Part shown: positions 1 to 64,000 of the stretch, one piece after another
Layout: every line of letters starts with the position of its first letter
Position numbering within the stretch: the stretch's first letter is position 1
Source of the DNA: a virus
Length of the DNA: 64,000 nucleotides
Virus record (IMG/VR): IMGVR_UViG_3300045988_175656
Reading direction: 5' to 3' (one strand)
Program-made: the position numbers and the translations under genes
Notes under the pieces: generated by a model
The model's database searches: none
Told to the model about the DNA's origin: nothing
Seen by the model: only the letters and a program-made list of their open reading frames with translations

Positions 1-30
1 TTTACGTCCAGCAAGCCCAATTATTCTCAT
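1..30 (-). CDS. 5' end of a leftward gene that runs out of the window (N-terminus MRIIGLAGRK...); product unknown
   Basis: ATG at 28-30 on the minus strand lies 13 nt downstream of a conserved promoter box. The reverse complement reads MRIIGLAGRK with no stop before the window edge. Confidence 0.35.
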   Translation of the reverse strand, partial: MRIIGLAGRK

Positions 31-40
31 ATTTTCTTTT

Positions 41-76
41 TTGCAAATATACAACCTAAAATAATATTTTACCAAT
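41..76 (-). promoter_or_regulatory. Bacteroidota-type promoter (TTG, 21-nt spacer, TATATTTG) inside the conserved element GTTGTATATTTGCAA
   Basis: Plus strand reads ttgcaaatatacaac at 41-55. Minus sense gives the TAnnTTTG box at 44-51 and TTG at 73-75. Confidence 0.6.
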
Positions 77-94
77 GTTTTTAATTTTTTTTAA

Positions 95-103
95 AATATT
101 TAT
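95..103 (+). promoter_or_regulatory. Candidate late-promoter motif AATATTTAT
   Basis: Exact 9-mer 21 nt upstream of the ATG at 124. It belongs to the recurrent A[AC]TATTTAT family. Confidence 0.35.
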
Positions 104-123
104 GAGTAAAATAAGAACCAATA

Positions 124-492
124 ATGAAAAAATTTGTAGAATATATCAAATTGTTAATAAAATCAAATAATGGAGATTCAAGTAAAAGTTTTTTTCTTGT
201 ATCAGTTACATTAACAGGTATTTTATTGCTATTGATATGTGGGTTAGTTTTAATCATTGATGTTTGTTGTACTGGATACATTATAACTGATTTATATGGA
301 GTAGCAACAGTCATTGCTTCTATCGCATCATTATTTGGTGCTGTTGGATGGACTAAAGTTGCAGGAGAAAAACGTTTTTATGATTACAAAAAATATTATC
401 CAGAAGAAAAACAGAGTTTAAATAATAAATCTTCTAATGATAGCATATGTGTTAAACCATCTGAAGATGATATTGAAAATGCATTAAAATAA
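124..492 (+). CDS. Small membrane protein with two predicted TM helices and a charged C-terminal tail (holin-like topology; function unproven)
   Basis: Hydrophobic stretches FFLVSVTLTGILLLLICGLVLII and VATVIASIASLFGAVGW are followed by a K/E/D-rich tail. A late-type motif lies upstream. Confidence 0.5.
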   Translation: MKKFVEYIKLLIKSNNGDSSKSFFLVSVTLTGILLLLICGLVLIIDVCCTGYIITDLYGVATVIASIASLFGAVGWTKVAGEKRFYDYKKYYPEEKQSLNNKSSNDSICVKPSEDDIENALK

Positions 493-493
493 T

Positions 494-643
494 ATGGCTA
501 AGAAAAAAGTTAAAAGTATAAAAGTGTATGTAAATGGAAAATGGGAAAATGTTTTAAACCAAAAAATCTACAAAGATGGAAAATGGCTTACATTTACAAC
601 TGATAGTGGCATTAATAAAGATGGTATATGGTATGTATTATAA
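494..643 (+). CDS. Small hypothetical protein, 49 aa (MAKKKVKSIKVYVNGKWENV...)
   Basis: Hand-translated ORF below the ORF-track cutoff. It starts 2 nt after the previous stop and is followed by a hairpin terminator. Confidence 0.35.
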   Translation: MAKKKVKSIKVYVNGKWENVLNQKIYKDGKWLTFTTDSGINKDGIWYVL

Positions 644-648
644 AAAAA

Positions 649-672
649 GGGAGAAGTTATTCTCCCTTTTGA
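649..672. terminator. Hairpin terminator between convergent genes
   Basis: gggagaa-gtta-ttctccc stem-loop flanked by an A-run and a T-run. Confidence 0.6.
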
Positions 673-968
673 TTTAATGTTGTATCTATAAAATTAGTAA
701 TTTTGTTTTTATCAGCCCCACCAACCATTTTACCAACTTCATTTAAATCATCATCAACAATAATTAATGTTGGTATATTTCTTATACTATATTTAGCACA
801 TAAATCATTTGGGGTAATATTGAACTTTTCAATTAGATTTTCATCTTCAATATCAATTTCAATAAAATCAATATTCTTATATTTTTCATTTTTTGAGACC
901 TCTTCAAAAATTGGTTTCATCATTTTACATGGCATACACCATTGTGCTGAGAATTTTAATATATTCAT
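657..968 (-). CDS. trx: Thioredoxin
   Basis: WCMPCK active site (CxxC) near the N-terminus, a cis-Pro region (NIPTLII) and about 100 aa total length. Confidence 0.85.
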   Translation of the reverse strand: MNILKFSAQWCMPCKMMKPIFEEVSKNEKYKNIDFIEIDIEDENLIEKFNITPNDLCAKYSIRNIPTLIIVDDDLNEVGKMVGGADKNKITNFIDTTLNQKGE

Positions 969-1207
969 TTCTTTTTATACTTTATATTTTTATTATTTAA
1001 ATGTTTATTCATGTTACTTATTGCGAATAATGCTAATCTATCAACTAAATACGCTTCTGTAATTTCATCTATTTCAAAATTATTTTTAGCATGAACTCTT
1101 AACCAATCTACATAAGATGGATTAATATCAATTGCATCTTGTATTGTATGATGTTTATACTTTCCGATTAGCATTTTATCTTTTAAATTATATTTACACA
1201 ATGCCAT
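965..1207 (-). CDS. Small protein with a GKYKxxT...Y(V/L)xWL motif (DUF3820-like)
   Basis: Contains IGKYKHHTIQDAIDINPSYVDWL. First of three tandem genes sharing this N-terminal module. Confidence 0.5.
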   Translation of the reverse strand: MALCKYNLKDKMLIGKYKHHTIQDAIDINPSYVDWLRVHAKNNFEIDEITEAYLVDRLALFAISNMNKHLNNKNIKYKKK

Positions 1208-1209
1208 TA

Positions 1210-1581
1210 TTATATATCTTCTTCAGAAAGTTCAAAATCATCATCAAAATCATCATCCACTGATTCATCATTATCAGAATCAATTGTTAAAAGCTTAGGG
1301 TTATCTTTAATTATAAGTTCATTAATTAATGTTGTTGCGTCTATGGTATCAATTTCTAATTTTTTAGTCAATTCACTATTATCATGTTCAACAATACTAC
1401 AAATTGTTGAAACAGAATGAATTGATTTTTTAATACCTGCCTGTTCCAACACTTCATCAGAAAAGTTAAAACCTTCTTTTATCAATCTAAATATACACTT
1501 TTTATCATTTGAAAGTATTTTAGAAACTTTTTTTCCCTTATACTCACCCTTATCTATTATTGAATTTATTTCTAATTTCAT
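1210..1581 (-). CDS. Hypothetical protein, paralog of 1719-2075, with an acidic C-terminal tail
   Basis: GEYKGKKVSKIL...FSDEVLEQAGIKK aligns with GEFEYQTVREVL...FDKEVLDRAGIKS in the neighbouring gene. Confidence 0.55.
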   Translation of the reverse strand: MKLEINSIIDKGEYKGKKVSKILSNDKKCIFRLIKEGFNFSDEVLEQAGIKKSIHSVSTICSIVEHDNSELTKKLEIDTIDATTLINELIIKDNPKLLTIDSDNDESVDDDFDDDFELSEEDI

Positions 1582-1718
1582 AAATTTTTTTTATATTAAA
1601 TATTACCCATATTACGTTAATCTTCATAATATGATTGGTTATCATCATATTTTTCTTTTAAATTTTGATATAACTCTGATTCAAAATCATCTTATACATA
1701 TTCTCCACATGGTAGGCT

Positions 1719-2075
1719 TCAATCAAAATTATAGCCCATTTCATCTTCTTCACTAAGACTATCAGGAAAATGCTTGTTATCAATATTCTTTTTGAAATCG
1801 TTCAAAACTGTTGTCCCAATAGGTCTATTATGAATAATATCTTCTAAACATGGTTTATCATGGGAAATATAAATTACATTTACATTATCAATACCAAATA
1901 ATATGTTTTTTGATTCTGATTTAATACCAGCTCTATCAAGAACCTCTTTATCAAACAAATACCCTTTATTACATAAATTAAGAATATTCGTCCTATTATC
2001 TGATAATACTTCTCTTACAGTTTGATATTCAAATTCACCATCAAGAATATCATCCATATAATATATCTTATTCAT
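1719..2075 (-). CDS. Hypothetical protein, paralog of 1210-1581
   Basis: Shares the N-terminal module with the neighbouring gene (see 1210-1581). Confidence 0.55.
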   Translation of the reverse strand: MNKIYYMDDILDGEFEYQTVREVLSDNRTNILNLCNKGYLFDKEVLDRAGIKSESKNILFGIDNVNVIYISHDKPCLEDIIHNRPIGTTVLNDFKKNIDNKHFPDSLSEEDEMGYNFD

Positions 2076-2076
2076 A

Positions 2077-2352
2077 TTATTTTTTTAATGTTTTCAATTT
2101 AATAATATCACCAATAGGAAAAGTATTTTGTTTTGGTCTGTGCTTTATTTTTGTTTTACGAGAAAGGAATAATGGGATTGTGACTACTGAATATGATGTA
2201 TAATAAGCTTCTTTAGATGCTGTTTTCTCATAGTTTTGTAAATACTTTTTAGCATTTTCTTTCATATCAAATGCTGCAAGTATAGAATACCAAACTCCAT
2301 CCTCATTGTATTCTCCATATTCTTTTTTAACAACTGCATAAATTTTGTTCAT
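2077..2352 (-). CDS. Hypothetical protein
   Basis: ORF tightly packed in the leftward operon, with 1-nt gaps to its neighbours. Confidence 0.5.
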   Translation of the reverse strand: MNKIYAVVKKEYGEYNEDGVWYSILAAFDMKENAKKYLQNYEKTASKEAYYTSYSVVTIPLFLSRKTKIKHRPKQNTFPIGDIIKLKTLKK

Positions 2353-2802
2353 TTATAATAATTTTAAATGTTTTGTGAACTTATCAATTTCTTCACTCAC
2401 CCAAGGACCAATACCAATGCAGGTTTTTGTTTTTACACCATGAAATTCAGTTAAACCATTATCTTCAATCATTACAATTGGAATTTCGGGAGCTTCTTTT
2501 TTAATGTTATTATATAGAGAAACTAATTCATCCTCATTATCAACACAAAGACATATTTTAGTAAAAATACCATCTAACCATGAAGATAGTATCTTATCTT
2601 CTTTATCCATATCATCACCACTATTCTTATAAGTTAATAGATAATTAGTGAATTTATCATTAGCTTTATCTTTAGTAAACATTGTTAATAATGCCCCTAA
2701 TGAAGCGTGAGCACCTTGGCTTACCATTTTCCCTTTACGCATACCTAAATCTTTGCGTAAAACAATAACTTGTTTACAATTTACCAATGTATTCTGCTCC
2801 AT
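2353..2802 (-). CDS. pth2: Peptidyl-tRNA hydrolase, PTH2 (archaeal/eukaryotic) type
   Basis: KQVIVLRKDLGMRKGKMVSQGAHASLGA matches the PTH2 signature (VVR-DL-M-KGK-AQ-HA). The C-terminus IGIGPW...HLKLL is also typical. Confidence 0.75.
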   Translation of the reverse strand: MEQNTLVNCKQVIVLRKDLGMRKGKMVSQGAHASLGALLTMFTKDKANDKFTNYLLTYKNSGDDMDKEDKILSSWLDGIFTKICLCVDNEDELVSLYNNIKKEAPEIPIVMIEDNGLTEFHGVKTKTCIGIGPWVSEEIDKFTKHLKLL

Positions 2803-3115
2803 ATTGTTTAGTATCTATTTCTTCAAATTTGAAATTTATTACATCTTGTTTAAATTGTTCCAATGCTTTTTCCATTTCATTAAATACTTCTCTTTTTTTA
2901 ATGTTTGTCACTGTGTTAATAGTTTCAATTCCACGATATAATTTACTGATTACTAAATCAGGCAATAATTCAATACCATCAACAGCACTTCTCAAAAGTT
3001 TTGCAGCAGTTTCATTGTTATCTTTTGTAAATTTTAGTTCTACAATAAAACTTTCATTTTCAGGAAAATAGCCCATTAATGTGTTATTCCTATCATTTTT
3101 TACATTTTTTTCCAT
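2774..3115 (-). CDS. Hypothetical protein
   Basis: ORF in operon orientation. Its 3' end overlaps the pth2 start by 29 nt. Confidence 0.45.
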   Translation of the reverse strand: MEKNVKNDRNNTLMGYFPENESFIVELKFTKDNNETAAKLLRSAVDGIELLPDLVISKLYRGIETINTVTNIKKREVFNEMEKALEQFKQDVINFKFEEIDTKQYGAEYIGKL

Positions 3116-3213
3116 ACATTAACATATATTTAATATTAGATGCTACTACTTTATTTGTGTTAAGCTGTTAATATGTAATTAAGCTACCTTATAATAGTTA
3201 AGTAGCATCTTTT

Positions 3214-4296
3214 TTATTCATTCAAATTATACACCTTATCAAGCATTGATATTATCATATCTTTTGTAATATGAATATTTTTTGTATCTGACATATCAGG
3301 TGCTTCATACATTATATCAGTTAAAATTATTTCTAAAATAGAACGTAATCCACGTGCGCCTAATTTCAGTTTTAAAGCTGTTTTAGCTATTTCTTTCAAA
3401 GCTTCTTTATCAAATGATATGTTTATACCATCGACAGATAAAAGTTTCTTAAATTGCTTTAAAATTGCATTTTTTGGCTCTGAAATAATTTTGATTAAAT
3501 CTTCTTCAGTCAAAGGATTTGTATAAGTAATTACAGGGAAACGTCCTATTAGTTCAGGAATTAACCCAAATGAACGTAAATCTTGTGAAGTCACTTGTTT
3601 AAGAATATTTCCTTCTATTTCTTTTTGTTTTTCCGTTTTATTTTTAAAACCTATTGAATTAACATTTAAGCGTTTCTTTATGTTTTGTTCAAGCCCCACA
3701 AATGCACCAAGACCAATTATAAGAATATTTTTTGTATTAACATAGGTCAATGGGATTTCAGGATGTTTTCTTCCGCCTTTAGGTGGCACACCAACCACAT
3801 TACCTTCTACTATTTTTAATAATGCTTGCTGTACACCTTCTCCACTTACATCACGAGTAATAGAAGGATTATCACTTTTGCGAGCAATTTTATCAATTTC
3901 ATCAATAACAATAATACCTCTTTCTGCTAAAGCAACATTATAATCAGCTTTTTGTAGTAGACCAACAACAATTGTTTCTACATCATCACCTACATATCCA
4001 GCTTCAGTCAATGTTGTGGCATCTGCTATATAACAAGGAAGTCCCAGCATTTCAGCTATTGTTTTGACTAGAAATGTTTTACCTGTTCCTGTTTCACCTG
4101 CCATAATGATATTAGATTTTTCTACTTGTATATCTGCAAACTCTCCATCGTTACCAATACCTTCATCATTCATCAAGATACGCTTTAGATGATTATATAT
4201 TGCCACAGACAATATTTTCTTTGCGTCATCTTGCCCAATAACATACTGGTCTAAGTATTCTTTAATCTCACGAGGTGTTTTATCCATCTTAATCAT
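3214..4296 (-). CDS. clpX: ClpX-like AAA+ unfoldase lacking the N-terminal zinc-binding domain
   Basis: Near-collinear with bacterial ClpX from the post-ZBD linker ([21 protein letters not shown]). Walker A GETGTGKT, pore loop GYVG, Walker [12 protein letters not shown] loop GGRKHP, IGF loop NSIGFKN and sensor GARGLRS are all present. Confidence 0.9.
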
Positions 4297-4327
4297 ATCT
4301 TAAAATCGTTTTAAATTTGAATTACGA

Positions 4328-4361
4328 TGCAAATATACTATTTATTTTTCATTAATCCAAA
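4328..4361 (-). promoter_or_regulatory. Bacteroidota-type promoter for clpX (TTTG, 20-nt spacer, TATATTTG)
   Basis: Plus strand reads tgcaaatatac at 4328-4338. The -7 box is at 4330-4337 and the -33 TTTG at 4358-4361 in minus sense. Confidence 0.55.
4337..4345 (+). promoter_or_regulatory. Candidate late-type motif ACTATTTAT in a divergent intergenic region
   Basis: Exact 9-mer 16 nt upstream of the ATG at 4361. Confidence 0.3.
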
Positions 4362-5227
4362 TGGATAATAGAAAAATTTTGGGTATTTATGGTATATTAA
4401 TCTGTTTTACAATGAGAAAAGTAATTTTTAATAAGGATTATTTAACAATATTAAAAGAAAATTTACAGGAAAACCTATATGATGAAGTATCAATGAGCGA
4501 TATTAATCTCAATCCACTTGAACCAAAGCCACAACTTAATCCAAAATTTTGGATTAACGGAAAACTTAATTCAAAAGTGAGATTAAAATTAATGGATATT
4601 GCTGACGATTTCATTCAGACACTCAATGTTAAATGGGTAAAACCACTTGATATTGTGTTTACAGGTTCATTAGCTAATTATAATTGGACAAAATATTCTG
4701 ATATAGATGTACATGTAATTATGAATTATAAAGATGTGTATGAAAATATAGAGTTTGTAAAAGAATATTTTGAAATGAAAAAATATTCTTGGATGCAAGA
4801 CCATGACAATTTGAGAATATATGGCTTTCCAATCGAGTTATATGTTGAAAATTCAAATGATGCTGCTAATTCAAGTGGGGTTTATTCACTTGAAAAAAAC
4901 AAATGGGTTGTTGAACCAAAACCATTTAATGATAATGAATTTGATGAACAATATGTAAAGAAAACTGCTGCCAAGTTAATGACTCAGGTTGATGAACTAT
5001 CTGATATGATTGATGAAACTGATGATGATTACAAAATTGATATATTATCAAAAAAAGTTAAAAGATTAAATGATAAGGTAAAATTCATCAGACAAAAGTC
5101 TTTAAAGAAAGATGGTGAGATGGGAAATGGAAATATTATTTATAAAGTAATGAGAAATGCTGGATATATAGATAAGTTATGGGATTTAAAGTCAAAAACT
5201 TATGATAAATTAAATTCATTAAAATAA
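4361..5227 (+). CDS. Putative nucleotidyltransferase (Pol-beta fold)
   Basis: FTGSLANYNWTKYSDIDVHVI fits the GS-x(9-13)-DxD minimal NTase signature. A downstream acidic strand (PIELYVE) is also present. Confidence 0.5.
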   Translation: MDNRKILGIYGILICFTMRKVIFNKDYLTILKENLQENLYDEVSMSDINLNPLEPKPQLNPKFWINGKLNSKVRLKLMDIADDFIQTLNVKWVKPLDIVFTGSLANYNWTKYSDIDVHVIMNYKDVYENIEFVKEYFEMKKYSWMQDHDNLRIYGFPIELYVENSNDAANSSGVYSLEKNKWVVEPKPFNDNEFDEQYVKKTAAKLMTQVDELSDMIDETDDDYKIDILSKKVKRLNDKVKFIRQKSLKKDGEMGNGNIIYKVMRNAGYIDKLWDLKSKTYDKLNSLK

Positions 5228-5230
5228 TGA

Positions 5231-5250
5231 AATATTTATATTTAAAATAA
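5231..5250 (+). promoter_or_regulatory. Candidate strong late promoter AATATTTATATTTAAAATAA
   Basis: Nearly identical over about 25 nt to the element upstream of the major capsid gene (19391-19411). Confidence 0.45.
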
Positions 5251-5295
5251 ACTAATTATATTATACTGTATAATAGAAAAAAATTTATATACAAA

Positions 5296-6942
5296 ATGAC
5301 GATATATGAATCACAAATAGAGAAAATGAAAAATCTTATGAGCTATGGTTTGGTGAATGAAAACAAACCAAGTATCAATAAGACAGTTGTTGAATACCAT
5401 GTTGAAGGTGCAGATGGTAAAACTTATGGAATTATTAGAGAAAATCATAAATTCTATATCAAAACAGCCCCTAAAAAAGATACTGAAGTTTTAGCTGAAG
5501 ATTATGACTATATAGGTGGATTTATGAACCGTGCTGCTAACGAATTTAATAGTTATGCATTAGCTTCTAAACAATTAGAAATGAAATTAATGTCTTTAAA
5601 TGAAGCATATTCTTCAAGAAAACCAATTGCTGAACAATTCAAACCTGTTGAAAAAGCTGAATGGGTTATTGAAGAAACTAAAGAAATGCAAAGCGAAATT
5701 GACCGCCAAAGACAAATTATGCGTAATGCAGCAGGTATTTTAAATGAAGATGCAAAAATACCTATGAATCGTGAAGTTCCTGAAGCACCTGCTACTAACC
5801 CTTCTGACAAAACTAAAAATGGTCCATTCACAGAAAAAGCAACAGCCAAAGGTGATAAAGATTCGGTTAGACCATCTAACAATCATGTAGCAGCAGGTAA
5901 ACCTTTTGATAAATCTGAAACAGTATCAGATAGTGATATGGAATCAGACAAAAATCCTAAAGGTGGTGCAGATACAAACTCTCCACATACGGAAGCTGCT
6001 AAATATGTTCCTGCTGGTTCAGTTGCAAACCAAAAACCAAAAGGTGCAAAAGCTGTTAAAATGAATGAAGGACATAAAGTAAAAGTTACTGAAGAACAAG
6101 TTTTAACATGGAACAAAAACAAAGATTATTTGGATAAAGCTAAAGGAACTGAAATTGGTAGTTCAGCACCATTTTGTGATGAATTAGGTCAAGAAAGTAA
6201 TCAAACTGAAGCTGATACTGAAAAAATTCAAGAATCTGATGGAGCAATGCACACAGAAGGAGATAACATCAACAAACCAAAACCAGGAAACGGAGAAATT
6301 GGTAGTTCTGAGCCATTTGATAAAAAAGTTAATGAAGGTGACGATAATGATGACGAAGATTTGAACGAAGATATTCATATGAATGAAGATATGCCTTTCC
6401 CAGGTGTTGATTATACACAAGATGATTTGTCAGAAGATGATGTTGAAAACTTTGCTGGAATGCCTGATGAATATCAAGATTATGGAACACAATTTGACCA
6501 TGCATGGGAAGCATTTATACAACAAAACCCACAATTTGCTAAAGTTCAAAAACCTCAAATGCCAAGTGATAATGCTTTTGACTCTGAATATTCAAATGCT
6601 CAAAACTTACCTTGGGAAAGCAAACAGAAAAAAGGTAAAGTTGTTAAAGAGGAAAGTGAAACTGTGTTAGATGATTTTGGTAAACACCCTGCTTATCAAA
6701 AAACGGTAATGACATTACCACCTAATAAAGAAGTTGCTCCTAATGGAGCAAAAGATTGGAATGATAAATCAGTTGACGGTGACAAACCATATGGTTTAAA
6801 AATTGGTAGTTCAGCACCTTTTGATGATATTGTTAAAGTAATTACTGATTCTGTAATGAAAAAATTAAGTCAAATGAAATTGACTGCAAGCAACAATTCA
6901 GAAAAAGGAAATACTGATGAACAAGGTGAAAAAAAAAAGTAA
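5296..6942 (+). CDS. Low-complexity acidic late protein with repeated IGSSAPF motifs (probable virion or prohead component)
   Basis: Long ORF behind an MCP-like promoter element. EIGSSAPF, EIGSSEPF and KIGSSAPF occur at aa 286, 334 and 502. The ORF ends inside an A10 run. Confidence 0.7.
   Translation: MTIYESQIEKMKNLMSYGLVNENKPSINKTVVEYHVEGADGKTYGIIRENHKFYIKTAPKKDTEVLAEDYDYIGGFMNRAANEFNSYALASKQLEMKLMSLNEAYSSRKPIAEQFKPVEKAEWVIEETKEMQSEIDRQRQIMRNAAGILNEDAKIPMNREVPEAPATNPSDKTKNGPFTEKATAKGDKDSVRPSNNHVAAGKPFDKSETVSDSDMESDKNPKGGADTNSPHTEAAKYVPAGSVANQKPKGAKAVKMNEGHKVKVTEEQVLTWNKNKDYLDKAKGTEIGSSAPFCDELGQESNQTEADTEKIQESDGAMHTEGDNINKPKPGNGEIGSSEPFDKKVNEGDDNDDEDLNEDIHMNEDMPFPGVDYTQDDLSEDDVENFAGMPDEYQDYGTQFDHAWEAFIQQNPQFAKVQKPQMPSDNAFDSEYSNAQNLPWESKQKKGKVVKEESETVLDDFGKHPAYQKTVMTLPPNKEVAPNGAKDWNDKSVDGDKPYGLKIGSSAPFDDIVKVITDSVMKKLSQMKLTASNNSEKGNTDEQGEKKK
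6933..6939 (+). promoter_or_regulatory. Candidate -1 frameshift slippery heptamer A AAA AAG immediately before the stop codon
   Basis: Zero-frame codons read gaa aaa aaa aag taa. The -1 frame is open only from 6930 and continues into ORF 7014-7619. Confidence 0.4.
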
Positions 6943-7013
6943 GTGAGAATATTAGTGAAAAAAAAGTACTAAAAATTAAAACTGATAAAAAAGAAGAAGT
7001 ACCCCAAGGTGGT

Positions 7014-7619
7014 ATGATGAACAATCAGATGCCACCTATGGATAATCCTCAACCACAAATGGATAATCAAATGCCACCAATGAATGATATGGGTGGAGAA
7101 CAAGGTAATGATGAACAATTTGATGCTGATTTTGATGCTGGTGTAGAAGCTGATGAAAACAGTGACCCAAAAAGATATATTCAACAATTAGCAGGTAAAT
7201 TGAGCCAATCATTAAGAAAATATAATGAAGGTTTACCCAATCCAGATGTGGACTTAAACAAATATGTGGCAGGTATGGCTAATGATGCAGCAGTGGAAGG
7301 TTTATCACCTGAAGATGTTGAAGAAATCATAAATAAAATAAAATCAGATGAAAATTCTGATTCTGAAAATCAAGAAACGCCACAGGATAATGTAGATACA
7401 CCACCAATGGACAATAATCAGGATATGAGCCAAAGTCCTGAAATACCACCAATGGAAAATAAAAAATCTACAAAAAAGTTAACTGAAAATTTAGAATCAT
7501 ATATTGATGAAATAGTTAATGATATTATTTCACAAAAACCTAATAATGTAAATAATGATAAAATCAAAGTTAACAAAAGTTTTAAAACTAAACCTTACAC
7601 TTCACCAATGTTTAAATAA
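7014..7619 (+). CDS. Low-complexity M/P/Q/N- and acid-rich protein, possibly the C-terminal extension of 5296-6942 through a -1 shift
   Basis: The frame is open from 6930. No promoter motif or terminator separates it from the upstream gene. Confidence 0.55.
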   Translation: MMNNQMPPMDNPQPQMDNQMPPMNDMGGEQGNDEQFDADFDAGVEADENSDPKRYIQQLAGKLSQSLRKYNEGLPNPDVDLNKYVAGMANDAAVEGLSPEDVEEIINKIKSDENSDSENQETPQDNVDTPPMDNNQDMSQSPEIPPMENKKSTKKLTENLESYIDEIVNDIISQKPNNVNNDKIKVNKSFKTKPYTSPMFK

Positions 7620-7638
7620 AAATTAAGATAAATTATTA

Positions 7639-7677
7639 AAATCACCAAATATTCTTTATTTGGTGATTTTATTTTTT
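7639..7677 (+). terminator. Rho-independent terminator
   Basis: atcaccaaat / atttggtgat 10-bp stem followed by a T-run. Confidence 0.7.
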
Positions 7678-7719
7678 AGATTATTTGTAAGATAATTATA
7701 TATAAATTACATTATTGCA

Positions 7720-8313
7720 ATGAGAAAAATTAAAATAACTAAAGAGCAACATGAATTGGCTATTAAGGAAGCTGTAAGTTTAACTGTTAATACAGGGTCA
7801 ACAAATGGCAATATAAATCAAGCTATACAAAATACAAAACGTGACGCACAAAGAGATGGCATTAACCCAAATAAAGTAGGATATAATATACCAGCACAAG
7901 AAAGTGTTGTTGTTTCTAAAAAGGCTATAAAAGAAATGCGTATAAAAAACCTTTTAAAAAATGCAACAGTTTTAACCAAAAAAGAAATTAGTGAAAAAAT
8001 TAATGGTAAGTTAAATGAAAGCTCTGATTCTATTATGTATAGTGACTTGATTAATAGTGAAGTTATGAGTTTATCAGACGAAATTAAACAAGCAAAAGAA
8101 AATTATACTAATGCAATTAGCATGTTTTTCGATACATTATTTAAACAAGGACGTGATATGAAAACGATAAATAAAATTATTAGTATGGCTGATTTAACAA
8201 AATACATCCCAAAGGCTGAAATTAATCGCAAAGAATCCGAATTTAAAAATGCTCAAAACATGGCTAAACAAAATATTAAAGACCAACAAAAAGAAGTTAA
8301 ACAAGGTGTATGA
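7720..8313 (+). CDS. Hypothetical protein
   Basis: ORF with an ATGA overlap to the next gene. Confidence 0.55.
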   Translation: MRKIKITKEQHELAIKEAVSLTVNTGSTNGNINQAIQNTKRDAQRDGINPNKVGYNIPAQESVVVSKKAIKEMRIKNLLKNATVLTKKEISEKINGKLNESSDSIMYSDLINSEVMSLSDEIKQAKENYTNAISMFFDTLFKQGRDMKTINKIISMADLTKYIPKAEINRKESEFKNAQNMAKQNIKDQQKEVKQGV

Positions 8314-9512
8314 AAAAAATAATAGTTAAACAAAATATGCTTATTGAAGGTTTGATTAATGATAACAAAGATGATATTAAATTACCAAAACATTTAGTAA
8401 AATCTTTGTCAAACCATAAGACATCTTTAGGAGACCACCCATCGTTTCCACCTGAAGATGAAGATTGTTTTGACTACAAAATCGTTAATAAAAGATTCAA
8501 GCATTTATACGATGAACTGAGTAAATTTGATGACATTGGAGAACTAAGTGAAGAGAATTTAACAAATGTCCTTGGCAAATTAGTACATGAATGTCAAAAG
8601 ATTGAAAAACCTTTAAAAGATAACTTGGAAAAGCTATGTACTAATTTAGTAAATGATTTGTTTAATATACCTAAAGATTCTATATCTTTTAGTTGTGAAT
8701 TAGTGGATAGAATAGATAATTCTGGAAAAAGATTAACACCTGAAAAAACTGATGATATTGAAGTAGATGGTGTTGAAGATTTAGATAGATTATCTAAAGA
8801 GGTTTATAAAAGACGTTTAGTTAATTCGTTAATACAAGGGGCAGCACTTAAATATTCAAGTGATATTCAAGCATTTGTTAAAGACATATATGCGTTGAAT
8901 TATAAATTGCCAACATTATATGAAAAAATAACTAAAATAAACAGTTTTTTATTATTTTTTAAAGCTGATATTGATGATGAAAAGTCAAGAACTGATGCTG
9001 GTAATGTAGATGTTCATCTTGGTAATGATGTTGAACAAGCTACCATTGAAGCGAAAGGCATTATATTTCCAATTCTTTTAAACGAATCATTTAGAGGGTT
9101 TTTAGAATTGTTTGCTGCACATGGTTTACCTGAGAAAAGAGAGGACGCTTTGTATGTCATTAAAAAATCTGATTTTTTACTAGCTGAACCTTGGGACATG
9201 AGATTAGGATATTCATTATGGGAAATGGTTAGTGATATAATAAAAGTTGATTCATTTGACCCAGTTGAAGTTGGAATACCATTTATTTTTACAGAATTAG
9301 TTTCATTACCTGCTGATGAATTCCATCAATTTATGAAAGAAATTTTTGCAAAGACAAAAAAAGGTAAAGAAGCAATGAGAGAAATGATTCAATTTATATT
9401 ACATGAAAAAGAAAAAGATGATTTTGATGCATATTTAGATGATAAAAACAGTCAAGTTGCTGTTATTGGAGATGATGAATGTTTTCTACCTGAAGAACTT
9501 GATTATATTTAA
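8310..9512 (+). CDS. Hypothetical protein
   Basis: Long ORF translationally coupled to the previous gene, with a terminator downstream. Confidence 0.6.
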   Translation: MKKIIVKQNMLIEGLINDNKDDIKLPKHLVKSLSNHKTSLGDHPSFPPEDEDCFDYKIVNKRFKHLYDELSKFDDIGELSEENLTNVLGKLVHECQKIEKPLKDNLEKLCTNLVNDLFNIPKDSISFSCELVDRIDNSGKRLTPEKTDDIEVDGVEDLDRLSKEVYKRRLVNSLIQGAALKYSSDIQAFVKDIYALNYKLPTLYEKITKINSFLLFFKADIDDEKSRTDAGNVDVHLGNDVEQATIEAKGIIFPILLNESFRGFLELFAAHGLPEKREDALYVIKKSDFLLAEPWDMRLGYSLWEMVSDIIKVDSFDPVEVGIPFIFTELVSLPADEFHQFMKEIFAKTKKGKEAMREMIQFILHEKEKDDFDAYLDDKNSQVAVIGDDECFLPEELDYI

Positions 9513-9523
9513 AATACTGATTA

Positions 9524-9556
9524 ATAGAGGGTATAGAAGCCCTCTATTTTATTTAT
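9524..9556 (+). terminator. Rho-independent terminator
   Basis: atagaggg / ccctctat stem followed by a T-rich tract. Confidence 0.65.
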
Positions 9557-9569
9557 ATGGGTATTGTTA

Positions 9570-9578
9570 ACTATTTAT
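9570..9578 (+). promoter_or_regulatory. Candidate late-promoter motif ACTATTTAT
   Basis: Exact 9-mer 22 nt upstream of the terL ATG at 9600. Confidence 0.35.
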
Positions 9579-9599
9579 ATAAATAAAAATATAAATATT

Positions 9600-11492
9600 A
9601 TGGTTTCATTACAACAAATACAAACCGAATACATAAAAAGTTATACAGATAAAACACGTAAATATTTTATCGAAAATTTTCTATCAACATTTGATGCTGA
9701 TAGAAGAAAATCTGTACCATTTAAATTATTTCCAAGACAAATTGAATTTTTAAAAAGTATAGTAAAATACCCTAATTCTATTGCTATTAAACATAGACAG
9801 GCAGGTATTACAACAGTTTCTAGCGCATGGGTAACAGCACAAATAGTTTTTGCTAGTAAAGATGCTCCTGAAACTGTATTATGTATTGGTAATAAACTTG
9901 ATATTTCTCAACAATTAGTGACAAAAATTGGTGATTTCTTAGACCAAGTTCCAAGATATTTCTGGGGAGATGAATTTTATTCACCAGACCCTAAAAGTGA
10001 GAAAAATAAAAAATCCATTTATGAGATTAGAAATAAGTCTGAACTTCAACTATTTAATGGCTGTAAAGTTGTTGCCCGTTCTTCAGGCGAAAATGCTGCT
10101 CGTGGTATATCGGCTGTTTCTATATTAATTTTTGACGAAGCAGCATTTATTGAAAATGGACTTTCTGTTTATGCACAAGCTGTTGCTGCAACTGCATCAG
10201 TAAGAGATGCAAAAATCATTATGGTATCAACGCCAAATGGTAAAGACCAACTTTATTATCGTACTTATTCCAAAGCATTAGAAAAGAAGAATAATTATAA
10301 TGCAGTAGAATTTAAGTGGTTTCAAGACCTTCGTTATAACCGTAACTTAAAATGGTATAAGAAAGATAAAGAAACTGGCGAATTTGAATGGATTAAAGAA
10401 GAAACAATAGATGCTGAAGGAAATATAAGATATAATGAAGAAAGATGGCGTGAATTAGAAAAAAATGGTTGGATTCCAACATCTCCTTGGTATGAAAATA
10501 TGTGTCAGAGTTTCAATGGTGATGAAATGAAAATTGCACAAGAATTAAATGTATCTTTCTTGGGTTCATCTGATAATGTTATTGCACCTGAAGTAATAGA
10601 GTTTCAACTTAATAATAATGTGGTTTACTTACCTGATGATTGGAATTTAAAAGACCCGTTTGTTGAAGAAACTTGGATTTGGAAAGACCCAATACCAGGA
10701 CACAGATATATTTGTGCAGTAGATGCTTCTCGTGGTGATGCTGCGGATAAAACAGCTATTGAAATTATTGATATAGATGCTAAAGATGAAAATGGTAATC
10801 CATATTTTGACCAAGTTCTTGAATATAATGGTAAAAGAACAGGTGATGAAATTGGTGAAATTGTATTTAATTATGCAACTGCTTATAATAACGCTTTAGT
10901 AGTAATAGATTGTGTTGGTGGTACAGGTGATGCAGCAGTATTAACATTAATGCGGTTAAAATACCCTAATTTATATTATGATGACCCATCATTGAAAACC
11001 TACATGATTCAAAGAAAATATAGTGAGTATAATCTTAAAGATACTGATAGACTTCCTGGTTTCCATCAATCATCTGTTCGTTATCAGATGTTAAGTAATT
11101 TTGTTACAATGGTTAAAAATAATTCATTTAGGGTTAGGTCTATTCGTGTTATTAATGAAATGGAAACATGGATTTTCAAAGGTGAAGCAAGACGTATTGA
11201 CCATATGGATGGTTGTCATGATGATACATTAACATGCATTGCGATGGCATTATTTGTACTACAATTTTCATTCTTTAAAATGGAAGATACTAAGAAAAAA
11301 GATGCTGTAATTCTAAAATCATGGGTTGTTAACAATAATATTAATTCAATAAAACGCCCAACAATAGATAATAAATCTGTTTCAATTGCCCCTGATAGAA
11401 TTTTGCCATTTTATAATAAAAAGACTTTAGACCAAAAATCTAATAAAGTAAGTGGAACTTATATGTGGCTTATTGGAAGTATAAAAAGATAA
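9600..11492 (+). CDS. terL: Terminase large subunit (T4 gp17-like)
   Basis: KHRQAGITTV P-loop region and RGISAVSILIFDEAAFIEN Walker B align with T4 gp17 SRQLGKTT / RGNSFAMIYIDECAFIPN. A C-terminal RNaseH-like nuclease region is present (CAVDASRGD...DDT). The ATG at 9600 is preferred over the TTG at 9564 in the ORF track. Confidence 0.9.
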   Translation: MVSLQQIQTEYIKSYTDKTRKYFIENFLSTFDADRRKSVPFKLFPRQIEFLKSIVKYPNSIAIKHRQAGITTVSSAWVTAQIVFASKDAPETVLCIGNKLDISQQLVTKIGDFLDQVPRYFWGDEFYSPDPKSEKNKKSIYEIRNKSELQLFNGCKVVARSSGENAARGISAVSILIFDEAAFIENGLSVYAQAVAATASVRDAKIIMVSTPNGKDQLYYRTYSKALEKKNNYNAVEFKWFQDLRYNRNLKWYKKDKETGEFEWIKEETIDAEGNIRYNEERWRELEKNGWIPTSPWYENMCQSFNGDEMKIAQELNVSFLGSSDNVIAPEVIEFQLNNNVVYLPDDWNLKDPFVEETWIWKDPIPGHRYICAVDASRGDAADKTAIEIIDIDAKDENGNPYFDQVLEYNGKRTGDEIGEIVFNYATAYNNALVVIDCVGGTGDAAVLTLMRLKYPNLYYDDPSLKTYMIQRKYSEYNLKDTDRLPGFHQSSVRYQMLSNFVTMVKNNSFRVRSIRVINEMETWIFKGEARRIDHMDGCHDDTLTCIAMALFVLQFSFFKMEDTKKKDAVILKSWVVNNNINSIKRPTIDNKSVSIAPDRILPFYNKKTLDQKSNKVSGTYMWLIGSIKR

Positions 11493-11500
11493 CTATTTAC
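11491..11500 (+). promoter_or_regulatory. Variant late-type motif AACTATTTAC
   Basis: One mismatch to the family consensus, 37 nt upstream of the portal ATG. Confidence 0.25.
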
Positions 11501-11536
11501 TTAATAATATAATAAAATTATTTTATAATAAAAAAG

Positions 11537-13582
11537 ATGCCTAAAACACCTACAATATATCAAAAGTTGACCAAAGCCATGTTTGGTGGTGGTGTTCAAT
11601 TAAATAATTCTGATATGAATCAAAGTAAAAATGTAACTGTAAATTCATATCATATGAGTCCTAATTCTGATGATATTATATTCAGAACAAAAGATAAAGA
11701 AGAATACGAACAACAATTATTACAAAAGAAACAACAGAAATTATTAAATAATATGTGGGTTAAAGCTAATGTTCAATTAGCTAATAATTCATTAATGGGA
11801 CTAAACCCAATTAGAATGATGTATCGAGATGCTGACTTGATGGATGGTTTTCCAGAAATAGGTGCTGCATTAGATATTGTTGCTGAAGAATCTTGTGTGA
11901 TTAATGATAAATCAAATATTATTAATGTAACTTCTAAATCTGAACGTATTAAATCTATTTTAGAAGATTTATTTGTAAATCGTTTAGATATTCATGTTAT
12001 GTTGCCAATGATATGTCGTTCAATGTGTAAATATGGTAATAATTTTATGTTACTTAATGTTAATGACCAAAATGGCGTTATGGGATGGAAACAATTACCT
12101 GTATATGAAATGGAAAGATATGAATATGGAATGAATAACCCATATTCAACAACAAATTTAAATACTGATATTGGAGATGTTGATACATCAACTAAATTTG
12201 TTTGGGTTGGTCAAAATGAATACATTCCTTATCGAAATTGGCAGGTTGCTCATTTTAGATTACTTTATGATTCATTGTTTTTACCATATGGTATATCATA
12301 TTTAAACAAAGCCAGAAGACATTGGAGAATGTTATCTTTAATGGAAGATATGATGTTAATTTATCGTTTAGAACGTTCTGTTGAAAGACGTGTATATAAA
12401 ATATTTGTTGGAAATATTGATGATGCTGATGTACCTGCTTATGTTAATCAAATTGCTGATAATTTCAAACGTACCCCAATTGTAGACCCTGCAACTGGTC
12501 AAGTTGATTTAAGAAAAAATATTCTTGATGTTTCACAAGATATTTTCATTCCTGTTAGAGATGAAGCTGCGCCAAATCCAATTGACACACTACCAGCAGC
12601 ACAAAATTTAACAGCAATGGATGATATTAAATTTGTTCAAAATAAAGTATTAACAGCATTAAGAATGCCTAAAACATTTCTTAATTTTGAAGAAACAGCA
12701 GGAGATGGTAAAAACCTTTCATTAATGGATATTAGATTTACAAGAACTATATCTCGTATTCAACAAGCCTTGTTAATGGAATTAACTAAGATTGCTACAA
12801 TTCACCTATATTTATTAGGTTTTACTGATGATTTAACAAATTTTAATTTAACAATGAACAATCCATCTTCACAGGCTGAAATGATGGAAATTGAAAATCT
12901 AAGTAAAAAAATACAAGCGGCACAGATGGCTGTTGCTGACCCTGGAAATGGTATTCCAATTATGTCTTGGACAGGTGCATTAAAGAAAATTATGAAATGG
13001 GATGATAATGAAATTAGCGAAAACTTAAAAGAAATAAGACTTGAAAGGGCATTAGCAATGGAATTAATTAAAACATCTCAAATTATTAAGAAAACAGGTC
13101 TATTTGACCCAGTTGACCGATTATATGGAGAACCTGGTGCTGAATATTCTGAAGGTAATCCTGAAGAAGAAGGTATGGCAGGTGAAGCTGGTGGAAGTGC
13201 AGGTGGAACACCTGATTTTGGTGGCGATATTAGCGGTGGAATTGGTGATATGGAAGGTGAAGATGTAGGACAAGAAGGAGAAATGCCAATGACTGATGCT
13301 ATGAAAGATGAAAGTGGTAACAATGCTAATGTACAAGAGCCTAATCTTGGAGAAATGATTACCAAACATTTAAGTGGCACTTTACTATCAGAAAAGAAAA
13401 GAGTAATGGAAGATATTAAGAAAAAACAAGAAAAATATTATAACATATATTTAGACCATTTATATAAGAAAGAAACAATAAAAGAAGAAAAAGAAAGAAC
13501 TCCTATTATTGATAAAACTTTTTTAGTAAATCAAGAGCTTAATGATATTGCTGAGGAACTAGAGAAACATATAAACAAATAA
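11537..13582 (+). CDS. Portal protein (T4 gp20-like) with a Gly/acid-rich C-terminal extension
   Basis: RRHWRMLSLMEDMMLIYRLERSVERRVYKIFVGN and TLPAAQNLTAMDDIKFVQNKVLTALRMPK resemble the conserved gp20 core. The gene sits next to terL. Confidence 0.85.
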   Translation: MPKTPTIYQKLTKAMFGGGVQLNNSDMNQSKNVTVNSYHMSPNSDDIIFRTKDKEEYEQQLLQKKQQKLLNNMWVKANVQLANNSLMGLNPIRMMYRDADLMDGFPEIGAALDIVAEESCVINDKSNIINVTSKSERIKSILEDLFVNRLDIHVMLPMICRSMCKYGNNFMLLNVNDQNGVMGWKQLPVYEMERYEYGMNNPYSTTNLNTDIGDVDTSTKFVWVGQNEYIPYRNWQVAHFRLLYDSLFLPYGISYLNKARRHWRMLSLMEDMMLIYRLERSVERRVYKIFVGNIDDADVPAYVNQIADNFKRTPIVDPATGQVDLRKNILDVSQDIFIPVRDEAAPNPIDTLPAAQNLTAMDDIKFVQNKVLTALRMPKTFLNFEETAGDGKNLSLMDIRFTRTISRIQQALLMELTKIATIHLYLLGFTDDLTNFNLTMNNPSSQAEMMEIENLSKKIQAAQMAVADPGNGIPIMSWTGALKKIMKWDDNEISENLKEIRLERALAMELIKTSQIIKKTGLFDPVDRLYGEPGAEYSEGNPEEEGMAGEAGGSAGGTPDFGGDISGGIGDMEGEDVGQEGEMPMTDAMKDESGNNANVQEPNLGEMITKHLSGTLLSEKKRVMEDIKKKQEKYYNIYLDHLYKKETIKEEKERTPIIDKTFLVNQELNDIAEELEKHINK

Positions 13583-13596
13583 CTAAACTAATAAAT

Positions 13597-13630
13597 AAAA
13601 GCCTATGTAACAGTAGGCTTTTATTATTTT
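13597..13630 (+). terminator. Rho-independent terminator
   Basis: agccta / taggct stem followed by a T-rich tract. Confidence 0.55.
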
Positions 13631-13635
13631 GGATT

Positions 13636-13656
13636 AATATTTATATTAAAAAATAA
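13636..13656 (+). promoter_or_regulatory. Candidate late promoter AATATTTATATTAAAAAATAA
   Basis: Close relative of the elements at 5231 and 19391. It lies 7 nt upstream of the ATG at 13663. Confidence 0.4.
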
Positions 13657-13662
13657 TTTATT

Positions 13663-14622
13663 ATGAACGAAAATTTGCAGAAAGCAGAAGAATTAATGAA
13701 ACAAGCATTAATTGCTTATCATAATGGAAATTTTGAGCAAGGAGATTTATTAAGACAAAAATCTAATGAATTATTTGATTTAGGAAAAAATGATATAGAA
13801 AATACACAAAATAATATCAGTAGTTTATACGGAGAAAATAAAAACTTTGGTATCATTCATAAAGTATTTGAAAGCAATTCACCTGAATTATATAAATCAA
13901 AAAGTGGACGTAAAGTGATTGCTTCTTATATTAAGACAATCAAAGAAGATAAAAATCTTTTATCTCAATTTCAATTATATAATACATTGTATAATGTACA
14001 TGATTTAGCTGATAGTGAAAAATTTGTCAATGAAGCTTTATCTATAATTCCAAATCTTAAATTAAATGATGTATTAGAATCAAATCAAAAATTAATTGAT
14101 ATTATACAAAAAAATAATTTAAACGAAGAAATTGAAATTGATGATAAAACTGAAAATTTATTTGAATCAATTGAATATGTGATAACAAATAAAAAAACTT
14201 TCAAAACATTAGCTGGCTACATTAATGCAACAAGTAATATCACATCTTTTATTAATGAAAATAAAAACAACAATAGTAATTTAATTGATGAAAACCAAGA
14301 TATTGATATTACATTAGATGGTTTCTTACATGAAATGGAAGAAAAATATAGTAATGTACTAACTGAAGAAGAAAAAACATTTGTACAAGAATTGGTTGAT
14401 GCTAAATCAGATTCAAAAACTGAAAAACAAAAAAAGATATTTACCAAATGCAAAAATGAAGCTTTAGAAGCTATTAATGACGTTCTAAGAGAAGCTGAAG
14501 GTAATGTTAAGGAAAAACTATTATCTATCAAAGAACGTGTTTTAAATAGAGAATTTAGCGAATCTTCTTTAGTAAAAGATGTAGCTGAAATGTTAGAAAT
14601 AAAAGACACATTAAGCGAATAG
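13663..14622 (+). CDS. Hypothetical protein in the portal-to-protease interval (position of T4 prohead-core genes)
   Basis: ORF with a late-type motif upstream. No recognisable catalytic motif. Confidence 0.6.
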   Translation: MNENLQKAEELMKQALIAYHNGNFEQGDLLRQKSNELFDLGKNDIENTQNNISSLYGENKNFGIIHKVFESNSPELYKSKSGRKVIASYIKTIKEDKNLLSQFQLYNTLYNVHDLADSEKFVNEALSIIPNLKLNDVLESNQKLIDIIQKNNLNEEIEIDDKTENLFESIEYVITNKKTFKTLAGYINATSNITSFINENKNNNSNLIDENQDIDITLDGFLHEMEEKYSNVLTEEEKTFVQELVDAKSDSKTEKQKKIFTKCKNEALEAINDVLREAEGNVKEKLLSIKERVLNREFSESSLVKDVAEMLEIKDTLSE

Positions 14623-14626
14623 TAAT

Positions 14627-16354
14627 ATGACAGCATATGAACGTTTTCAAAAAGACCAGACATTTCGTTATAGAATTATCGGAATGTTAGCTCAACAAGG
14701 GTATATCTTTCATGGCACTAATGAAAAATTTGATGCTTTTGATTCAAATCAAATTAAGGGTGGTAGTAGAGGAAGAGAGGGATATGGAGCATATTTCACT
14801 AATGAAGCTTACAAAGCTGAAGAATATGGTAACGAATTTGTGATATTATCAACTAAAGGTATGAATATTGTTGATAGTAATAATACCTTTAGCCAATTAA
14901 ATATTATATCACCATATGACATAAGAAATAGAATTGAACAATTAAATTATCAATTGGATTATGTTAGAAATAATCGTAATTATAATGCCATTAATAATGA
15001 AATTGAACAATATAAAACTTATTTAAATAAGTTATTATCAGGTATTGCCTATAATGATTATGAATTATTATCAACATATGACTTTAAACCATTAAACGGT
15101 GATTCAACAATCTATAAAATTTTGTCTTTTGCTTATACTAAATTATCTTCAACAGGTATGAAAAGCATTAGTCAAATATTACTTAATATGGGAATTGATG
15201 GTTATATTATTGGAAATGTTTATGTTATCATCAATTTTGAAAAATTAAATAATAATATTGTTAAAGATAAAGAAAGTCTTATCAATAGTATGATAAATGA
15301 AAATAAAATGAAAAAAGTTGTTACTTTAAAAAGAAAAGATGTAAATGAAATGGTAGAATCTATTATTTCTAGAATATTGATGGAGAATAGTAATGAATGT
15401 GGAATGGCTGAAGCTGATAATCCAGATACTTCATCTGAAGAAAGAAGAGATAATAATTCACATTATGCTGTTGATAAAAACGGCAAAATATTAATGGGAT
15501 GGGACCACGGAGATAAAGAGCCTGACCAATTAAAAAAATATCCAGAAAATTACTTTTGGAAAGATGTAAAAGATTTAGGAGTTGACCCTTATAGTGTTAA
15601 AATACATACTAAAGGATGGTTGGAAAAACATGGTTTAGACCCAAATAATGAAAATAATTGGGATAGAACACATACATCAAACAAAGGTAGCGTTGATTTC
15701 AATGAAGGTGATGAAAAAGAAGATTTATTAAAAAAAGCTGATAACGCACATTCTTGGAATAAATTTGACCGTATGGTAGCCAATAATAGCACCAAAAATA
15801 GGGGGAAAGTAAGTCCAACCAACCATTATGGAGATGAAAATTTGAATGTTCATGATGACAAAGGTAAAATGGCTATGGCAGTCATGCATCCCTCTCCTGT
15901 TATATCTAATATGGCAAAGAAAATGACTGGCTCAACAATGAATTCAATTGAGAACGAAGGTGTAAATGAGGAATTACATGATGTTATACACAAAGAAGGA
16001 GATGATTGGAAAATTAGAGGACATAAAGGAAAAGGGGACAATGAAAAAGATGGTGATTGGAAAGCAAATTACAAATCAAAAGCATCTGCTGAAGCCGCAT
16101 TAAGAGGTTATTTTGCACAAAAAGAATCAAAAAATAAAAAAGGTAATAAAATAGATGAAGCCACATATGATATGACTGACAATGGAGATGAACAATCAGC
16201 ATTGTTAAAAGAAATATCTAAATTATGTGATTTTGGTATTGATATGACTGAAAAAGGAAATGTAACTTCTGCTGGTGGCGCATTTATTCAAATAAAAGAA
16301 TTGGCTCATAAAATTTATTTGTCTAATAAAGATAATGCAGTTTATTCATATTAA
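14627..16354 (+). CDS. Large head-module protein with an N-terminal ADP-ribosyltransferase-like (H-Y-E / ART-PolyVal-like) region; tentative
   Basis: YIFHGTNEKFDAFD...GYGAYFTNEAYKAEEYG...GIDGYIIGNVYVII resembles the HG[ST] / G-x-YF[ST] / A-x-x-Y pattern of polyvalent-protein ART domains. The catalytic Glu is not evident. Confidence 0.6.
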   Translation: MTAYERFQKDQTFRYRIIGMLAQQGYIFHGTNEKFDAFDSNQIKGGSRGREGYGAYFTNEAYKAEEYGNEFVILSTKGMNIVDSNNTFSQLNIISPYDIRNRIEQLNYQLDYVRNNRNYNAINNEIEQYKTYLNKLLSGIAYNDYELLSTYDFKPLNGDSTIYKILSFAYTKLSSTGMKSISQILLNMGIDGYIIGNVYVIINFEKLNNNIVKDKESLINSMINENKMKKVVTLKRKDVNEMVESIISRILMENSNECGMAEADNPDTSSEERRDNNSHYAVDKNGKILMGWDHGDKEPDQLKKYPENYFWKDVKDLGVDPYSVKIHTKGWLEKHGLDPNNENNWDRTHTSNKGSVDFNEGDEKEDLLKKADNAHSWNKFDRMVANNSTKNRGKVSPTNHYGDENLNVHDDKGKMAMAVMHPSPVISNMAKKMTGSTMNSIENEGVNEELHDVIHKEGDDWKIRGHKGKGDNEKDGDWKANYKSKASAEAALRGYFAQKESKNKKGNKIDEATYDMTDNGDEQSALLKEISKLCDFGIDMTEKGNVTSAGGAFIQIKELAHKIYLSNKDNAVYSY

Positions 16355-16386
16355 AAAAAAATCTTTAAAACTATTGACTTTTTTGA

Positions 16387-16415
16387 TTTTTAACATATAT
16401 TATATATGTTAAAAA
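16387..16415. promoter_or_regulatory. Perfect 29-nt palindrome (possible operator or RNA hairpin) 11 nt upstream of the ATG at 16427
   Basis: tttttaacatatat-t-atatatgttaaaaa, two 14-nt arms around a single central T. Confidence 0.4.
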
Positions 16416-16426
16416 TATATTAAGAA

Positions 16427-16867
16427 ATGAAACGTTTAAATAAAGAATATAATATGGATATTAATCCAAGTTTTAAAACTAAATATGGTTCAACGAATCA
16501 TAAAAAACCAGAGGTGATATATATTGTTGGGAATACATATATATCACCTTCTTTTGAGTCTAATGATTATGTAAGTGAAGTTAATGAATTAAAAACTTCA
16601 TATAATAAATTGGTTAGTGAATTAATATCTGAGTATAGTTCAATATTTGATAAAAACTGTATATTTGATATTGATGTGTGCGATAATAGAATAAAAAAGG
16701 GCAAAAAAACATTTTTAACTTTTGAATTATATCTTAAACAAAAAGATTGTAAACAATTGCCTGAAATAGAATCAATAATTAAAAACATATCCATTAATTT
16801 AACTTACAACTTTAAAGAAAAACTATACACTAAAAATTTCTTATGTTTTAGAAATAAAAAATCTTAA
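16427..16867 (+). CDS. Hypothetical protein
   Basis: ORF in the head-module orientation. Confidence 0.55.
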   Translation: MKRLNKEYNMDINPSFKTKYGSTNHKKPEVIYIVGNTYISPSFESNDYVSEVNELKTSYNKLVSELISEYSSIFDKNCIFDIDVCDNRIKKGKKTFLTFELYLKQKDCKQLPEIESIIKNISINLTYNFKEKLYTKNFLCFRNKKS

Positions 16868-16994
16868 AATGTTTGCATTTTAGAAAAAAATTTATATAAC
16901 TATATACTAGTTTTATATATTATAATATATTATATAATATACTAGTAATACTATTTATTTTGATAAAAACAAATTTTTTATCTTAATATTATTT

Positions 16995-17021
16995 AAAAGC
17001 CTGATATATATCAGGCTTTTG
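16995..17021 (+). terminator. Rho-independent terminator
   Basis: agcctgata / tatcaggct stem flanked by AAAA and TTTT. Confidence 0.7.
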
Positions 17022-17059
17022 TAATTTTACAAATATATTTATTGTTAAAAAATACTTTA

Positions 17060-17776
17060 ATGAATAATAAAATAGAGCTTATAGAAATAAAGAGAAATCA
17101 AACAGGTTCAGGTATTCTAATTGAAAACGATGGATATATATCTGCATCAATAGATGGTAACAAAAGATTGTTTGAAACTTTAAGAGAGGGCTTTGAAAAT
17201 AATAATGAATGGAAAGTTCCTAATCCTTTTATTGTTAGTGCTGTATTCCAAAAATATGGTATTAAAAATGCTAATGGTAGAATTTATCCTGAACAAGTAT
17301 TAAAAAGACAAGTTGATGAATATTTGTCTAAAATAAGAGATAACAGTTCATTTGGGGAACTTAATCATCCTTCTTCTTCATCAATTGATGGTGGAAGAAT
17401 TTCTCATATTATACGTGAACTTCACTGGGAAGGTCATACTTTAGTTGGTAAAATTGAATTACACTTATCCCCTGGATATATTAAATTTGGTGTTATTTCA
17501 ACTATGGGTGATATGGCTGCAAACTTATTACTTTCAGGCTATAAAATTGGTGTATCATCAAGAGGTGTTGGTTCTGTTGACCAAAACAGAATGGGACAAT
17601 ATGTTGTTGGAGATGATTTTGAACTTGTATGTTGGGATATTGTTACTGACCCTTCAACACCTGGAGCGTGGATTGCTCCTGATATGGCAGATTTAAAGCC
17701 TTATATGGAAAATAAAACCGATAAAGATATATCACTTTTAGAAAAGATTGATAAAATCAGTTCTTTACTGTTGTAA
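17060..17776 (+). CDS. Prohead protease (T4 gp21-like, U9/S80 family)
   Basis: NANGRIYPEQVL...FGELNHPSSS...HIIRELHWEGHTLVGKIEL...GYKIGVSSRGVGSV follows the gp21 pattern (NGRxYP, GELxHP, GVSxRGxGS). The ATG at 17060 is preferred over the TTG at 17042. Confidence 0.8.
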   Translation: MNNKIELIEIKRNQTGSGILIENDGYISASIDGNKRLFETLREGFENNNEWKVPNPFIVSAVFQKYGIKNANGRIYPEQVLKRQVDEYLSKIRDNSSFGELNHPSSSSIDGGRISHIIRELHWEGHTLVGKIELHLSPGYIKFGVISTMGDMAANLLLSGYKIGVSSRGVGSVDQNRMGQYVVGDDFELVCWDIVTDPSTPGAWIAPDMADLKPYMENKTDKDISLLEKIDKISSLLL

Positions 17777-17809
17777 TGGAATCTAAATCAATACTTTCAA
17801 AAAAGAAAG

Positions 17810-17833
17810 AATATTTATTATTAAAATAAAATA
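17810..17833 (+). promoter_or_regulatory. Candidate late promoter AATATTTATTATTAAAATAAAATA
   Basis: Nearly identical to the element at 45618-45641. It lies 17 nt upstream of the scaffold ATG. Confidence 0.4.
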
Positions 17834-17850
17834 GTTAATTCATTTCGAAA

Positions 17851-19362
17851 ATGAAAAAAGAATCTAAAATAAGAAGCCCATTTGTAAAAAATGTAATGGA
17901 AGATAGAGAAAAAATGGAAAGTATCATTCGTGAAACTACTAAATCTTCTTTACATGGTATATTGGAAGAAGCTGTAAAAAACGAACTAAATAACTTAATC
18001 AACGAAGCTGATGAAAGTGATTATGAAGAACAAGAAGTAGATGATACTGTCACTACTACTGATAATGATTCTGATGACTCTATTGAAACATCAACTGAAA
18101 CAGATTTCGACACTACAACTGATGATGGTGACACTGAAGGTATGGAAGGTGGCGAAGAAGAATTCGGTTTTGATGACGCTGAAGGTGTCGATGACAATGG
18201 CGAAGATGAATGGAGTCAATTTGATGATTATAAAGGAGAAGATGGCACGTATGACTTCACACAAGCAGATAGTGATACATTCATAAAAGTTTATAAACTT
18301 TTAAAAGATGATGACCAAGTAGCTATTCAGAAAGATGAAAGTGGAAATACTCATATTACTGATAATGAAACTGGTAGTGAATACATGATTGTATCAGATG
18401 ATAGTGCTGCTGAAGGAATGGAAAGTGGAGAAGGATTAGAAGGAACAGAAGAAGCCTTTACAACTGATGATGCTGAAGGTGAAACTTATTCTATGGATGA
18501 CATTGCTAGTCAAGAAAGTGATGATGACATGGATGAAGAAACTGTTTTTGAAATTGCATTACATGATGATGACGATGAAGAAGTAAACGAAGAAAATTTA
18601 GGTTACACAACAGATTATCAAAAGAAAACTGCAATGACAACTCCAAGTAATGCTGAACCTGCTAAAGCATCACAAACTTACTCAATGGATAAAGGTGTTC
18701 CAACTGGAACTGAAAAACCTTGGGTTGGTAATGCAGGAAATATGAAACCTTTTGATGAAGAAGATGAAACTAAAGAGGATGAAGATAATATTAATGAAGA
18801 AGATGAACAAGTAGAAGAAGGTACTAATGTTGGTGGTTTTGTGCAACAAAATACGACTAGTAAATCACATGTTCCTAATTCGTCTGGCAGAAGTGCTAGA
18901 AATGCAAGTATTGCAGGTAAAAAAGTAAAAAGTACTGCTCAACCTCGTTATTCTGGAGTTGCTGAAGATGTAATGCGTAAAGCAAATGCAATCTGGGAAG
19001 AAAACAAACAACTTAAAAAAGAATTAGTTTCAATCAAAGAATCATTGAAAGAAGCTGTTGTGTTAAACTATAATTTAGGTCAAATTACTAAATTATTTAC
19101 AGAAAATACAACAACAAGAGAAGAAAAAATCAATATAATTAAACGTTTTGGTAGCGAAGCAAAATCTGTTGAAGATAGTAAAAAGTTATACGAATCTGTT
19201 TCAAGAGAATTGAAAAAAGTGAACCAATTAAATGGTGTTAATAATATTGATAAACAGTTAAGTGAATCTAAAAGTACTAATTTATTGGTAGAAACACCAA
19301 TTTATCAATCGGATGACCTTACTGAATCGTTAAATTTAATGAAACGTCTTAATAATTTATAA
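17851..19362 (+). CDS. Prohead scaffolding/core protein (gp22-like by position and composition)
   Basis: Lies between protease and MCP. It has an extremely acidic D/E/T-rich centre and a helical K/E-rich C-terminus. Confidence 0.65.
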   Translation: MKKESKIRSPFVKNVMEDREKMESIIRETTKSSLHGILEEAVKNELNNLINEADESDYEEQEVDDTVTTTDNDSDDSIETSTETDFDTTTDDGDTEGMEGGEEEFGFDDAEGVDDNGEDEWSQFDDYKGEDGTYDFTQADSDTFIKVYKLLKDDDQVAIQKDESGNTHITDNETGSEYMIVSDDSAAEGMESGEGLEGTEEAFTTDDAEGETYSMDDIASQESDDDMDEETVFEIALHDDDDEEVNEENLGYTTDYQKKTAMTTPSNAEPAKASQTYSMDKGVPTGTEKPWVGNAGNMKPFDEEDETKEDEDNINEEDEQVEEGTNVGGFVQQNTTSKSHVPNSSGRSARNASIAGKKVKSTAQPRYSGVAEDVMRKANAIWEENKQLKKELVSIKESLKEAVVLNYNLGQITKLFTENTTTREEKINIIKRFGSEAKSVEDSKKLYESVSRELKKVNQLNGVNNIDKQLSESKSTNLLVETPIYQSDDLTESLNLMKRLNNL

Positions 19363-19390
19363 TTAATAGATGAATTTCTGAAATTTAACT

Positions 19391-19411
19391 AATATTTATA
19401 TTTAAAAATAA
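19391..19411 (+). promoter_or_regulatory. Candidate strong late promoter AATATTTATATTTAAAAATAA
   Basis: Lies 22 nt upstream of the MCP ATG and shares about 25 nt with the element at 5231. Confidence 0.45.
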
Positions 19412-19433
19412 CTAAAATACAAATTCTAATATA

Positions 19434-21395
19434 ATGAGAGAATTTTTAGCAAGTGGTGCAGTCGGTAAAATCGAATACGATGCACAAAAGAAAATTAGAC
19501 AAGATATTCAAGAAAGATGGGAACGCTTAGGATTCGTTGATGGATTGCAAGGTCACATTAAAGAAAACATTGCAACTCTATACGAAAATGAAGCAAAACA
19601 CTTAATATATGAAGCAACTGCTTCTGATAACTCAGGTTCTTTTGAAACTGTTGTATTCCCTATCATCAGACGTGTATTCTCTAAACTTTTAGCGAATGAC
19701 ATTGTTTCTGTACAAGCAATGAACTTACCAATCGGTAAATTGTTCTTCATTTTACCTGTTACTTCAGAAAGACAATGGGATTACCAAGTTCCTGGTCAAA
19801 TTACTGATGGTGACACAGGTTCTCATGTAGGTTTAATGGGTTATGACCGTGTAGATAGAAATTTAGACGGTGCTGTTACTCCACGTTATTACTTACCTGA
19901 TGAAGTAGTTCAAGGTATTGAAAGTAAATGGGTTGATATGGTAACTGGTACTGAATATGCAACTGTTGAAGCAGGTGTAGCAGCAGGTGTTCCAGCAACT
20001 CGTTTAAGAAAAGTTGGTCCTGAAGTTACTCAATACATGAAAAAAACCTTATATGATTTATTCTATAATGACTTCTTGTTTGATAACTCAAAAGGTAAAA
20101 TCACAATTAAAGTTGGTGGTGCTGTTCCTGTAATATTGAACGCAGCTGGTGAATTTGATTTAGCTAACATAGCAACTTACCCAACTAACGGTTTAGATGG
20201 CTCTTTAAGAAATATTATATTAAAAGTTACAGGATTTAGTTCATTTAATGCAGGTCGTTTAACAGGTCCTGATGGTAATGAAATGGACACTGAAGCTTTC
20301 TTAGCTTCTTTAAAAGTAGTATCTCAAAAAGCTATTGCTGATGCAGACGACAAAGGTTATTCAACTTTTGCTGCATATGAATCAATTCCATTTAGATTAA
20401 TGACTCAAAAATATGGTGCAGGTATTGTTGATTATACTTCAATATGTGATGCCAAAGGTGAATTATTCTTGGAATTAGATTTAACAAAACCAGTTAAAGA
20501 CCAAGGTAAAACTTTAGATGGCTATATTGGTGTTAACCCTAACGCATTTTCAGGTGTAACAGGTGCAACAGAAGAAGAAATGGCAGCAGCTATTAAAGAT
20601 TTATTTAAAATCGCTTGGGCACAATATGATTCATTAGAATTAGAAACTGAAATTGGTGAAGTATCTTTCAAATTAGATTCTGTAACTGTATCAGTTGAAG
20701 AAAGAAAATTAAGAGCTACTTGGTCTCCTGAATTAGCACAAGACGTTTCTGCATTCCACAATATTGATGCTGAAGCTGAATTAACAGCTATCTTATCAGA
20801 ACAAATTGCAGCAGAAGTTGACCGTGAAATCTTACGTGACTTGCGTAAAGCTGCTCCTTGGCAAGCTCGTTGGGATGTAAATGGTTGGAAACGTCAAGCA
20901 GCGTTCTCTACTAACTACACTCAAAAAGACTGGAACCAAGAGTTAGTGACTAAAATCAATCAGATTTCAGCACAAATCCAAAAATCAACATTGAGAGGTG
21001 GAGCTAACTTCATTGTTGTTTCTTCAGAAATTTCAGCATTGTTCAATAACTTAGAATACTTCCACGTAACTGATGCATCTGCTGAATCTGACCAATACAA
21101 CATGGGTATTGAAAGAATTGGTTCATTACAAGGTCGTTACCAAGTAATTGTTGACCCATATTCTCCACACTGGTCTATGATTATTGGACACCACGGTAAA
21201 TCATTGTTAGATACAGGTTATATCTACGCACCATATGTACCTATGGCTTTAACTCCAACAATGTATAACCCATTCAACTTTGCTCCAATCAAAGGTATTG
21301 TAACTCGTTATGCTAAGAAATTAGTAAACAACCGTTACTATGGACATATTAAAGTTGATGGTTTAACTACTTGGAACATCAATGAATTAAGATAA
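19434..21395 (+). CDS. Major capsid protein (T4 gp23-like, HK97 fold)
   Basis: PIIRRVFSKLLANDIVSVQAMNLPIGKLF aligns with T4 VRRAIPNLIAFDICGVQPMNSPTGQVF. ELAQDVSAFHNIDAEAELTAILSEQI aligns with ELAQDLRAVHGMDADAELSGILATEI, and GYIYAPYVPMALTP with GIYYAPYVALTP. Confidence 0.92.
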   Translation: MREFLASGAVGKIEYDAQKKIRQDIQERWERLGFVDGLQGHIKENIATLYENEAKHLIYEATASDNSGSFETVVFPIIRRVFSKLLANDIVSVQAMNLPIGKLFFILPVTSERQWDYQVPGQITDGDTGSHVGLMGYDRVDRNLDGAVTPRYYLPDEVVQGIESKWVDMVTGTEYATVEAGVAAGVPATRLRKVGPEVTQYMKKTLYDLFYNDFLFDNSKGKITIKVGGAVPVILNAAGEFDLANIATYPTNGLDGSLRNIILKVTGFSSFNAGRLTGPDGNEMDTEAFLASLKVVSQKAIADADDKGYSTFAAYESIPFRLMTQKYGAGIVDYTSICDAKGELFLELDLTKPVKDQGKTLDGYIGVNPNAFSGVTGATEEEMAAAIKDLFKIAWAQYDSLELETEIGEVSFKLDSVTVSVEERKLRATWSPELAQDVSAFHNIDAEAELTAILSEQIAAEVDREILRDLRKAAPWQARWDVNGWKRQAAFSTNYTQKDWNQELVTKINQISAQIQKSTLRGGANFIVVSSEISALFNNLEYFHVTDASAESDQYNMGIERIGSLQGRYQVIVDPYSPHWSMIIGHHGKSLLDTGYIYAPYVPMALTPTMYNPFNFAPIKGIVTRYAKKLVNNRYYGHIKVDGLTTWNINELR

Positions 21396-21415
21396 TCTTA
21401 ATTGCATATACACAG

Positions 21416-21447
21416 AAAAAGGCTTAGAATATTCTAAGCCTTTTTTA
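21416..21447 (+). terminator. Strong rho-independent terminator after the MCP gene
   Basis: ggcttagaat / attctaagcc perfect 10-bp stem flanked by A5 and T6. Confidence 0.8.
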
Positions 21448-21463
21448 TTTTAATGTGTGTTTT

Positions 21464-21472
21464 AATATTTAT
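21464..21472 (+). promoter_or_regulatory. Candidate late-promoter motif AATATTTAT
   Basis: Exact 9-mer just upstream of the ORF at 21479 (alternative start at 21494). Confidence 0.3.
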
Positions 21473-21478
21473 TAATAA

Positions 21479-21928
21479 ATGATTTATAATAACATGAAAA
21501 GTATTAAATTAACTAAAAAAGACATAAAACAGATTGCAGAATCTTGTGTTAAAAATATATTAAAAGAAGATTTTTTTCAAAATAATATGAATAACCAATA
21601 TGATAATGATGAAGAAGAGTTTGAAACAGATAATGAACCTTATTTTAGTCAACAAGATAATCATAGAAACATTCTAATTTATTTAAATAATATTTGTAAG
21701 GGGATAGGTGGTAGTACTGATTATTATGATGGATATTATGTACTTAATGAAAAAGAAGATTTAATACAAATTATGTTAAGTTTTAATCCTAATAATGGTG
21801 AATTATATGTGTATGATGTGGAAATTGCTAAAAATATTGGCAATGAAATACCAGAAACTATTAATGCGTTCAATTGGGGTAGTAAAGCACTTACATTGTT
21901 ATCAACAAAACCATTTAAAGCACAATAA
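21479..21928 (+). CDS. Hypothetical protein
   Basis: ORF after the MCP terminator, followed by a bidirectional terminator. Confidence 0.5.
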   Translation: MIYNNMKSIKLTKKDIKQIAESCVKNILKEDFFQNNMNNQYDNDEEEFETDNEPYFSQQDNHRNILIYLNNICKGIGGSTDYYDGYYVLNEKEDLIQIMLSFNPNNGELYVYDVEIAKNIGNEIPETINAFNWGSKALTLLSTKPFKAQ

Positions 21929-21958
21929 AAAAGGTGAGAATTAATTCTCACCTTTTTT
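21927..21958. terminator. Bidirectional terminator between convergent genes
   Basis: ggtgagaatt / aattctcacc stem flanked by A6 and T6. Confidence 0.75.
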
Positions 21959-22210
21959 ACTTTTTATCCACATATTATGAAGTTGGTCTATGGTATAGTT
22001 TTGTGGATATTTTAAACCATATGGAGCAAATGCCCATATTTCTCCATCATTAGGATAATAATAAAAATCACATCCTTCACAATACCAACAATCTTTTTCT
22101 GATTTAAAACTGCCATCAATCCAACATTTTTGCAAATATGCATTTTCTTCAATTTTCAGAGATTCTTTTTTTGAACATAATTTTTTCATATTCTTTTTCA
22201 GCTTGTGCAA
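21941..22210 (-). CDS. Cys/aromatic-rich small protein, possibly the C-terminal part of 22149-23045
   Basis: Contains CWIDGSFKSEKDCWYCEGCDFYYY. It overlaps the upstream ORF by 41-62 nt in the +1 frame across an A7 run. Confidence 0.4.
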   Translation of the reverse strand: MHKLKKNMKKLCSKKESLKIEENAYLQKCWIDGSFKSEKDCWYCEGCDFYYYPNDGEIWAFAPYGLKYPQNYTIDQLHNMWIKSKKGEN

Positions 22211-23045
22211 TTATTATGTGAAAATATAAAGCACCATAACCTAAATTACCAATTATATCCTTTTTGATATATTCATATGAGCCATCATCATTGATAATTT
22301 TCTCTTCACCTGGATAATAATCATACCAATTACATGTAACATATTTATATCCTTTTTTCAAAGGAATATAAATTCTTTTAAATGTTTCTTCATATTTTTG
22401 ATTATGTTGATAATCAAGAGTACCAACTCTATTAGAATCCCATGAATGTTTTTCCCCATATGGAACATGATATACAGGGAGTTTTATAACCTCTCCTTTG
22501 TATATAACATAAAAATCATTAATATATCTAATACTTTTTGCTATACCAATTAATTCCCCATTTGGTTTTTCTCTGACTTTTCCAAATATAGGTATTTCTC
22601 TTGTTTCATTCCAATTTAATTGTTTATATGTAAATTGTACATATTCTTTATAATCACGTTTATTCCATTTGTTATAACAGAGAATATTATATTCATTCAC
22701 ATAAAATCCAAATATTTTACCATATCTGTATAAATCCCATGAGTATGAATGTATTGGTTTAACATATTCATTCCATTTATCAAACATTTCTTTGGCATTT
22801 CTAAAATGTAATTTAGAAAATTTATTAAATACTTCGTCAACATTTTTACCAACATTTTTTAAAAGAAAACGTTCAATATAATTGTTGATTTTTTTATTGA
22901 AATACCAATATTCGTCATCCCATTTTGATATGTAAGAACCTTTACTAAATGGTATAAATTTAGCATGATTCTTTTTAACATAAGCTCTGTTGTACTTATA
23001 GCCACGACCTTTATAATTGGTCTTAATTTTAAAATTTTTTATCAT
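22149..23045 (-). CDS. Hypothetical protein (W/Y/K-rich)
   Basis: Long ORF in the leftward block. Confidence 0.6.
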   Translation of the reverse strand: MIKNFKIKTNYKGRGYKYNRAYVKKNHAKFIPFSKGSYISKWDDEYWYFNKKINNYIERFLLKNVGKNVDEVFNKFSKLHFRNAKEMFDKWNEYVKPIHSYSWDLYRYGKIFGFYVNEYNILCYNKWNKRDYKEYVQFTYKQLNWNETREIPIFGKVREKPNGELIGIAKSIRYINDFYVIYKGEVIKLPVYHVPYGEKHSWDSNRVGTLDYQHNQKYEETFKRIYIPLKKGYKYVTCNWYDYYPGEEKIINDDGSYEYIKKDIIGNLGYGALYFHIIIAQAEKEYEKIMFKKRISEN

Positions 23046-23114
23046 ATTCTTCTAAGTTAAATGTTAATTTTACCTAGAAGTGATAGTGTTTTATTAGTAA
23101 TTTTTTATTCATAT

Positions 23115-23630
23115 TTATTTATTCATTAGTGCATAAATTATTCCTTTGCGGAAATCAACAGAATTAATTGTTTTTCTTGCTACATCATGCCGACATTCAG
23201 TACCAGAAATTCTTTCTGTTGAAACTAATTCTGATGATGGATATTTACCACCATTTTGATGATACGTTTCCAAGAAGCTATCACGACTACCATAAACAGT
23301 TATTTTATCAAAAGAAGTTGTAATACTTTCTATTTGGTCATCAAGATTTCTAACCCATTCCTCATTTGAATCTCTATCTTTTATAAATAGAACTTTAACA
23401 TTTGGAAATACTGTTGTTATCATTTCTTGTCTTGCATCAAATGGTAAAGGGTTTGAAATTGTAAGTTCATTATTCTTTGGTATTCCTAAGAACAAATAAA
23501 CTTTTTCATGTCTATCAATTACAGACTGAATCAAATCATGATGCATACGATGCAATTCAGGGACTTGAAATCTTCCAACTATAACTCCCACATTAAATTC
23601 TTTAAACCTTAATTCATCTCTTGTTTCCAT
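23115..23630 (-). CDS. Cytidylyltransferase-family nucleotidyltransferase, NMN adenylyltransferase-like
   Basis: VGVIVGRFQVPELHRMHHDLI resembles the GRFQPxHxGH motif of NadM/NadR-type NMNATs. The distal ISGTECR resembles the ISxTxxR motif. Confidence 0.55.
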   Translation of the reverse strand: METRDELRFKEFNVGVIVGRFQVPELHRMHHDLIQSVIDRHEKVYLFLGIPKNNELTISNPLPFDARQEMITTVFPNVKVLFIKDRDSNEEWVRNLDDQIESITTSFDKITVYGSRDSFLETYHQNGGKYPSSELVSTERISGTECRHDVARKTINSVDFRKGIIYALMNK

Positions 23631-23631
23631 A

Positions 23632-23871
23632 TTATTTAATTAATTCGTCAACCACTGATTTTGCTTCAATATATTGTGCATTATTAAATTCAACAACAGT
23701 TTTATCCCACAAATCTTTAGGAATTAACACTGTATTACTTAATAATTCATACATATGCTCAATTAAAATCATGATTGAACAATGTTCAGCATCAAATTTA
23801 TAATCTATATTATGAGTTTTCATTATATCTCCAATATAATTCATTTTATTCACTAAATCATGATTAACCAT
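23632..23871 (-). CDS. Hypothetical protein (start moved to the internal ATG at 23871)
   Basis: The first 11 codons of the track ORF cover the conserved promoter box, so MVNHDLV... is the likely start. Confidence 0.45.
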   Translation of the reverse strand: MVNHDLVNKMNYIGDIMKTHNIDYKFDAEHCSIMILIEHMYELLSNTVLIPKDLWDKTVVEFNNAQYIEAKSVVDELIK

Positions 23872-23891
23872 ATTTTCATTTTTAATGTTTG

Positions 23892-23925
23892 TGCAAATAT
23901 ACAAATAAAAAACGAGAACTCCAAA
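23892..23925 (-). promoter_or_regulatory. Bacteroidota-type promoter (TTTG, 20-nt spacer, TATATTTG)
   Basis: Plus strand reads tgcaaatatac at 23892-23902. The -7 box is at 23894-23901 and the -33 element at 23922-23925. Confidence 0.55.
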
Positions 23926-23937
23926 AGAATTCTCGTT
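23903..23937 (-). terminator. Terminator of the phoH transcript, overlapping the next promoter
   Basis: aacgagaa / ttctcgtt stem followed by a T-run in minus sense. Confidence 0.55.
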
Positions 23938-23954
23938 TATTTTTTAACTTCTTA

Positions 23955-24746
23955 TTATTTTTCGTCCCATCTATCAAGAATTTTTGATATGATTGGGTTT
24001 CTAACTATTTCATCTTTAGTAAACTGCATACTTCCAACATCTTCCAAATCACTAAGCTTATCAATAGCATATTTTAAACCACAATCTGATGCACCTTTCT
24101 TTATATCTTTATTATCAATTTGGTCTAAATCCCCATCAAATATGTATTTAGAATTATCACCAATTCTTGTTAATAAAGTTTTAAATGCTGATTTTGGTAA
24201 ATTTTGACTTTCCTCTATCAATACAACAGCATTATCAATTGTTAAACCTCTCAAAAAAGAAACACACATGATTTCAAGTAATCCACATTTTTGTAGTTCT
24301 TTAACAACTTCTTTACCATTATTACCAGCCGCATTTAATATTTTTTCCATTGTGTATATATGGGCTTGTGCATAAGGCATGATTTTTTCTTCAATAGTTC
24401 CTTTCAAAAAACCAATTTCTAAATCAGATTGAACAGTTGGTACAACGATTATAATTTTTTTATAAGCATTATCACCTTTTAATAATTCCAAAGCTGTTGC
24501 TAATGCTACATAACTTTTACCTGTACCTGCTGCACCTGCACAAAATGTTACTTCTTTTGATTTAATCAAATTATGTAAAAGTTTTTGTGATTGATTTTTA
24601 CATTTAAGGTTAACTTTGTAATTTAAGGCTTTTGAACAATTGGTGTAGGAACTTTCGCCCCTATCTTCAGCACCATATGCCATTTTTGAGTTGATAAGCT
24701 CCAAGTCAGCTTCATCAAGACCTTTCAGGTTTTTTTTACGACCCAT
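23955..24746 (-). CDS. phoH: PhoH-like ATPase
   Basis: Walker A GAAGTGKSY, Walker B VVLIEESQN, and the GDLDQID motif typical of PhoH. Confidence 0.85.
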   Translation of the reverse strand: MGRKKNLKGLDEADLELINSKMAYGAEDRGESSYTNCSKALNYKVNLKCKNQSQKLLHNLIKSKEVTFCAGAAGTGKSYVALATALELLKGDNAYKKIIIVVPTVQSDLEIGFLKGTIEEKIMPYAQAHIYTMEKILNAAGNNGKEVVKELQKCGLLEIMCVSFLRGLTIDNAVVLIEESQNLPKSAFKTLLTRIGDNSKYIFDGDLDQIDNKDIKKGASDCGLKYAIDKLSDLEDVGSMQFTKDEIVRNPIISKILDRWDEK

Positions 24747-24774
24747 AGTTTTTAAATTATTCTTTATTATTAAA

Positions 24775-24815
24775 AAAAAGAAAAAGGCGCAATGATAACA
24801 TTATCATTACACCTT
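24775..24815 (-). terminator. Weak A/T-rich hairpin with a long T-run (minus sense)
   Basis: aatgataa / ttatcatt inverted repeat followed by gcgccttttttctttttttt in minus sense. Confidence 0.4.
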
Positions 24816-24887
24816 TATAATATAATATGTATGTTTTACAATTTCAATTGCTTTCATAGATTTTTATACTTCTTTTATTAATAAATA

Positions 24888-26315
24888 TCATGTATAAACT
24901 TCGGTTACATCATTAATTATATCAAAAGATAAAATATTTTCAAAGTGTTTCACTTCCATATTTGAATATATTTTAATGTCTATTTTATATCTATTTGGTA
25001 ATAAATCATTTGTGTTAATTAACAAATAATTATGATTCCAACATCTCTCTAATTTTTGCCATGAAATGACATCCAATTCTCTCACACCATCATTTACATA
25101 TAATCTGTATTCCATATTATCAATTATTTGTAATTGATTTGTTGTATAAGGTATTCTTGCTTCAACTATAACTTTTCTAATATCTCCACGTTTAATTTTT
25201 TCATCATAGTTAATACCTCTGATAGATGGTACATATTGTTTTGGTAATTGGTCTCCATTTCCAAATTGATAAAAATCAAATTCAGATAAAGTAACAAAAT
25301 CAAGTTCTACATCTTTTAATTTTTTTCCTTTATATATAAGATTAGTCCAAGTATCATATACCATTTCTTTATTTCCATAATCTTCTGAAGATAATTCTAA
25401 CTCAATATAATATACACCCTTTGTCGCTTGTTTAGAAGCGATTTCTGACCCGTTTACACTACAAATGGGTAGTTCATCCAAATTAGTAGGAAAACCGCCT
25501 ACATTCGAGTAAAAATACAATCTATTAGGTTTATCCAAATAAAATGTTGCTCTATCATCAGAAATCACTTCATTGTATGTTGTTTCTACATAAGGTTCAA
25601 AAAATGTATTAGTAAATTGTGTGAAAAAGCCAACATATTGTGTGAATTCCTTTTCTGTTAATTCAAGAGTTGGAGAAAAAGCTATTCCAATACCATAATT
25701 TTCAAGTTCACCTGTGATATATTTATTAAAAGTTTCTGTAATGTCTAAATTTATATTTTCATTACCAAAATCAAAATGTGAAACACCAATTATAATATTA
25801 CTTTTATTTCCATCTTTTGATGAAAATTTATCTAATTCTATTGAAAGTTTGTTTGTTGTATATATTCCTTCAGTTTCCCATAAAAAGCCATTTTTTGCTT
25901 GATACCAATTAGAACCATCTGTTGAAAGAGAATTATGTGAGCCAATATACAAATCTTCCACATAATCAAACCCTCTACCATTATCCCATGTTTGTGGGAT
26001 TAAAAAAAATATTAAATCAAATGATACTGCTCTTTCTTTTTTGCTATTAAATGTTGATGATAACATTTTTTTATCAAATGTGGAAGCATCTATTGAACCA
26101 CAGTTAACCATTTTTAATACATGTTTAAGTTTTGAAATATCAGGGTAGGTTTTATCACACACCAAATCCTTCACTTTATTGTGGTCAAAGTGAAGGATTA
26201 TTCTGGTTAGTAGTTTTGAATAGTTAAGTTCTGCAACAGGGTTTAAACCTGTATTTACAGGACTGTCTTTGATTATTGTGTTGCAACGGTCTAAAAACGT
26301 TTTAGTAACTATCAT
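24888..26315 (-). CDS. Hypothetical virion (baseplate or receptor-binding?) protein, assigned by context
   Basis: Immediately downstream of the spike gene, with a late-type motif upstream. Confidence 0.55.
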   Translation of the reverse strand: MIVTKTFLDRCNTIIKDSPVNTGLNPVAELNYSKLLTRIILHFDHNKVKDLVCDKTYPDISKLKHVLKMVNCGSIDASTFDKKMLSSTFNSKKERAVSFDLIFFLIPQTWDNGRGFDYVEDLYIGSHNSLSTDGSNWYQAKNGFLWETEGIYTTNKLSIELDKFSSKDGNKSNIIIGVSHFDFGNENINLDITETFNKYITGELENYGIGIAFSPTLELTEKEFTQYVGFFTQFTNTFFEPYVETTYNEVISDDRATFYLDKPNRLYFYSNVGGFPTNLDELPICSVNGSEIASKQATKGVYYIELELSSEDYGNKEMVYDTWTNLIYKGKKLKDVELDFVTLSEFDFYQFGNGDQLPKQYVPSIRGINYDEKIKRGDIRKVIVEARIPYTTNQLQIIDNMEYRLYVNDGVRELDVISWQKLERCWNHNYLLINTNDLLPNRYKIDIKIYSNMEVKHFENILSFDIINDVTEVYT

Positions 26316-26343
26316 TATTGTAAATTTTATATTCTTATTTACA

Positions 26344-26352
26344 ATAAATAGT
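26344..26352 (-). promoter_or_regulatory. Candidate late-promoter motif ACTATTTAT (minus sense)
   Basis: Exact 9-mer 28 nt upstream of the ATG at 26315. Confidence 0.3.
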
Positions 26353-27233
26353 TAATTTACTTTGATTGAAGTCGATAACATCTCATTAAAATTAAATGTG
26401 GATGCATTTGTTAAAATTGTGTTGTTTGTTGGTGGGTCCATTGGAAATGCATGGCTATGTGTCATAAACGCATTTAAAAATAGTTTTAAAAATTGAACTA
26501 AAGTATCGCCATATACTACTGGATGGGCAGAATCTAATATTTTTAATAATTCTTCATCACTTATTAAACTTGTTGCATCAGTTAAATTAAAATTATCTCT
26601 AGATATATGACTTAATAAATTGATTTTATCAGCAACAACATTAATTGCACTCCCAAATTCTTCTTTATTTGTTTTTAGTTTACCTTGTATATATTTCATT
26701 TGAATATAGGCTGGGTTAAGTTTGTTAAAAAATAAGTTATTTGGTTGTGCTGCTGTTGGTGATTCTTTAAACCCACAACGAATTCTCATTTCATTATCTT
26801 TCATAATAATATCACAATTCTGCCTACCTTGTATTGCAATATCCCCATATTCAGGTAAAGTACCATTAATTTGTGGATTCATTGATGGTGCTTCAGCAGG
26901 TGATATTACTTGATTTCCTTCAAGTAATGAAACCGCAGAGAAATTAAATGGGTCTTTGTTGAGCATTTGAGGTTGAGAAATAACAGGACCTATGTAATAT
27001 CTGTTTCCACTTTTATCGCCTTGATTAGCTAATATAACAAAAACACATTCTCCTATTTTGGGAGTTACATGTAGCATTTTTGGAATTAAAGGAAATGCAT
27101 AAGGTAAATCTTTATCCAAAGTAATATCATTATCTTCAGGGGTTAATCTAATTTTTATTCTTAACCCATCTGTGTCATCAATAATTGATTTTACTTCACA
27201 TAATCTTACAATTGATGTATCGTTTGTTGCCAT
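26352..27233 (-). CDS. Baseplate central spike / hub protein with a gp5-type N-terminal OB domain
   Basis: GLRIKIRL...DLPYAFPL...PKIGECVFVILANQGDKSGNRYYIGPV matches the LGRVxVR / LPWA / P-x-GD-V-V-F-GD pattern of gp5/VgrG/gpV OB domains. A C-terminal HSH motif is present. Confidence 0.7.
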   Translation of the reverse strand: MATNDTSIVRLCEVKSIIDDTDGLRIKIRLTPEDNDITLDKDLPYAFPLIPKMLHVTPKIGECVFVILANQGDKSGNRYYIGPVISQPQMLNKDPFNFSAVSLLEGNQVISPAEAPSMNPQINGTLPEYGDIAIQGRQNCDIIMKDNEMRIRCGFKESPTAAQPNNLFFNKLNPAYIQMKYIQGKLKTNKEEFGSAINVVADKINLLSHISRDNFNLTDATSLISDEELLKILDSAHPVVYGDTLVQFLKLFLNAFMTHSHAFPMDPPTNNTILTNASTFNFNEMLSTSIKVN

Positions 27234-27410
27234 TTATTCCTTTTTTAAACGTTTATTAAGGATATTTTCAATATCCATGTATTCTTTTTCCAATTCTTCC
27301 AGATGAAGCATATATTTAGCTACAAACAATTTTGTTTCATCAAATTCTGTTTGTAGTTCTTCTTGTCTTTTTTTCAATTCGGCATTGGTAGCCAAGTTTA
27401 AATTTTCCAT
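27234..27410 (-). CDS. Small coiled-coil protein, 58 aa (MENLNLATNAELKKRQEELQTEF...)
   Basis: Hand-translated and below the ORF-track cutoff. It shares a TAATG overlap with the upstream gene, and its stop TAA abuts the downstream ATG. Confidence 0.5.
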   Translation of the reverse strand: MENLNLATNAELKKRQEELQTEFDETKLFVAKYMLHLEELEKEYMDIENILNKRLKKE

Positions 27411-27805
27411 TATCTTACTATACCATTAGTTACTGTTGGAGTTGTGTTTGTTGAAAACACTGATACTGGTCCACCTGCATTTGCACCAGTACCAAAACTT
27501 GTTAAAACCCCTGGTGGGATTGCCACATCAACTCTTGCATTATTTTTAATTTCATTAACAATTTCTTCAGCCAAAATTCTCACAAAAGCAGTGACTTTAT
27601 TTTGGGAACCATCATCTAATGCATCTGTATTAATTCCAGCTTCAGGTAATCTTCTTATAATAGCTGCTGCTAATGCTATGGCAGACATGCCAGGACGTTG
27701 CATAATAGAACACACCATAATTAATGGTGGTATGGATATTAATGCAGGTCTAACAAAATCAAATGCAGCACCAATACCGTCAGCTATTGTTTGTATCCAG
27801 CTCAT
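27410..27805 (-). CDS. Hypothetical protein with a hydrophobic N-terminal half (tail/baseplate module by context)
   Basis: ORF in operon orientation. Confidence 0.5.
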   Translation of the reverse strand: MSWIQTIADGIGAAFDFVRPALISIPPLIMVCSIMQRPGMSAIALAAAIIRRLPEAGINTDALDDGSQNKVTAFVRILAEEIVNEIKNNARVDVAIPPGVLTSFGTGANAGGPVSVFSTNTTPTVTNGIVR

Positions 27806-27817
27806 ATATTATTATAT

Positions 27818-29461
27818 TTAACATTCATTTATTATTGGTTGGGTTTCAGTCTGAACAATATCAGCATAATCCACATTATCCATATTCCAATCTTGTGTTC
27901 CACCACGTTTTAAACGACAAGCTTTGATTAATTGTTCGATTAATGTTTTATAATATTGAACACTTTCAACAACCATTTTAGCTGATAACATTTCAATCAA
28001 TGGTTGTAATAGTTCCATTAAATAATCAAGTAAAAATTTAATAATCAAATCACGTATCATACGAATAATTTGTATTAACATATTTTTACTCATAGCAATA
28101 AAAGATTTAACATCAGGCATTCCAGGAATCCCCATAAGTTTAAAATTTATTGCCAACAACAAATATAATTTAGGTGATATTAATGAACTAACAATCACAC
28201 TTGTTAATTCATTAATAATATTATCAATAAAATTCATTTGAACATTGAAATTCAAATTGTTTTTTTCATCTTCATATGTTGTTGATAATGTTTTAGATAT
28301 TTCAGTTAATGCTCCTTCAATAATTGTTTTTTGTTCTTCCAGTGAAGCAGCTTCACTTATCCCATTTAAACTATTTAAAATATCTTCTGGATTAATTGTT
28401 ATACTATTGTTCTGTTCTCCATTTATTGAAAATAAACCTGCATGTACCAATTCTGCTTTCTCTAACGTACTATTATATTTTTCATTAGAGAATGTAAAAA
28501 AACAATCACTTACTTCACTGTCATCAGTTTCAACAACGCTTTTAACAATTTCGCTTACTTCATATTTAATTAATTGTTGGTTAAATGTTAATGACATATC
28601 AATTGATAATGCATTTGTTAATTTATCCAACAATTGCGCTGCTACAACTTTTGAATCAAATAGTTTGATGGAAGATACATAATCATAATTAAATTGTATT
28701 AATGTTCTTTTTCTATAATAATTTTTTTTGTAGTTATCAGGTACTAAATCACCTGGTAATGCAGGTTTTTTTGTTGTGTCCCCTAACATAACATGAATAA
28801 TGTTATTGTATGGTACTTGTAAATATCCTTGACTCCAATCACTGTTTTTCAATCCTGATGAACGTTCTATATATTCTATTGTTATAATAGGTCTTGTATC
28901 ATCATCGCTTAATGATTGTGTGCTTTTCTTGCTTCTTTTCAACCTATTATCCCAAATAACTCTCCCATTAGATTTGTTGATAACATACCAAAGAAATGCA
29001 TTAAAATCTAATGAACCAACAACTTCTGCTGCTGAATTCATTCCATCACACCCAAAATAAAAATATTTACCAATTTTAGGGTCTAATGGATTTGCTAAAA
29101 GCTGACCTGTTATATCAATTTGTGATAAATCAAAACAAATACCTTCTTTAATCAAATCTTCACTAATAAATGGGTTTATGGAACATGATATGAAATCTTT
29201 AATATTAGCAATTAAAATACCTTTAATAGCATATTCAATCCCATCCAATTCATATGTAATAAATTTGGATAAAACATTAATTAACCTATCATAACCACCA
29301 GCACTTTTTAACAAATCCATTAGAAAATCAAATGGATTCGTTGAAGCATTAATAGAAATAAATGAATCTGTTGTAGAAAGATTCGGATATTTTTCTAATA
29401 TTGTTTGTGCTGCTGCTATGGTAGCAAACGCATATGCTTTAGCTTTTTTTAAATTTGCCAT
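27818..29461 (-). CDS. Hypothetical large tail/baseplate-module protein
   Basis: Long ORF tightly packed with its neighbours. Confidence 0.6.
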   Translation of the reverse strand: MANLKKAKAYAFATIAAAQTILEKYPNLSTTDSFISINASTNPFDFLMDLLKSAGGYDRLINVLSKFITYELDGIEYAIKGILIANIKDFISCSINPFISEDLIKEGICFDLSQIDITGQLLANPLDPKIGKYFYFGCDGMNSAAEVVGSLDFNAFLWYVINKSNGRVIWDNRLKRSKKSTQSLSDDDTRPIITIEYIERSSGLKNSDWSQGYLQVPYNNIIHVMLGDTTKKPALPGDLVPDNYKKNYYRKRTLIQFNYDYVSSIKLFDSKVVAAQLLDKLTNALSIDMSLTFNQQLIKYEVSEIVKSVVETDDSEVSDCFFTFSNEKYNSTLEKAELVHAGLFSINGEQNNSITINPEDILNSLNGISEAASLEEQKTIIEGALTEISKTLSTTYEDEKNNLNFNVQMNFIDNIINELTSVIVSSLISPKLYLLLAINFKLMGIPGMPDVKSFIAMSKNMLIQIIRMIRDLIIKFLLDYLMELLQPLIEMLSAKMVVESVQYYKTLIEQLIKACRLKRGGTQDWNMDNVDYADIVQTETQPIINEC

Positions 29462-29462
29462 A

Positions 29463-29870
29463 TTAATTTAATTTATATTCTTCTGTTGTTGGATTATTTT
29501 CAACGGATTGCATGGCTTTTTTAATTTCATCCCAATTCAGACCGCCAACTGCTGTATTAGCAGCATTTTCATTAACACTTTTTTCAATATCACCATTATA
29601 CTTCAATATATCACCCATGAATTTAGCAATTTCAAGTTTTCTTCCAATTGCCTTATCTTTATTAGCAATAAAATCATTCATTGCTTTGGCATATTTAGTT
29701 TTAGCATCAGTAATTTCATTTGCAAGTATGGTAGATTGAGAAAGTTTGTTCATTTCTTCTTGAATAGTAACAATCTGTTGACATGCTTGATTATACGTTT
29801 CTTGAAGTAATTCTTCTACTTTTTCAACTGAATTTAATTTAACTTTATATCTTTTAGGTGTAACTCCCAT
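29463..29870 (-). CDS. Hypothetical helical protein (first gene of the leftward structural operon)
   Basis: ORF with a late-type motif upstream. Confidence 0.55.
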   Translation of the reverse strand: MGVTPKRYKVKLNSVEKVEELLQETYNQACQQIVTIQEEMNKLSQSTILANEITDAKTKYAKAMNDFIANKDKAIGRKLEIAKFMGDILKYNGDIEKSVNENAANTAVGGLNWDEIKKAMQSVENNPTTEEYKLN

Positions 29871-29887
29871 TTTTTTTATATTTTTTA

Positions 29888-29896
29888 ATAAATAGT
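29888..29896 (-). promoter_or_regulatory. Candidate late-promoter motif ACTATTTAT (minus sense)
   Basis: Exact 9-mer 17 nt upstream of the ATG at 29870. Confidence 0.3.
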
Positions 29897-29910
29897 AATA
29901 TTTACATATT

Positions 29911-30639
29911 TTAGTTTAATAAACCTTCTTTTGTGTTGAAATAGATGTGTTTAAATTTTTTCATACCATCTCTAATTTCTTTAGTTGATAATAAGGTGGT
30001 TTCTTTTAAAAAGTATAGAATGGATGATTTATTAAATTTGTTACTCCCCATATGAGCCATAATATCTTGCCAATTCATCAATAAATCCAATAATGAATGC
30101 CCTATTTTGATTTCATTTTCTGTTAGTTCATGTATCTTATCAGGAAGAAGCATTTGTTGCATTTCCTCAATAGTTTCGTTAATTAGTTCTGTATTGAACG
30201 TTACCAATGAATCGTTATCAGAATAAGAAAATTTTGAATCCTCATTTAACTCGTTAGCCATATCATCATAAGATGCATTCCTTTTTTGGTTTTTTGTAAA
30301 TTGATTAATTTTATATATTAAGTAGTTTTTACAAATAGTTCCACAATATGAGTAGGCTTTTTTACCAGTAGTAACATCAAAATTACTAATTTTAGTTAAC
30401 ATAAATGATAGAGTATCATTAAAAGTATCTGTAAACTCTTCAGATGGTGTAAACAGATTATATCGTCTAATGATAGATTCTATCATTTTAGTAAATGCAG
30501 GTAATAACTTAGCATTAAAAATTCTATCCTTTTCTTCTTGATTTTCACAATTCATATAATCAACAAAAGCCTGTTCTTCTTCTTCATAAAAATAGCCTGT
30601 TCTTTTTTCGGTACTCGGTTTTCTTCCTCGTTTTCCCAT
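29911..30639 (-). CDS. Late-transcription sigma factor (T4 gp55-like)
   Basis: LPAFTKMIESIIRRYNLF...DTLSFMLTKISNFDVTTGKKAYSYCGTICKNYLIYKINQFTK parallels T4 gp55 IMLIAEGLSKRFNFSGY...[39 protein letters not shown]. Confidence 0.65.
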   Translation of the reverse strand: MGKRGRKPSTEKRTGYFYEEEEQAFVDYMNCENQEEKDRIFNAKLLPAFTKMIESIIRRYNLFTPSEEFTDTFNDTLSFMLTKISNFDVTTGKKAYSYCGTICKNYLIYKINQFTKNQKRNASYDDMANELNEDSKFSYSDNDSLVTFNTELINETIEEMQQMLLPDKIHELTENEIKIGHSLLDLLMNWQDIMAHMGSNKFNKSSILYFLKETTLLSTKEIRDGMKKFKHIYFNTKEGLLN

Positions 30640-30755
30640 TTTGTTGCTTATATATTTTTAGCAACATCGTATTATCATTTATATCTTAATAATTTAAGAT
30701 TCATTCCTTTTAACAATAAAATAATTGTTCTTTTCCTTTAAAATGATGTTATTTA

Positions 30756-31214
30756 TTATTTTAATTTATCAATTAGATATTCTGATAATGCTGTACAAAT
30801 TTCAGATTCTAAATCAATTTTCTCCTTATTTAAAAGGTCAAATATTCCTCTATCTTTATTTTGCTCAATAATTTTTTCCACATCATTATTAACATATTTT
30901 TGTACATCTTTACATTTAGAATTAAGTACATATTTTGTTAACATTCTACAATCAAATTTAATTGGAACTTCAGATGCTAATTTTCTTATAACATTAAAAA
31001 TAATAGCTTCAAAACATTCATTTGTATCATCTTCATTATCATATATTAAATAATGACCCATATTTTCAAAATTTATCGCTAATATTTCTTTTTTATCTTC
31101 AGGAATCCCATTTAAATATCCTAATGCATCCCATTTTTCTACAATTTCTTTAATTGTTCCATTGTTGATAGAGATTTCAAATATTAATTTTACCCTGGGT
31201 CTATGTAATTTCAT
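30756..31214 (-). CDS. Hypothetical protein
   Basis: ORF in operon orientation. Its start overlaps the upstream stop by 1 nt. Confidence 0.5.
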   Translation of the reverse strand: MKLHRPRVKLIFEISINNGTIKEIVEKWDALGYLNGIPEDKKEILAINFENMGHYLIYDNEDDTNECFEAIIFNVIRKLASEVPIKFDCRMLTKYVLNSKCKDVQKYVNNDVEKIIEQNKDRGIFDLLNKEKIDLESEICTALSEYLIDKLK

Positions 31215-32026
31215 TATTTTAATTCATTAATTTCATTATTTTCAAGTTCCATATTGGGTAATTTTTTTCTATCTTCTTTAAATGGATATTCTCTTTTTGC
31301 TAAGTTATACCAAGCAATACCTTCATTTGCATCAATAGTTGTTGTATATTGAGCCATTAAACTACCTTCTCTATTCAAAATATGCATATATCCAAATTTG
31401 GGTACTACATATATCTTCAATCCTTTATATGTTGCTCTTAATAAAAATTCATACCAGAATGCAACTTTTATTGATGGTTTTAGTCCACCAATTTTAATGA
31501 AGTCATTAACATCAAAAATAGCACCTGTCATATTAAAATCATATTTTGTTTCAAGACATTCACTATCAATAACACCAAGCTCATTCGAAAATGCACTAGC
31601 CCATACAATTTCATTACCAAATGAAATTAATTCTCCATTCTCGCTATTTCTATATTCGTTTAATGGCAAACAAATATTAATAGATGGGTCACAATTAAGA
31701 TACTGTGCCGCATTTTTAAACCATTTAGGTGCATAAGCATCATCAAATTCTAAAATAGAAAAATATTTAGTTTTACAGTTAGCTGCACCAAGATTAATTT
31801 GAGAACAGAAATCTGTTTCGCCATCATTTGATAGAATATCAATTCCTTTTACTTTACTTATTTTATTTTTTATTAATGAAACAATATCATTTTTTGCTAC
31901 AACGATAATAGATGTATTGTTATCATCATTTTCTTGTCTTTTAACACTTTCAATTGCATTCATTAATGAATTGCCAATAGTGTCATCATATTCATGTAAT
32001 GGTATAATTACTGTTAAATCTTTCAT
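31214..32026 (-). CDS. Glycosyltransferase, family 2-like (GT-A fold)
   Basis: N-terminal LTVIIPLHEYDD and the acidic motif ILEFDDAY (DxD-like). Confidence 0.55.
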   Translation of the reverse strand: MKDLTVIIPLHEYDDTIGNSLMNAIESVKRQENDDNNTSIIVVAKNDIVSLIKNKISKVKGIDILSNDGETDFCSQINLGAANCKTKYFSILEFDDAYAPKWFKNAAQYLNCDPSINICLPLNEYRNSENGELISFGNEIVWASAFSNELGVIDSECLETKYDFNMTGAIFDVNDFIKIGGLKPSIKVAFWYEFLLRATYKGLKIYVVPKFGYMHILNREGSLMAQYTTTIDANEGIAWYNLAKREYPFKEDRKKLPNMELENNEINELK

Positions 32027-33195
32027 TATTCTTCTATTTTTTCATCATTTATTTTACTTTTTGCTACAATGATAACTTCTTCAAATTCTTTTACTCTTTC
32101 ATCAATATAAGAATTTATTAAATTATTCAAATTAAGTTTATATTCATCAAATGAATATTTTTTAGCAGTTTCTTTCATTGCATCTGTAATTTCAGATGGA
32201 ATATCATCATTTATCCATGTTCGTATAACATCAGCAATAATTTTATGTACACTATTAATGTCATTGAACCATATTCCGTTATCCAATAATTGTGTTTTAT
32301 CTTCTGATAACATCCATTCAGGTATTAATTCAGGAATTTTACCAATTACAATATTTCCAGATTTAATAGCTTCAAGTGGCGCATAACCAAATTGTGTATC
32401 ACTATCAACCCAAATAGTAATTGCACCTTCACGTAAATAATCAGCAAACATTTCTCTTGGATAACTTCTCAAATCTCTAAATGATACCCATTTATACATT
32501 GGATATTTCCAATAAAATGGTTTAATGATTTTGTTGGCATCTTTTTGTGATTTCGTTATAATGTTTACAATTAATTTTTTAGGCTCATTTCCCTCATAAA
32601 AATAAGAAGGTATATAAGGAGTAAGTACTTTTGTTTTAACATAAGGAAATACAGAGTTAACCAATTCAGCTTGGTTTAAGCAACTAGTAATTGTATCTGT
32701 AATACCAAAGTTAGCCCAAGAAACACCTACTTGGATAAAATCTGTAAGGTAATTATAGTTTTGTGTTAATACGATTCTTTTACAAGATAATTTTTTTGTT
32801 TGGTTCATTACAGAAGAATAAACTTCAGGAATGATTAAAAAATCTGATGGTGATACTTCTAATTCTTCGTTTTGAATATTAGCATGTTCAAGTGTTGCAT
32901 ATTTTTCACCAAGAGATTCAGTAACACCAACAAAAATTCTATTATCATCAATTGGTTGATTTTCTAAATCTAATTTTTTTAACTCTTCGGCAGTATATTC
33001 ATTATCTAATTGATATAACATTTTAACATTATAGCCAAGTTGTTGTAATGTTAAAGCCATTTGGTATATGTATGATATATATCCTGTTGCGTTATTTTTA
33101 GCATCAGGCACATAAAATAACACTTTAAAAGATTTATCTTTTAATTTTCCTATTTCAGTTTCAATTCTTTGTACAATTTCTTTGGTATTATCCAT
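32026..33195 (-). CDS. Putative glycosyltransferase (GT-B-like); tentative
   Basis: N-terminal FKVLFYVPD...GYISYIYQMALTLQQLGYNV and C-terminal EAIKSGNIVIGKIPE resemble GT1/GT4 Rossmann halves. It is translationally coupled to the GT2 gene. Confidence 0.4.
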   Translation of the reverse strand: MDNTKEIVQRIETEIGKLKDKSFKVLFYVPDAKNNATGYISYIYQMALTLQQLGYNVKMLYQLDNEYTAEELKKLDLENQPIDDNRIFVGVTESLGEKYATLEHANIQNEELEVSPSDFLIIPEVYSSVMNQTKKLSCKRIVLTQNYNYLTDFIQVGVSWANFGITDTITSCLNQAELVNSVFPYVKTKVLTPYIPSYFYEGNEPKKLIVNIITKSQKDANKIIKPFYWKYPMYKWVSFRDLRSYPREMFADYLREGAITIWVDSDTQFGYAPLEAIKSGNIVIGKIPELIPEWMLSEDKTQLLDNGIWFNDINSVHKIIADVIRTWINDDIPSEITDAMKETAKKYSFDEYKLNLNNLINSYIDERVKEFEEVIIVAKSKINDEKIEE

Positions 33196-33197
33196 GA

Positions 33198-33599
33198 TTA
33201 ATTTTGTTTAACATTTATTAAAAATCCTTTGTTTAAAAAGGTATTGAATGCAATTGCTTCTCCTACTGATACACTTTCAACTAAACTTTCAGTTGCAGCA
33301 TCTTGTTCTACAACTTCACCAAATGGATTTGTTTTAACCCCAATTCCCATGATAACTTCAAGCAATTGTCTTGTTAAATCATATTTGATAGCATCAATAT
33401 TATTTGCATTATCATTATTTTTATTTTCAGTCAATTGTTTAGTAACAAGTTTTAACTTACTTTCGTCATCATTTTCATCAGTTGAATAAACTAATGTTTG
33501 AGAACTTTCAATATTTTTATTATTGTGTGGCTTGAAGATGAAATTAATAATCTCGTCTAAATCAAGTGCATAAATTTCGTTTTCTATTTCTAAAAACAT
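33198..33599 (-). CDS. Hypothetical protein
   Basis: ORF in operon orientation. Confidence 0.5.
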   Translation of the reverse strand: MFLEIENEIYALDLDEIINFIFKPHNNKNIESSQTLVYSTDENDDESKLKLVTKQLTENKNNDNANNIDAIKYDLTRQLLEVIMGIGVKTNPFGEVVEQDAATESLVESVSVGEAIAFNTFLNKGFLINVKQN

Positions 33600-33603
33600 A
33601 TTA

Positions 33604-34236
33604 TTATTGTTTTTTAATTTTATTTAAAATATCTTCCATTACTTTTGTCCCACCTTGCATTAATTCCATAAAAGAATCAAATTCATAATCAGCTTCAGAT
33701 TCGGTGTTATAAGAAGATTTAATTTTGATACTAACTTTACCTTCAGGTTTATTATCTAGTAACCAAGGGTTAGCTGTAATTAATATATCGCACCTATCCC
33801 AAATAGTCAATGAATCTTTAGGAAAATAATATTCTCTCACTCTTGATGCTATTTTATGTAAGAAATATAAACTTGCTTGAATTGTTAGATTGATTTCAAA
33901 TGGGCTTACTAACATCACATCAGGCTCGTTTGGATTATCATCTTCATCCACAATATTTCTTAGGTCATTTCCAAGCCACTCATGAAATCTAAATTGTAGT
34001 TGCCGAGCCATTGGTTCAGCACATCCAAATAATTCATAAGGATGGTCAGTATATACAAAATCTTGATATTCTTCTTCACTATCAAAAGGAAAAGTTTGTG
34101 TCAAATCACTGCTTTCAATATTAACATTGTCAATATCAAAATGTGGGTCAATATCTTTTTTATATTGAGATGCAAATTGTGATGTGTATGAACGAATCAC
34201 ATCATTAAGGTCGATTGCTATTTTAGTTTTCATCAA
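33604..34236 (-). CDS. Hypothetical protein (HAD-like N-terminal IAIDLNDV, imperfect)
   Basis: ORF only. The motif is incomplete, so no function is assigned. Confidence 0.5.
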   Translation of the reverse strand: MMKTKIAIDLNDVIRSYTSQFASQYKKDIDPHFDIDNVNIESSDLTQTFPFDSEEEYQDFVYTDHPYELFGCAEPMARQLQFRFHEWLGNDLRNIVDEDDNPNEPDVMLVSPFEINLTIQASLYFLHKIASRVREYYFPKDSLTIWDRCDILITANPWLLDNKPEGKVSIKIKSSYNTESEADYEFDSFMELMQGGTKVMEDILNKIKKQ

Positions 34237-34786
34237 AGGCTTTTATTAATTCATTATTTTTATTATAATATTTAACTGTTGGAACTGGTACATCAGTTAA
34301 TGCTTTAAAATGGCATTTAGGACATTCAGTTGTGATTATTCTTTCAAAATTATATGGATTCCAAGATACACTGTTAAAAGATATTAATTCTTCTCCACAT
34401 TTAGGACAAAACACATGTTCTATTACCACTCTAACATCTTCTTCAGTTGATATTAAATCACATACGTTTATTTTAGGAATATTTTTGAATAGGTTTTCAA
34501 TTTTTTTTTCTCCTTGTATAGTTGCTGTTGGTAAATCATCAATAGAATTATATTCCCATGTTCTTTTTTTATTAATAGGTTGTTCTATATTTTCAGGTAG
34601 TCCACCCAGTTCTTTAATTTTTTGTTCTAATTGTTTTTGATATTCATCGTCACTTGGTATTTGAGACAAGATTTCATCAAATTCTATTTTTTTAAAATCA
34701 TTTGTATTATTGTTATGATTTTCAATTGGTTTAGAGAAACTTTCTTTATTAAGTTGTTTTTTAAACATCTCTTCTATATTACTCAT
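34223..34786 (-). CDS. Hypothetical zinc-ribbon protein
   Basis: CPKCGEE...CPKCHF, two CxxC pairs. Confidence 0.5.
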   Translation of the reverse strand: MSNIEEMFKKQLNKESFSKPIENHNNNTNDFKKIEFDEILSQIPSDDEYQKQLEQKIKELGGLPENIEQPINKKRTWEYNSIDDLPTATIQGEKKIENLFKNIPKINVCDLISTEEDVRVVIEHVFCPKCGEELISFNSVSWNPYNFERIITTECPKCHFKALTDVPVPTVKYYNKNNELIKAFDEN

Positions 34787-34811
34787 GATGTATTTAATTT
34801 CTTTTTTGTTA

Positions 34812-35210
34812 TTATAAATGTTCTTCTAAATTGAAATACCTAAAACCTTGAAAACCTTTCATTGGTATTTCTCTTTCTAATGGGTGAAAAGGTCCTGAAC
34901 GCATAATAAATTTTCCCATCCATTTTCTTCCAGTTGTTGAACAAGTAAATTCTTTTTCTTCCATTCCAACAACTTCCATCCATCCTTTTACTTTCCCATC
35001 ATGAACAATATAACATTTATCCCCTTTATTAATACCTTTTGGAAAAAATGGAACTTTAAAATTCATTACTTGCGAATAATCTTTAACAGCATCCATTTCT
35101 TTTTGATAATCTTCCCATTGTTCTGATGATGGTAATGTAACTACAATTGCACGTTCTGATTTTAGAACATCTTCAAAAATTTTCACTAAATTTAAGTTAC
35201 TATCTGCCAC
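34812..35210 (-). CDS. Hypothetical protein (GTG start in the ORF track)
   Basis: ORF only. No in-frame ATG lies near the 5' end. Confidence 0.4.
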   Translation of the reverse strand: MADSNLNLVKIFEDVLKSERAIVVTLPSSEQWEDYQKEMDAVKDYSQVMNFKVPFFPKGINKGDKCYIVHDGKVKGWMEVVGMEEKEFTCSTTGRKWMGKFIMRSGPFHPLEREIPMKGFQGFRYFNLEEHL

Positions 35211-35273
35211 AGCTTTTATTTTTTATACAAAATAAGTACTAAATATCATAAAATAAAGATTTATAAGAAAAAT

Positions 35274-35308
35274 AATAAAAAAAATGATGTATTTTTCTAA
35301 TACATCAT
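35274..35308 (-). terminator. Rho-independent terminator after the 2H phosphoesterase gene
   Basis: atgatgta / tacatcat stem followed by T8 in minus sense. Confidence 0.6.
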
Positions 35309-35826
35309 TTAAATTTTTCATTAACATCAATTCCTTTATCATTTGTATAACTAAAATCAAAACTTGTAGGCGTTAACTCTTCTATTTTGTCTAACATTTT
35401 CTTTTTGTATTTGTCAGCCATTCCTTTTTGCATATAAGCAATTGTCATATGTGGATGATATTCTTTATATGCAGAATGTAATTCAAAATTTTCTTTTATT
35501 TTATTATAAGTTTTATGCATATTAGGGCATTTAACATCAGCTTTTAATACATCATAATTATCATTTTCAAATATAGATATATTATTTAATATACATTTAT
35601 ATTCTTTCAAAGGTAATAATAACTCTTTTAATTTATTTATGTCAACATCAGAATCTAAACAAGGAGCTAATGTAACATGACTTTCTTTTTCAAAACCATA
35701 TTGATTATCTTTTTTCTCTTCATCAGTACCAAAATACAATTCATTGTTAGGAATTTTATTTTGCAAATCTTTTATAAAAGATGGCATTTCATAATCAATC
35801 ATTAAAAATGCATATTCTCTTGCCAT
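35305..35826 (-). CDS. 2H phosphoesterase superfamily protein (LigT / Acb1-like)
   Basis: Two HxT motifs at the expected spacing: ESHVTLAP and HPHMTIAY. Confidence 0.7.
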   Translation of the reverse strand: MAREYAFLMIDYEMPSFIKDLQNKIPNNELYFGTDEEKKDNQYGFEKESHVTLAPCLDSDVDINKLKELLLPLKEYKCILNNISIFENDNYDVLKADVKCPNMHKTYNKIKENFELHSAYKEYHPHMTIAYMQKGMADKYKKKMLDKIEELTPTSFDFSYTNDKGIDVNEKFK

Positions 35827-35829
35827 ATA

Positions 35830-36915
35830 CTAAACTTTTTTTTCCTTTATTAATTTATCTAAACAATCTTTACACAAGACTTTCCCATATGTTTCTAACG
35901 TAATTTGAGCATCATAAAACTCTATTTCTCCATTATTAGTTTTATAATGTTCAATCCCATCCTCACCTATTATAATTTCATAACCATTACCTTTATTTGG
36001 TCTCAAATGTGCTTCATTTGACATTATTTTACCACATTCAGCACATACATATTCTTTTTTATCTATTTCTGATAAGTTAAAAATAACATCTTTCTTTTCA
36101 TTGTTTTGATATTTTTCATCCATAGTTTTGTTATAAAAACGAGCAGTTAAATCAACAGGTTCATTTTTTAAATGTGCTTTAAACTTAATAACAAAATTCC
36201 CATCAAAAATATCAATTTTCTTAAAGAAAATATTATCAAATTTATATTCCATTAAATCTCTTACCCCATGTGCCTTATGTGTAATAAATTTCAATCCTTG
36301 TAAATCAATAACATCTGATTTAATGCCACTATCTTTTATTTTATTAACTTCATTAATAAATCCTTTTGACAAATATTTAAATTCATTAGGATATATTGTT
36401 GCATAAAAATCAAGCTGCACATGAGTATCATCTATTTTCTTTACAACTAATTTAGTTGTAAATTCTTCTATTCTGAATCTAGGAAAAAAATCTCGCTCCA
36501 CTTGTAAAATATATTTTGTCTGGTCTCCATATGTATTAACTCGATTAATTTCATCTAGAACTCCTTTTCCCATTTCTTCATTACCTTGAATTAAAATCAA
36601 TTCATATCCTTCTGATTCATCAATATGTACATGTTGGCTATCTTGTTTTGGTAATACCAAACCTGTTGTGATATACTCTAGTTTTGATGCTTCATCAGCC
36701 ACTTTATATGTTCTATATCTTAATTCCTGAACTGCTTGTGTTTCTTGACCATTCAACAATGCACGAGACATTTTTTCAGCATCAACGTTTTGATTAATTG
36801 ATACACCTTCATCACTTTGTGCTCCTTTTTGTGTTAAAATTTCAGTTTCAGTAATTTTAAGACCATACATTAAACCATACCATAAATTTTTTGCTTTATC
36901 AACTATTTTTCCCAT
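35830..36915 (-). CDS. Hypothetical protein with a C-terminal zinc ribbon
   Basis: CAECGK...CKDC near the C-terminus. Confidence 0.55.
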   Translation of the reverse strand: MGKIVDKAKNLWYGLMYGLKITETEILTQKGAQSDEGVSINQNVDAEKMSRALLNGQETQAVQELRYRTYKVADEASKLEYITTGLVLPKQDSQHVHIDESEGYELILIQGNEEMGKGVLDEINRVNTYGDQTKYILQVERDFFPRFRIEEFTTKLVVKKIDDTHVQLDFYATIYPNEFKYLSKGFINEVNKIKDSGIKSDVIDLQGLKFITHKAHGVRDLMEYKFDNIFFKKIDIFDGNFVIKFKAHLKNEPVDLTARFYNKTMDEKYQNNEKKDVIFNLSEIDKKEYVCAECGKIMSNEAHLRPNKGNGYEIIIGEDGIEHYKTNNGEIEFYDAQITLETYGKVLCKDCLDKLIKEKKV

Positions 36916-37151
36916 TAGTCAATTATTTCTAATAACTTATTCTTAATTTGAGCATTAATCAAATAATTAATGTGTTTAAATTTATTCATTTCATTTATTA
37001 CATTATTATCATAAAGCACATTTCCAAATTGGTTCGTGCTATTAATACTAGCGTTATTACTTAAAAAATCACAAATATTCTTTGATGCTATTGCATATTC
37101 ATTTAATTCAGATATAGACATCTGTTTTAAATCAATTTTTGTTTTTGTCAT
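36915..37151 (-). CDS. Hypothetical small protein
   Basis: ORF overlapping the downstream start by 1 nt. Confidence 0.45.
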   Translation of the reverse strand: MTKTKIDLKQMSISELNEYAIASKNICDFLSNNASINSTNQFGNVLYDNNVINEMNKFKHINYLINAQIKNKLLEIID

Positions 37152-37195
37152 ATTATTTTTTTTTTTATATAAAATAATATAAAATTAGTAAAAGT

Positions 37196-37220
37196 AAATA
37201 AAAAAGGAGCTTTTAGCTCC
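37196..37220 (-). terminator. Rho-independent terminator after the GMP reductase-like gene
   Basis: ggagct / agctcc stem followed by a T-run in minus sense. Confidence 0.55.
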
Positions 37221-37221
37221 T

Positions 37222-38304
37222 TTATTTATTAATCACCTGATATGCATTATTTGATATAATGTTTAATGTGACTTTACCACAAAAATTTACCAATTCAAGA
37301 CAATTTGTATAAGACATTGCAGAGCGTAAATACGAAATAAAATTATCAACCCACCCTTCCATTGTATATTCTACGGGGCGATAAGTAATTAGACCTTCTC
37401 CAGTTTTTAATGTTTTATTACCCATTTCTTTTTGCGCCTTTTTGGTGGACATACCATAAAATTCTTTTTCAAATTTATACCCTTCTTTAAATTTGTTTAA
37501 AGCTTCTTGGCTATATTGGTCTATTTTAGAAATAAATCCATTATCATCTATTGATGTATATGCAGCACTTTCCAACATTTTATTAAATATAGAACCACAC
37601 ATTACAAAATGAGCACCTAAAGCTAATGCCTTTATAATATCACCATATCCCTTCATACCGCCATCTGCAACAATAAATGCTAATTCACTTGAATTACACA
37701 AATAACTATCATAATATTGTCTACATTTATCTATTAAAGATGCCATTGGATAATGAATACCTGTGTTTGGAGATGTTGTACATGCACCGCCTGTTCCAAC
37801 TGATAATCTAACATAGTCAGCCCCAGCAAGTGATAAATTAACATATGTTTCTGGATTTGCAACATTACCTGCCATTATAACAATCTTACTATTATATTTC
37901 TTTTTAGCATCTTTAATATAATCCAATAATTTTACCATTCCACCATTAGCAATATCAATCAATACATACATAGGTTTACCATTATTATTAGCATATGTAT
38001 CTAAAAAATATAATTTGAATTCAGCCAAAGAAAATGCACACCAAACATTATTCATTTTTTGTAAACGCATTTGAATATCTTCAGTTCTTGGAAGAATAGG
38101 ATTTATATTATTCTCAATAAACTTATTATAATTTGTTGAATTGACAACTGTTGACATTGGGGCTGTAAATAAAGGTAACATACCATCAGGCATATAAGGA
38201 TTGCACTCACATCTATGTTCCACCCTAGTTGATGATGATGGCATTATTGCCACATCATTTAACGAATAAAGCATTTTTTCTATAATCATTTTTCTATTAG
38301 ACAT
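37222..38304 (-). CDS. guaC: GMP reductase-like enzyme (IMPDH/GMPR TIM-barrel family, no CBS insert)
   Basis: YVLIDIANG..., GNVANPETYVNLSLAGADYVRLSVGTGGACTTSPNTGIHYPMASLI (catalytic Cys loop), VADGGMKGYGDIIKALALGAHFVMCGS and FYGMS are collinear with E. coli GuaC. Confidence 0.8.
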   Translation of the reverse strand: MSNRKMIIEKMLYSLNDVAIMPSSSTRVEHRCECNPYMPDGMLPLFTAPMSTVVNSTNYNKFIENNINPILPRTEDIQMRLQKMNNVWCAFSLAEFKLYFLDTYANNNGKPMYVLIDIANGGMVKLLDYIKDAKKKYNSKIVIMAGNVANPETYVNLSLAGADYVRLSVGTGGACTTSPNTGIHYPMASLIDKCRQYYDSYLCNSSELAFIVADGGMKGYGDIIKALALGAHFVMCGSIFNKMLESAAYTSIDDNGFISKIDQYSQEALNKFKEGYKFEKEFYGMSTKKAQKEMGNKTLKTGEGLITYRPVEYTMEGWVDNFISYLRSAMSYTNCLELVNFCGKVTLNIISNNAYQVINK

Positions 38305-38352
38305 TAAAAATCCAGTATATAAATATACACTGGATTATTGTTAAAATTAATA

Positions 38353-38952
38353 TTATTTAGTACCTGAACTACCAAAACCATTTTTACCTCTACCTGTGTT
38401 TTCATCAATTTCACTTACCTTCGTAAGTGAAGTCAAATAGCTGTTATAAACAGGCATTAGAACTCCTTGTGCTATTCTATCTCCATTATGTATTTTAACA
38501 TAATCATTTGATAAATTTATCATAATAACACATATTTCTCCACGATATTTTTCATCAATAGTACCAGGTGTATTCAATACAATTAAACCTTGTTTAATAC
38601 TTGTACCACTACGAGGTCTTATTTGTAATTCAGTATATTCAGGAAGTTCAAAATATAACCCAGTATGAATCATTCTTCGTTCAAATGGAGCAAGTAAAAT
38701 GTATGGCTGCATATCTTCACTATCACCACACAGCCCTTTACCATCTTCACAATCAATCCACGCTCTTAAATCAAAACCACTATCACCATCATTAGCATAT
38801 GTAGGGTCAATATTATTTGATTTATTAACAAATTTTAAATTTTGTATATCCAAATTTTCATTATCCCATTGGATTTTCTTCTTATAAGAATGGTGTCCTG
38901 GACCCATTATGCCATTACTTTCTGTGATATACCCTTTTTTCCCAAAACTCAT
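38353..38952 (-). CDS. dut: dUTP diphosphatase with a roughly 35-aa N-terminal extension
   Basis: DGDSGFDLRA (motif 1), RPRSGTS (motif 3), GTIDEKYRGE (motif 4) and C-terminal GRGKNGFGSSG (motif 5). Confidence 0.88.
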   Translation of the reverse strand: MSFGKKGYITESNGIMGPGHHSYKKKIQWDNENLDIQNLKFVNKSNNIDPTYANDGDSGFDLRAWIDCEDGKGLCGDSEDMQPYILLAPFERRMIHTGLYFELPEYTELQIRPRSGTSIKQGLIVLNTPGTIDEKYRGEICVIMINLSNDYVKIHNGDRIAQGVLMPVYNSYLTSLTKVSEIDENTGRGKNGFGSSGTK

Positions 38953-39548
38953 TCTTCTTTTTTTGTTTTTTCTTTTATTGTCTTTTTGTAGCTTTCTCTT
39001 AAATCAGCATTAACTAATAAATTAGTCATTTTAACAATTGTTGCTAAAGGACTTGCATAGTATTGTGATTTATCATCATTGTCTTTATCAATAATTCGTA
39101 TAGCTTCATATTCTTCCTCAGTCAATTTAATACCATATTTCATACAGATATATGCTGACCTTTCACCTGTTTTCAACTGCCCTTTAATTTCAGGATTAAA
39201 TTCATAAAGAACACCTCTTTTTCTTTGCCAATCAACAGTTTGTTCAACAAACATTTCACATTTTGAAATATGTTGTAGCAATAAAACTTTCAGTAAAGAT
39301 TCTTTATTAACTTTCATGGACTCACTTAATGTATTGTTTATATTAAATGAATATAAACATAACTTATTTAATACAATATCAAGCAATGAGCCATCATATG
39401 CTGAACCACTATCTTCACTCATGCCATAAGATGCTTTTTTAAGCAAATCCCCATAAGTATTTATTAATTCTTCTGAATAACAATTATATGTTTGTAACCT
39501 TTTAATCCACTTGTCAAAGTTGGATTCCATTTCTTTATTTGTAATCAT
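38949..39548 (-). CDS. Hypothetical protein
   Basis: First gene after a conserved promoter, with an ATGA overlap to dut. Confidence 0.55.
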   Translation of the reverse strand: MITNKEMESNFDKWIKRLQTYNCYSEELINTYGDLLKKASYGMSEDSGSAYDGSLLDIVLNKLCLYSFNINNTLSESMKVNKESLLKVLLLQHISKCEMFVEQTVDWQRKRGVLYEFNPEIKGQLKTGERSAYICMKYGIKLTEEEYEAIRIIDKDNDDKSQYYASPLATIVKMTNLLVNADLRESYKKTIKEKTKKEE

Positions 39549-39566
39549 TGCATAAAATTTTTCTCA

Positions 39567-39600
39567 TTGCAAATATACGACTTTTTAATCACTTTTACAA
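39567..39600 (-). promoter_or_regulatory. Bacteroidota-type promoter (AGTTGTAAA, 20-nt spacer, GTCGTATATTTGCAA)
   Basis: Plus strand reads ttgcaaatatacgac at 39567-39581. The -7 box is at 39570-39577 and TTG at 39598-39600. Confidence 0.6.
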
Positions 39601-40827
39601 CTTACTATTCACTATGCTTTCATAAAATTCAGCTCTTTTAACAGTTATAGTTTCAATAGAGTATTTGTCTTTTACTGTGTTGTATAGATTTTCTGCCATT
39701 TTATTAATATATTCAGGATGTTGTACCAATGTAGTAATATATTTAGCCCATTGTTTATGGTTCTTTTTTGATTCCACCAATAGCCCATTACCACTTTCAT
39801 CAATATTTCCTTGTTTAATAAATGGTTTTAAATCAATTGTATAAGGTCCAAAGTTTTGGGCGATAATTGCTTTATGAAAAAATCCAGCTTCAATAACCTT
39901 TAATTGTGATTTATATTTATTGAAATCACATTCTTTTAGTGGTACTAATAATACATCAATATTATTATAATGTGTAGCATATTGGTTAATAGGTTTAGTC
40001 CAGCATCTTCTATACATTTCTTTATCGTTATATGGATAGTCCATATTTGGGATAAATCTATGCAAAAATGATGAATAAGGCTGTGATACTAATTTATAAT
40101 TATCAGTTAATACCTTCTCATATCTATACCAAACAGTTTCTTGTGGCATAATGGGTCTTTCACGAATTTGTCCAGTTTGTGCATCTTTTTCTCGATACAT
40201 ACCATTAGTATCAAAACCACATAAAACAAATTGACATTTGGCTAAAATATCTTTGGGTAATGAGTTAGTCAAACCTTGTAAAATATTAATATCGTGTTCA
40301 TGTGAACTCCCACAAATAATTCCAAAACGTATTTTTTCACTTTTAACATCAATAGGTTGAAATTGTTTTTCACTTTTATCAATTGCATTTGGTAAAACAA
40401 TTACATTTTTATTATGTTTTTTTAAACAATTAACAAAAATATCTGTTGTAGTTGTCACATAATCAGACATTCTAATATTATCAATTAATTTTTGTTTAGT
40501 GTTAGTCGTTTTATAGACAGCAGACATTGGATGAAATGAACCTAAATCATAATAATCATCAATATCCATTACTGTAATTGTTTTTTTATCTTTAAGATAT
40601 TTTAATACTTCAACACATTTATCATAAGAGTTAGAAATGTTTTTACTAAAATGAATAATATCAAATTCTTCAAAATAAGTTAATGGTTTATTAGTTACAT
40701 CATATTCAATTGTAACATCAAATTTATCACCATATAATTCACTTAATTTTGTATGAGGATTAAGTGAACGGAAATAACCAACACCAAATTTATCACTAGG
40801 CAAGCATAACACTTTTATTTTATCCAT
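39595..40827 (-). CDS. Putative glycosyltransferase (GT-B, group 1-like); tentative
   Basis: The C-terminal half (KVIEAGFFHKAIIAQNFGPY...GNGLLVESKK...YITTLVQHPEYINKMAENL) resembles the GT1 E-x7-E region. Confidence 0.45.
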   Translation of the reverse strand: MDKIKVLCLPSDKFGVGYFRSLNPHTKLSELYGDKFDVTIEYDVTNKPLTYFEEFDIIHFSKNISNSYDKCVEVLKYLKDKKTITVMDIDDYYDLGSFHPMSAVYKTTNTKQKLIDNIRMSDYVTTTTDIFVNCLKKHNKNVIVLPNAIDKSEKQFQPIDVKSEKIRFGIICGSSHEHDINILQGLTNSLPKDILAKCQFVLCGFDTNGMYREKDAQTGQIRERPIMPQETVWYRYEKVLTDNYKLVSQPYSSFLHRFIPNMDYPYNDKEMYRRCWTKPINQYATHYNNIDVLLVPLKECDFNKYKSQLKVIEAGFFHKAIIAQNFGPYTIDLKPFIKQGNIDESGNGLLVESKKNHKQWAKYITTLVQHPEYINKMAENLYNTVKDKYSIETITVKRAEFYESIVNSKL

Positions 40828-40883
40828 ATTTATGATTTTTTAGAAAAAATAAAGATAAAATTTTTATTGTAAACAGATATATA

Positions 40884-40916
40884 ATAAAAAAACCTGCTTA
40901 ATTTGCAGGTTTTTTA
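40884..40916 (-). terminator. Rho-independent terminator
   Basis: aacctgc / gcaggtt stem with flanking A and T runs. Confidence 0.6.
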
Positions 40917-41626
40917 TTTTTTTTATCTTTTATATTTCCTTTGAATACCATAGTCGCTTCATATATATTTCCACTACTATCCATAAATTGAAAGTTTTTG
41001 CCTAATTTCATCATTTTTAGTGATGTTGAAGAATCTTTATTTACGCTTTCACTTAATAAATTTTCTTTTAACGGTTCTATGTATTTTTTGACAACACCTT
41101 CAATAATCATTTTCATCGTCTCATAATCAAAACTTGAATTTGTCATTTGCATAGGTTGCTGTATTGGTTGAGACTGTGTAAATTGTTCGGTCAAAGTTGG
41201 CTTACGTTGTGGTTGTTGTGGTGTTGTTGGTGGGGGCATTAGATTAGTTACAGATGCTAATTGGCTTGTAAATGCATCCATAGTTGGGTCTGAGGAAAGA
41301 CCATTAAGAGGATTATTTTTAATTTCATCTAAAATCTGTTTAGGTAATCCTATATTGTTACGAGCTGGTTGTATTGAACCTTGTCGAATTCTTTGCATTT
41401 CAGCTTCAGCATTATAATTACTGCCACCCGTTTGCATAGGCATTGAGTTAGGATTGTAAGGTAACATTTCAGTTGGTCTATAATTCTCATTCACAATACT
41501 ATTATCAATAAATCCACCATCATTTAAGCCTTTTGCATATTTATCAAATTCAGGACTAGCAACAACTTTGGTTAGTTGTTGTGCTCTCGCAAAACTACTT
41601 GCTAATTGTGCGGCTCTATCATTCAT
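40898..41626 (-). CDS. Hypothetical Q/P-rich protein
   Basis: ORF overlapping the upstream gene's stop by 1 nt. Confidence 0.55.
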   Translation of the reverse strand: MNDRAAQLASSFARAQQLTKVVASPEFDKYAKGLNDGGFIDNSIVNENYRPTEMLPYNPNSMPMQTGGSNYNAEAEMQRIRQGSIQPARNNIGLPKQILDEIKNNPLNGLSSDPTMDAFTSQLASVTNLMPPPTTPQQPQRKPTLTEQFTQSQPIQQPMQMTNSSFDYETMKMIIEGVVKKYIEPLKENLLSESVNKDSSTSLKMMKLGKNFQFMDSSGNIYEATMVFKGNIKDKKNKKPAN

Positions 41627-42405
41627 TATATATTTCTATTATTTCGTTTATTTTTATTTTTTTCATAATCCCTTAATACAGATGGGTCTACGAATTGAGG
41701 ATTGTTTAATTGCTCTTTTCTTCTATCTATCTGTTGTTCGGTATCTGTTTTAAATATATCATTTTCAGGCTCATTTGTCAATGGTTGTTCAGTTTTCTTT
41801 TTTGGACCTGTTGATTGTTGAGGATTATTATTGTTTTTAATATCTGCCCCTTGAAAACCATCTTGTGTTTTTTTATTGTTCATATATTCATCTTTATAAA
41901 CAGGTTTATCAACTTGACGTTGTAAATTATCCATATCTTGTCTAACTTGTTTTTCACCAGGTGGCATATAAACAGGTTCTTCTTTTCTTCTTGGTTCTGT
42001 TGTAACAGGTGTTTTAGTATCAGGAACATTATCATTAAAGTTGGCTATATCATATACTACACTCATACTTCTATCACCATTAGGGTTAAAATCAGGACGA
42101 GCTTGTGTAAAATATTGACCTGTTGGTCTCCAATCCAATATTCTATCTAATCTGAAAAATTTCCACGATGGTACTTTAGAAGCAGTATCGCCTTGTGGTT
42201 GATAGGCACGAATTACAGGATTACCAGCTTTAGTTAAACCATAAGCATATACTTCAATTATTCTCCACCCCATAGCAATATTTTCACCATGAGAATCATA
42301 ATTGATTACAACTCTATACTTTTCATTTATCGCATCTTCAACTTTGGTTCTATCAACTTTTTCTTCTAAAAGTATATTTTCTAATATTTCTGATATATTC
42401 AACAT
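41626..42405 (-). CDS. WYL-domain-like protein with a disordered basic/acidic C-terminal half
   Basis: YRVVINYDSHGENIAMGWRIIEVYAYGLTKAGNPVIRAYQ...SWKFFRLDRILDW fits the WYL pattern (R-x-I-x-P/V-Y...Y/W-L...FRLDRI). Confidence 0.55.
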   Translation of the reverse strand: MLNISEILENILLEEKVDRTKVEDAINEKYRVVINYDSHGENIAMGWRIIEVYAYGLTKAGNPVIRAYQPQGDTASKVPSWKFFRLDRILDWRPTGQYFTQARPDFNPNGDRSMSVVYDIANFNDNVPDTKTPVTTEPRRKEEPVYMPPGEKQVRQDMDNLQRQVDKPVYKDEYMNNKKTQDGFQGADIKNNNNPQQSTGPKKKTEQPLTNEPENDIFKTDTEQQIDRRKEQLNNPQFVDPSVLRDYEKNKNKRNNRNI

Positions 42406-42432
42406 ATTTTTATTTCTTTATATTTAAAACAA

Positions 42433-42472
42433 TTCCTCATATATATCATAAATACATAATATATATGAGGAA
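42433..42472 (-). terminator. Long hairpin (14-bp stem) between 42499-42864 and 41626-42405
   Basis: ttcctcatatatat / atatatatgaggaa with a 12-nt loop. Confidence 0.55.
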
Positions 42473-42498
42473 TAATAACCATTAATGATTAATTTTCA

Positions 42499-42864
42499 TT
42501 AAGGAACTTGATATTGACCTGCTTGTCTATTAACATCTGTTATAACAGAAGTCATTGTATAAGGTTTATCAGGATTATACAGACTTCTTACCATAGCTTG
42601 TTGTCTAGCTTCATTATCAGCACCATTACCTGCACCTGAATTTGGTGAAGTATCAAAATTCTGATAATTAATCATACCAATACTGCCATTGCAGTCTGGT
42701 AAATAGAATGTGTGTCCACCACTTCCAGTACCTTTACCTTGTGCATCCCCATTAGCTAATGCATCTTTATGTGTTACAGAGTAACGGTCATTAGTATTAT
42801 AATCACTTCTAACTATTTCTCTTTCTCTTTCATCAATTGACCTTTTTTCTAAACATGATTGCAT
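42499..42864 (-). CDS. Hypothetical Gly/Asn-rich protein
   Basis: ORF in operon orientation. Confidence 0.5.
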   Translation of the reverse strand: MQSCLEKRSIDEREREIVRSDYNTNDRYSVTHKDALANGDAQGKGTGSGGHTFYLPDCNGSIGMINYQNFDTSPNSGAGNGADNEARQQAMVRSLYNPDKPYTMTSVITDVNRQAGQYQVP

Positions 42865-42907
42865 ATTATATAATATATTACTTTCTTATTTTATTATAAA
42901 TATTAAA

Positions 42908-43468
42908 CTAACTATTTTGTGATAATAGTTTTATTGCTTCAATAATCTGATTTTCACTAACAATGATAAATTTAACATTTTCTTTTGATGTGCTTTCAAA
43001 TTTGAATGTTTCATCATTAAAAACATTTGATATTGAGTCTTTACCAAAATTAGGTTTAACAGTTGTTACTTTCATAGCATTTTTTGTTAATCTATTTTTT
43101 GTGTGTGGCTTGATGAAAGAATTATCCATCCCTGCTTCTTTTTTAGCATTTTTAAATCCTTTTATTGCATTTGTAGCTGTGGACAAAGTGTTATTGACCC
43201 ATGTTTGCATAGCTTTTCCACCATTAAGTTGAAACTCTATACTATCTTCTTTTCCATTAAAATTATCAAAAAAGTTTTTAATACGTTTCATTTCATTATA
43301 CTCAATACCATCCATTGATAAAAGATTGTTTAGTCTTTTATATCCAACAGAATTTTTATTGCCATTAAAATTATTTAATATTTGTGTTAAATGTTTTCTA
43401 ATTCCAATTGGCAACGGAAAATTTCTGCCTTTAAGTTCACTATTTCCATCTTCAAACAAATACAACAT
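42908..43468 (-). CDS. Hypothetical protein
   Basis: ORF in operon orientation. Confidence 0.5.
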   Translation of the reverse strand: MLYLFEDGNSELKGRNFPLPIGIRKHLTQILNNFNGNKNSVGYKRLNNLLSMDGIEYNEMKRIKNFFDNFNGKEDSIEFQLNGGKAMQTWVNNTLSTATNAIKGFKNAKKEAGMDNSFIKPHTKNRLTKNAMKVTTVKPNFGKDSISNVFNDETFKFESTSKENVKFIIVSENQIIEAIKLLSQNS

Positions 43469-43471
43469 ATA

Positions 43472-43744
43472 TTATTTTTTAGTTTTATCATTATTTTTTT
43501 CGGTAATTCTACTCCATCTACCATATGGCATCAAAGTTTGACCATAATATGTCTGTTGTGTTTGCATATTAGCAAACTTATCACCTGTTATTGGTTCGCC
43601 ATCTTCTCCTGAAGATAGTTTTCCTGTTGTTGATGTTTGACCTAATCCACCATATTCTTTAAAATCTCCATTATTCAAATAATCTATATCATCACCTGCT
43701 ATCTCTTTTATTTGAGATTCAGTAAATTTCACTTTTTTAGTCAT
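43472..43744 (-). CDS. Hypothetical protein
   Basis: First ORF of the leftward block. Confidence 0.5.
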   Translation of the reverse strand: MTKKVKFTESQIKEIAGDDIDYLNNGDFKEYGGLGQTSTTGKLSSGEDGEPITGDKFANMQTQQTYYGQTLMPYGRWSRITEKNNDKTKK

Positions 43745-43772
43745 ATTAAATTTTGCTTTAACTTATAATATA

Positions 43773-43781
43773 AATATTTAT
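43773..43781 (+). promoter_or_regulatory. Candidate late-promoter motif AATATTTAT
   Basis: Exact 9-mer 22 nt upstream of the ATG at 43803. Confidence 0.3.
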
Positions 43782-43802
43782 CAATAAAGCAAATGGGTTG
43801 AA

Positions 43803-45617
43803 ATGAATAATATATTACATAATAATTACAACAATTTAAGATTAACCATCAATAATGACGAATATTGGGATTTTTGTATAAACAAAGATTCTTATCAAAC
43901 CTATTTCCCAAAAAAAGGGTTAAAAGAAGAATGTTTAATTTCATATATTGATTCTGATGACCCAGATTGTGTGTTTTTTGACAAATTGTATAGTAAAACT
44001 TCATATAAATGGAATAATCTTATTAATAATGGTGTGGAATTATGCAATATTGGTTATACAGGAGTTGACAATGGACTTATCAGTTATCAAAAAGACAGAA
44101 TAACAAACGAACAATTTCTAAAAATATTCACTGAGTCTAAACTCAAAATAGAAAAAGATGATGTAAAACTTCATTTACATCAAGTAACTGGAAACACAGG
44201 TTTATATGATTATCCAATTTCAATTATAATGGAAGATAAATATGAAACAATTAAATTAAATGGTGGTTTTTATCAAGGATTTTTCAAATTGGACAAGGAT
44301 GATTATCAAATATTACCTGATTTTATAAAATCATCATGGAATTTTGAATTTACATTAAGAAAAAAAGATTTTGAAAAAGAATCAGATAAAACATTAAATG
44401 ATAAGTATCCAGATAATAAAGGTATATTTTTTTATATAGGCACAAGAGCCGAAAATAAATGGTGGCTTTTATATGAACATAATGAAAAAGAAGGAATAAA
44501 GAAAAAATGTGATATAACATATTTTTCAGATGATTATGTAAATGAGGAATATGAATCTAAAAATGGTCATTTATTAAATATGGACTATTTTCAACCAATA
44601 GTTCCTGACAAACCAATTGAATATAATGATGATGGGTATTTTTCAGGGGATTATTTACATGAATCTTGTTGTAAATGCCCTACAAAACAAAATAGTTATT
44701 TTGCAGATTCATATATTAATAATGAATATTATGACGATTTGCGTAGTGATGTAGATTATGTATATGGTGACTATTATAAACCTGATGTGCCAATAGATGT
44801 AAATATGAAATTAAAAACTTGTGATGGCTTTTATTTAAACACCCCTAATGTTTATGAAATTAAAACCGATAATAAATTTATATTTTTCAATCAAACATGC
44901 ACAGGGTTTACTACTAGTACATGGAATAAAGATGATACAGTTATTTTAACAGGCATAACACCACCAAATATCGGAAATTATTATACATTATTTAATAGAA
45001 CATGTACAGGTTACACAACAGATACAATACATGAACTACTTGATAAAAAAGAAAGAGAATATAATTTATATGGTGACATTTATAATAATGCTTTTGCTCT
45101 TAGAATTAAAGATGATGGCTCTTTGGGGTATAGATATTTGATTAAAGATTGTAATGCGGAATTTAACTGGTCAATATTAGAAGAGTATTCACTACCAAAT
45201 GTTATACATGAGAATGAATGGCATACAATTGATGTTAGAATTGATATGTTAAATGATGTTAGTGGAGAATGTAAACCATCTTATGAAAGAAAAATGAAAA
45301 TATATTTTTATGTTGATGGTAAATTAAAATTAATTTCAAAAGAATTACCAGAATTTAATTTTAGAGCTTTAAATGATTTGAAAGAAAAACAAGAAGGTGT
45401 ACCATTTAATATTTCACTAGGTGGTGGAACACAAGGATTAGCTGAAATGATAACTCTTAATTATATGGCTTATCCTGAATATGTTTTCCCAATAGAAAAA
45501 CACTTTGCTGGCACATTTATTGGTGAACTAAAAACATTTAAATTCTATGATTGTAATGTTAATTACACTGAAATACAAAATAATGTAGAATTTGAGAAAA
45601 ATTCTATTAAAAACTAA
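43803..45617 (+). CDS. Tail/baseplate protein with a C-terminal ConA/LamG-like jelly-roll; tentative
   Basis: EWHTIDVRIDML...KMKIYFYVDGKLKLIS...FNISLGGG resembles LamG-type lectin folds. It sits upstream of the tail-fibre genes. Confidence 0.55.
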   Translation: MNNILHNNYNNLRLTINNDEYWDFCINKDSYQTYFPKKGLKEECLISYIDSDDPDCVFFDKLYSKTSYKWNNLINNGVELCNIGYTGVDNGLISYQKDRITNEQFLKIFTESKLKIEKDDVKLHLHQVTGNTGLYDYPISIIMEDKYETIKLNGGFYQGFFKLDKDDYQILPDFIKSSWNFEFTLRKKDFEKESDKTLNDKYPDNKGIFFYIGTRAENKWWLLYEHNEKEGIKKKCDITYFSDDYVNEEYESKNGHLLNMDYFQPIVPDKPIEYNDDGYFSGDYLHESCCKCPTKQNSYFADSYINNEYYDDLRSDVDYVYGDYYKPDVPIDVNMKLKTCDGFYLNTPNVYEIKTDNKFIFFNQTCTGFTTSTWNKDDTVILTGITPPNIGNYYTLFNRTCTGYTTDTIHELLDKKEREYNLYGDIYNNAFALRIKDDGSLGYRYLIKDCNAEFNWSILEEYSLPNVIHENEWHTIDVRIDMLNDVSGECKPSYERKMKIYFYVDGKLKLISKELPEFNFRALNDLKEKQEGVPFNISLGGGTQGLAEMITLNYMAYPEYVFPIEKHFAGTFIGELKTFKFYDCNVNYTEIQNNVEFEKNSIKN

Positions 45618-45641
45618 AATATTTATTAATAAAATAAAATA
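45618..45641 (+). promoter_or_regulatory. Candidate late promoter AATATTTATTAATAAAATAAAATA
   Basis: Nearly identical to 17810-17833. It ends 3 nt before the ATG at 45645. Confidence 0.4.
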
Positions 45642-45644
45642 GTA

Positions 45645-48053
45645 ATGAAAGGTTTAACTTATTTCAAACTAAAATCACCATATCCAGGTGATATAACAAA
45701 AAATTGCAGTCTGGATGGCACTGAAATTGACAACAATTTCTTCGAGCTTGAAAGCCGTGATGTGAAAACAGCATACTGGCAAAATGATACGCTAATAATT
45801 GAACGTATGAATGGTGATATTATTAGTGTTCCTGGCATTACTGAAGGCTGTACTAAAAATTTAAACATTGCATACGACAAAGAACAAGGTACTTTATACG
45901 TTACACAAGATGGTTATACCCAAGCCATTACAGGCTTTATTAGTTCTGATGTTTTAACAACCATCAATTCTGATGATACGCTTACAGGTATGGGAACAAG
46001 AAAAAAACCTATTGGTATATCTCCAATGTTTGAAACAGGACAATTCAGACCTGCTATAAAAATTATTGATACTACTAAAGGTGAGAAATTACCTGACCCT
46101 AACAGAGTAGACCCACGAAACAGATTTGTTACAATTGAAAATGTTTCTGATTATGGTTATTTATATGATTACAATGGTGTTAGAAAAATAGCATGTGATT
46201 TACGTGACTCTTCTTCAGAATGGAGAATACCAACCAAAGAAGATTGGGATGATATGTTAAATGCTGTTGAGCCATGTTTAGAGGATAGAAATCATGATAA
46301 AGTAACATGTAACCGTGATTTAGGGCGTTTTGCTGGAAAATTATTAAAAAGTGTTGATTTCTGGCGTTTAGAAAGTATTAATCCATGTGAATCAGACAAT
46401 GGCTGTAATTGTGGTAATGATTGCAATACATCTAATGGTTGTGGCACACGTTATGCAAACAATTGTGATGGCTATTGTGGTGAATACACTGAAAATGCTT
46501 GCTCAAAACCTAATCCTTATCCAAACAGAGGTATTGACAAATATGGCTTTGCTGCCGTTCCTGCTGGTTATGGTGATGATGGTGGCAGATTAGATTACTT
46601 TGGTGAAAGAGGATGGTATTGGACTGCAACTAATCAATGTGCAACTAATGCCTATACAAAACGTTTTGAATATAATAAATCATCTGTTTATCAGGAAGTG
46701 ATAAGCACAAGTAATTTATTATCATTAAGATTAGTTAAAGATTATGATGGTACTAACTTCAGTGAAAGAGAAACTATATTAGGCTCTGATTATTCAACAG
46801 TATTAATGCCATCTATCAAATCAGGTAAAACTATTTGGATGTCTACTAATGTTGCATTTTCAAATAGATATTATGGTCCTGTTGTTCCTAATAATGGAAT
46901 GAATTTAACATATACTAAGAAATTCTTTGTTAATGAATGGGATGGAAAAAGATGGCTTAAAAATGAACTTCGAAATGGCGATTCTATTGTAATATTAAAA
47001 GCACCAACAGGCGAAGATAATGTTGAATACAGAGTTATTAATGGCGAGTTATCTAATGTTGCTACTTCAATATATGATGAAGTAATAATTGCCATCAGAC
47101 CTCAATTAGACTCATTGAAAGGTGCAATTGCATCTGAAACAATTCGTGCTAAAGAAGCTGAAAGAGTATTAGATACTAAAATTGATACTGAAACTGCTCG
47201 TGCAGTGCATGTTGAGAATGGTATTATTGACCAATTGACACAAGAAATTGATAGAGCAAAACAAGCAGAAGAAGCATTAAGTGACCGAATTGATGCAATC
47301 AGTACAGGTCATACAGAAGATATTGCACAATTAAATCAAAAAATTGATGATGAAATTGCTCGTGCTAAAGAAGAGGAAGAGTTCTTAGACCAAAAAATTG
47401 AAAACGAAACTGCTCGTGCTGAAGCTGCTGAAACTAAATTGGACGAAGATATTAAAAATGAAACTGATAGGGCTACATTAGCTGAAGAAGTAATACAAGA
47501 AAATCTTGACAATGAAGTAAAAAGAGCACTAGCTGCTGAAGAAGCTAATGAGAATGCTATAAATGCCGAAGCCGAACTAGCTCGTGCAAATGAAGAGCAT
47601 TTACATCAAATGATTTTGGATGAAGCTAATAGAGCAAGTGGTGTTGAAGCATCTTTAAGAGAAGATTTAACAAATGAAATCGCTCGTTCAACTAATAAAG
47701 ATAATCAATTAGACCAAAAAATTGAAGCTGAAACTGACCGTGCTGAAGCTGCTGAAGATTTAATAAATAAAAGAATTGACGATATTGGCACAGGTCACAC
47801 AGAAGATATAACTGCATTAACTAAAAAGGTTGATGATGAAATTGCTCGCTCAATAGCTGAAGATACAAGATTAGACCAAAAAATTGATGATGAAATTGCT
47901 CGTTCAACTGAACAAGATACATTAATTACTGGACGTTTAATTGCGAAAACAGGTAGTGTGATGGATGCTGCTAATGGAAGTTTAACTTTAGCAACTGAAG
48001 ATGCTGCTAATTCAATAACAATAAGTTTAGATTTTAACTTCGGTTCAATCTAA
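45645..48053 (+). CDS. Tail fibre protein with a Fibrobacter-succinogenes-major-paralogous-type domain, a Cys-rich insert and an 18-residue-repeat helical rod
   Basis: EWRIPTKEDWDDML...GFAAVPAGYG...GERGWYWTAT matches the Fib_succ_major pattern. It is followed by 15 tandem 18-aa repeats. Confidence 0.8.
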   Translation: MKGLTYFKLKSPYPGDITKNCSLDGTEIDNNFFELESRDVKTAYWQNDTLIIERMNGDIISVPGITEGCTKNLNIAYDKEQGTLYVTQDGYTQAITGFISSDVLTTINSDDTLTGMGTRKKPIGISPMFETGQFRPAIKIIDTTKGEKLPDPNRVDPRNRFVTIENVSDYGYLYDYNGVRKIACDLRDSSSEWRIPTKEDWDDMLNAVEPCLEDRNHDKVTCNRDLGRFAGKLLKSVDFWRLESINPCESDNGCNCGNDCNTSNGCGTRYANNCDGYCGEYTENACSKPNPYPNRGIDKYGFAAVPAGYGDDGGRLDYFGERGWYWTATNQCATNAYTKRFEYNKSSVYQEVISTSNLLSLRLVKDYDGTNFSERETILGSDYSTVLMPSIKSGKTIWMSTNVAFSNRYYGPVVPNNGMNLTYTKKFFVNEWDGKRWLKNELRNGDSIVILKAPTGEDNVEYRVINGELSNVATSIYDEVIIAIRPQLDSLKGAIASETIRAKEAERVLDTKIDTETARAVHVENGIIDQLTQEIDRAKQAEEALSDRIDAISTGHTEDIAQLNQKIDDEIARAKEEEEFLDQKIENETARAEAAETKLDEDIKNETDRATLAEEVIQENLDNEVKRALAAEEANENAINAEAELARANEEHLHQMILDEANRASGVEASLREDLTNEIARSTNKDNQLDQKIEAETDRAEAAEDLINKRIDDIGTGHTEDITALTKKVDDEIARSIAEDTRLDQKIDDEIARSTEQDTLITGRLIAKTGSVMDAANGSLTLATEDAANSITISLDFNFGSI
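47127..47936 (+). repeat. 15 tandem 54-nt (18-aa) coding repeats, consensus I-D-x-E-x-x-R-A-x-x-A-E-x-x-L-x-x-K
   Basis: Every unit starts with I/L/V in perfect register from aa 495 to 764 (IASETIRAKEAERVLDTK ... IDDEIARSTEQDTLITGR). Confidence 0.85.
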
Positions 48054-48088
48054 TTATAGTAAATAAAATTTAGAAATATAATAAAAAA

Positions 48089-51000
48089 ATGGGTAAAAGA
48101 TTGCAAATAAGAAATCATGCTGAAGTCTTTGATACAAGAGATTCAGCTTTAGCCTATATTAACGATATATACAAGGGTCAATCATTAGTTGCTGAACCAA
48201 CAGTTTATCTGTATGGTTCAGCCTTGAACCCTAATATTATTCTTGCTATTGGTTCAGTAGGTAATGGTTCATTAGCTGCTAAAAACAAAGTATTTTTAAT
48301 TGATACTGCAAGATTAGACGCTGATATTGCACAATTGAAACAAGATGTATCTGGTGATACTGAAAATATTCAAGATATTTTAACTAAATTAAATGCAGTT
48401 ATTGTTGGTTCAGGTCTTGATTCTGATGGTACTTATCAAGTAGATATTGATGATGATTTATTAAAAAAAGCAACATCATTAAATGATGCCATTAAAAAAT
48501 TATCTGCATCATTACAAGCAACTGCCAAAGCAACCGACTTAACAGTTAAAGATAGTGAAACTGTGCATTTAGAAACAACTAAGACAAGTACAGGTGTACT
48601 TTTACAAGCATTTTCGAAAATATCAGAATATGGTAAATTAGACCCTGATTTTAATGATAATATCCTTATCAAAATGTCAGATGGTTTATATGCAACAGTT
48701 GACTTATCTTATGATGAAAATACAGGTATTTTGACATTCACAGCATCTAAAACAAAAGATGATGGTACAGTAGGTGTTCGTATTATTGAGAAACAATTTA
48801 AAATTGGTTTACATACAACTATGAAATCAGTAAGTTATGACCCTGAAACTGAAACTTTAATTTTTATTTTAACAGATGCAGATGGCAATGAATATACTGA
48901 AGTTGTAGATGCAACTGGTTTAATCACTGAATGGGATGTTGAAAACAAAGTAGGTTCTGCTGTTTATTTAACTAAAACAAGAGTTAAAGATGGTCAAGAT
49001 AAACTTTCGGCTGATGTTATTATTTCAAGTGGTGATGGATGGAATATATTGGAAAAAAGTAAAACAACAGGTGGTTTATTTGTTAAAGGTTATGCAAATA
49101 ATATTAAATATAAAACTGATGTCACTGTTGAAAATGCTTTAGATACTTTAACATTAAATGACCAAACAAATTTAGCTGATGCAAAAGCATATACAGATGC
49201 ACAAGTATCTGCTGAAACTAACCGTGCCAAAGGTGCAGAACAAGTTTTAACAGATAATTTAGCTGCCGAAGTTACACGTGCAAAAGCTGCTGAAAAAGCT
49301 AATTCTGATGCAATTGCTATTATTAATGGTGATAATGATACTGTTGGTTCTATTAAAACTGCATTAAAAGATGCAAAAGCATATACAGACATTGAAACTG
49401 ACCGTGCCAAAGATGCAGAACAAGCATTACAAGTAGAATTAAATACATTAAATGGTAATGAAGCCGTTTCTGGGTCTGTTAAAAATGCAATATCAATTGC
49501 TAAACAATATACTGATACACAAGTAGATGCTGAACAAACTCGTGCTGAAGCTGCTGAACAAGTATTAACAAATGCTGTGACAATTATAAATGGTAATGAA
49601 GCACAAGAAGGTTCTATAAAAAATGCAATAGTTATCGCCAATGAGTACACTGATGAACAATTAGCACAACATGACCATGATTCATTAATTAAAATTGATG
49701 AATTAAGAGATGATTTAAATGCTGAAATTAAAAGAGCCACTATTACAGGAAAAGAAAGCAAATCATTATTAATGAATATTGCACAAGGTTCAACAGGAAC
49801 AACTATTTCAGGTGATGTTAAAATATCTACTATAACAGGTAATATTATATCAGAACAAGATGGTGGTATTTTTGCTTATGTAACATTAAAATATAATGCT
49901 GCGGAAAATGCTCTTTATTTTAACAATGGAACACCTGTTGATACTAAAATCCAATTATCATCTGCAAGTTTAGTTGATGATGCTTATTATGATGCAAACA
50001 CAAAAACAATTGTAATTGTATTTAATGATGCTGATAAAACAACTGTTAAAATTCCTGTTGGTGATTTAATTCCTACATTAGCTGTTGGTAGAGAAACAGG
50101 TAGTGCAGTTATTATGAGATTAGTTACTGAAGAAAATCTAAATACAATATATGCTGATGTCGATATTTCAACTGCATCTGTAAATATATTACAAAATGTT
50201 AATGGTGCTCTTTTAGTACGTGGTACTGCTGATAACATCAAATATGGACAAAACAGTAATGTTGAAACTGCTCTTGATAATTTAACATCAGCTTCAACAG
50301 GTAATTTAGCTGCTGCAAAAGCATATACTGATGAACAAGTTGCTATTGAAAAAGCTCGTGCAGAAGGTGTTGAAAGTACATTAAATACAACTATTCTTAA
50401 CAATACAACAAATCTTCAAGGTCAAATAACTGCTGAAGTTACACGTGCCACTAAAGCTGAAGAAGCAGAGACCAAACGTGCTGAAGCTGCTGAAGCTGCA
50501 TTAGATGCAAAAATTGGTGTTAACAGTGATGCTATCACCATCATTAATAGTGGTTCTGGTACTACTGGGTCAATCGCAAATGCTGTTGCTACTGCAAAAG
50601 CTGCCACTGATGCTGCAATTGAAAGTGAAAAAGATAGAGCAAAAGCTGCTGAAGCTGCATTAGATGCAAAAATTGCTATTATAAATGGTAGTGGTGTAGG
50701 CTCAATGTCTGACATTTTAGATAAAGCAAAAGCATACACTGATACTTCAATTGCCCCAATAGCAGGTCAAATTGAAAATGCTAAACAACAAGCAATTGCT
50801 GCTGCTGCAACTGATGCAACAACAAAAGCTGACAAAGCTAAACAAGAAGCAATTGCTGCTGCTGCAACTGATGCAACAACAAAAGCAAATTCTGCTGAAA
50901 CAAATGCAATTTCGGCTGCTGCAATTGATGCAACAACAAAAGCTGACAAAGCATTATCTGACGCAAAATTATTTACAACTTCTGCAACAACACAAGCATT

Positions 51001-51313
51001 GTCTGATGCAAAAGCATATACTGATGCACAACATATTTATGTAACAGGTGCTAGTGTAAATGCATCAACAAACATAATAACATTAGGTTTCCAAAACAGT
51101 GTTCAAACTGTTAATATTGACATTTCTTCAATAATCGAAGCTGCTGTAACTAGAGCTGTTACACAAGCTGTTGCGCAAGCTAAACAAGAAATTCAATATA
51201 CAATTGTTCCTACTTCTTCTACAAATGGTACAGTTGATAATAGTAAGAGTCCTCGTGAAATTTCTATTGATGTTACAAATGTTAACAATGGTACATATAC
51301 AAACACTCCTTAA
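48089..51313 (+). CDS. Large tail fibre protein with an internal module duplication and AKAYTD / ExxRAxxAE repeats
   Basis: Repeated (L)xDAKAYTDxQVxxExxRAxxAE motifs. Two homologous halves are visible (aa ~198 and ~592 onward). Confidence 0.8.
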   Translation: MGKRLQIRNHAEVFDTRDSALAYINDIYKGQSLVAEPTVYLYGSALNPNIILAIGSVGNGSLAAKNKVFLIDTARLDADIAQLKQDVSGDTENIQDILTKLNAVIVGSGLDSDGTYQVDIDDDLLKKATSLNDAIKKLSASLQATAKATDLTVKDSETVHLETTKTSTGVLLQAFSKISEYGKLDPDFNDNILIKMSDGLYATVDLSYDENTGILTFTASKTKDDGTVGVRIIEKQFKIGLHTTMKSVSYDPETETLIFILTDADGNEYTEVVDATGLITEWDVENKVGSAVYLTKTRVKDGQDKLSADVIISSGDGWNILEKSKTTGGLFVKGYANNIKYKTDVTVENALDTLTLNDQTNLADAKAYTDAQVSAETNRAKGAEQVLTDNLAAEVTRAKAAEKANSDAIAIINGDNDTVGSIKTALKDAKAYTDIETDRAKDAEQALQVELNTLNGNEAVSGSVKNAISIAKQYTDTQVDAEQTRAEAAEQVLTNAVTIINGNEAQEGSIKNAIVIANEYTDEQLAQHDHDSLIKIDELRDDLNAEIKRATITGKESKSLLMNIAQGSTGTTISGDVKISTITGNIISEQDGGIFAYVTLKYNAAENALYFNNGTPVDTKIQLSSASLVDDAYYDANTKTIVIVFNDADKTTVKIPVGDLIPTLAVGRETGSAVIMRLVTEENLNTIYADVDISTASVNILQNVNGALLVRGTADNIKYGQNSNVETALDNLTSASTGNLAAAKAYTDEQVAIEKARAEGVESTLNTTILNNTTNLQGQITAEVTRATKAEEAETKRAEAAEAALDAKIGVNSDAITIINSGSGTTGSIANAVATAKAATDAAIESEKDRAKAAEAALDAKIAIINGSGVGSMSDILDKAKAYTDTSIAPIAGQIENAKQQAIAAAATDATTKADKAKQEAIAAAATDATTKANSAETNAISAAAIDATTKADKALSDAKLFTTSATTQALSDAKAYTDAQHIYVTGASVNASTNIITLGFQNSVQTVNIDISSIIEAAVTRAVTQAVAQAKQEIQYTIVPTSSTNGTVDNSKSPREISIDVTNVNNGTYTNTP
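50780..50950 (+). repeat. 3 x 57-bp in-frame tandem repeat (AKQQAIAAAATDATTKADK units)
   Basis: Units at 50780-50836, 50837-50893 and 50894-50950. The first two differ at only a few positions. Confidence 0.85.
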
Positions 51314-51330
51314 TAAGAGTGCATATATAC

Positions 51331-51362
51331 GAAAAGGAGAGCAAAACTGCTCTCCTTTTTTA
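51331..51362. terminator. Bidirectional terminator between the tail fibre and DNA polymerase genes
   Basis: ggagagca / tgctctcc stem flanked by A4 and T6. Confidence 0.75.
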
Positions 51363-54300
51363 TTGCATACTTTCCATGTAACTATTATATTTTTCTTCTG
51401 AAATTTTATCAAAATCTTTATCAATAATATCAAAAATACTACCAATAGCCACTTTCCATTTTTTAGAAATAAAATTATTTGAATTTACATCTTCTTCAAC
51501 AATTTTCAATAATGAAGCTGGTAATTCACCTTCTTCCATAAACTCATTTACATCTTCTTTTGTTAAAGAGTCTATAATTTTGTTGTATGCTTCAACCTCT
51601 TCTTTAATTTCAGCTTCTTCTAATTGTTTTTGTCTTGCATCATAATCTTCAAGAACTTCCTGCCAATTAATTCCACATTCTTCAACAAATGGTGGTACTT
51701 CACCTGCTGATTTCCAAAATCTTATTTCTTTATCTTCAATAGTCATTAATTGTTCGTATGTATCTTGGTCAGTTGGTTTGTAAGGTTCTCCTGAAACCAA
51801 TTTTGATTGGTCAACAGTAAAATAATTTCTATCTTCTGGATTATTAATTAATATTTTATCTCTAATATCCTTAGAGAAACAAACTAATAATGGTTTGATA
51901 CGTTTATTAAACTGTTCCAAATATTTTTGTACATTATATTCAGTATCTTCATCACAAAATGTATCATTTTCATCTTCAACCACTTCATTATCAAGCAATA
52001 TACAATTAAAAATTAATTCATCTTCTTCAGTTAAATTAGGGTATTCAACTTTAGCACACTCCACTTTATCTTTATATACAGGTAAATCACGTTCATTATT
52101 TTTTACTTTTTTTCTATAAGCAGTCCACATTTTATCAACTTCTTTCGTAATTTCAACCTTTTCTTCGCCTTCGATTGTGTAGTAATGTGTTACTCTTTTA
52201 ACATCTGAATGTGATTTGGATTTTCCTGTGTTAATATAATATATTGCATCACCCATATGAACATTCAAATTATGTTTTATTGCCAATTCATACCAAGCTT
52301 GTCTCGCTTTTTTACTACCTGCTGCTGTAACGTTCCCACAATCTTTAATATATTCAGACAAATCTTTTTTAATTTTACCAACTGAAGCTATTTCTTTCAA
52401 TGGTATTTTCAAATTATATATTTTATCAATATAGTCATAATACATAATCAAAAATTCTTGACCTTTACCAAATAATAATAAATCAATTGCTTTATTCATG
52501 AATTTTTCTATATACAATGGCATTTTTTTAGATTTAATTGTATTACCAACTAATTTTGTTTTACCATTTTCCAAATAATCAGCATAATTTTTACGAGAGA
52601 AGTTAATAGTTGCTTGGGCATATTCATCAATACCAAGCCCCATTTTACCTCTCATAAATAAATCATTAAATTCAGCAACATCAGCTTCTACACCATGATA
52701 TTCTTGCCCTTCTTTTGTGTTACGATTAAGACCTTTTCCAATATAATGACGTTTATTTAGTTCTTCTTCAGGTGGCATTTGAAAGTTTACCCCATCAGTG
52801 TCCATTACAATAGGCTTATATCCTCTATCTTTAAACCACTTATTCATTAATCTTAATGATTGTCTGCCAATACAAGTTGTTTTTTCAGCACACATTAAAT
52901 CACCCCAATTAAATAAATTAGGAGCACCAAAACCACCAAAGAATGAATTACCAAATATTTTGAATGGCAACTGTTTTTTATCATTAGCTGATTCTTCAGA
53001 TTCATATTTTTGAAGTTCTTCTTTTAACAGTTTTAATTCCTCAGTTGTTCCTAAAAAAGTTTCAATATATTCTTTTTTCTTTTTAGCCTTTTTGCCTGCA
53101 ACGCTTTTCAAACCTTTGAATTTTTCACGTTCAGATAAAATATATTCCAATAAGGCTAACATAACACCTGAAATATCTTCACCTGTTGAAATCATCCAAC
53201 TTAAAATAATAGATGGATAAAGAGAATTATAGTCCAATTTAACAACTCTATCAACATATCCAACTGATAGAAGTCTTGATAAACCACCTGTAAATGCTCC
53301 AGATGATGCATATGATGGTAATGCAAGGTCATTTTCATAACTCCAAGCCAACATAATCATTTTCCATGTAGCTGCTGTACCCATTGTACACACTTTTCCA
53401 AAAGTCGTTGGAAGAAGTTTTCCCAATAAGAAATTAGACTGATTATATCTTAATTCTACTTTATCTGTTTCATATAAGTCATCCAACAAATATCTTTCAA
53501 CAATATATCTTCCAGTTGTCTTTACATATATTTCGTTTGTTGAATTATCTTTGATAGTGCCATCTTCCAATAAAGTGTAACGAATTTTTTCTTCAGTAAT
53601 TTCTTCAAATTTATTACCAGATGCAATTTCAGTTAATTTGTTTATTTCTTCTTCATGTTCTAATAATTCAGTTTTATCATGAATATAACTTTGAATTTCA
53701 GTGATTTTCTTTGAAGCGTTTTCAATTTCTTGTTCTGTATAAAAAGTTAACTGTTTCTTATCAATTACCTTATTATAAGTTTTGGAAAATGTCTTATCAG
53801 TTATTTTAAACCAGTGTCCATTTTCATCATTAAATGCATATTCATTTACAGTGTCAGCCCATGTAACATTAATATCATTACCTGGTACATAAACACGATT
53901 AGGCTTATTTAATTTAGAATATTTTGTGACATATTTCAAATCAGCCTTTTTCATGTTACTGTCTTGTGCTTGCGCTCTTCTAACAGCATGTAATGAATCA
54001 GTTACATTAAATCCCCAAATTACTGTTGGGTAATAATATTCAATTTCACCACCCAATTTAAGAACTGACTGTTTCTTTTTCTTATAAATTGATTTTGGAA
54101 AATATTTTGCACTTTCAATTTGCATAGAAGTTCCTAACAAAGCCAAACGTTTTATTAAAAAGTCCCAGTCAAAGTTCTCAGAGTTATGACCTGTTATAAC
54201 ATCAGGTTTTTCACTTCCAATTATTCTTAAACACTCTCTAATAGCTTCTAATTCATTTTGTAATCGTTCTTCACCTTCACCTGTAATGGTGATGATTTTT

Positions 54301-54911
54301 TCAAACCCCTTATTTGTTCTAATACCCACCTGATTGATAGCACATCTTTCTGCTTCCAACCCCTGGGTTTCCAAGTCCCATTCAAGACGTTTCAATTGGT
54401 CATAATCATCATATCCTTTGAATAACCGTTTACCCGTAGAAATCATAAATTGCTCAACAGGTGTAATTGCTAAAAATTCTTTACTACTTCCTGTTGAATT
54501 TTTATCATTAGAATATATTGGCTTTTTCCCTTCAACAAAGAATTGACTAAATTTTTTAAATGGCATTGAAAATTTAGCATAAAACATCACACGATAACCA
54601 TTTTCAAGACGTTCAGTAGTCTCCCCTTTGTTGTTGTAAATATTTAAGCCTTTAGTTGCAATACCATATTCAGCCATCTTCTTCATAAGCAGCTTTCTAT
54701 CTCCACCATATAATTGTCTTGCTGCTGATTGTTTTGCCCACACAAAAGGATAAAACGCTTCACGTTTCATTCTTTTAATACCTTTTGCATCATTATATAT
54801 AATGATAGCATCTTTATCATCATAACTGCACTCAATATTAATGATACGTTCCATTGGGTCATGCCCTTCAAGGAATTTATTGATTCTTTCAGAGGTTATT
54901 TTTTCTATCAT
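51360..54911 (-). CDS. Family B DNA polymerase with 3'-5' exonuclease domain (1183 aa)
   Basis: Exo I WDLETQG, Exo II HNSENFDWDFL, Exo III YLLDDLYETD, motif A LDYNSLYPSII, motif B KIFGNSFFGGFG, motif C VMDTDGV. Confidence 0.92.
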   Translation of the reverse strand: MIEKITSERINKFLEGHDPMERIINIECSYDDKDAIIIYNDAKGIKRMKREAFYPFVWAKQSAARQLYGGDRKLLMKKMAEYGIATKGLNIYNNKGETTERLENGYRVMFYAKFSMPFKKFSQFFVEGKKPIYSNDKNSTGSSKEFLAITPVEQFMISTGKRLFKGYDDYDQLKRLEWDLETQGLEAERCAINQVGIRTNKGFEKIITITGEGEERLQNELEAIRECLRIIGSEKPDVITGHNSENFDWDFLIKRLALLGTSMQIESAKYFPKSIYKKKKQSVLKLGGEIEYYYPTVIWGFNVTDSLHAVRRAQAQDSNMKKADLKYVTKYSKLNKPNRVYVPGNDINVTWADTVNEYAFNDENGHWFKITDKTFSKTYNKVIDKKQLTFYTEQEIENASKKITEIQSYIHDKTELLEHEEEINKLTEIASGNKFEEITEEKIRYTLLEDGTIKDNSTNEIYVKTTGRYIVERYLLDDLYETDKVELRYNQSNFLLGKLLPTTFGKVCTMGTAATWKMIMLAWSYENDLALPSYASSGAFTGGLSRLLSVGYVDRVVKLDYNSLYPSIILSWMISTGEDISGVMLALLEYILSEREKFKGLKSVAGKKAKKKKEYIETFLGTTEELKLLKEELQKYESEESANDKKQLPFKIFGNSFFGGFGAPNLFNWGDLMCAEKTTCIGRQSLRLMNKWFKDRGYKPIVMDTDGVNFQMPPEEELNKRHYIGKGLNRNTKEGQEYHGVEADVAEFNDLFMRGKMGLGIDEYAQATINFSRKNYADYLENGKTKLVGNTIKSKKMPLYIEKFMNKAIDLLLFGKGQEFLIMYYDYIDKIYNLKIPLKEIASVGKIKKDLSEYIKDCGNVTAAGSKKARQAWYELAIKHNLNVHMGDAIYYINTGKSKSHSDVKRVTHYYTIEGEEKVEITKEVDKMWTAYRKKVKNNERDLPVYKDKVECAKVEYPNLTEEDELIFNCILLDNEVVEDENDTFCDEDTEYNVQKYLEQFNKRIKPLLVCFSKDIRDKILINNPEDRNYFTVDQSKLVSGEPYKPTDQDTYEQLMTIEDKEIRFWKSAGEVPPFVEECGINWQEVLEDYDARQKQLEEAEIKEEVEAYNKIIDSLTKEDVNEFMEEGELPASLLKIVEEDVNSNNFISKKWKVAIGSIFDIIDKDFDKISEEKYNSYMESMQ

Positions 54912-54968
54912 AAATTACTATTTGATTTCTGTTTAAAAGTTAAGGTCACATTTCAATGACCATCATTT

Positions 54969-55006
54969 TTGCAAATATACAACTTAGTTTCAATTAAAGC
55001 CACAAA
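54969..55006 (-). promoter_or_regulatory. Bacteroidota-type promoter for the polymerase gene (GTTGTATATTTGCAA; -33 TTTG at a non-standard 23-nt spacing)
   Basis: Plus strand reads ttgcaaatatacaac at 54969-54983. The -7 box is at 54972-54979. Confidence 0.55.
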
Positions 55007-55055
55007 AAAATCGCATATATTTTATTACATGCGATTTTTAATATTATTTAATGAT

Positions 55056-55457
55056 TTACTTTTTTATAACACCATCCATGATATAAATCATCAATTCATC
55101 TTGGATTGGCATAATCAGTTCACCAACTGGGTATGTTTGTTCACCACTCACCAAATCGGGATTAAAGTCGATTTTAAATTGCCCTCGATATATACCAGGT
55201 TGTTTTGTGTCCCTTTCTTTCCATTCATATACAATTACAAATTCATTGACACAACTATTATTTTCACGTGGCACTATTGAAGCTTTTGCATTCGCAATTT
55301 TCATAATACCATTATCAACATTAGTCATTGAAAATGTAATAGAAGCGTTTTGTATCGCTTCATAAAATTTGTTGAAGTCATGTCTACCATCATTTATTAA
55401 CTCCATTCGAAGATGTGGTAAGACCGAGTTTTTATTTATATAAAATTCTTGTGCCAT
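55056..55457 (-). CDS. Hypothetical protein (beta-rich)
   Basis: ORF 1 nt downstream of the protease-like gene. Confidence 0.5.
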   Translation of the reverse strand: MAQEFYINKNSVLPHLRMELINDGRHDFNKFYEAIQNASITFSMTNVDNGIMKIANAKASIVPRENNSCVNEFVIVYEWKERDTKQPGIYRGQFKIDFNPDLVSGEQTYPVGELIMPIQDELMIYIMDGVIKK

Positions 55458-55458
55458 A

Positions 55459-56007
55459 TTAATTCATTGCTAAATCATTTTTTATTATACTATCTAATGG
55501 CATTACATTTCTATATATTGCTCGATTTTTAAAATCTACTGAGAAATCATATCTTATTAAATAATCTGAACCAATAATGCCAATTATTTCACGACCACAA
55601 GCACTTTTAATATTACTAATTACACCTCTCAAATCTGATGTCATAAATTGATGTTGTATTTTTACAGAATCACCCAATTCGCCTATTATATATGATGCTT
55701 GTACATCTTTACCGCCTGAAACACCATGAATAGTCAAATCAATATATTTAATAAATTGAAAATCATTTTTATGCTTCAAATAGTAAGTTTCATCTATTAA
55801 TGACATATTAGCTCCTGTATCAATAATAAAATATTTTTCTTCACCATTAACAGGAATATTTGTTATTGGTGTGTTTATGCCATCGTTTTCAGTCTGTTCG
55901 AAATAATATAAGAAATCAGTATTTTTCTTTCCATTATCACATGATGTTATACATAATGTACATAACATTGATAGCACTAAAAACAGTTTTACAATTTTTC
56001 TTTTCAT
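55459..56007 (-). CDS. Secreted lipoprotein with a retropepsin-like (clan AA) aspartic protease domain
   Basis: Signal peptide plus lipobox MKRKIVKLFLVLSMLCTLCITSC, the active-site-like FIIDTGANMSLID, and the distal IIGIIGSDYL flap/dimer motif. Confidence 0.65.
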   Translation of the reverse strand: MKRKIVKLFLVLSMLCTLCITSCDNGKKNTDFLYYFEQTENDGINTPITNIPVNGEEKYFIIDTGANMSLIDETYYLKHKNDFQFIKYIDLTIHGVSGGKDVQASYIIGELGDSVKIQHQFMTSDLRGVISNIKSACGREIIGIIGSDYLIRYDFSVDFKNRAIYRNVMPLDSIIKNDLAMN

Positions 56008-56022
56008 ATCTTTTTTATATTG

Positions 56023-56058
56023 TTTGCAAAATTAAAAATTTAATATATAATTTCCAAA
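56023..56058 (-). promoter_or_regulatory. Bacteroidota-type promoter (TTTG, 20-nt spacer, TAATTTTG)
   Basis: The -7 box is at 56027-56034 and the -33 element at 56055-56058 in minus sense. Confidence 0.45.
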
Positions 56059-56123
56059 TTTTAGAAGTTAATAATATTAAATTACTCCTAATATAAATAG
56101 CTTTTTTTAAAGCATAAAATAAA

Positions 56124-56132
56124 ACTATTTAT
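56124..56132 (+). promoter_or_regulatory. Candidate late-promoter motif ACTATTTAT
   Basis: Exact 9-mer 17 nt upstream of the ATG at 56149. Confidence 0.35.
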
Positions 56133-56148
56133 ATAAAAACATTATAAA

Positions 56149-57288
56149 ATGGCAATTGATAATGAAAAGAAAAAATTATTTCATCAGGTAAGAACTCGTT
56201 TAGGTGCAGGTGTAAGAGGTGTTGAAATTACTGATGACATGCTATGTGATTTGTTAGAAATGTGTGTTAATGATTATGCTGAGAAAGTACAAAATTGGAT
56301 AATCGAAAACCAATGGGCTAGCTTATATGGTAAAAATTTATCATCAACTGATATGGCATTTGCATTATCAGTTAGAACATTAGATTATATGAAAGATTAT
56401 TCTTATTGGTTTTCCAAAGAAGTTGGTTTACAACAAAGAGGACCTTGGGAATTAAAAAAAGATTATGTTGAAGTTGAAAAAGGTAAACAAGTTTATATTA
56501 TACCAGCAGGTAGAGAAATAAATAAAGTACTTTATACAACCCCCCCAACTTCACAAGCAGCTTTATTTGCTAATTATGCAGGTATTGATGTTGGTTTTGG
56601 TGGTGGTTATGCTCAGATTGGCGGTGGTGGGGTTGGCTCAGGACCTATTGGTGGATTTTATACAATGCCAGCATATGATACTGTATTATTATCTGCTGAC
56701 TTAGCATACAAAAACCGATTATTAAGGTCTGATTTAACTTATAAAGTAACAGCAGGACCAAATGGTACTAAATTATTACATTTATTATCCACTCCTGGCT
56801 CTAACTTATCATTTGGTTTTTCTGGACCTGGAATTGGTGTTGGTGCAGGTTTATGGGGAATGGTAGGATGTCAAGTATGGTACACTTATTATGATGTAAA
56901 TCCAGGGGATGAAGATGAATGTAGAAAGCAAAACCCCGATTTATTAATATCTCCTGACCAAGTACCTTTGGAAGAGATGGATTATTCATATTTAAACAGT
57001 CCAACTAAAACAATTGTACGTCAGTTATTGGTAGCAGAAGCAGCCCATACATTAGGTTTAGCTAGAGGTAAAAATTCTGGTAAAATTTCTATACCAATGG
57101 CAGAAATGCAAATGGATTATCAAATGTTATTAAATTTTGGCACAGATGAAAAGAAAAATGTAATGCAAAAATTAGAAGAGAGACTGTTAAGAATGTCACC
57201 TGCTGAAGTCATGAAGAGACAAGCTGAAATTGTTGAAGCAGCTATGCAAGCAAAACGTGGAGTACCACTTGGTTTATATGTAATATAA
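56149..57288 (+). CDS. Neck protein (T4 gp13-like)
   Basis: LFHQVRTRLGAGVRGVEITDDMLCDLLEMCVNDYAEKV parallels T4 gp13 [37 protein letters not shown]. Confidence 0.6.
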   Translation: MAIDNEKKKLFHQVRTRLGAGVRGVEITDDMLCDLLEMCVNDYAEKVQNWIIENQWASLYGKNLSSTDMAFALSVRTLDYMKDYSYWFSKEVGLQQRGPWELKKDYVEVEKGKQVYIIPAGREINKVLYTTPPTSQAALFANYAGIDVGFGGGYAQIGGGGVGSGPIGGFYTMPAYDTVLLSADLAYKNRLLRSDLTYKVTAGPNGTKLLHLLSTPGSNLSFGFSGPGIGVGAGLWGMVGCQVWYTYYDVNPGDEDECRKQNPDLLISPDQVPLEEMDYSYLNSPTKTIVRQLLVAEAAHTLGLARGKNSGKISIPMAEMQMDYQMLLNFGTDEKKNVMQKLEERLLRMSPAEVMKRQAEIVEAAMQAKRGVPLGLYVI

Positions 57289-57291
57289 AAT

Positions 57292-57312
57292 AAGGGAGCA
57301 GTTGCTCCCTTA
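57292..57312. terminator. Hairpin between convergent genes
   Basis: gggagca-gt-tgctccc. Confidence 0.5.
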
Positions 57313-57317
57313 TATCT

Positions 57318-57770
57318 TTATACCCAAGACATTAACAATCCTCTTTTGGCTAAAATTAATTCAACATCCACTAATGGCATACCAAAATGAAATACTAAAC
57401 GACCCTCTTCAGGATATTCAAAATCAGGGTCATTATCAGGATTATCTAGGTTTTCAGAAGCCAATGCAATACAATTATCTCTACAATCTTGCATTGAAAA
57501 GCACATATTATCTTGCGCCAAATCAAATTTTATATTATAAATTTTTAATTCCTTTATAATTTCATATTGAGAATCTTCAAATAAAAAATCACCTGCAATA
57601 CCACTAGGCTTTTCTTCAAAACCTTCAGCCCAAAATGATTCTTTTTGTGCATCATCGCCAAATAAAAATTGATACAATCTTCTACCATCCACATCAGTTC
57701 CTTTTTCCCTAACGTATAGAAGTCTCATATCATCATAATTTTCAACATCATCTAACATATTATATATCAA
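57318..57770 (-). CDS. Hypothetical acidic protein
   Basis: ORF overlapping the upstream gene by 11 nt. Confidence 0.5.
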   Translation of the reverse strand: MIYNMLDDVENYDDMRLLYVREKGTDVDGRRLYQFLFGDDAQKESFWAEGFEEKPSGIAGDFLFEDSQYEIIKELKIYNIKFDLAQDNMCFSMQDCRDNCIALASENLDNPDNDPDFEYPEEGRLVFHFGMPLVDVELILAKRGLLMSWV

Positions 57771-58290
57771 TTACTTTGTTATTTTTAATAAAATTGATAA
57801 AGACCATTGCACAAGCTTCTGCATCAGCAAGAGCATTATGATAATTTTTTAAATCATAGCCAATATCTTCACATAATATATTTAGTTTGTGTGAATCTAA
57901 ATGTTTATTATATTTTCTTGATAATTTTAACGTATCAATATATTGATAATCATTGTTAGTATCAAATGCTCGTGAACAAGCATTAATGCAGCTTTTCTCA
58001 AATGCGGCATTATGAGCAACAATTGGTGAATTACCAATCATTTTATCTACTTTTTCCCACACTTCAGGAAATTTAGGGGAATTTTTAACATCTTTATATT
58101 GCAGTCCATGAGCAGCAACACAATGTTTTTCAAAATATTTTGTCTGTGGATTTATTAAACTATAAAATTTATCTACAATTTTACAGTTCTCTACTATAAC
58201 AACACCAACAGAACACACAGTTTCACGATAACCATTTGCGGTTTCAAAATCTATTACTGCAAACCTATTGTTTGTTTTTCTTTTTACCAT
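57760..58290 (-). CDS. DnaQ-like DEDDh 3'-5' exonuclease
   Basis: Exo I AVIDFETAN, Exo II VAHNAAFEKSCI, Exo III HNALADAEAC. Confidence 0.8.
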   Translation of the reverse strand: MVKRKTNNRFAVIDFETANGYRETVCSVGVVIVENCKIVDKFYSLINPQTKYFEKHCVAAHGLQYKDVKNSPKFPEVWEKVDKMIGNSPIVAHNAAFEKSCINACSRAFDTNNDYQYIDTLKLSRKYNKHLDSHKLNILCEDIGYDLKNYHNALADAEACAMVFINFIKNNKVIDI

Positions 58291-58447
58291 ACATTTTTAA
58301 GTCTTTTAAAATTTCTGAATTAATTAGTTCTTCCATTTTTGGTGAAAGTTTTCCATATGAGTTTAAACTACAATTAAATGTAGTTGATTCAGAAAGAATT
58401 TTTTCAACATCTTTTAGAGTTAGTACTTTAAACACATTACTTTTCAT
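58265..58447 (-). CDS. Small hypothetical protein (60 aa) bridging the helicase and exonuclease genes
   Basis: ORF overlaps both neighbours (11 and 26 nt), so its coding status is uncertain. Confidence 0.35.
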   Translation of the reverse strand: MKSNVFKVLTLKDVEKILSESTTFNCSLNSYGKLSPKMEELINSEILKDLKMYGKKKNKQ

Positions 58448-61406
58448 TTTCGCTTTTTATAACTGCTTTTATTATATCTTCTTTGGACATTACCTTTTCC
58501 CACATTTCAAGGGAAATATCATCATCAAATAGTTGATAATAAACAGTCACATCTTCTGTTTGTGATAAACGGTGTACTCTATCCATAACTTGCCAATTAT
58601 CAGATGGAACCCATGAATAAGAATTAAATATACAAATATGGCTTTTTGTCAATGTAATACCAACCCCTGAAGCAAGAATTTGACCTATGAAAACTTTCTT
58701 TTTGGGGTTATTCATAAATTCATATTCAGCTTTATCTTTTTGAGCATTGGTTTTCTTACCATCATAAACAACCGCCATATCACCAAAATGCTCTTTAAAT
58801 TTTTTCACTTCATTTTCAAAGCAACAAACAATTAGCACTTTTTCACCATCTTCAATATGTTCTTCTGCTAATGAAATTGTATTCTCAATCATTTTATTGG
58901 CTAAATATCTTCTCACAAGACCACCCTCAATGAGTTCTTGGTATTTAGAAACATCAACACCTGTTAAATATTGTGCATTTAAATAATCTTGCCATAATTT
59001 ACGATATTCAGCCATTTCATCATCAGTTAAAGTGTAATAACGAGTGAAAATAGTTTTTTTAACCATTCCAGGAATATCTTTTTGTAATCGCCTAATATAT
59101 AAATGTTTAATTTTTTCTCTTAATTCATCCAAATTACTTGCGCCATCACAAATTTTTATCTTAGTTCCATCAGATTTATTTATAGTTTTTGCATCACAAA
59201 ATCTATCCATATAATAATCATAGTTTTTTGCTATATCAGCATCAATTAATTTTAAAATGTGATATAAATTAAGTGGTCTATTTGTCAATGGAGTTCCTGT
59301 TATACAATATATTGCTTTTGGTTTTGTTCTATTTAAAAAATCATCTAATGTTTTATATCTGATTGAAGTATTATTAGCCAATTTTTGTACTTCATCAATA
59401 ATAACCAAATCAAACTGAGCAAGAAACAATTGGCTCTTAGATAAAGCTTCTTTGATTACTTCTTTTTTGCGAGATTTTTTCATTTTTGGTTCCATTTCTC
59501 CATTTTTTCCTTTTTTACCTTTGCATTTGACCATTATAGGAACTTTGATTTTTTTATTTTTCCCATTTTCGTCTTTATATGTTTCAATTCTATAATCAGG
59601 TTCTAATGGAATATGATAAAAATTATCCAATATATCATAATTTATTACAGTATATTGTTTGTCTGACACCCACTTTTTACCAAAAATAATACCAATATTA
59701 TCTGGATTTGTATAATAAGATAATTCTCGCTTCCAAGTACCTTTTAAAGACGCAGGACATATAATTAACACTTTTTTATATCCACCTGCCATAGATGCCA
59801 CGATAGCTGAAGTGGTGTTATGTGTCACTATATAATTTTCTGTCAAATATGAACTATCATCTGAATCTACTCTTATACAAACTGCATCAGCTTTTCTAAC
59901 TAATTCTACTTTTTCGATATATCTAGAACAATAATTGTTTTTCTTGATGTTATAGTTTTGTTTTTTTCTTTCAATTTTAAAAGGACAAAATTTTATATTA
60001 ATTTTTACATCATACTCAATAGATTTACCTTCATTAGTTCTATCATAACTATGTATAATTGCATGACCACCTAATGAATATACAAGCATCTGTATATCTC
60101 TAGCCAATTTTTCAGAAGTGGTATAATAATGCATTTTATTATTTTTACAAATAGAACCATCAGAATCCATTAACCCCATTAACAATTCTTTACGTTGTTC
60201 AATTGAACCATTCATATATTCTTCAGGTATGAATTTGTATTTTCCTAATACATTTAACCCCAAACGTTTGATTTCTCTATTATATTCATTAATTGGTGTT
60301 TTTTCTTTTTGAATTATATAGTAATGGGGGCATGATGCATTTCTGTTTTCAGATAAAGTATATTTCTCATTTAATAATTTTTTAATTCTATCTACACTTT
60401 CATATTCAAAATCAGGTATTGATAATTCTATTTTATTACTGCACATTGAGCTATCACCAATACACATTCCAAGTATATATGGATGTATAAAATATTCTTT
60501 TTTAGAGTAATTAACAGGTTCACACATTGGTATTTCCCATTTATTCACTGGTTTATATCCATAATCAACTCTTTTTTTAGAGGAATTGTATTGTAAACCA
60601 CTATCAAGTAATTCTTTTAATGATTTAACAACCCACCCTTTCTTCCTCAATCTTCTATTACTATCTCTAACAATCCATAAATGTTCTAAACCACAATTAC
60701 ATTTAACTCCATCAGAAAAAGTAATTTCGTAAATATCTTTTACTCCTTGTGGAAATATACCTATAACATTATGAGATTTTCCGTCTGAACCAAAAACTTT
60801 GTCTCCAATTTTTAATTCCCCCATTTTTCTCCATCCATGAGGTGTTGGTATTGAAGTGTTTACATCCACTAGTTTTCCGAGACCTTGTTCATCCGCAAGA
60901 ATGGCTTTATTTCTTGTTATAAGGAACTTTACGGCTTCTTCTTGATGTGGCTTCAATGAACGATTCAAATGGGCTGTAAGCGCATTATATGGAGTAAAAT
61001 CAATATCGTTTGTTTTATAATCTTTAACAAAAATATCATCCATTAATGCTTTTTTAGGAACAAATGTTAATAATGGTTCTATTACTGATTTTCTATATCT
61101 TACATAACAATGATAACTATCACCCATCTCACCTATAATAGACATTATAAGTAACTTTTCAGGAATAAAATCTATATCATTTTTATCTGCAAATGATTTT
61201 CCAAACCAATCTGTTATTTTAATGGTTTTGTTTACCTTTATAGGAGCATACTGATAATTTTCCAATATATATTTTATATCAAACTCTGATAATTTTCGAT
61301 AGCCTTTATCTGAAAGGTTCTTCAGATAAGTTACATATAAATTAGTTCCATCATAATTTCTTATGATGGAGTATGCTTCTTCTATTTTAGATACACTAAT
61401 TGCCAT
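58437..61406 (-). CDS. SNF2-family helicase/ATPase interrupted by an intein in motif I
   Basis: LKPHQEEAVKFL (Q/Ia), ADEQGLGK|...|TTSAIV (motif I restored after excision), DLVIIDEVQKL (DEAH-like motif II), and C-terminal helicase motifs including SGVGITLT and QVMDRVHRLSQ. Confidence 0.88.
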   Translation of the reverse strand: MAISVSKIEEAYSIIRNYDGTNLYVTYLKNLSDKGYRKLSEFDIKYILENYQYAPIKVNKTIKITDWFGKSFADKNDIDFIPEKLLIMSIIGEMGDSYHCYVRYRKSVIEPLLTFVPKKALMDDIFVKDYKTNDIDFTPYNALTAHLNRSLKPHQEEAVKFLITRNKAILADEQGLGKLVDVNTSIPTPHGWRKMGELKIGDKVFGSDGKSHNVIGIFPQGVKDIYEITFSDGVKCNCGLEHLWIVRDSNRRLRKKGWVVKSLKELLDSGLQYNSSKKRVDYGYKPVNKWEIPMCEPVNYSKKEYFIHPYILGMCIGDSSMCSNKIELSIPDFEYESVDRIKKLLNEKYTLSENRNASCPHYYIIQKEKTPINEYNREIKRLGLNVLGKYKFIPEEYMNGSIEQRKELLMGLMDSDGSICKNNKMHYYTTSEKLARDIQMLVYSLGGHAIIHSYDRTNEGKSIEYDVKINIKFCPFKIERKKQNYNIKKNNYCSRYIEKVELVRKADAVCIRVDSDDSSYLTENYIVTHNTTSAIVASMAGGYKKVLIICPASLKGTWKRELSYYTNPDNIGIIFGKKWVSDKQYTVINYDILDNFYHIPLEPDYRIETYKDENGKNKKIKVPIMVKCKGKKGKNGEMEPKMKKSRKKEVIKEALSKSQLFLAQFDLVIIDEVQKLANNTSIRYKTLDDFLNRTKPKAIYCITGTPLTNRPLNLYHILKLIDADIAKNYDYYMDRFCDAKTINKSDGTKIKICDGASNLDELREKIKHLYIRRLQKDIPGMVKKTIFTRYYTLTDDEMAEYRKLWQDYLNAQYLTGVDVSKYQELIEGGLVRRYLANKMIENTISLAEEHIEDGEKVLIVCCFENEVKKFKEHFGDMAVVYDGKKTNAQKDKAEYEFMNNPKKKVFIGQILASGVGITLTKSHICIFNSYSWVPSDNWQVMDRVHRLSQTEDVTVYYQLFDDDISLEMWEKVMSKEDIIKAVIKSENEK
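59817..60872 (-). mobile_element. Intein (352 aa) with a LAGLIDADG homing-endonuclease domain; class-3-like (no N-terminal Cys/Ser)
   Basis: Begins LVDVNTSIPTPHGW right after GLGK and ends IVTHN followed by Thr+1. LAGLIDADG blocks are YILGMCIGDSS and LLMGLMDSDGS. Trp in block B (EHLW), Cys in block F (AVCIRVD) and Thr in block G (VTHN). Confidence 0.8.
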
Positions 61407-61423
61407 TATTTTAAACCATGTTT

Positions 61424-61457
61424 TTGCAAATATACGACTTATTCATCATATTTACAA
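61424..61457 (-). promoter_or_regulatory. Bacteroidota-type promoter for the SNF2 gene (AGTTGTAAA, 20-nt spacer, GTCGTATATTTGCAA)
   Basis: Plus strand reads ttgcaaatatacgac at 61424-61438. The -7 box is at 61427-61434 and TTG at 61455-61457. Confidence 0.6.
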
Positions 61458-61465
61458 CTATTTAT
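61457..61465 (+). promoter_or_regulatory. Candidate late-type motif ACTATTTAT in a divergent region
   Basis: Exact 9-mer 16 nt upstream of the ATG at 61481. Confidence 0.3.
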
Positions 61466-61480
61466 TTTAAAATATTCGAT

Positions 61481-61981
61481 ATGGCTAAAGTAATTTTTGC
61501 CCCTAATAAACTTGATAAAAATAAATTTACAATATTTTTAGCTGGTAGTATAGATATGGGGAAAGCTAAAGATTGGCAACAAGAAATTGAGGATAAATTA
61601 AAAGATGAAGATGTCATACTTTTTAATCCACGCAGACCTGATTGGGATTCATCATGGGAAGAATCAATCACAAACTCACAATTTAGAGAACAAGTGGAAT
61701 GGGAATTAAATGCTTTAGAAGAAGCTGATATGATTGTTGTTTATTTTGACCCTAAAGGAAAAGCCCCTATTACATTAATGGAACTTGGTTTACATAAAGA
61801 TGACAAAATTGTTGTATGTTGTCCTGAAGGTTATCATAAAAAAGGTAATGTAGATGTTGTTTGTCACAAATACAACATAAAACAAGTAGATGATATAGAT
61901 GGATTGGTTAAAGAAATAAAAACTGAAGCATTTACCTTAGATGAATCTATTTGTAATAAGTTTAAACAATTGATTAAATAA
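61481..61981 (+). CDS. Nucleoside 2-deoxyribosyltransferase-like protein
   Basis: FTIFLAGSI...WQQEI...LEEADMIVVYFDPKGKAPITLMELGL follows the YLAG...W...aD-hhh...S/T-x-G-T-x-x-E-h-G pattern of the Nuc_deoxyrib_tr-like families. The ATG at 61481 is preferred over 61418. Confidence 0.6.
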   Translation: MAKVIFAPNKLDKNKFTIFLAGSIDMGKAKDWQQEIEDKLKDEDVILFNPRRPDWDSSWEESITNSQFREQVEWELNALEEADMIVVYFDPKGKAPITLMELGLHKDDKIVVCCPEGYHKKGNVDVVCHKYNIKQVDDIDGLVKEIKTEAFTLDESICNKFKQLIK

Positions 61982-62499
61982 TGAGTAATATAATACCAAT
62001 TAACAGAAATAATAAGTTTTTCTCAAAAGAAGATTTTGATTTTGAGTTAGAACTTGGGATGGAATATCTTCAAGAAGATGTCAATCAAAGTATTATTCTC
62101 TACGAAGTCGATTTAGAAGCCACTAATATGAATGCTGTTTATAAAGAATCTAATCGTAATAATATTAGATTTAAAACCCCAAAAGAATTAACAGTCATAT
62201 ATGAAATAGAAGCACCAAGAACAAAATCATATGAAAATAAAACAAGTGGTGGTATTTATTCAATTAATGGTAATTTAAAAATTGGTGTGTTTCAAAAAAC
62301 TTTAAATGACCAAAATTGTGAAATCAAAAGGGGCGACTATATCGGAATTGCCATTGATTCAGAAAGAATGGCATACTTTGTTGTTACTGATGATGGAAAA
62401 TTGAACACTGATAATGCACATACAATGTGGGGAACAAAACCAATATTTAGAAGTATTGAAGCCACCCCAGTAGATAATAATGAATTTAATGGAATGTAA
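61981..62499 (+). CDS. Hypothetical protein (structural module by context)
   Basis: ORF with a TAATG overlap to the previous gene. Confidence 0.55.
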   Translation: MSNIIPINRNNKFFSKEDFDFELELGMEYLQEDVNQSIILYEVDLEATNMNAVYKESNRNNIRFKTPKELTVIYEIEAPRTKSYENKTSGGIYSINGNLKIGVFQKTLNDQNCEIKRGDYIGIAIDSERMAYFVVTDDGKLNTDNAHTMWGTKPIFRSIEATPVDNNEFNGM

Positions 62500-62500
62500 A

Positions 62501-63625
62501 ATGCCTAGACAATTTTTAAATAAAATGAAACTTCGTGAAAAAGCTATTGGTAGAGATAGAAGGGAGAATTTTGCAAAAGAAATTCTTTACAAAGACACTC
62601 CACTTCCTAAACCATTAGAATATACTGATATTGATGCATCATTTAAAGATTTTGTGAGTGATACATTAGATATTGCATATGAGGGCAAAAGATTACCAAC
62701 ATTCACATTATTTAGCAATCAGCGTTTTTCTGAATATTCCCAAACATGGGAACATGTTGATGAAAACAGAAATTTATTAATGAATTTTAAAACAATAAGC
62801 CGTGAAAATAATCCTAGATTTGGAGAAAATCAAGGTGGATTATGGAACATACCAGGAGAAAGACATTATACAATATTAACAAAAACGGTTCTTGATGATA
62901 ATGGTACTGAAAGTTTTGAAAGATATTCTATGAAACAACCTTATGCTGTTGATTTAATTTATAATATTAATTTGATAACTAATAAATATGAACTGATTAA
63001 TAAATTCAATGCACTTGTTAATGAAGCTTTTAAAGCAAGACAATGCTATATTAGACCAAATGGGCATTTCATTCCAATGATATTAGATGAAATTTCAGAT
63101 GAAAGTGAATATAGTATTGAGGACCGTAAGTTCTTTTCTCAAACTTTTACTATTAAAGTAATGGCATATATTATTCATGAAAAAGATTTTCAAGTAGAAT
63201 CCTACCCAAAAAGAATAATGGTGGTATATGATGGAGATGCTAAAAAGAAAAAGCCAAATGTTGATATTGAAGAATTAGATGATATTAATTATGAAAATAA
63301 AAGAATTGACATTTCAATTGATTTCCCTGAATTTATTGAAACTGTAACATTTACAATTGATTGCGATGTTAATGTTGAAAAATCTACATTGGATAATATA
63401 AGATATTATAGATTAAATGTTAATGGAACACCAATATTTCCAGAAAAAGGATTTATATTAAAAGAAAATGATGAAGTTAAATTAAGAATTTTTAAATTTG
63501 ACATTTCACAACCTTCAAAGTTAATGTTTCATGGATATGACCCAAATATTCGTTTAAAGAAAAATTACACTCCTGAATTAGTGAGTGATGAAAAATCTAA
63601 TTATGAAGAGATTATTGTTGACTAA
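62501..63625 (+). CDS. Hypothetical structural protein; weak resemblance to T4 gp15 tail completion / sheath stabiliser
   Basis: The start is moved to the ATG 2 nt after the upstream stop. The pattern MKQPYAVDLIYNINLITNKYELINKFNALVNEAF loosely parallels gp15 NPSPIKMIYELSIFTRYEDDMFQIVEQILPYF. Confidence 0.5.
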   Translation: MPRQFLNKMKLREKAIGRDRRENFAKEILYKDTPLPKPLEYTDIDASFKDFVSDTLDIAYEGKRLPTFTLFSNQRFSEYSQTWEHVDENRNLLMNFKTISRENNPRFGENQGGLWNIPGERHYTILTKTVLDDNGTESFERYSMKQPYAVDLIYNINLITNKYELINKFNALVNEAFKARQCYIRPNGHFIPMILDEISDESEYSIEDRKFFSQTFTIKVMAYIIHEKDFQVESYPKRIMVVYDGDAKKKKPNVDIEELDDINYENKRIDISIDFPEFIETVTFTIDCDVNVEKSTLDNIRYYRLNVNGTPIFPEKGFILKENDEVKLRIFKFDISQPSKLMFHGYDPNIRLKKNYTPELVSDEKSNYEEIIVD

Positions 63626-63656
63626 GAACTTTATGTATATTATTTTTTAAATAAAA

Positions 63657-64000
63657 ATGGATTTAAAATTATACGAAATAATAAATTTAGAACAGGCAAT
63701 TGATGAATTAATTAAATATGATTTATCTTTTACATTTAAAGTTTCATTAGATATAATGCGGAACAAGGAAGCTTGTAAAAATATTACTGATTTATTTTTC
63801 AACAGAATGTCAAAAATATTTGATAGTTATGAAAAATTATATGATGCATCTTTAAGAACTGAAGAAGAATCTATTATATTTAATGAAGCTTTGAATACGA
63901 CTGTTGATGTACACATTAAACAATTATCTGTTAATGATATAGTAATTGAAGATAATGTTAAAGTAAAATTAGTTTTATTTAATAATCTAAAACCAATGTT
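63657..64000 (+). CDS. 5' part of a rightward gene that runs out of the window (MDLKLYEIINLEQAIDELIKYD...)
   Basis: Hand translation shows 114 codons with no stop to the window end. Confidence 0.45.
   Translation, partial: MDLKLYEIINLEQAIDELIKYDLSFTFKVSLDIMRNKEACKNITDLFFNRMSKIFDSYEKLYDASLRTEEESIIFNEALNTTVDVHIKQLSVNDIVIEDNVKVKLVLFNNLKPM

Follow-up and report, generated by a model that had tools for sequence, protein, structure and literature searches.

A probable class 3 intein carrying a LAGLIDADG endonuclease domain in the P-loop of a T4-like phage SNF2-family helicase

We analysed a stretch of 64,000 nucleotides from the virus record IMGVR_UViG_3300045988_175656 (hereafter the window), in which one open reading frame on the minus strand (58437..61406) encodes a 989-aa SNF2-family helicase precursor interrupted by an intein. 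This reading frame contains neither a stop codon nor a frameshift over its 2,970 nt. In Pfam searches of the precursor, SNF2-rel_dom runs across the insert from residue 154 to residue 806 (E = 3.5e-22) and is accompanied by Helicase_C (E = 8e-10) and LAGLIDADG_3 (E = 9.6e-9); the Hom_end_hint model remained below threshold (20.7 bits vs. a cut-off of 32.1 bits). The N-extein comprises residues 1–178 (60873..61406, minus strand) and ends in the Walker A sequence ADEQGLGK, with Lys178 encoded at 60873..60875. The intein comprises residues 179–530 (59817..60872, minus strand), i.e., 352 aa from Leu1 to Asn352, and the C-extein comprises residues 531–989 and the stop codon (58437..59816, minus strand). 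The insert splits the Walker A motif (GLGK/L...THN/TTS, with slashes marking the junctions), and the first residue of the C-extein, Thr+1 (59814..59816), completes GLGK-T; the longer reading over both junctions is KAILADEQGLGK/LVDVNTSIPTPHGW...ENYIVTHN/TTSAIV. The host protein has the features that characterize SNF2-family helicases, an N-terminal ATPase domain with a Walker A GxGKT motif and a Helicase_C domain, and its GLGKT sequence is restored only after removal of the intein. The original prediction had placed the insert at exactly these coordinates and residues, and its numbering of EHLW (241–244, with W244), DAVCIRVD (507–514, with C510), VTHN (527–530), and the nuclease motifs YILGMCIGDSS (310–320) and LLMGLMDSDGS (408–418) is right throughout.

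Intein-less alleles of the gene were found at 99%, 95%, 88%, 81%, and 71% identity, all of them 637 aa long and with an intact GLGKT/S, and the intein is exactly the stretch that is missing from the 637-aa alleles P0001 and P0003–P0006. Removing the insert from the precursor yields a protein of 637 aa, the exact length of the natural allele P0001, which has 99% protein identity and reads GLGKTTSAIV, the same ligated junction that had been predicted from the removal of residues 179–530. The N-extein is collinear with P0001 and with the intein-less allele L005, which we used for comparison at the DNA level. Relative to L005, where the uninterrupted site reads GATGAGCAAGGTCTTGGAAAAACTACTTCAGCTATTGTGGCA, the insert is an in-frame segment of 1,056 nt with unambiguous boundaries that falls between GGAAAA and ACTACT. 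An intein-less allele of 99% identity therefore locates both junctions with single-nucleotide precision and identifies the homing site, which is what the search for intein-less alleles in related phages proposed with the original prediction had been meant to do; the candidate target of the nuclease is the L005 site GATGAGCAAGGTCTTGGAAAA/ACTACTTCAGCTATTGTGGCA. The comparison with L005 also puts Leu (CTA) at residue 1, in agreement with the N-terminal junction without a nucleophile that had been claimed, and thereby rules out a mis-set junction hiding such a residue. A free-standing endonuclease gene is likewise ruled out because the insert is in frame, lacks a stop codon, and has Hint lobes on both sides. 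Intein-bearing alleles with the insertion at the same site include P0002, P0010, P0011, P0012, P0055, and P0121, and the cluster of the intein-bearing allele has 59 member sequences.

Class 3 inteins are defined by a Trp-Cys-Thr (WCT) signature, with the MP-Be DnaB and Dra (Deinococcus radiodurans) Snf2 inteins as prototypes (PMC2807308, PMC3196547), as the original prediction had stated, and their definition and mechanism have been described in detail (PMC2807308, PMC3196547, PMC5222942). The Hint N-lobe of the intein (intein residues 1–100, blocks A and B; 60573..60872, minus strand) matches gp41-1, MchDnaB1, and MsmDnaB1 in phmmer searches (E = 1e-8 to 6e-12), and the C-lobe (intein residues 306–352, blocks F and G; 59817..59957, minus strand) is supported by alignment to MchDnaB1 and by our alignment A1. 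Residue 1 is not Ser, Thr, or Cys, being encoded by the Leu codon CTA at 60870..60872. In block B, His242 (60681..60683) is followed two residues later by Trp244 at position B:12 (60675..60677) in the order H242-L-W244, and this Trp is found in 98% of relatives. Cys510 (59877..59879) occupies position F:4 and aligns with Cys124 of MchDnaB1 and Cys107 of gp41-1_WCT, and Thr528 (59823..59825) at G:5 precedes the C-terminal His529 (59820..59822) and Asn530 (59817..59819), all of these codons being on the minus strand. The +1 residue, Thr531, is the Walker A Thr. His242, Trp244, Thr528, His529, and Asn530 align with His65, Trp67, Thr143, His144, and Asn145 of MchDnaB1 (6rix), respectively; the catalytic residues His65, Trp67, Cys124, and Thr143 of this intein have been named previously (PMC7664689), and HMMER pairs the His, Trp, Cys, and Thr of our query with these four, which places the Trp in block B and the Cys in block F as predicted. 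In intein numbering, alignment A1 shows no variation at H64, W66, C332, T350, H351, or N352, and conservation of the last four is at least 99% among about 230 relatives. The block F column is invariant in A1 and is Cys in 100% of 230 relatives, the C-terminal HMMER stretches being individually weak. We looked for each of the contrary features that the original prediction had named and that are visible at the sequence level, such as a Cys and Trp outside blocks F and B or a nucleophile at the true N-terminal junction, and found none.

Among PDB sequences, phmmer matched intein Hint domains (E = 1e-10 to 6e-12); class 3 DnaB1 inteins are among the nearest natural relatives with a solved structure, and the class 1 intein gp41-1 scores as well. 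MchDnaB1 and MsmDnaB1 from Mycobacterium chimaera and M. smegmatis (6rix, 6riy, and 6bs8) are among the closest solved Hint domains (E = 1e-9 to 2.5e-8), and only gp41-1 structures score as well or better by sequence. The catalytic His, Trp, Cys, and Thr correspond one to one and the helicase P-loop site is shared; however, MchDnaB1 and MsmDnaB1 are mini-inteins without a nuclease domain in bacterial DnaB, whereas the intein described here has a nuclease domain and interrupts a phage SNF2 protein. One Cys of MsmDnaB1 is reportedly redox-regulatory, and it is not kept here, the aligned residue being Ile47. The best PDB sequence match is gp41-1_WCT (6riz; E = 6e-12). Natural gp41-1 (6qaz) resembles our intein in the block B pattern C-x-x-E-H-L and in its THN C-terminus and has Cys1 aligned with Leu1, but it is a naturally split class 1 intein without a nuclease, and grafting WCT onto it resulted in cleavage and no splicing, demonstrating that the triplet alone is insufficient (PMC7664689). 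Moreover, the class 3 clade includes a natural intein whose triplet is WDT and which is a pseudogene that does not splice (PMC3196547). PI-SceI (VMA1 intein, 1vde) has the same two-domain architecture of Hint and LAGLIDADG nuclease; it is, however, a eukaryotic class 1 intein (Cys1) that is about 100 aa larger, contains an extra DNA-recognition region, and is only 15–18% identical.

The hosts of class 3 inteins are helicase-type proteins, with insertions mostly in the ATPase P-loop (PMC2807308, PMC3196547), and the position between Lys and Thr of the P-loop is a "classic" intein insertion site (PMC5050341). The intein described here shares with the class 3 inteins of MP-Be DnaB, Dra Snf2, and mycobacteriophage Catera gp206 (PMC2807308) a non-nucleophilic residue 1, WCT at B:12, F:4, and G:5, the block B His, the C-terminal His-Asn, the +1 Thr, and insertion into the P-loop of a helicase-type ATPase. 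The LAGLIDADG nuclease is also of similar size, the signature positions being W67, C320, T339, and N341 in the intein of MP-Be (mycobacteriophage Bethlehem) and W66, C332, T350, and N352 here. It differs from this group in that it belongs to another phage lineage, which is AT-rich (28.5% GC), T4-like, and uncultured, in that residue 1 is Leu, and in that its splicing is predicted from the sequence.

A phmmer search against 1.84 billion representative proteins returned 13,060 matches at E ≤ 1e-10, and at E ≤ 1e-30 the family comprises 4,642 clusters at 50% identity. The insertion sites are mostly P-loops of phage ATPases split between GK and T or S, in agreement with published class 3 descriptions. 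W, C, and T are present in 192 of 198 complete related domains, and GK precedes the intein at positions −2/−1 in 139 of these 192 WCT domains; the full consensus His..Trp..Cys..Thr-His-Asn is followed by a +1 Thr in 156 domains and by a +1 Ser in 33. Residue 1 is Ala in 75, Glu in 43, Ser in 13, Gln in 13, Pro in 9, and Leu in 7 of the related domains, with other residues including Cys in the remainder (counts taken from the match columns, RF line, of the phmmer alignment). Leu1 is found in 4 of 150 relatives corroborated by the P-loop and in the close relative P0011. Leu1 had been called unusual, and Leu is indeed uncommon (about 3%); the description is nevertheless overstated since no other junction position in the family varies as much as residue 1. 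In 2011, Tori and Perler reportedly found that class 3 inteins form a monophyletic clade. The element described here is a member of an already described and very large intein family, and its identification is a confirmation rather than a discovery.

Between the two Hint lobes lies a LAGLIDADG homing-endonuclease domain (intein residues about 101–305; 59958..60572, minus strand), which was identified with Pfam LAGLIDADG_3 and by Foldseek matches to I-DmoI and PI-SceI. For the whole intein we obtained an AF2 model with a pLDDT of 93.9 and a pTM of 0.91; in Foldseek searches, this model matched PI-SceI overall (TM 0.72, E = 9e-18), its nuclease domain matched I-DmoI, and its Hint domain matched MchDnaB1, MsmDnaB1, and gp41-1. 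The domain has the two motifs of a monomeric LAGLIDADG enzyme, motif 1 (YILGMCIGDSS, 60447..60479) with the catalytic Asp318 (60453..60455) and motif 2 (LLMGLMDSDGS, 60153..60185) with the catalytic Asp416 (60159..60161), all on the minus strand, and the Foldseek matches agree with the alpha-beta-beta-alpha-beta-beta-alpha fold of such enzymes, with the caveat that the last Gly of motif 1 is replaced by an atypical Ser319 (60450..60452). Gly occupies this position in 218 of 230 relatives (95%) and in the 99%-identical sister P0002, and Ser in three natural relatives. The homing endonuclease had been described as intact, which is mostly right, as it is full length and has both catalytic Asp residues, with Ser319 as the reservation; given this replacement, the nuclease activity of this copy is uncertain.

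Between intein-bearing alleles, dN/dS is 0.03–0.17 in the Hint-N, nuclease, and Hint-C parts of the intein and 0.08–0.15 in the exteins (window vs. L007 and L009), the long-term value for the nuclease domain being 0.14–0.17. These low ratios indicate that the helicase is not a dead gene and that both intein functions have been under constraint, and they speak against a pseudogene. In comparison with the 99%-identical sister L008, the exteins have 16 synonymous and 2 nonsynonymous changes, and the intein has 1 synonymous and 5 nonsynonymous changes (0 and 4 in the nuclease domain); these intein changes, small in number, fit relaxed selection on the nuclease. Relative to L007 and L009, the intein is less diverged (80–94% aa identity) than the C-extein (65–67%). 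Substitutions relative to L005 cluster between −120 and +150 nt around the insertion site, where 16 of 45 fall within 14% of the length (binomial p = 2.7e-4, for a test interval picked post hoc). The cluster resembles a co-conversion tract, but mosaicism is evident among the alleles, and ordinary recombination could contribute to the clustering. A tblastn search with about 40 family inteins identified no second intein copy in the window, and Pfam detected no other Hint domain in its other large ORFs.

The reading that we favour, with a probability of about 0.88, is that a class 3 intein, including a LAGLIDADG homing endonuclease, occupies the classic position between the Walker A Lys and Thr in the P-loop of an SNF2 helicase from a T4-like phage, and we infer from its sequence that it splices. 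As extrapolated from the family, the thiol of the block F Cys510 would attack the Lys178-Leu179 peptide bond with the assistance of the block B residues His242 and Trp244, and the N-extein would move to Cys510 as a thioester, giving a block F branched intermediate. Transesterification would then hand the N-extein to the hydroxyl of Thr531 (+1), cyclisation of Asn530 assisted by His529 would free the intein, and an O-to-N acyl shift would form the Lys178-Thr531 peptide bond, remaking GLGKT and an active 637-aa helicase. In co-infections, the nuclease domain would cut intein-less alleles between GGTCTTGGAAAA and ACTACTTCAGCT, and repair of the cut allele would copy the intein in. Such homing would explain the presence/absence polymorphism among near-identical phages.

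Two alternatives to class 3 splicing start from residue 1. The insert could be the dead remnant of a class 1 intein that has lost Cys1 and no longer splices, leaving the helicase gene non-functional; Leu1 makes the class 1 acyl shift impossible, Cys1 occupies this position in P0010, a close relative, and WCT alone does not guarantee splicing. We consider this very unlikely because the class 3 catalytic positions are all intact and invariant across a family whose residue 1 varies freely, the exteins are under strong purifying selection by both measures given above (16 synonymous and 2 nonsynonymous changes vs. L008; dN/dS of 0.08–0.15 vs. L007 and L009), the intein-bearing allele belongs to a cluster of 59 members, and the 2,970 nt are free of stop codons and frameshifts. 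It is hardly credible, too, that the intein splices like an ordinary class 1 or class 2 element, with direct attack by the +1 Thr and a purely structural Cys510. Class 2 inteins likewise have no N-terminal nucleophile, and some WCT inteins do have Cys or Ser at position 1 (P0010, P0125, and 19 of 192 relatives); however, class 2 inteins by definition lack WCT and are known only in KlbA (PMC2807308, PMC3196547), conservation of W, C, and T in relatives is essentially 100%, and the nearest solved natural relatives, class 1 gp41-1 aside, are class 3 DnaB1 inteins.

The alternative to which we give the most weight, at somewhat under even odds, accepts a class 3-type intein that still splices and holds that its nuclease is already inactive, so that the intein would be transmitted vertically, having entered the decay phase of its homing cycle, and would no longer home actively. 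In addition to Ser319 and the nuclease-domain differences from L008, all four of them nonsynonymous, progressive decay in close relatives points in this direction, with P0010 shorter by 10 aa, P0011 shorter by about 49 aa, and the insert of P0012 reduced to 254 aa, with its motif 2 reading LLKGAVLNSYS. In the intein of the window, by contrast, the domain is full length and the catalytic D318 and D416 are both present, as are the other invariant residues (G135, K213, P216, R227, G233, L234, D236, D238, G239, and G268). The model is confident in the nuclease region, three natural relatives share Ser at the last Gly of motif 1, and the long-term dN/dS of the domain is low.

For the class 3 intein that we favour, splicing could in addition be conditional and thus switch the phage helicase post-translationally, which we regard as improbable. 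Sensing of oxidative stress and zinc has been reported for the class 3 inteins of mycobacterial DnaB1. Possible bases for a switch are reversible oxidation or metal binding through Cys510 together with Cys238 or the neighbouring Cys236, and slower kinetics caused by the bulky Leu1. Cys238 corresponds to block B position 6, which is Cys in 79% of relatives; its presence in gp41-1 as well, a class 1 intein that splices fast, speaks for a structural role.

The phage had been described as being of a Bacteroidota type. The DNA polymerase of the window matches only Salinibacter phages (27% identity), the capsid protein matches an uncultured 484-kb phage followed by Microcystis, Flavobacterium, and Rhodothermus phages at 34–40%, and one of the large ORFs carries a Pfam Fib_succ_major domain. 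Taken together, these matches fit a Bacteroidota host weakly, are not diagnostic, and do not establish the Bacteroidota assignment. A megablast search of positions 50000–64000 against GenBank phages returned no match and hence no close cultured relative, and the window contains no tRNA gene that ARAGORN recognizes. In a pattern search of genome contigs with the single intein, tblastn confirmed none of 98 matches, so that this route gave no close relative in cellular genomes and no indication of the host.

Class 3 inteins in phage helicase P-loops have been known since 2010–2011, and the family now includes thousands of clusters. For annotation, our analysis means that the locus is one intein-containing helicase gene and not a helicase fragment plus an endonuclease. 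The locus offers an unusually clean natural series in which the helicase gene occurs without the intein, with a full-length intein, and with a progressively degraded nuclease, and in which the inteins start with Leu1, Cys1, Glu1, or Ala1. This series is convenient for asking what part residue 1 plays in splicing by class 3 inteins, for studying the homing cycle in uncultured T4-like phages, and for asking whether an AT-rich class 3 intein with a defined 40-bp target is suited to protein engineering.

The interrupted SNF2 helicase gene (58437..61406, minus strand) encodes 989 aa, in which the Pfam SNF2-related domain (residues 154–806) reaches across the insert and Helicase_C covers residues 847–947. 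The intein insert (59817..60872, minus strand; residues 179–530, 352 aa) lies inside the Walker A motif, which it splits as KAILADEQGLGK|LVDVNTSIPTPHGW...ENYIVTHN|TTSAIV; Pfam places LAGLIDADG_3 at residues 404–469, and Hom_end_hint matches the 989-aa protein only below threshold. The insert resembles its surroundings in G+C content (27.4%, compared with 28.4% in the flanks and 28.5% in the window). The residue numbers of the original prediction (W244, C510, N530, and LAGLIDADG motifs at 310–320 and 408–418) were all correct, and its proposal that intein-less alleles be sought in related phages was borne out by a search with the conceptually spliced helicase protein. One such allele, P0001 (311 member sequences), is 99% identical with GLGKTTSAIV unbroken, and its 637 aa are exactly the length predicted for the spliced helicase; others are 95, 88, 81, and 71% identical. 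The same search found P0002 (59 member sequences, approximately 99% identical) with an intein at the identical site, and P0010, P0011, P0012, and P0055 likewise carry inteins at this helicase site. The intein-less alleles fix both junctions: the window reads GGAAAA|CTAGTG...CATAAC|ACCACT where the empty allele on contig L005 reads GGAAAA|ACTACT, so that the 1,056-nt insertion is placed without ambiguity and residue 1 of the intein is Leu, in line with the predicted lack of a nucleophile at the N-terminal junction. The helicase has the same neighbors in all contigs: a nucleoside deoxyribosyltransferase-like gene and, at its opposite flank, an RNase T-like exonuclease gene. On L007, the contig carrying P0010, the former gene (3456–4994, minus strand) encodes 512 aa versus the usual ~166–187 aa and holds a different, class 1-type intein with a LAGLIDADG match (junctions RRPDWD|CVDCETK...FLTGN|SSWEES); its window homolog (61418..61981, plus strand) is without this intein (PDWD|SSWEES).

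Class 3 inteins are defined by a nonnucleophilic residue 1, co-varying Trp (B:12), Cys (F:4), and Thr (G:5), together abbreviated WCT, and Thr or Ser at +1 (PMC2807308; PMC3196547). A phmmer search of PDB sequences gave five significant matches, namely gp41-1_WCT, an engineered variant of a class 1 split intein (6riz, E=6e-12), the class 3 MchDnaB1 intein (6rix and 6riy, E about 1e-9), gp41-1 itself (6qaz), and the class 3 MsmDnaB1 intein (6bs8, E=2.5e-8). With columns counted along the alignment, His65, Trp67, Cys124, and Thr143 of 6rix pair with His242, Trp244, Cys510, and Thr528; in MchDnaB1 these residues are the catalytic triad and the WCT Trp (PMC7664689), confirming that Trp and Cys lie in blocks B and F. 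In gp41-1, Cys1 pairs with Leu1 of the window intein. When 35 relatives are aligned, the splicing domain has just six invariant columns, H64, W66, C332, T350, H351, and N352. Two further cysteines lie near the block B His: Cys236, and Cys238 (intein Cys60; 60693..60695), which is four residues ahead of it at block B position 6, is Cys in 79% of the family and is shared with class 1 gp41-1; Cys238 may have a structural role, or it may partner the catalytic Cys in redox chemistry or metal binding. An AlphaFold2 model built from the 35-sequence alignment (mean pLDDT 93.9, pTM 0.91) was compared with the PDB by Foldseek and matched PI-SceI best (E=9e-18, TM 0.72), followed by the TliVMA and PhoVMA inteins and PI-PfuI; its nuclease domain matches I-DmoI, and its Hint domain matches MchDnaB1, MsmDnaB1, and gp41-1.

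Among 1.84 billion representative proteins, phmmer returned 18,461 matches to the intein at E≤1e-3 and 4,642 at E≤1e-30. Many representatives of 1,200–2,200 aa (P0175, P0181, P0187, P0190, P0195, P0203, and others) contain two to four separate matches each, indicating that multi-intein ATPases are common in metagenomic data. Hosts are varied P-loop ATPases (SNF2, PhoH-like, AAA_24/AAA_30, UvrD-like, DnaB, and "terminase" proteins), and relatives also occur in cultured phages of Brevundimonas, Bacteroides, Vibrio, and other hosts. W, C, and T are present in 192 of the 198 complete domains counted from ~200 retrieved proteins; 189 have the full His..Trp..Cys..Thr-His-Asn consensus, with Thr (156) or Ser (33) at +1, and positions −2/−1 are GK in 139 of the 192 WCT domains. 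This host range and site match the published descriptions of class 3 inteins in helicase-type proteins, mostly at the P-loop (PMC2807308), and of Lys|Thr as the "classic" P-loop intein site (PMC5050341). At junctions corroborated by [GSA]K, residue 1 is A (65), E (42), Q (13), S (9), L (4), D (4), C (3), F (3), G (3), M (2), or R (2). The Leu1 that had been called unusual is thus a minority state and not an anomaly, and such free variation is what a mechanism making no use of residue 1 would predict. Members of the clade to which the window intein belongs begin with Leu (window, P0011), Cys (P0010), Glu (P0012, P0055), or Ala (P0121). Some WCT members start with Cys (P0010, P0125) and others with Ser; the P0010 intein, at the same helicase site, is 86% identical to that of the window, and its Cys codon TGT is three nucleotides away from the Leu codon CTA, so no simple point change separates them.

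The window belongs to a T4-like tailed phage with a Gp23 capsid protein, Gp20 portal, T4-type terminase, and family B DNA polymerase, and sheath genes adjoin the helicase locus in relatives; megablast of 50000–64000 against GenBank phages found no close cultured relative. The Gp23-type major capsid protein (19434..21395, plus strand, 653 aa) is matched by Pfam and tblastn in two pieces covering about half of it (best 370–643), pointing to an insertion of several hundred residues in its N-terminal half, a region in which neither a Hint nor a nuclease domain was found. The polymerase (51360..54911, minus strand) is unusually long at 1,183 aa with short Pfam matches (exonuclease domain 210–259, polymerase domain 507–696), and its phage relatives are Salinibacter phages only, at ~27% identity. 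An 802-aa ORF (45645..48053, plus strand) with a Fib_succ_major domain (PF09603, E=1.5e-12), a domain characteristic of surface proteins in Fibrobacter and Bacteroidota, is probably a tail or receptor-binding protein and gives a weak hint of host range.

In comparisons with L007 and L009, two diverged alleles that carry the intein, dN/dS is 0.09–0.17 in Hint-N, 0.14–0.17 in the nuclease domain, 0.03–0.05 in Hint-C, and 0.08–0.15 in the exteins; these low values throughout imply that the helicase and the two functions of the intein alike have been under purifying selection, evidence against a dead helicase gene. Because the intein is less diverged (80–94% amino acid identity, dS 0.46–0.96) than the C-extein (65–67%, dS 1.6–2.4), these comparisons suggest that its transfer between helicase alleles postdates the divergence of those alleles. 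The window allele and empty L005 share their first 414 nt and differ at 45 nucleotides thereafter, 16 of them between −120 and +150 nt from the site; this clustering (binomial p=2.7e-4, with the interval chosen post hoc) is compatible with a co-conversion tract, suggestively so at most since helicase alleles are mosaic in general. Relative to L008, another intein-bearing contig, dS of the helicase (58437..61406) is 0.144 in the N-extein and 0.008 in the C-extein, and the mosaicism seen with L005 and L008 indicates, from sequence comparison, recombination among co-circulating phages. The nuclease, predicted to be intact, is indeed full length and keeps both catalytic Asp and all invariant nuclease residues; however, motif 1 has Ser319 in place of its last Gly, which is present in the sister allele P0002 and in 218 of 230 relatives. 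Four of the five amino acid differences from the P0002 intein fall in the nuclease part, where synonymous changes are zero, and the nuclease decays among relatives (P0010 lacks 10 aa, P0011 ~49 aa, and the 254-aa insert of P0012 lacks the motif 2 Asp residues). Given these observations, we put activity of this nuclease copy at roughly even odds.

By analogy with the family, splicing would start with attack by Cys510, followed by transfer to Thr531, cyclization of Asn530, and a final acyl shift. WCT by itself is no guarantee of splicing; the pattern of residue conservation, the selective constraint on the exteins, and the circulation of an intein-bearing allele together favor an active intein as the likeliest reading, with a probability of about 0.88. 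The original identification of a class 3 intein with a LAGLIDADG nuclease in an SNF2 P-loop was real and rightly interpreted. Class 3 inteins of this kind in phage ATPase P-loops are already known and very abundant, and the window intein adds one member.
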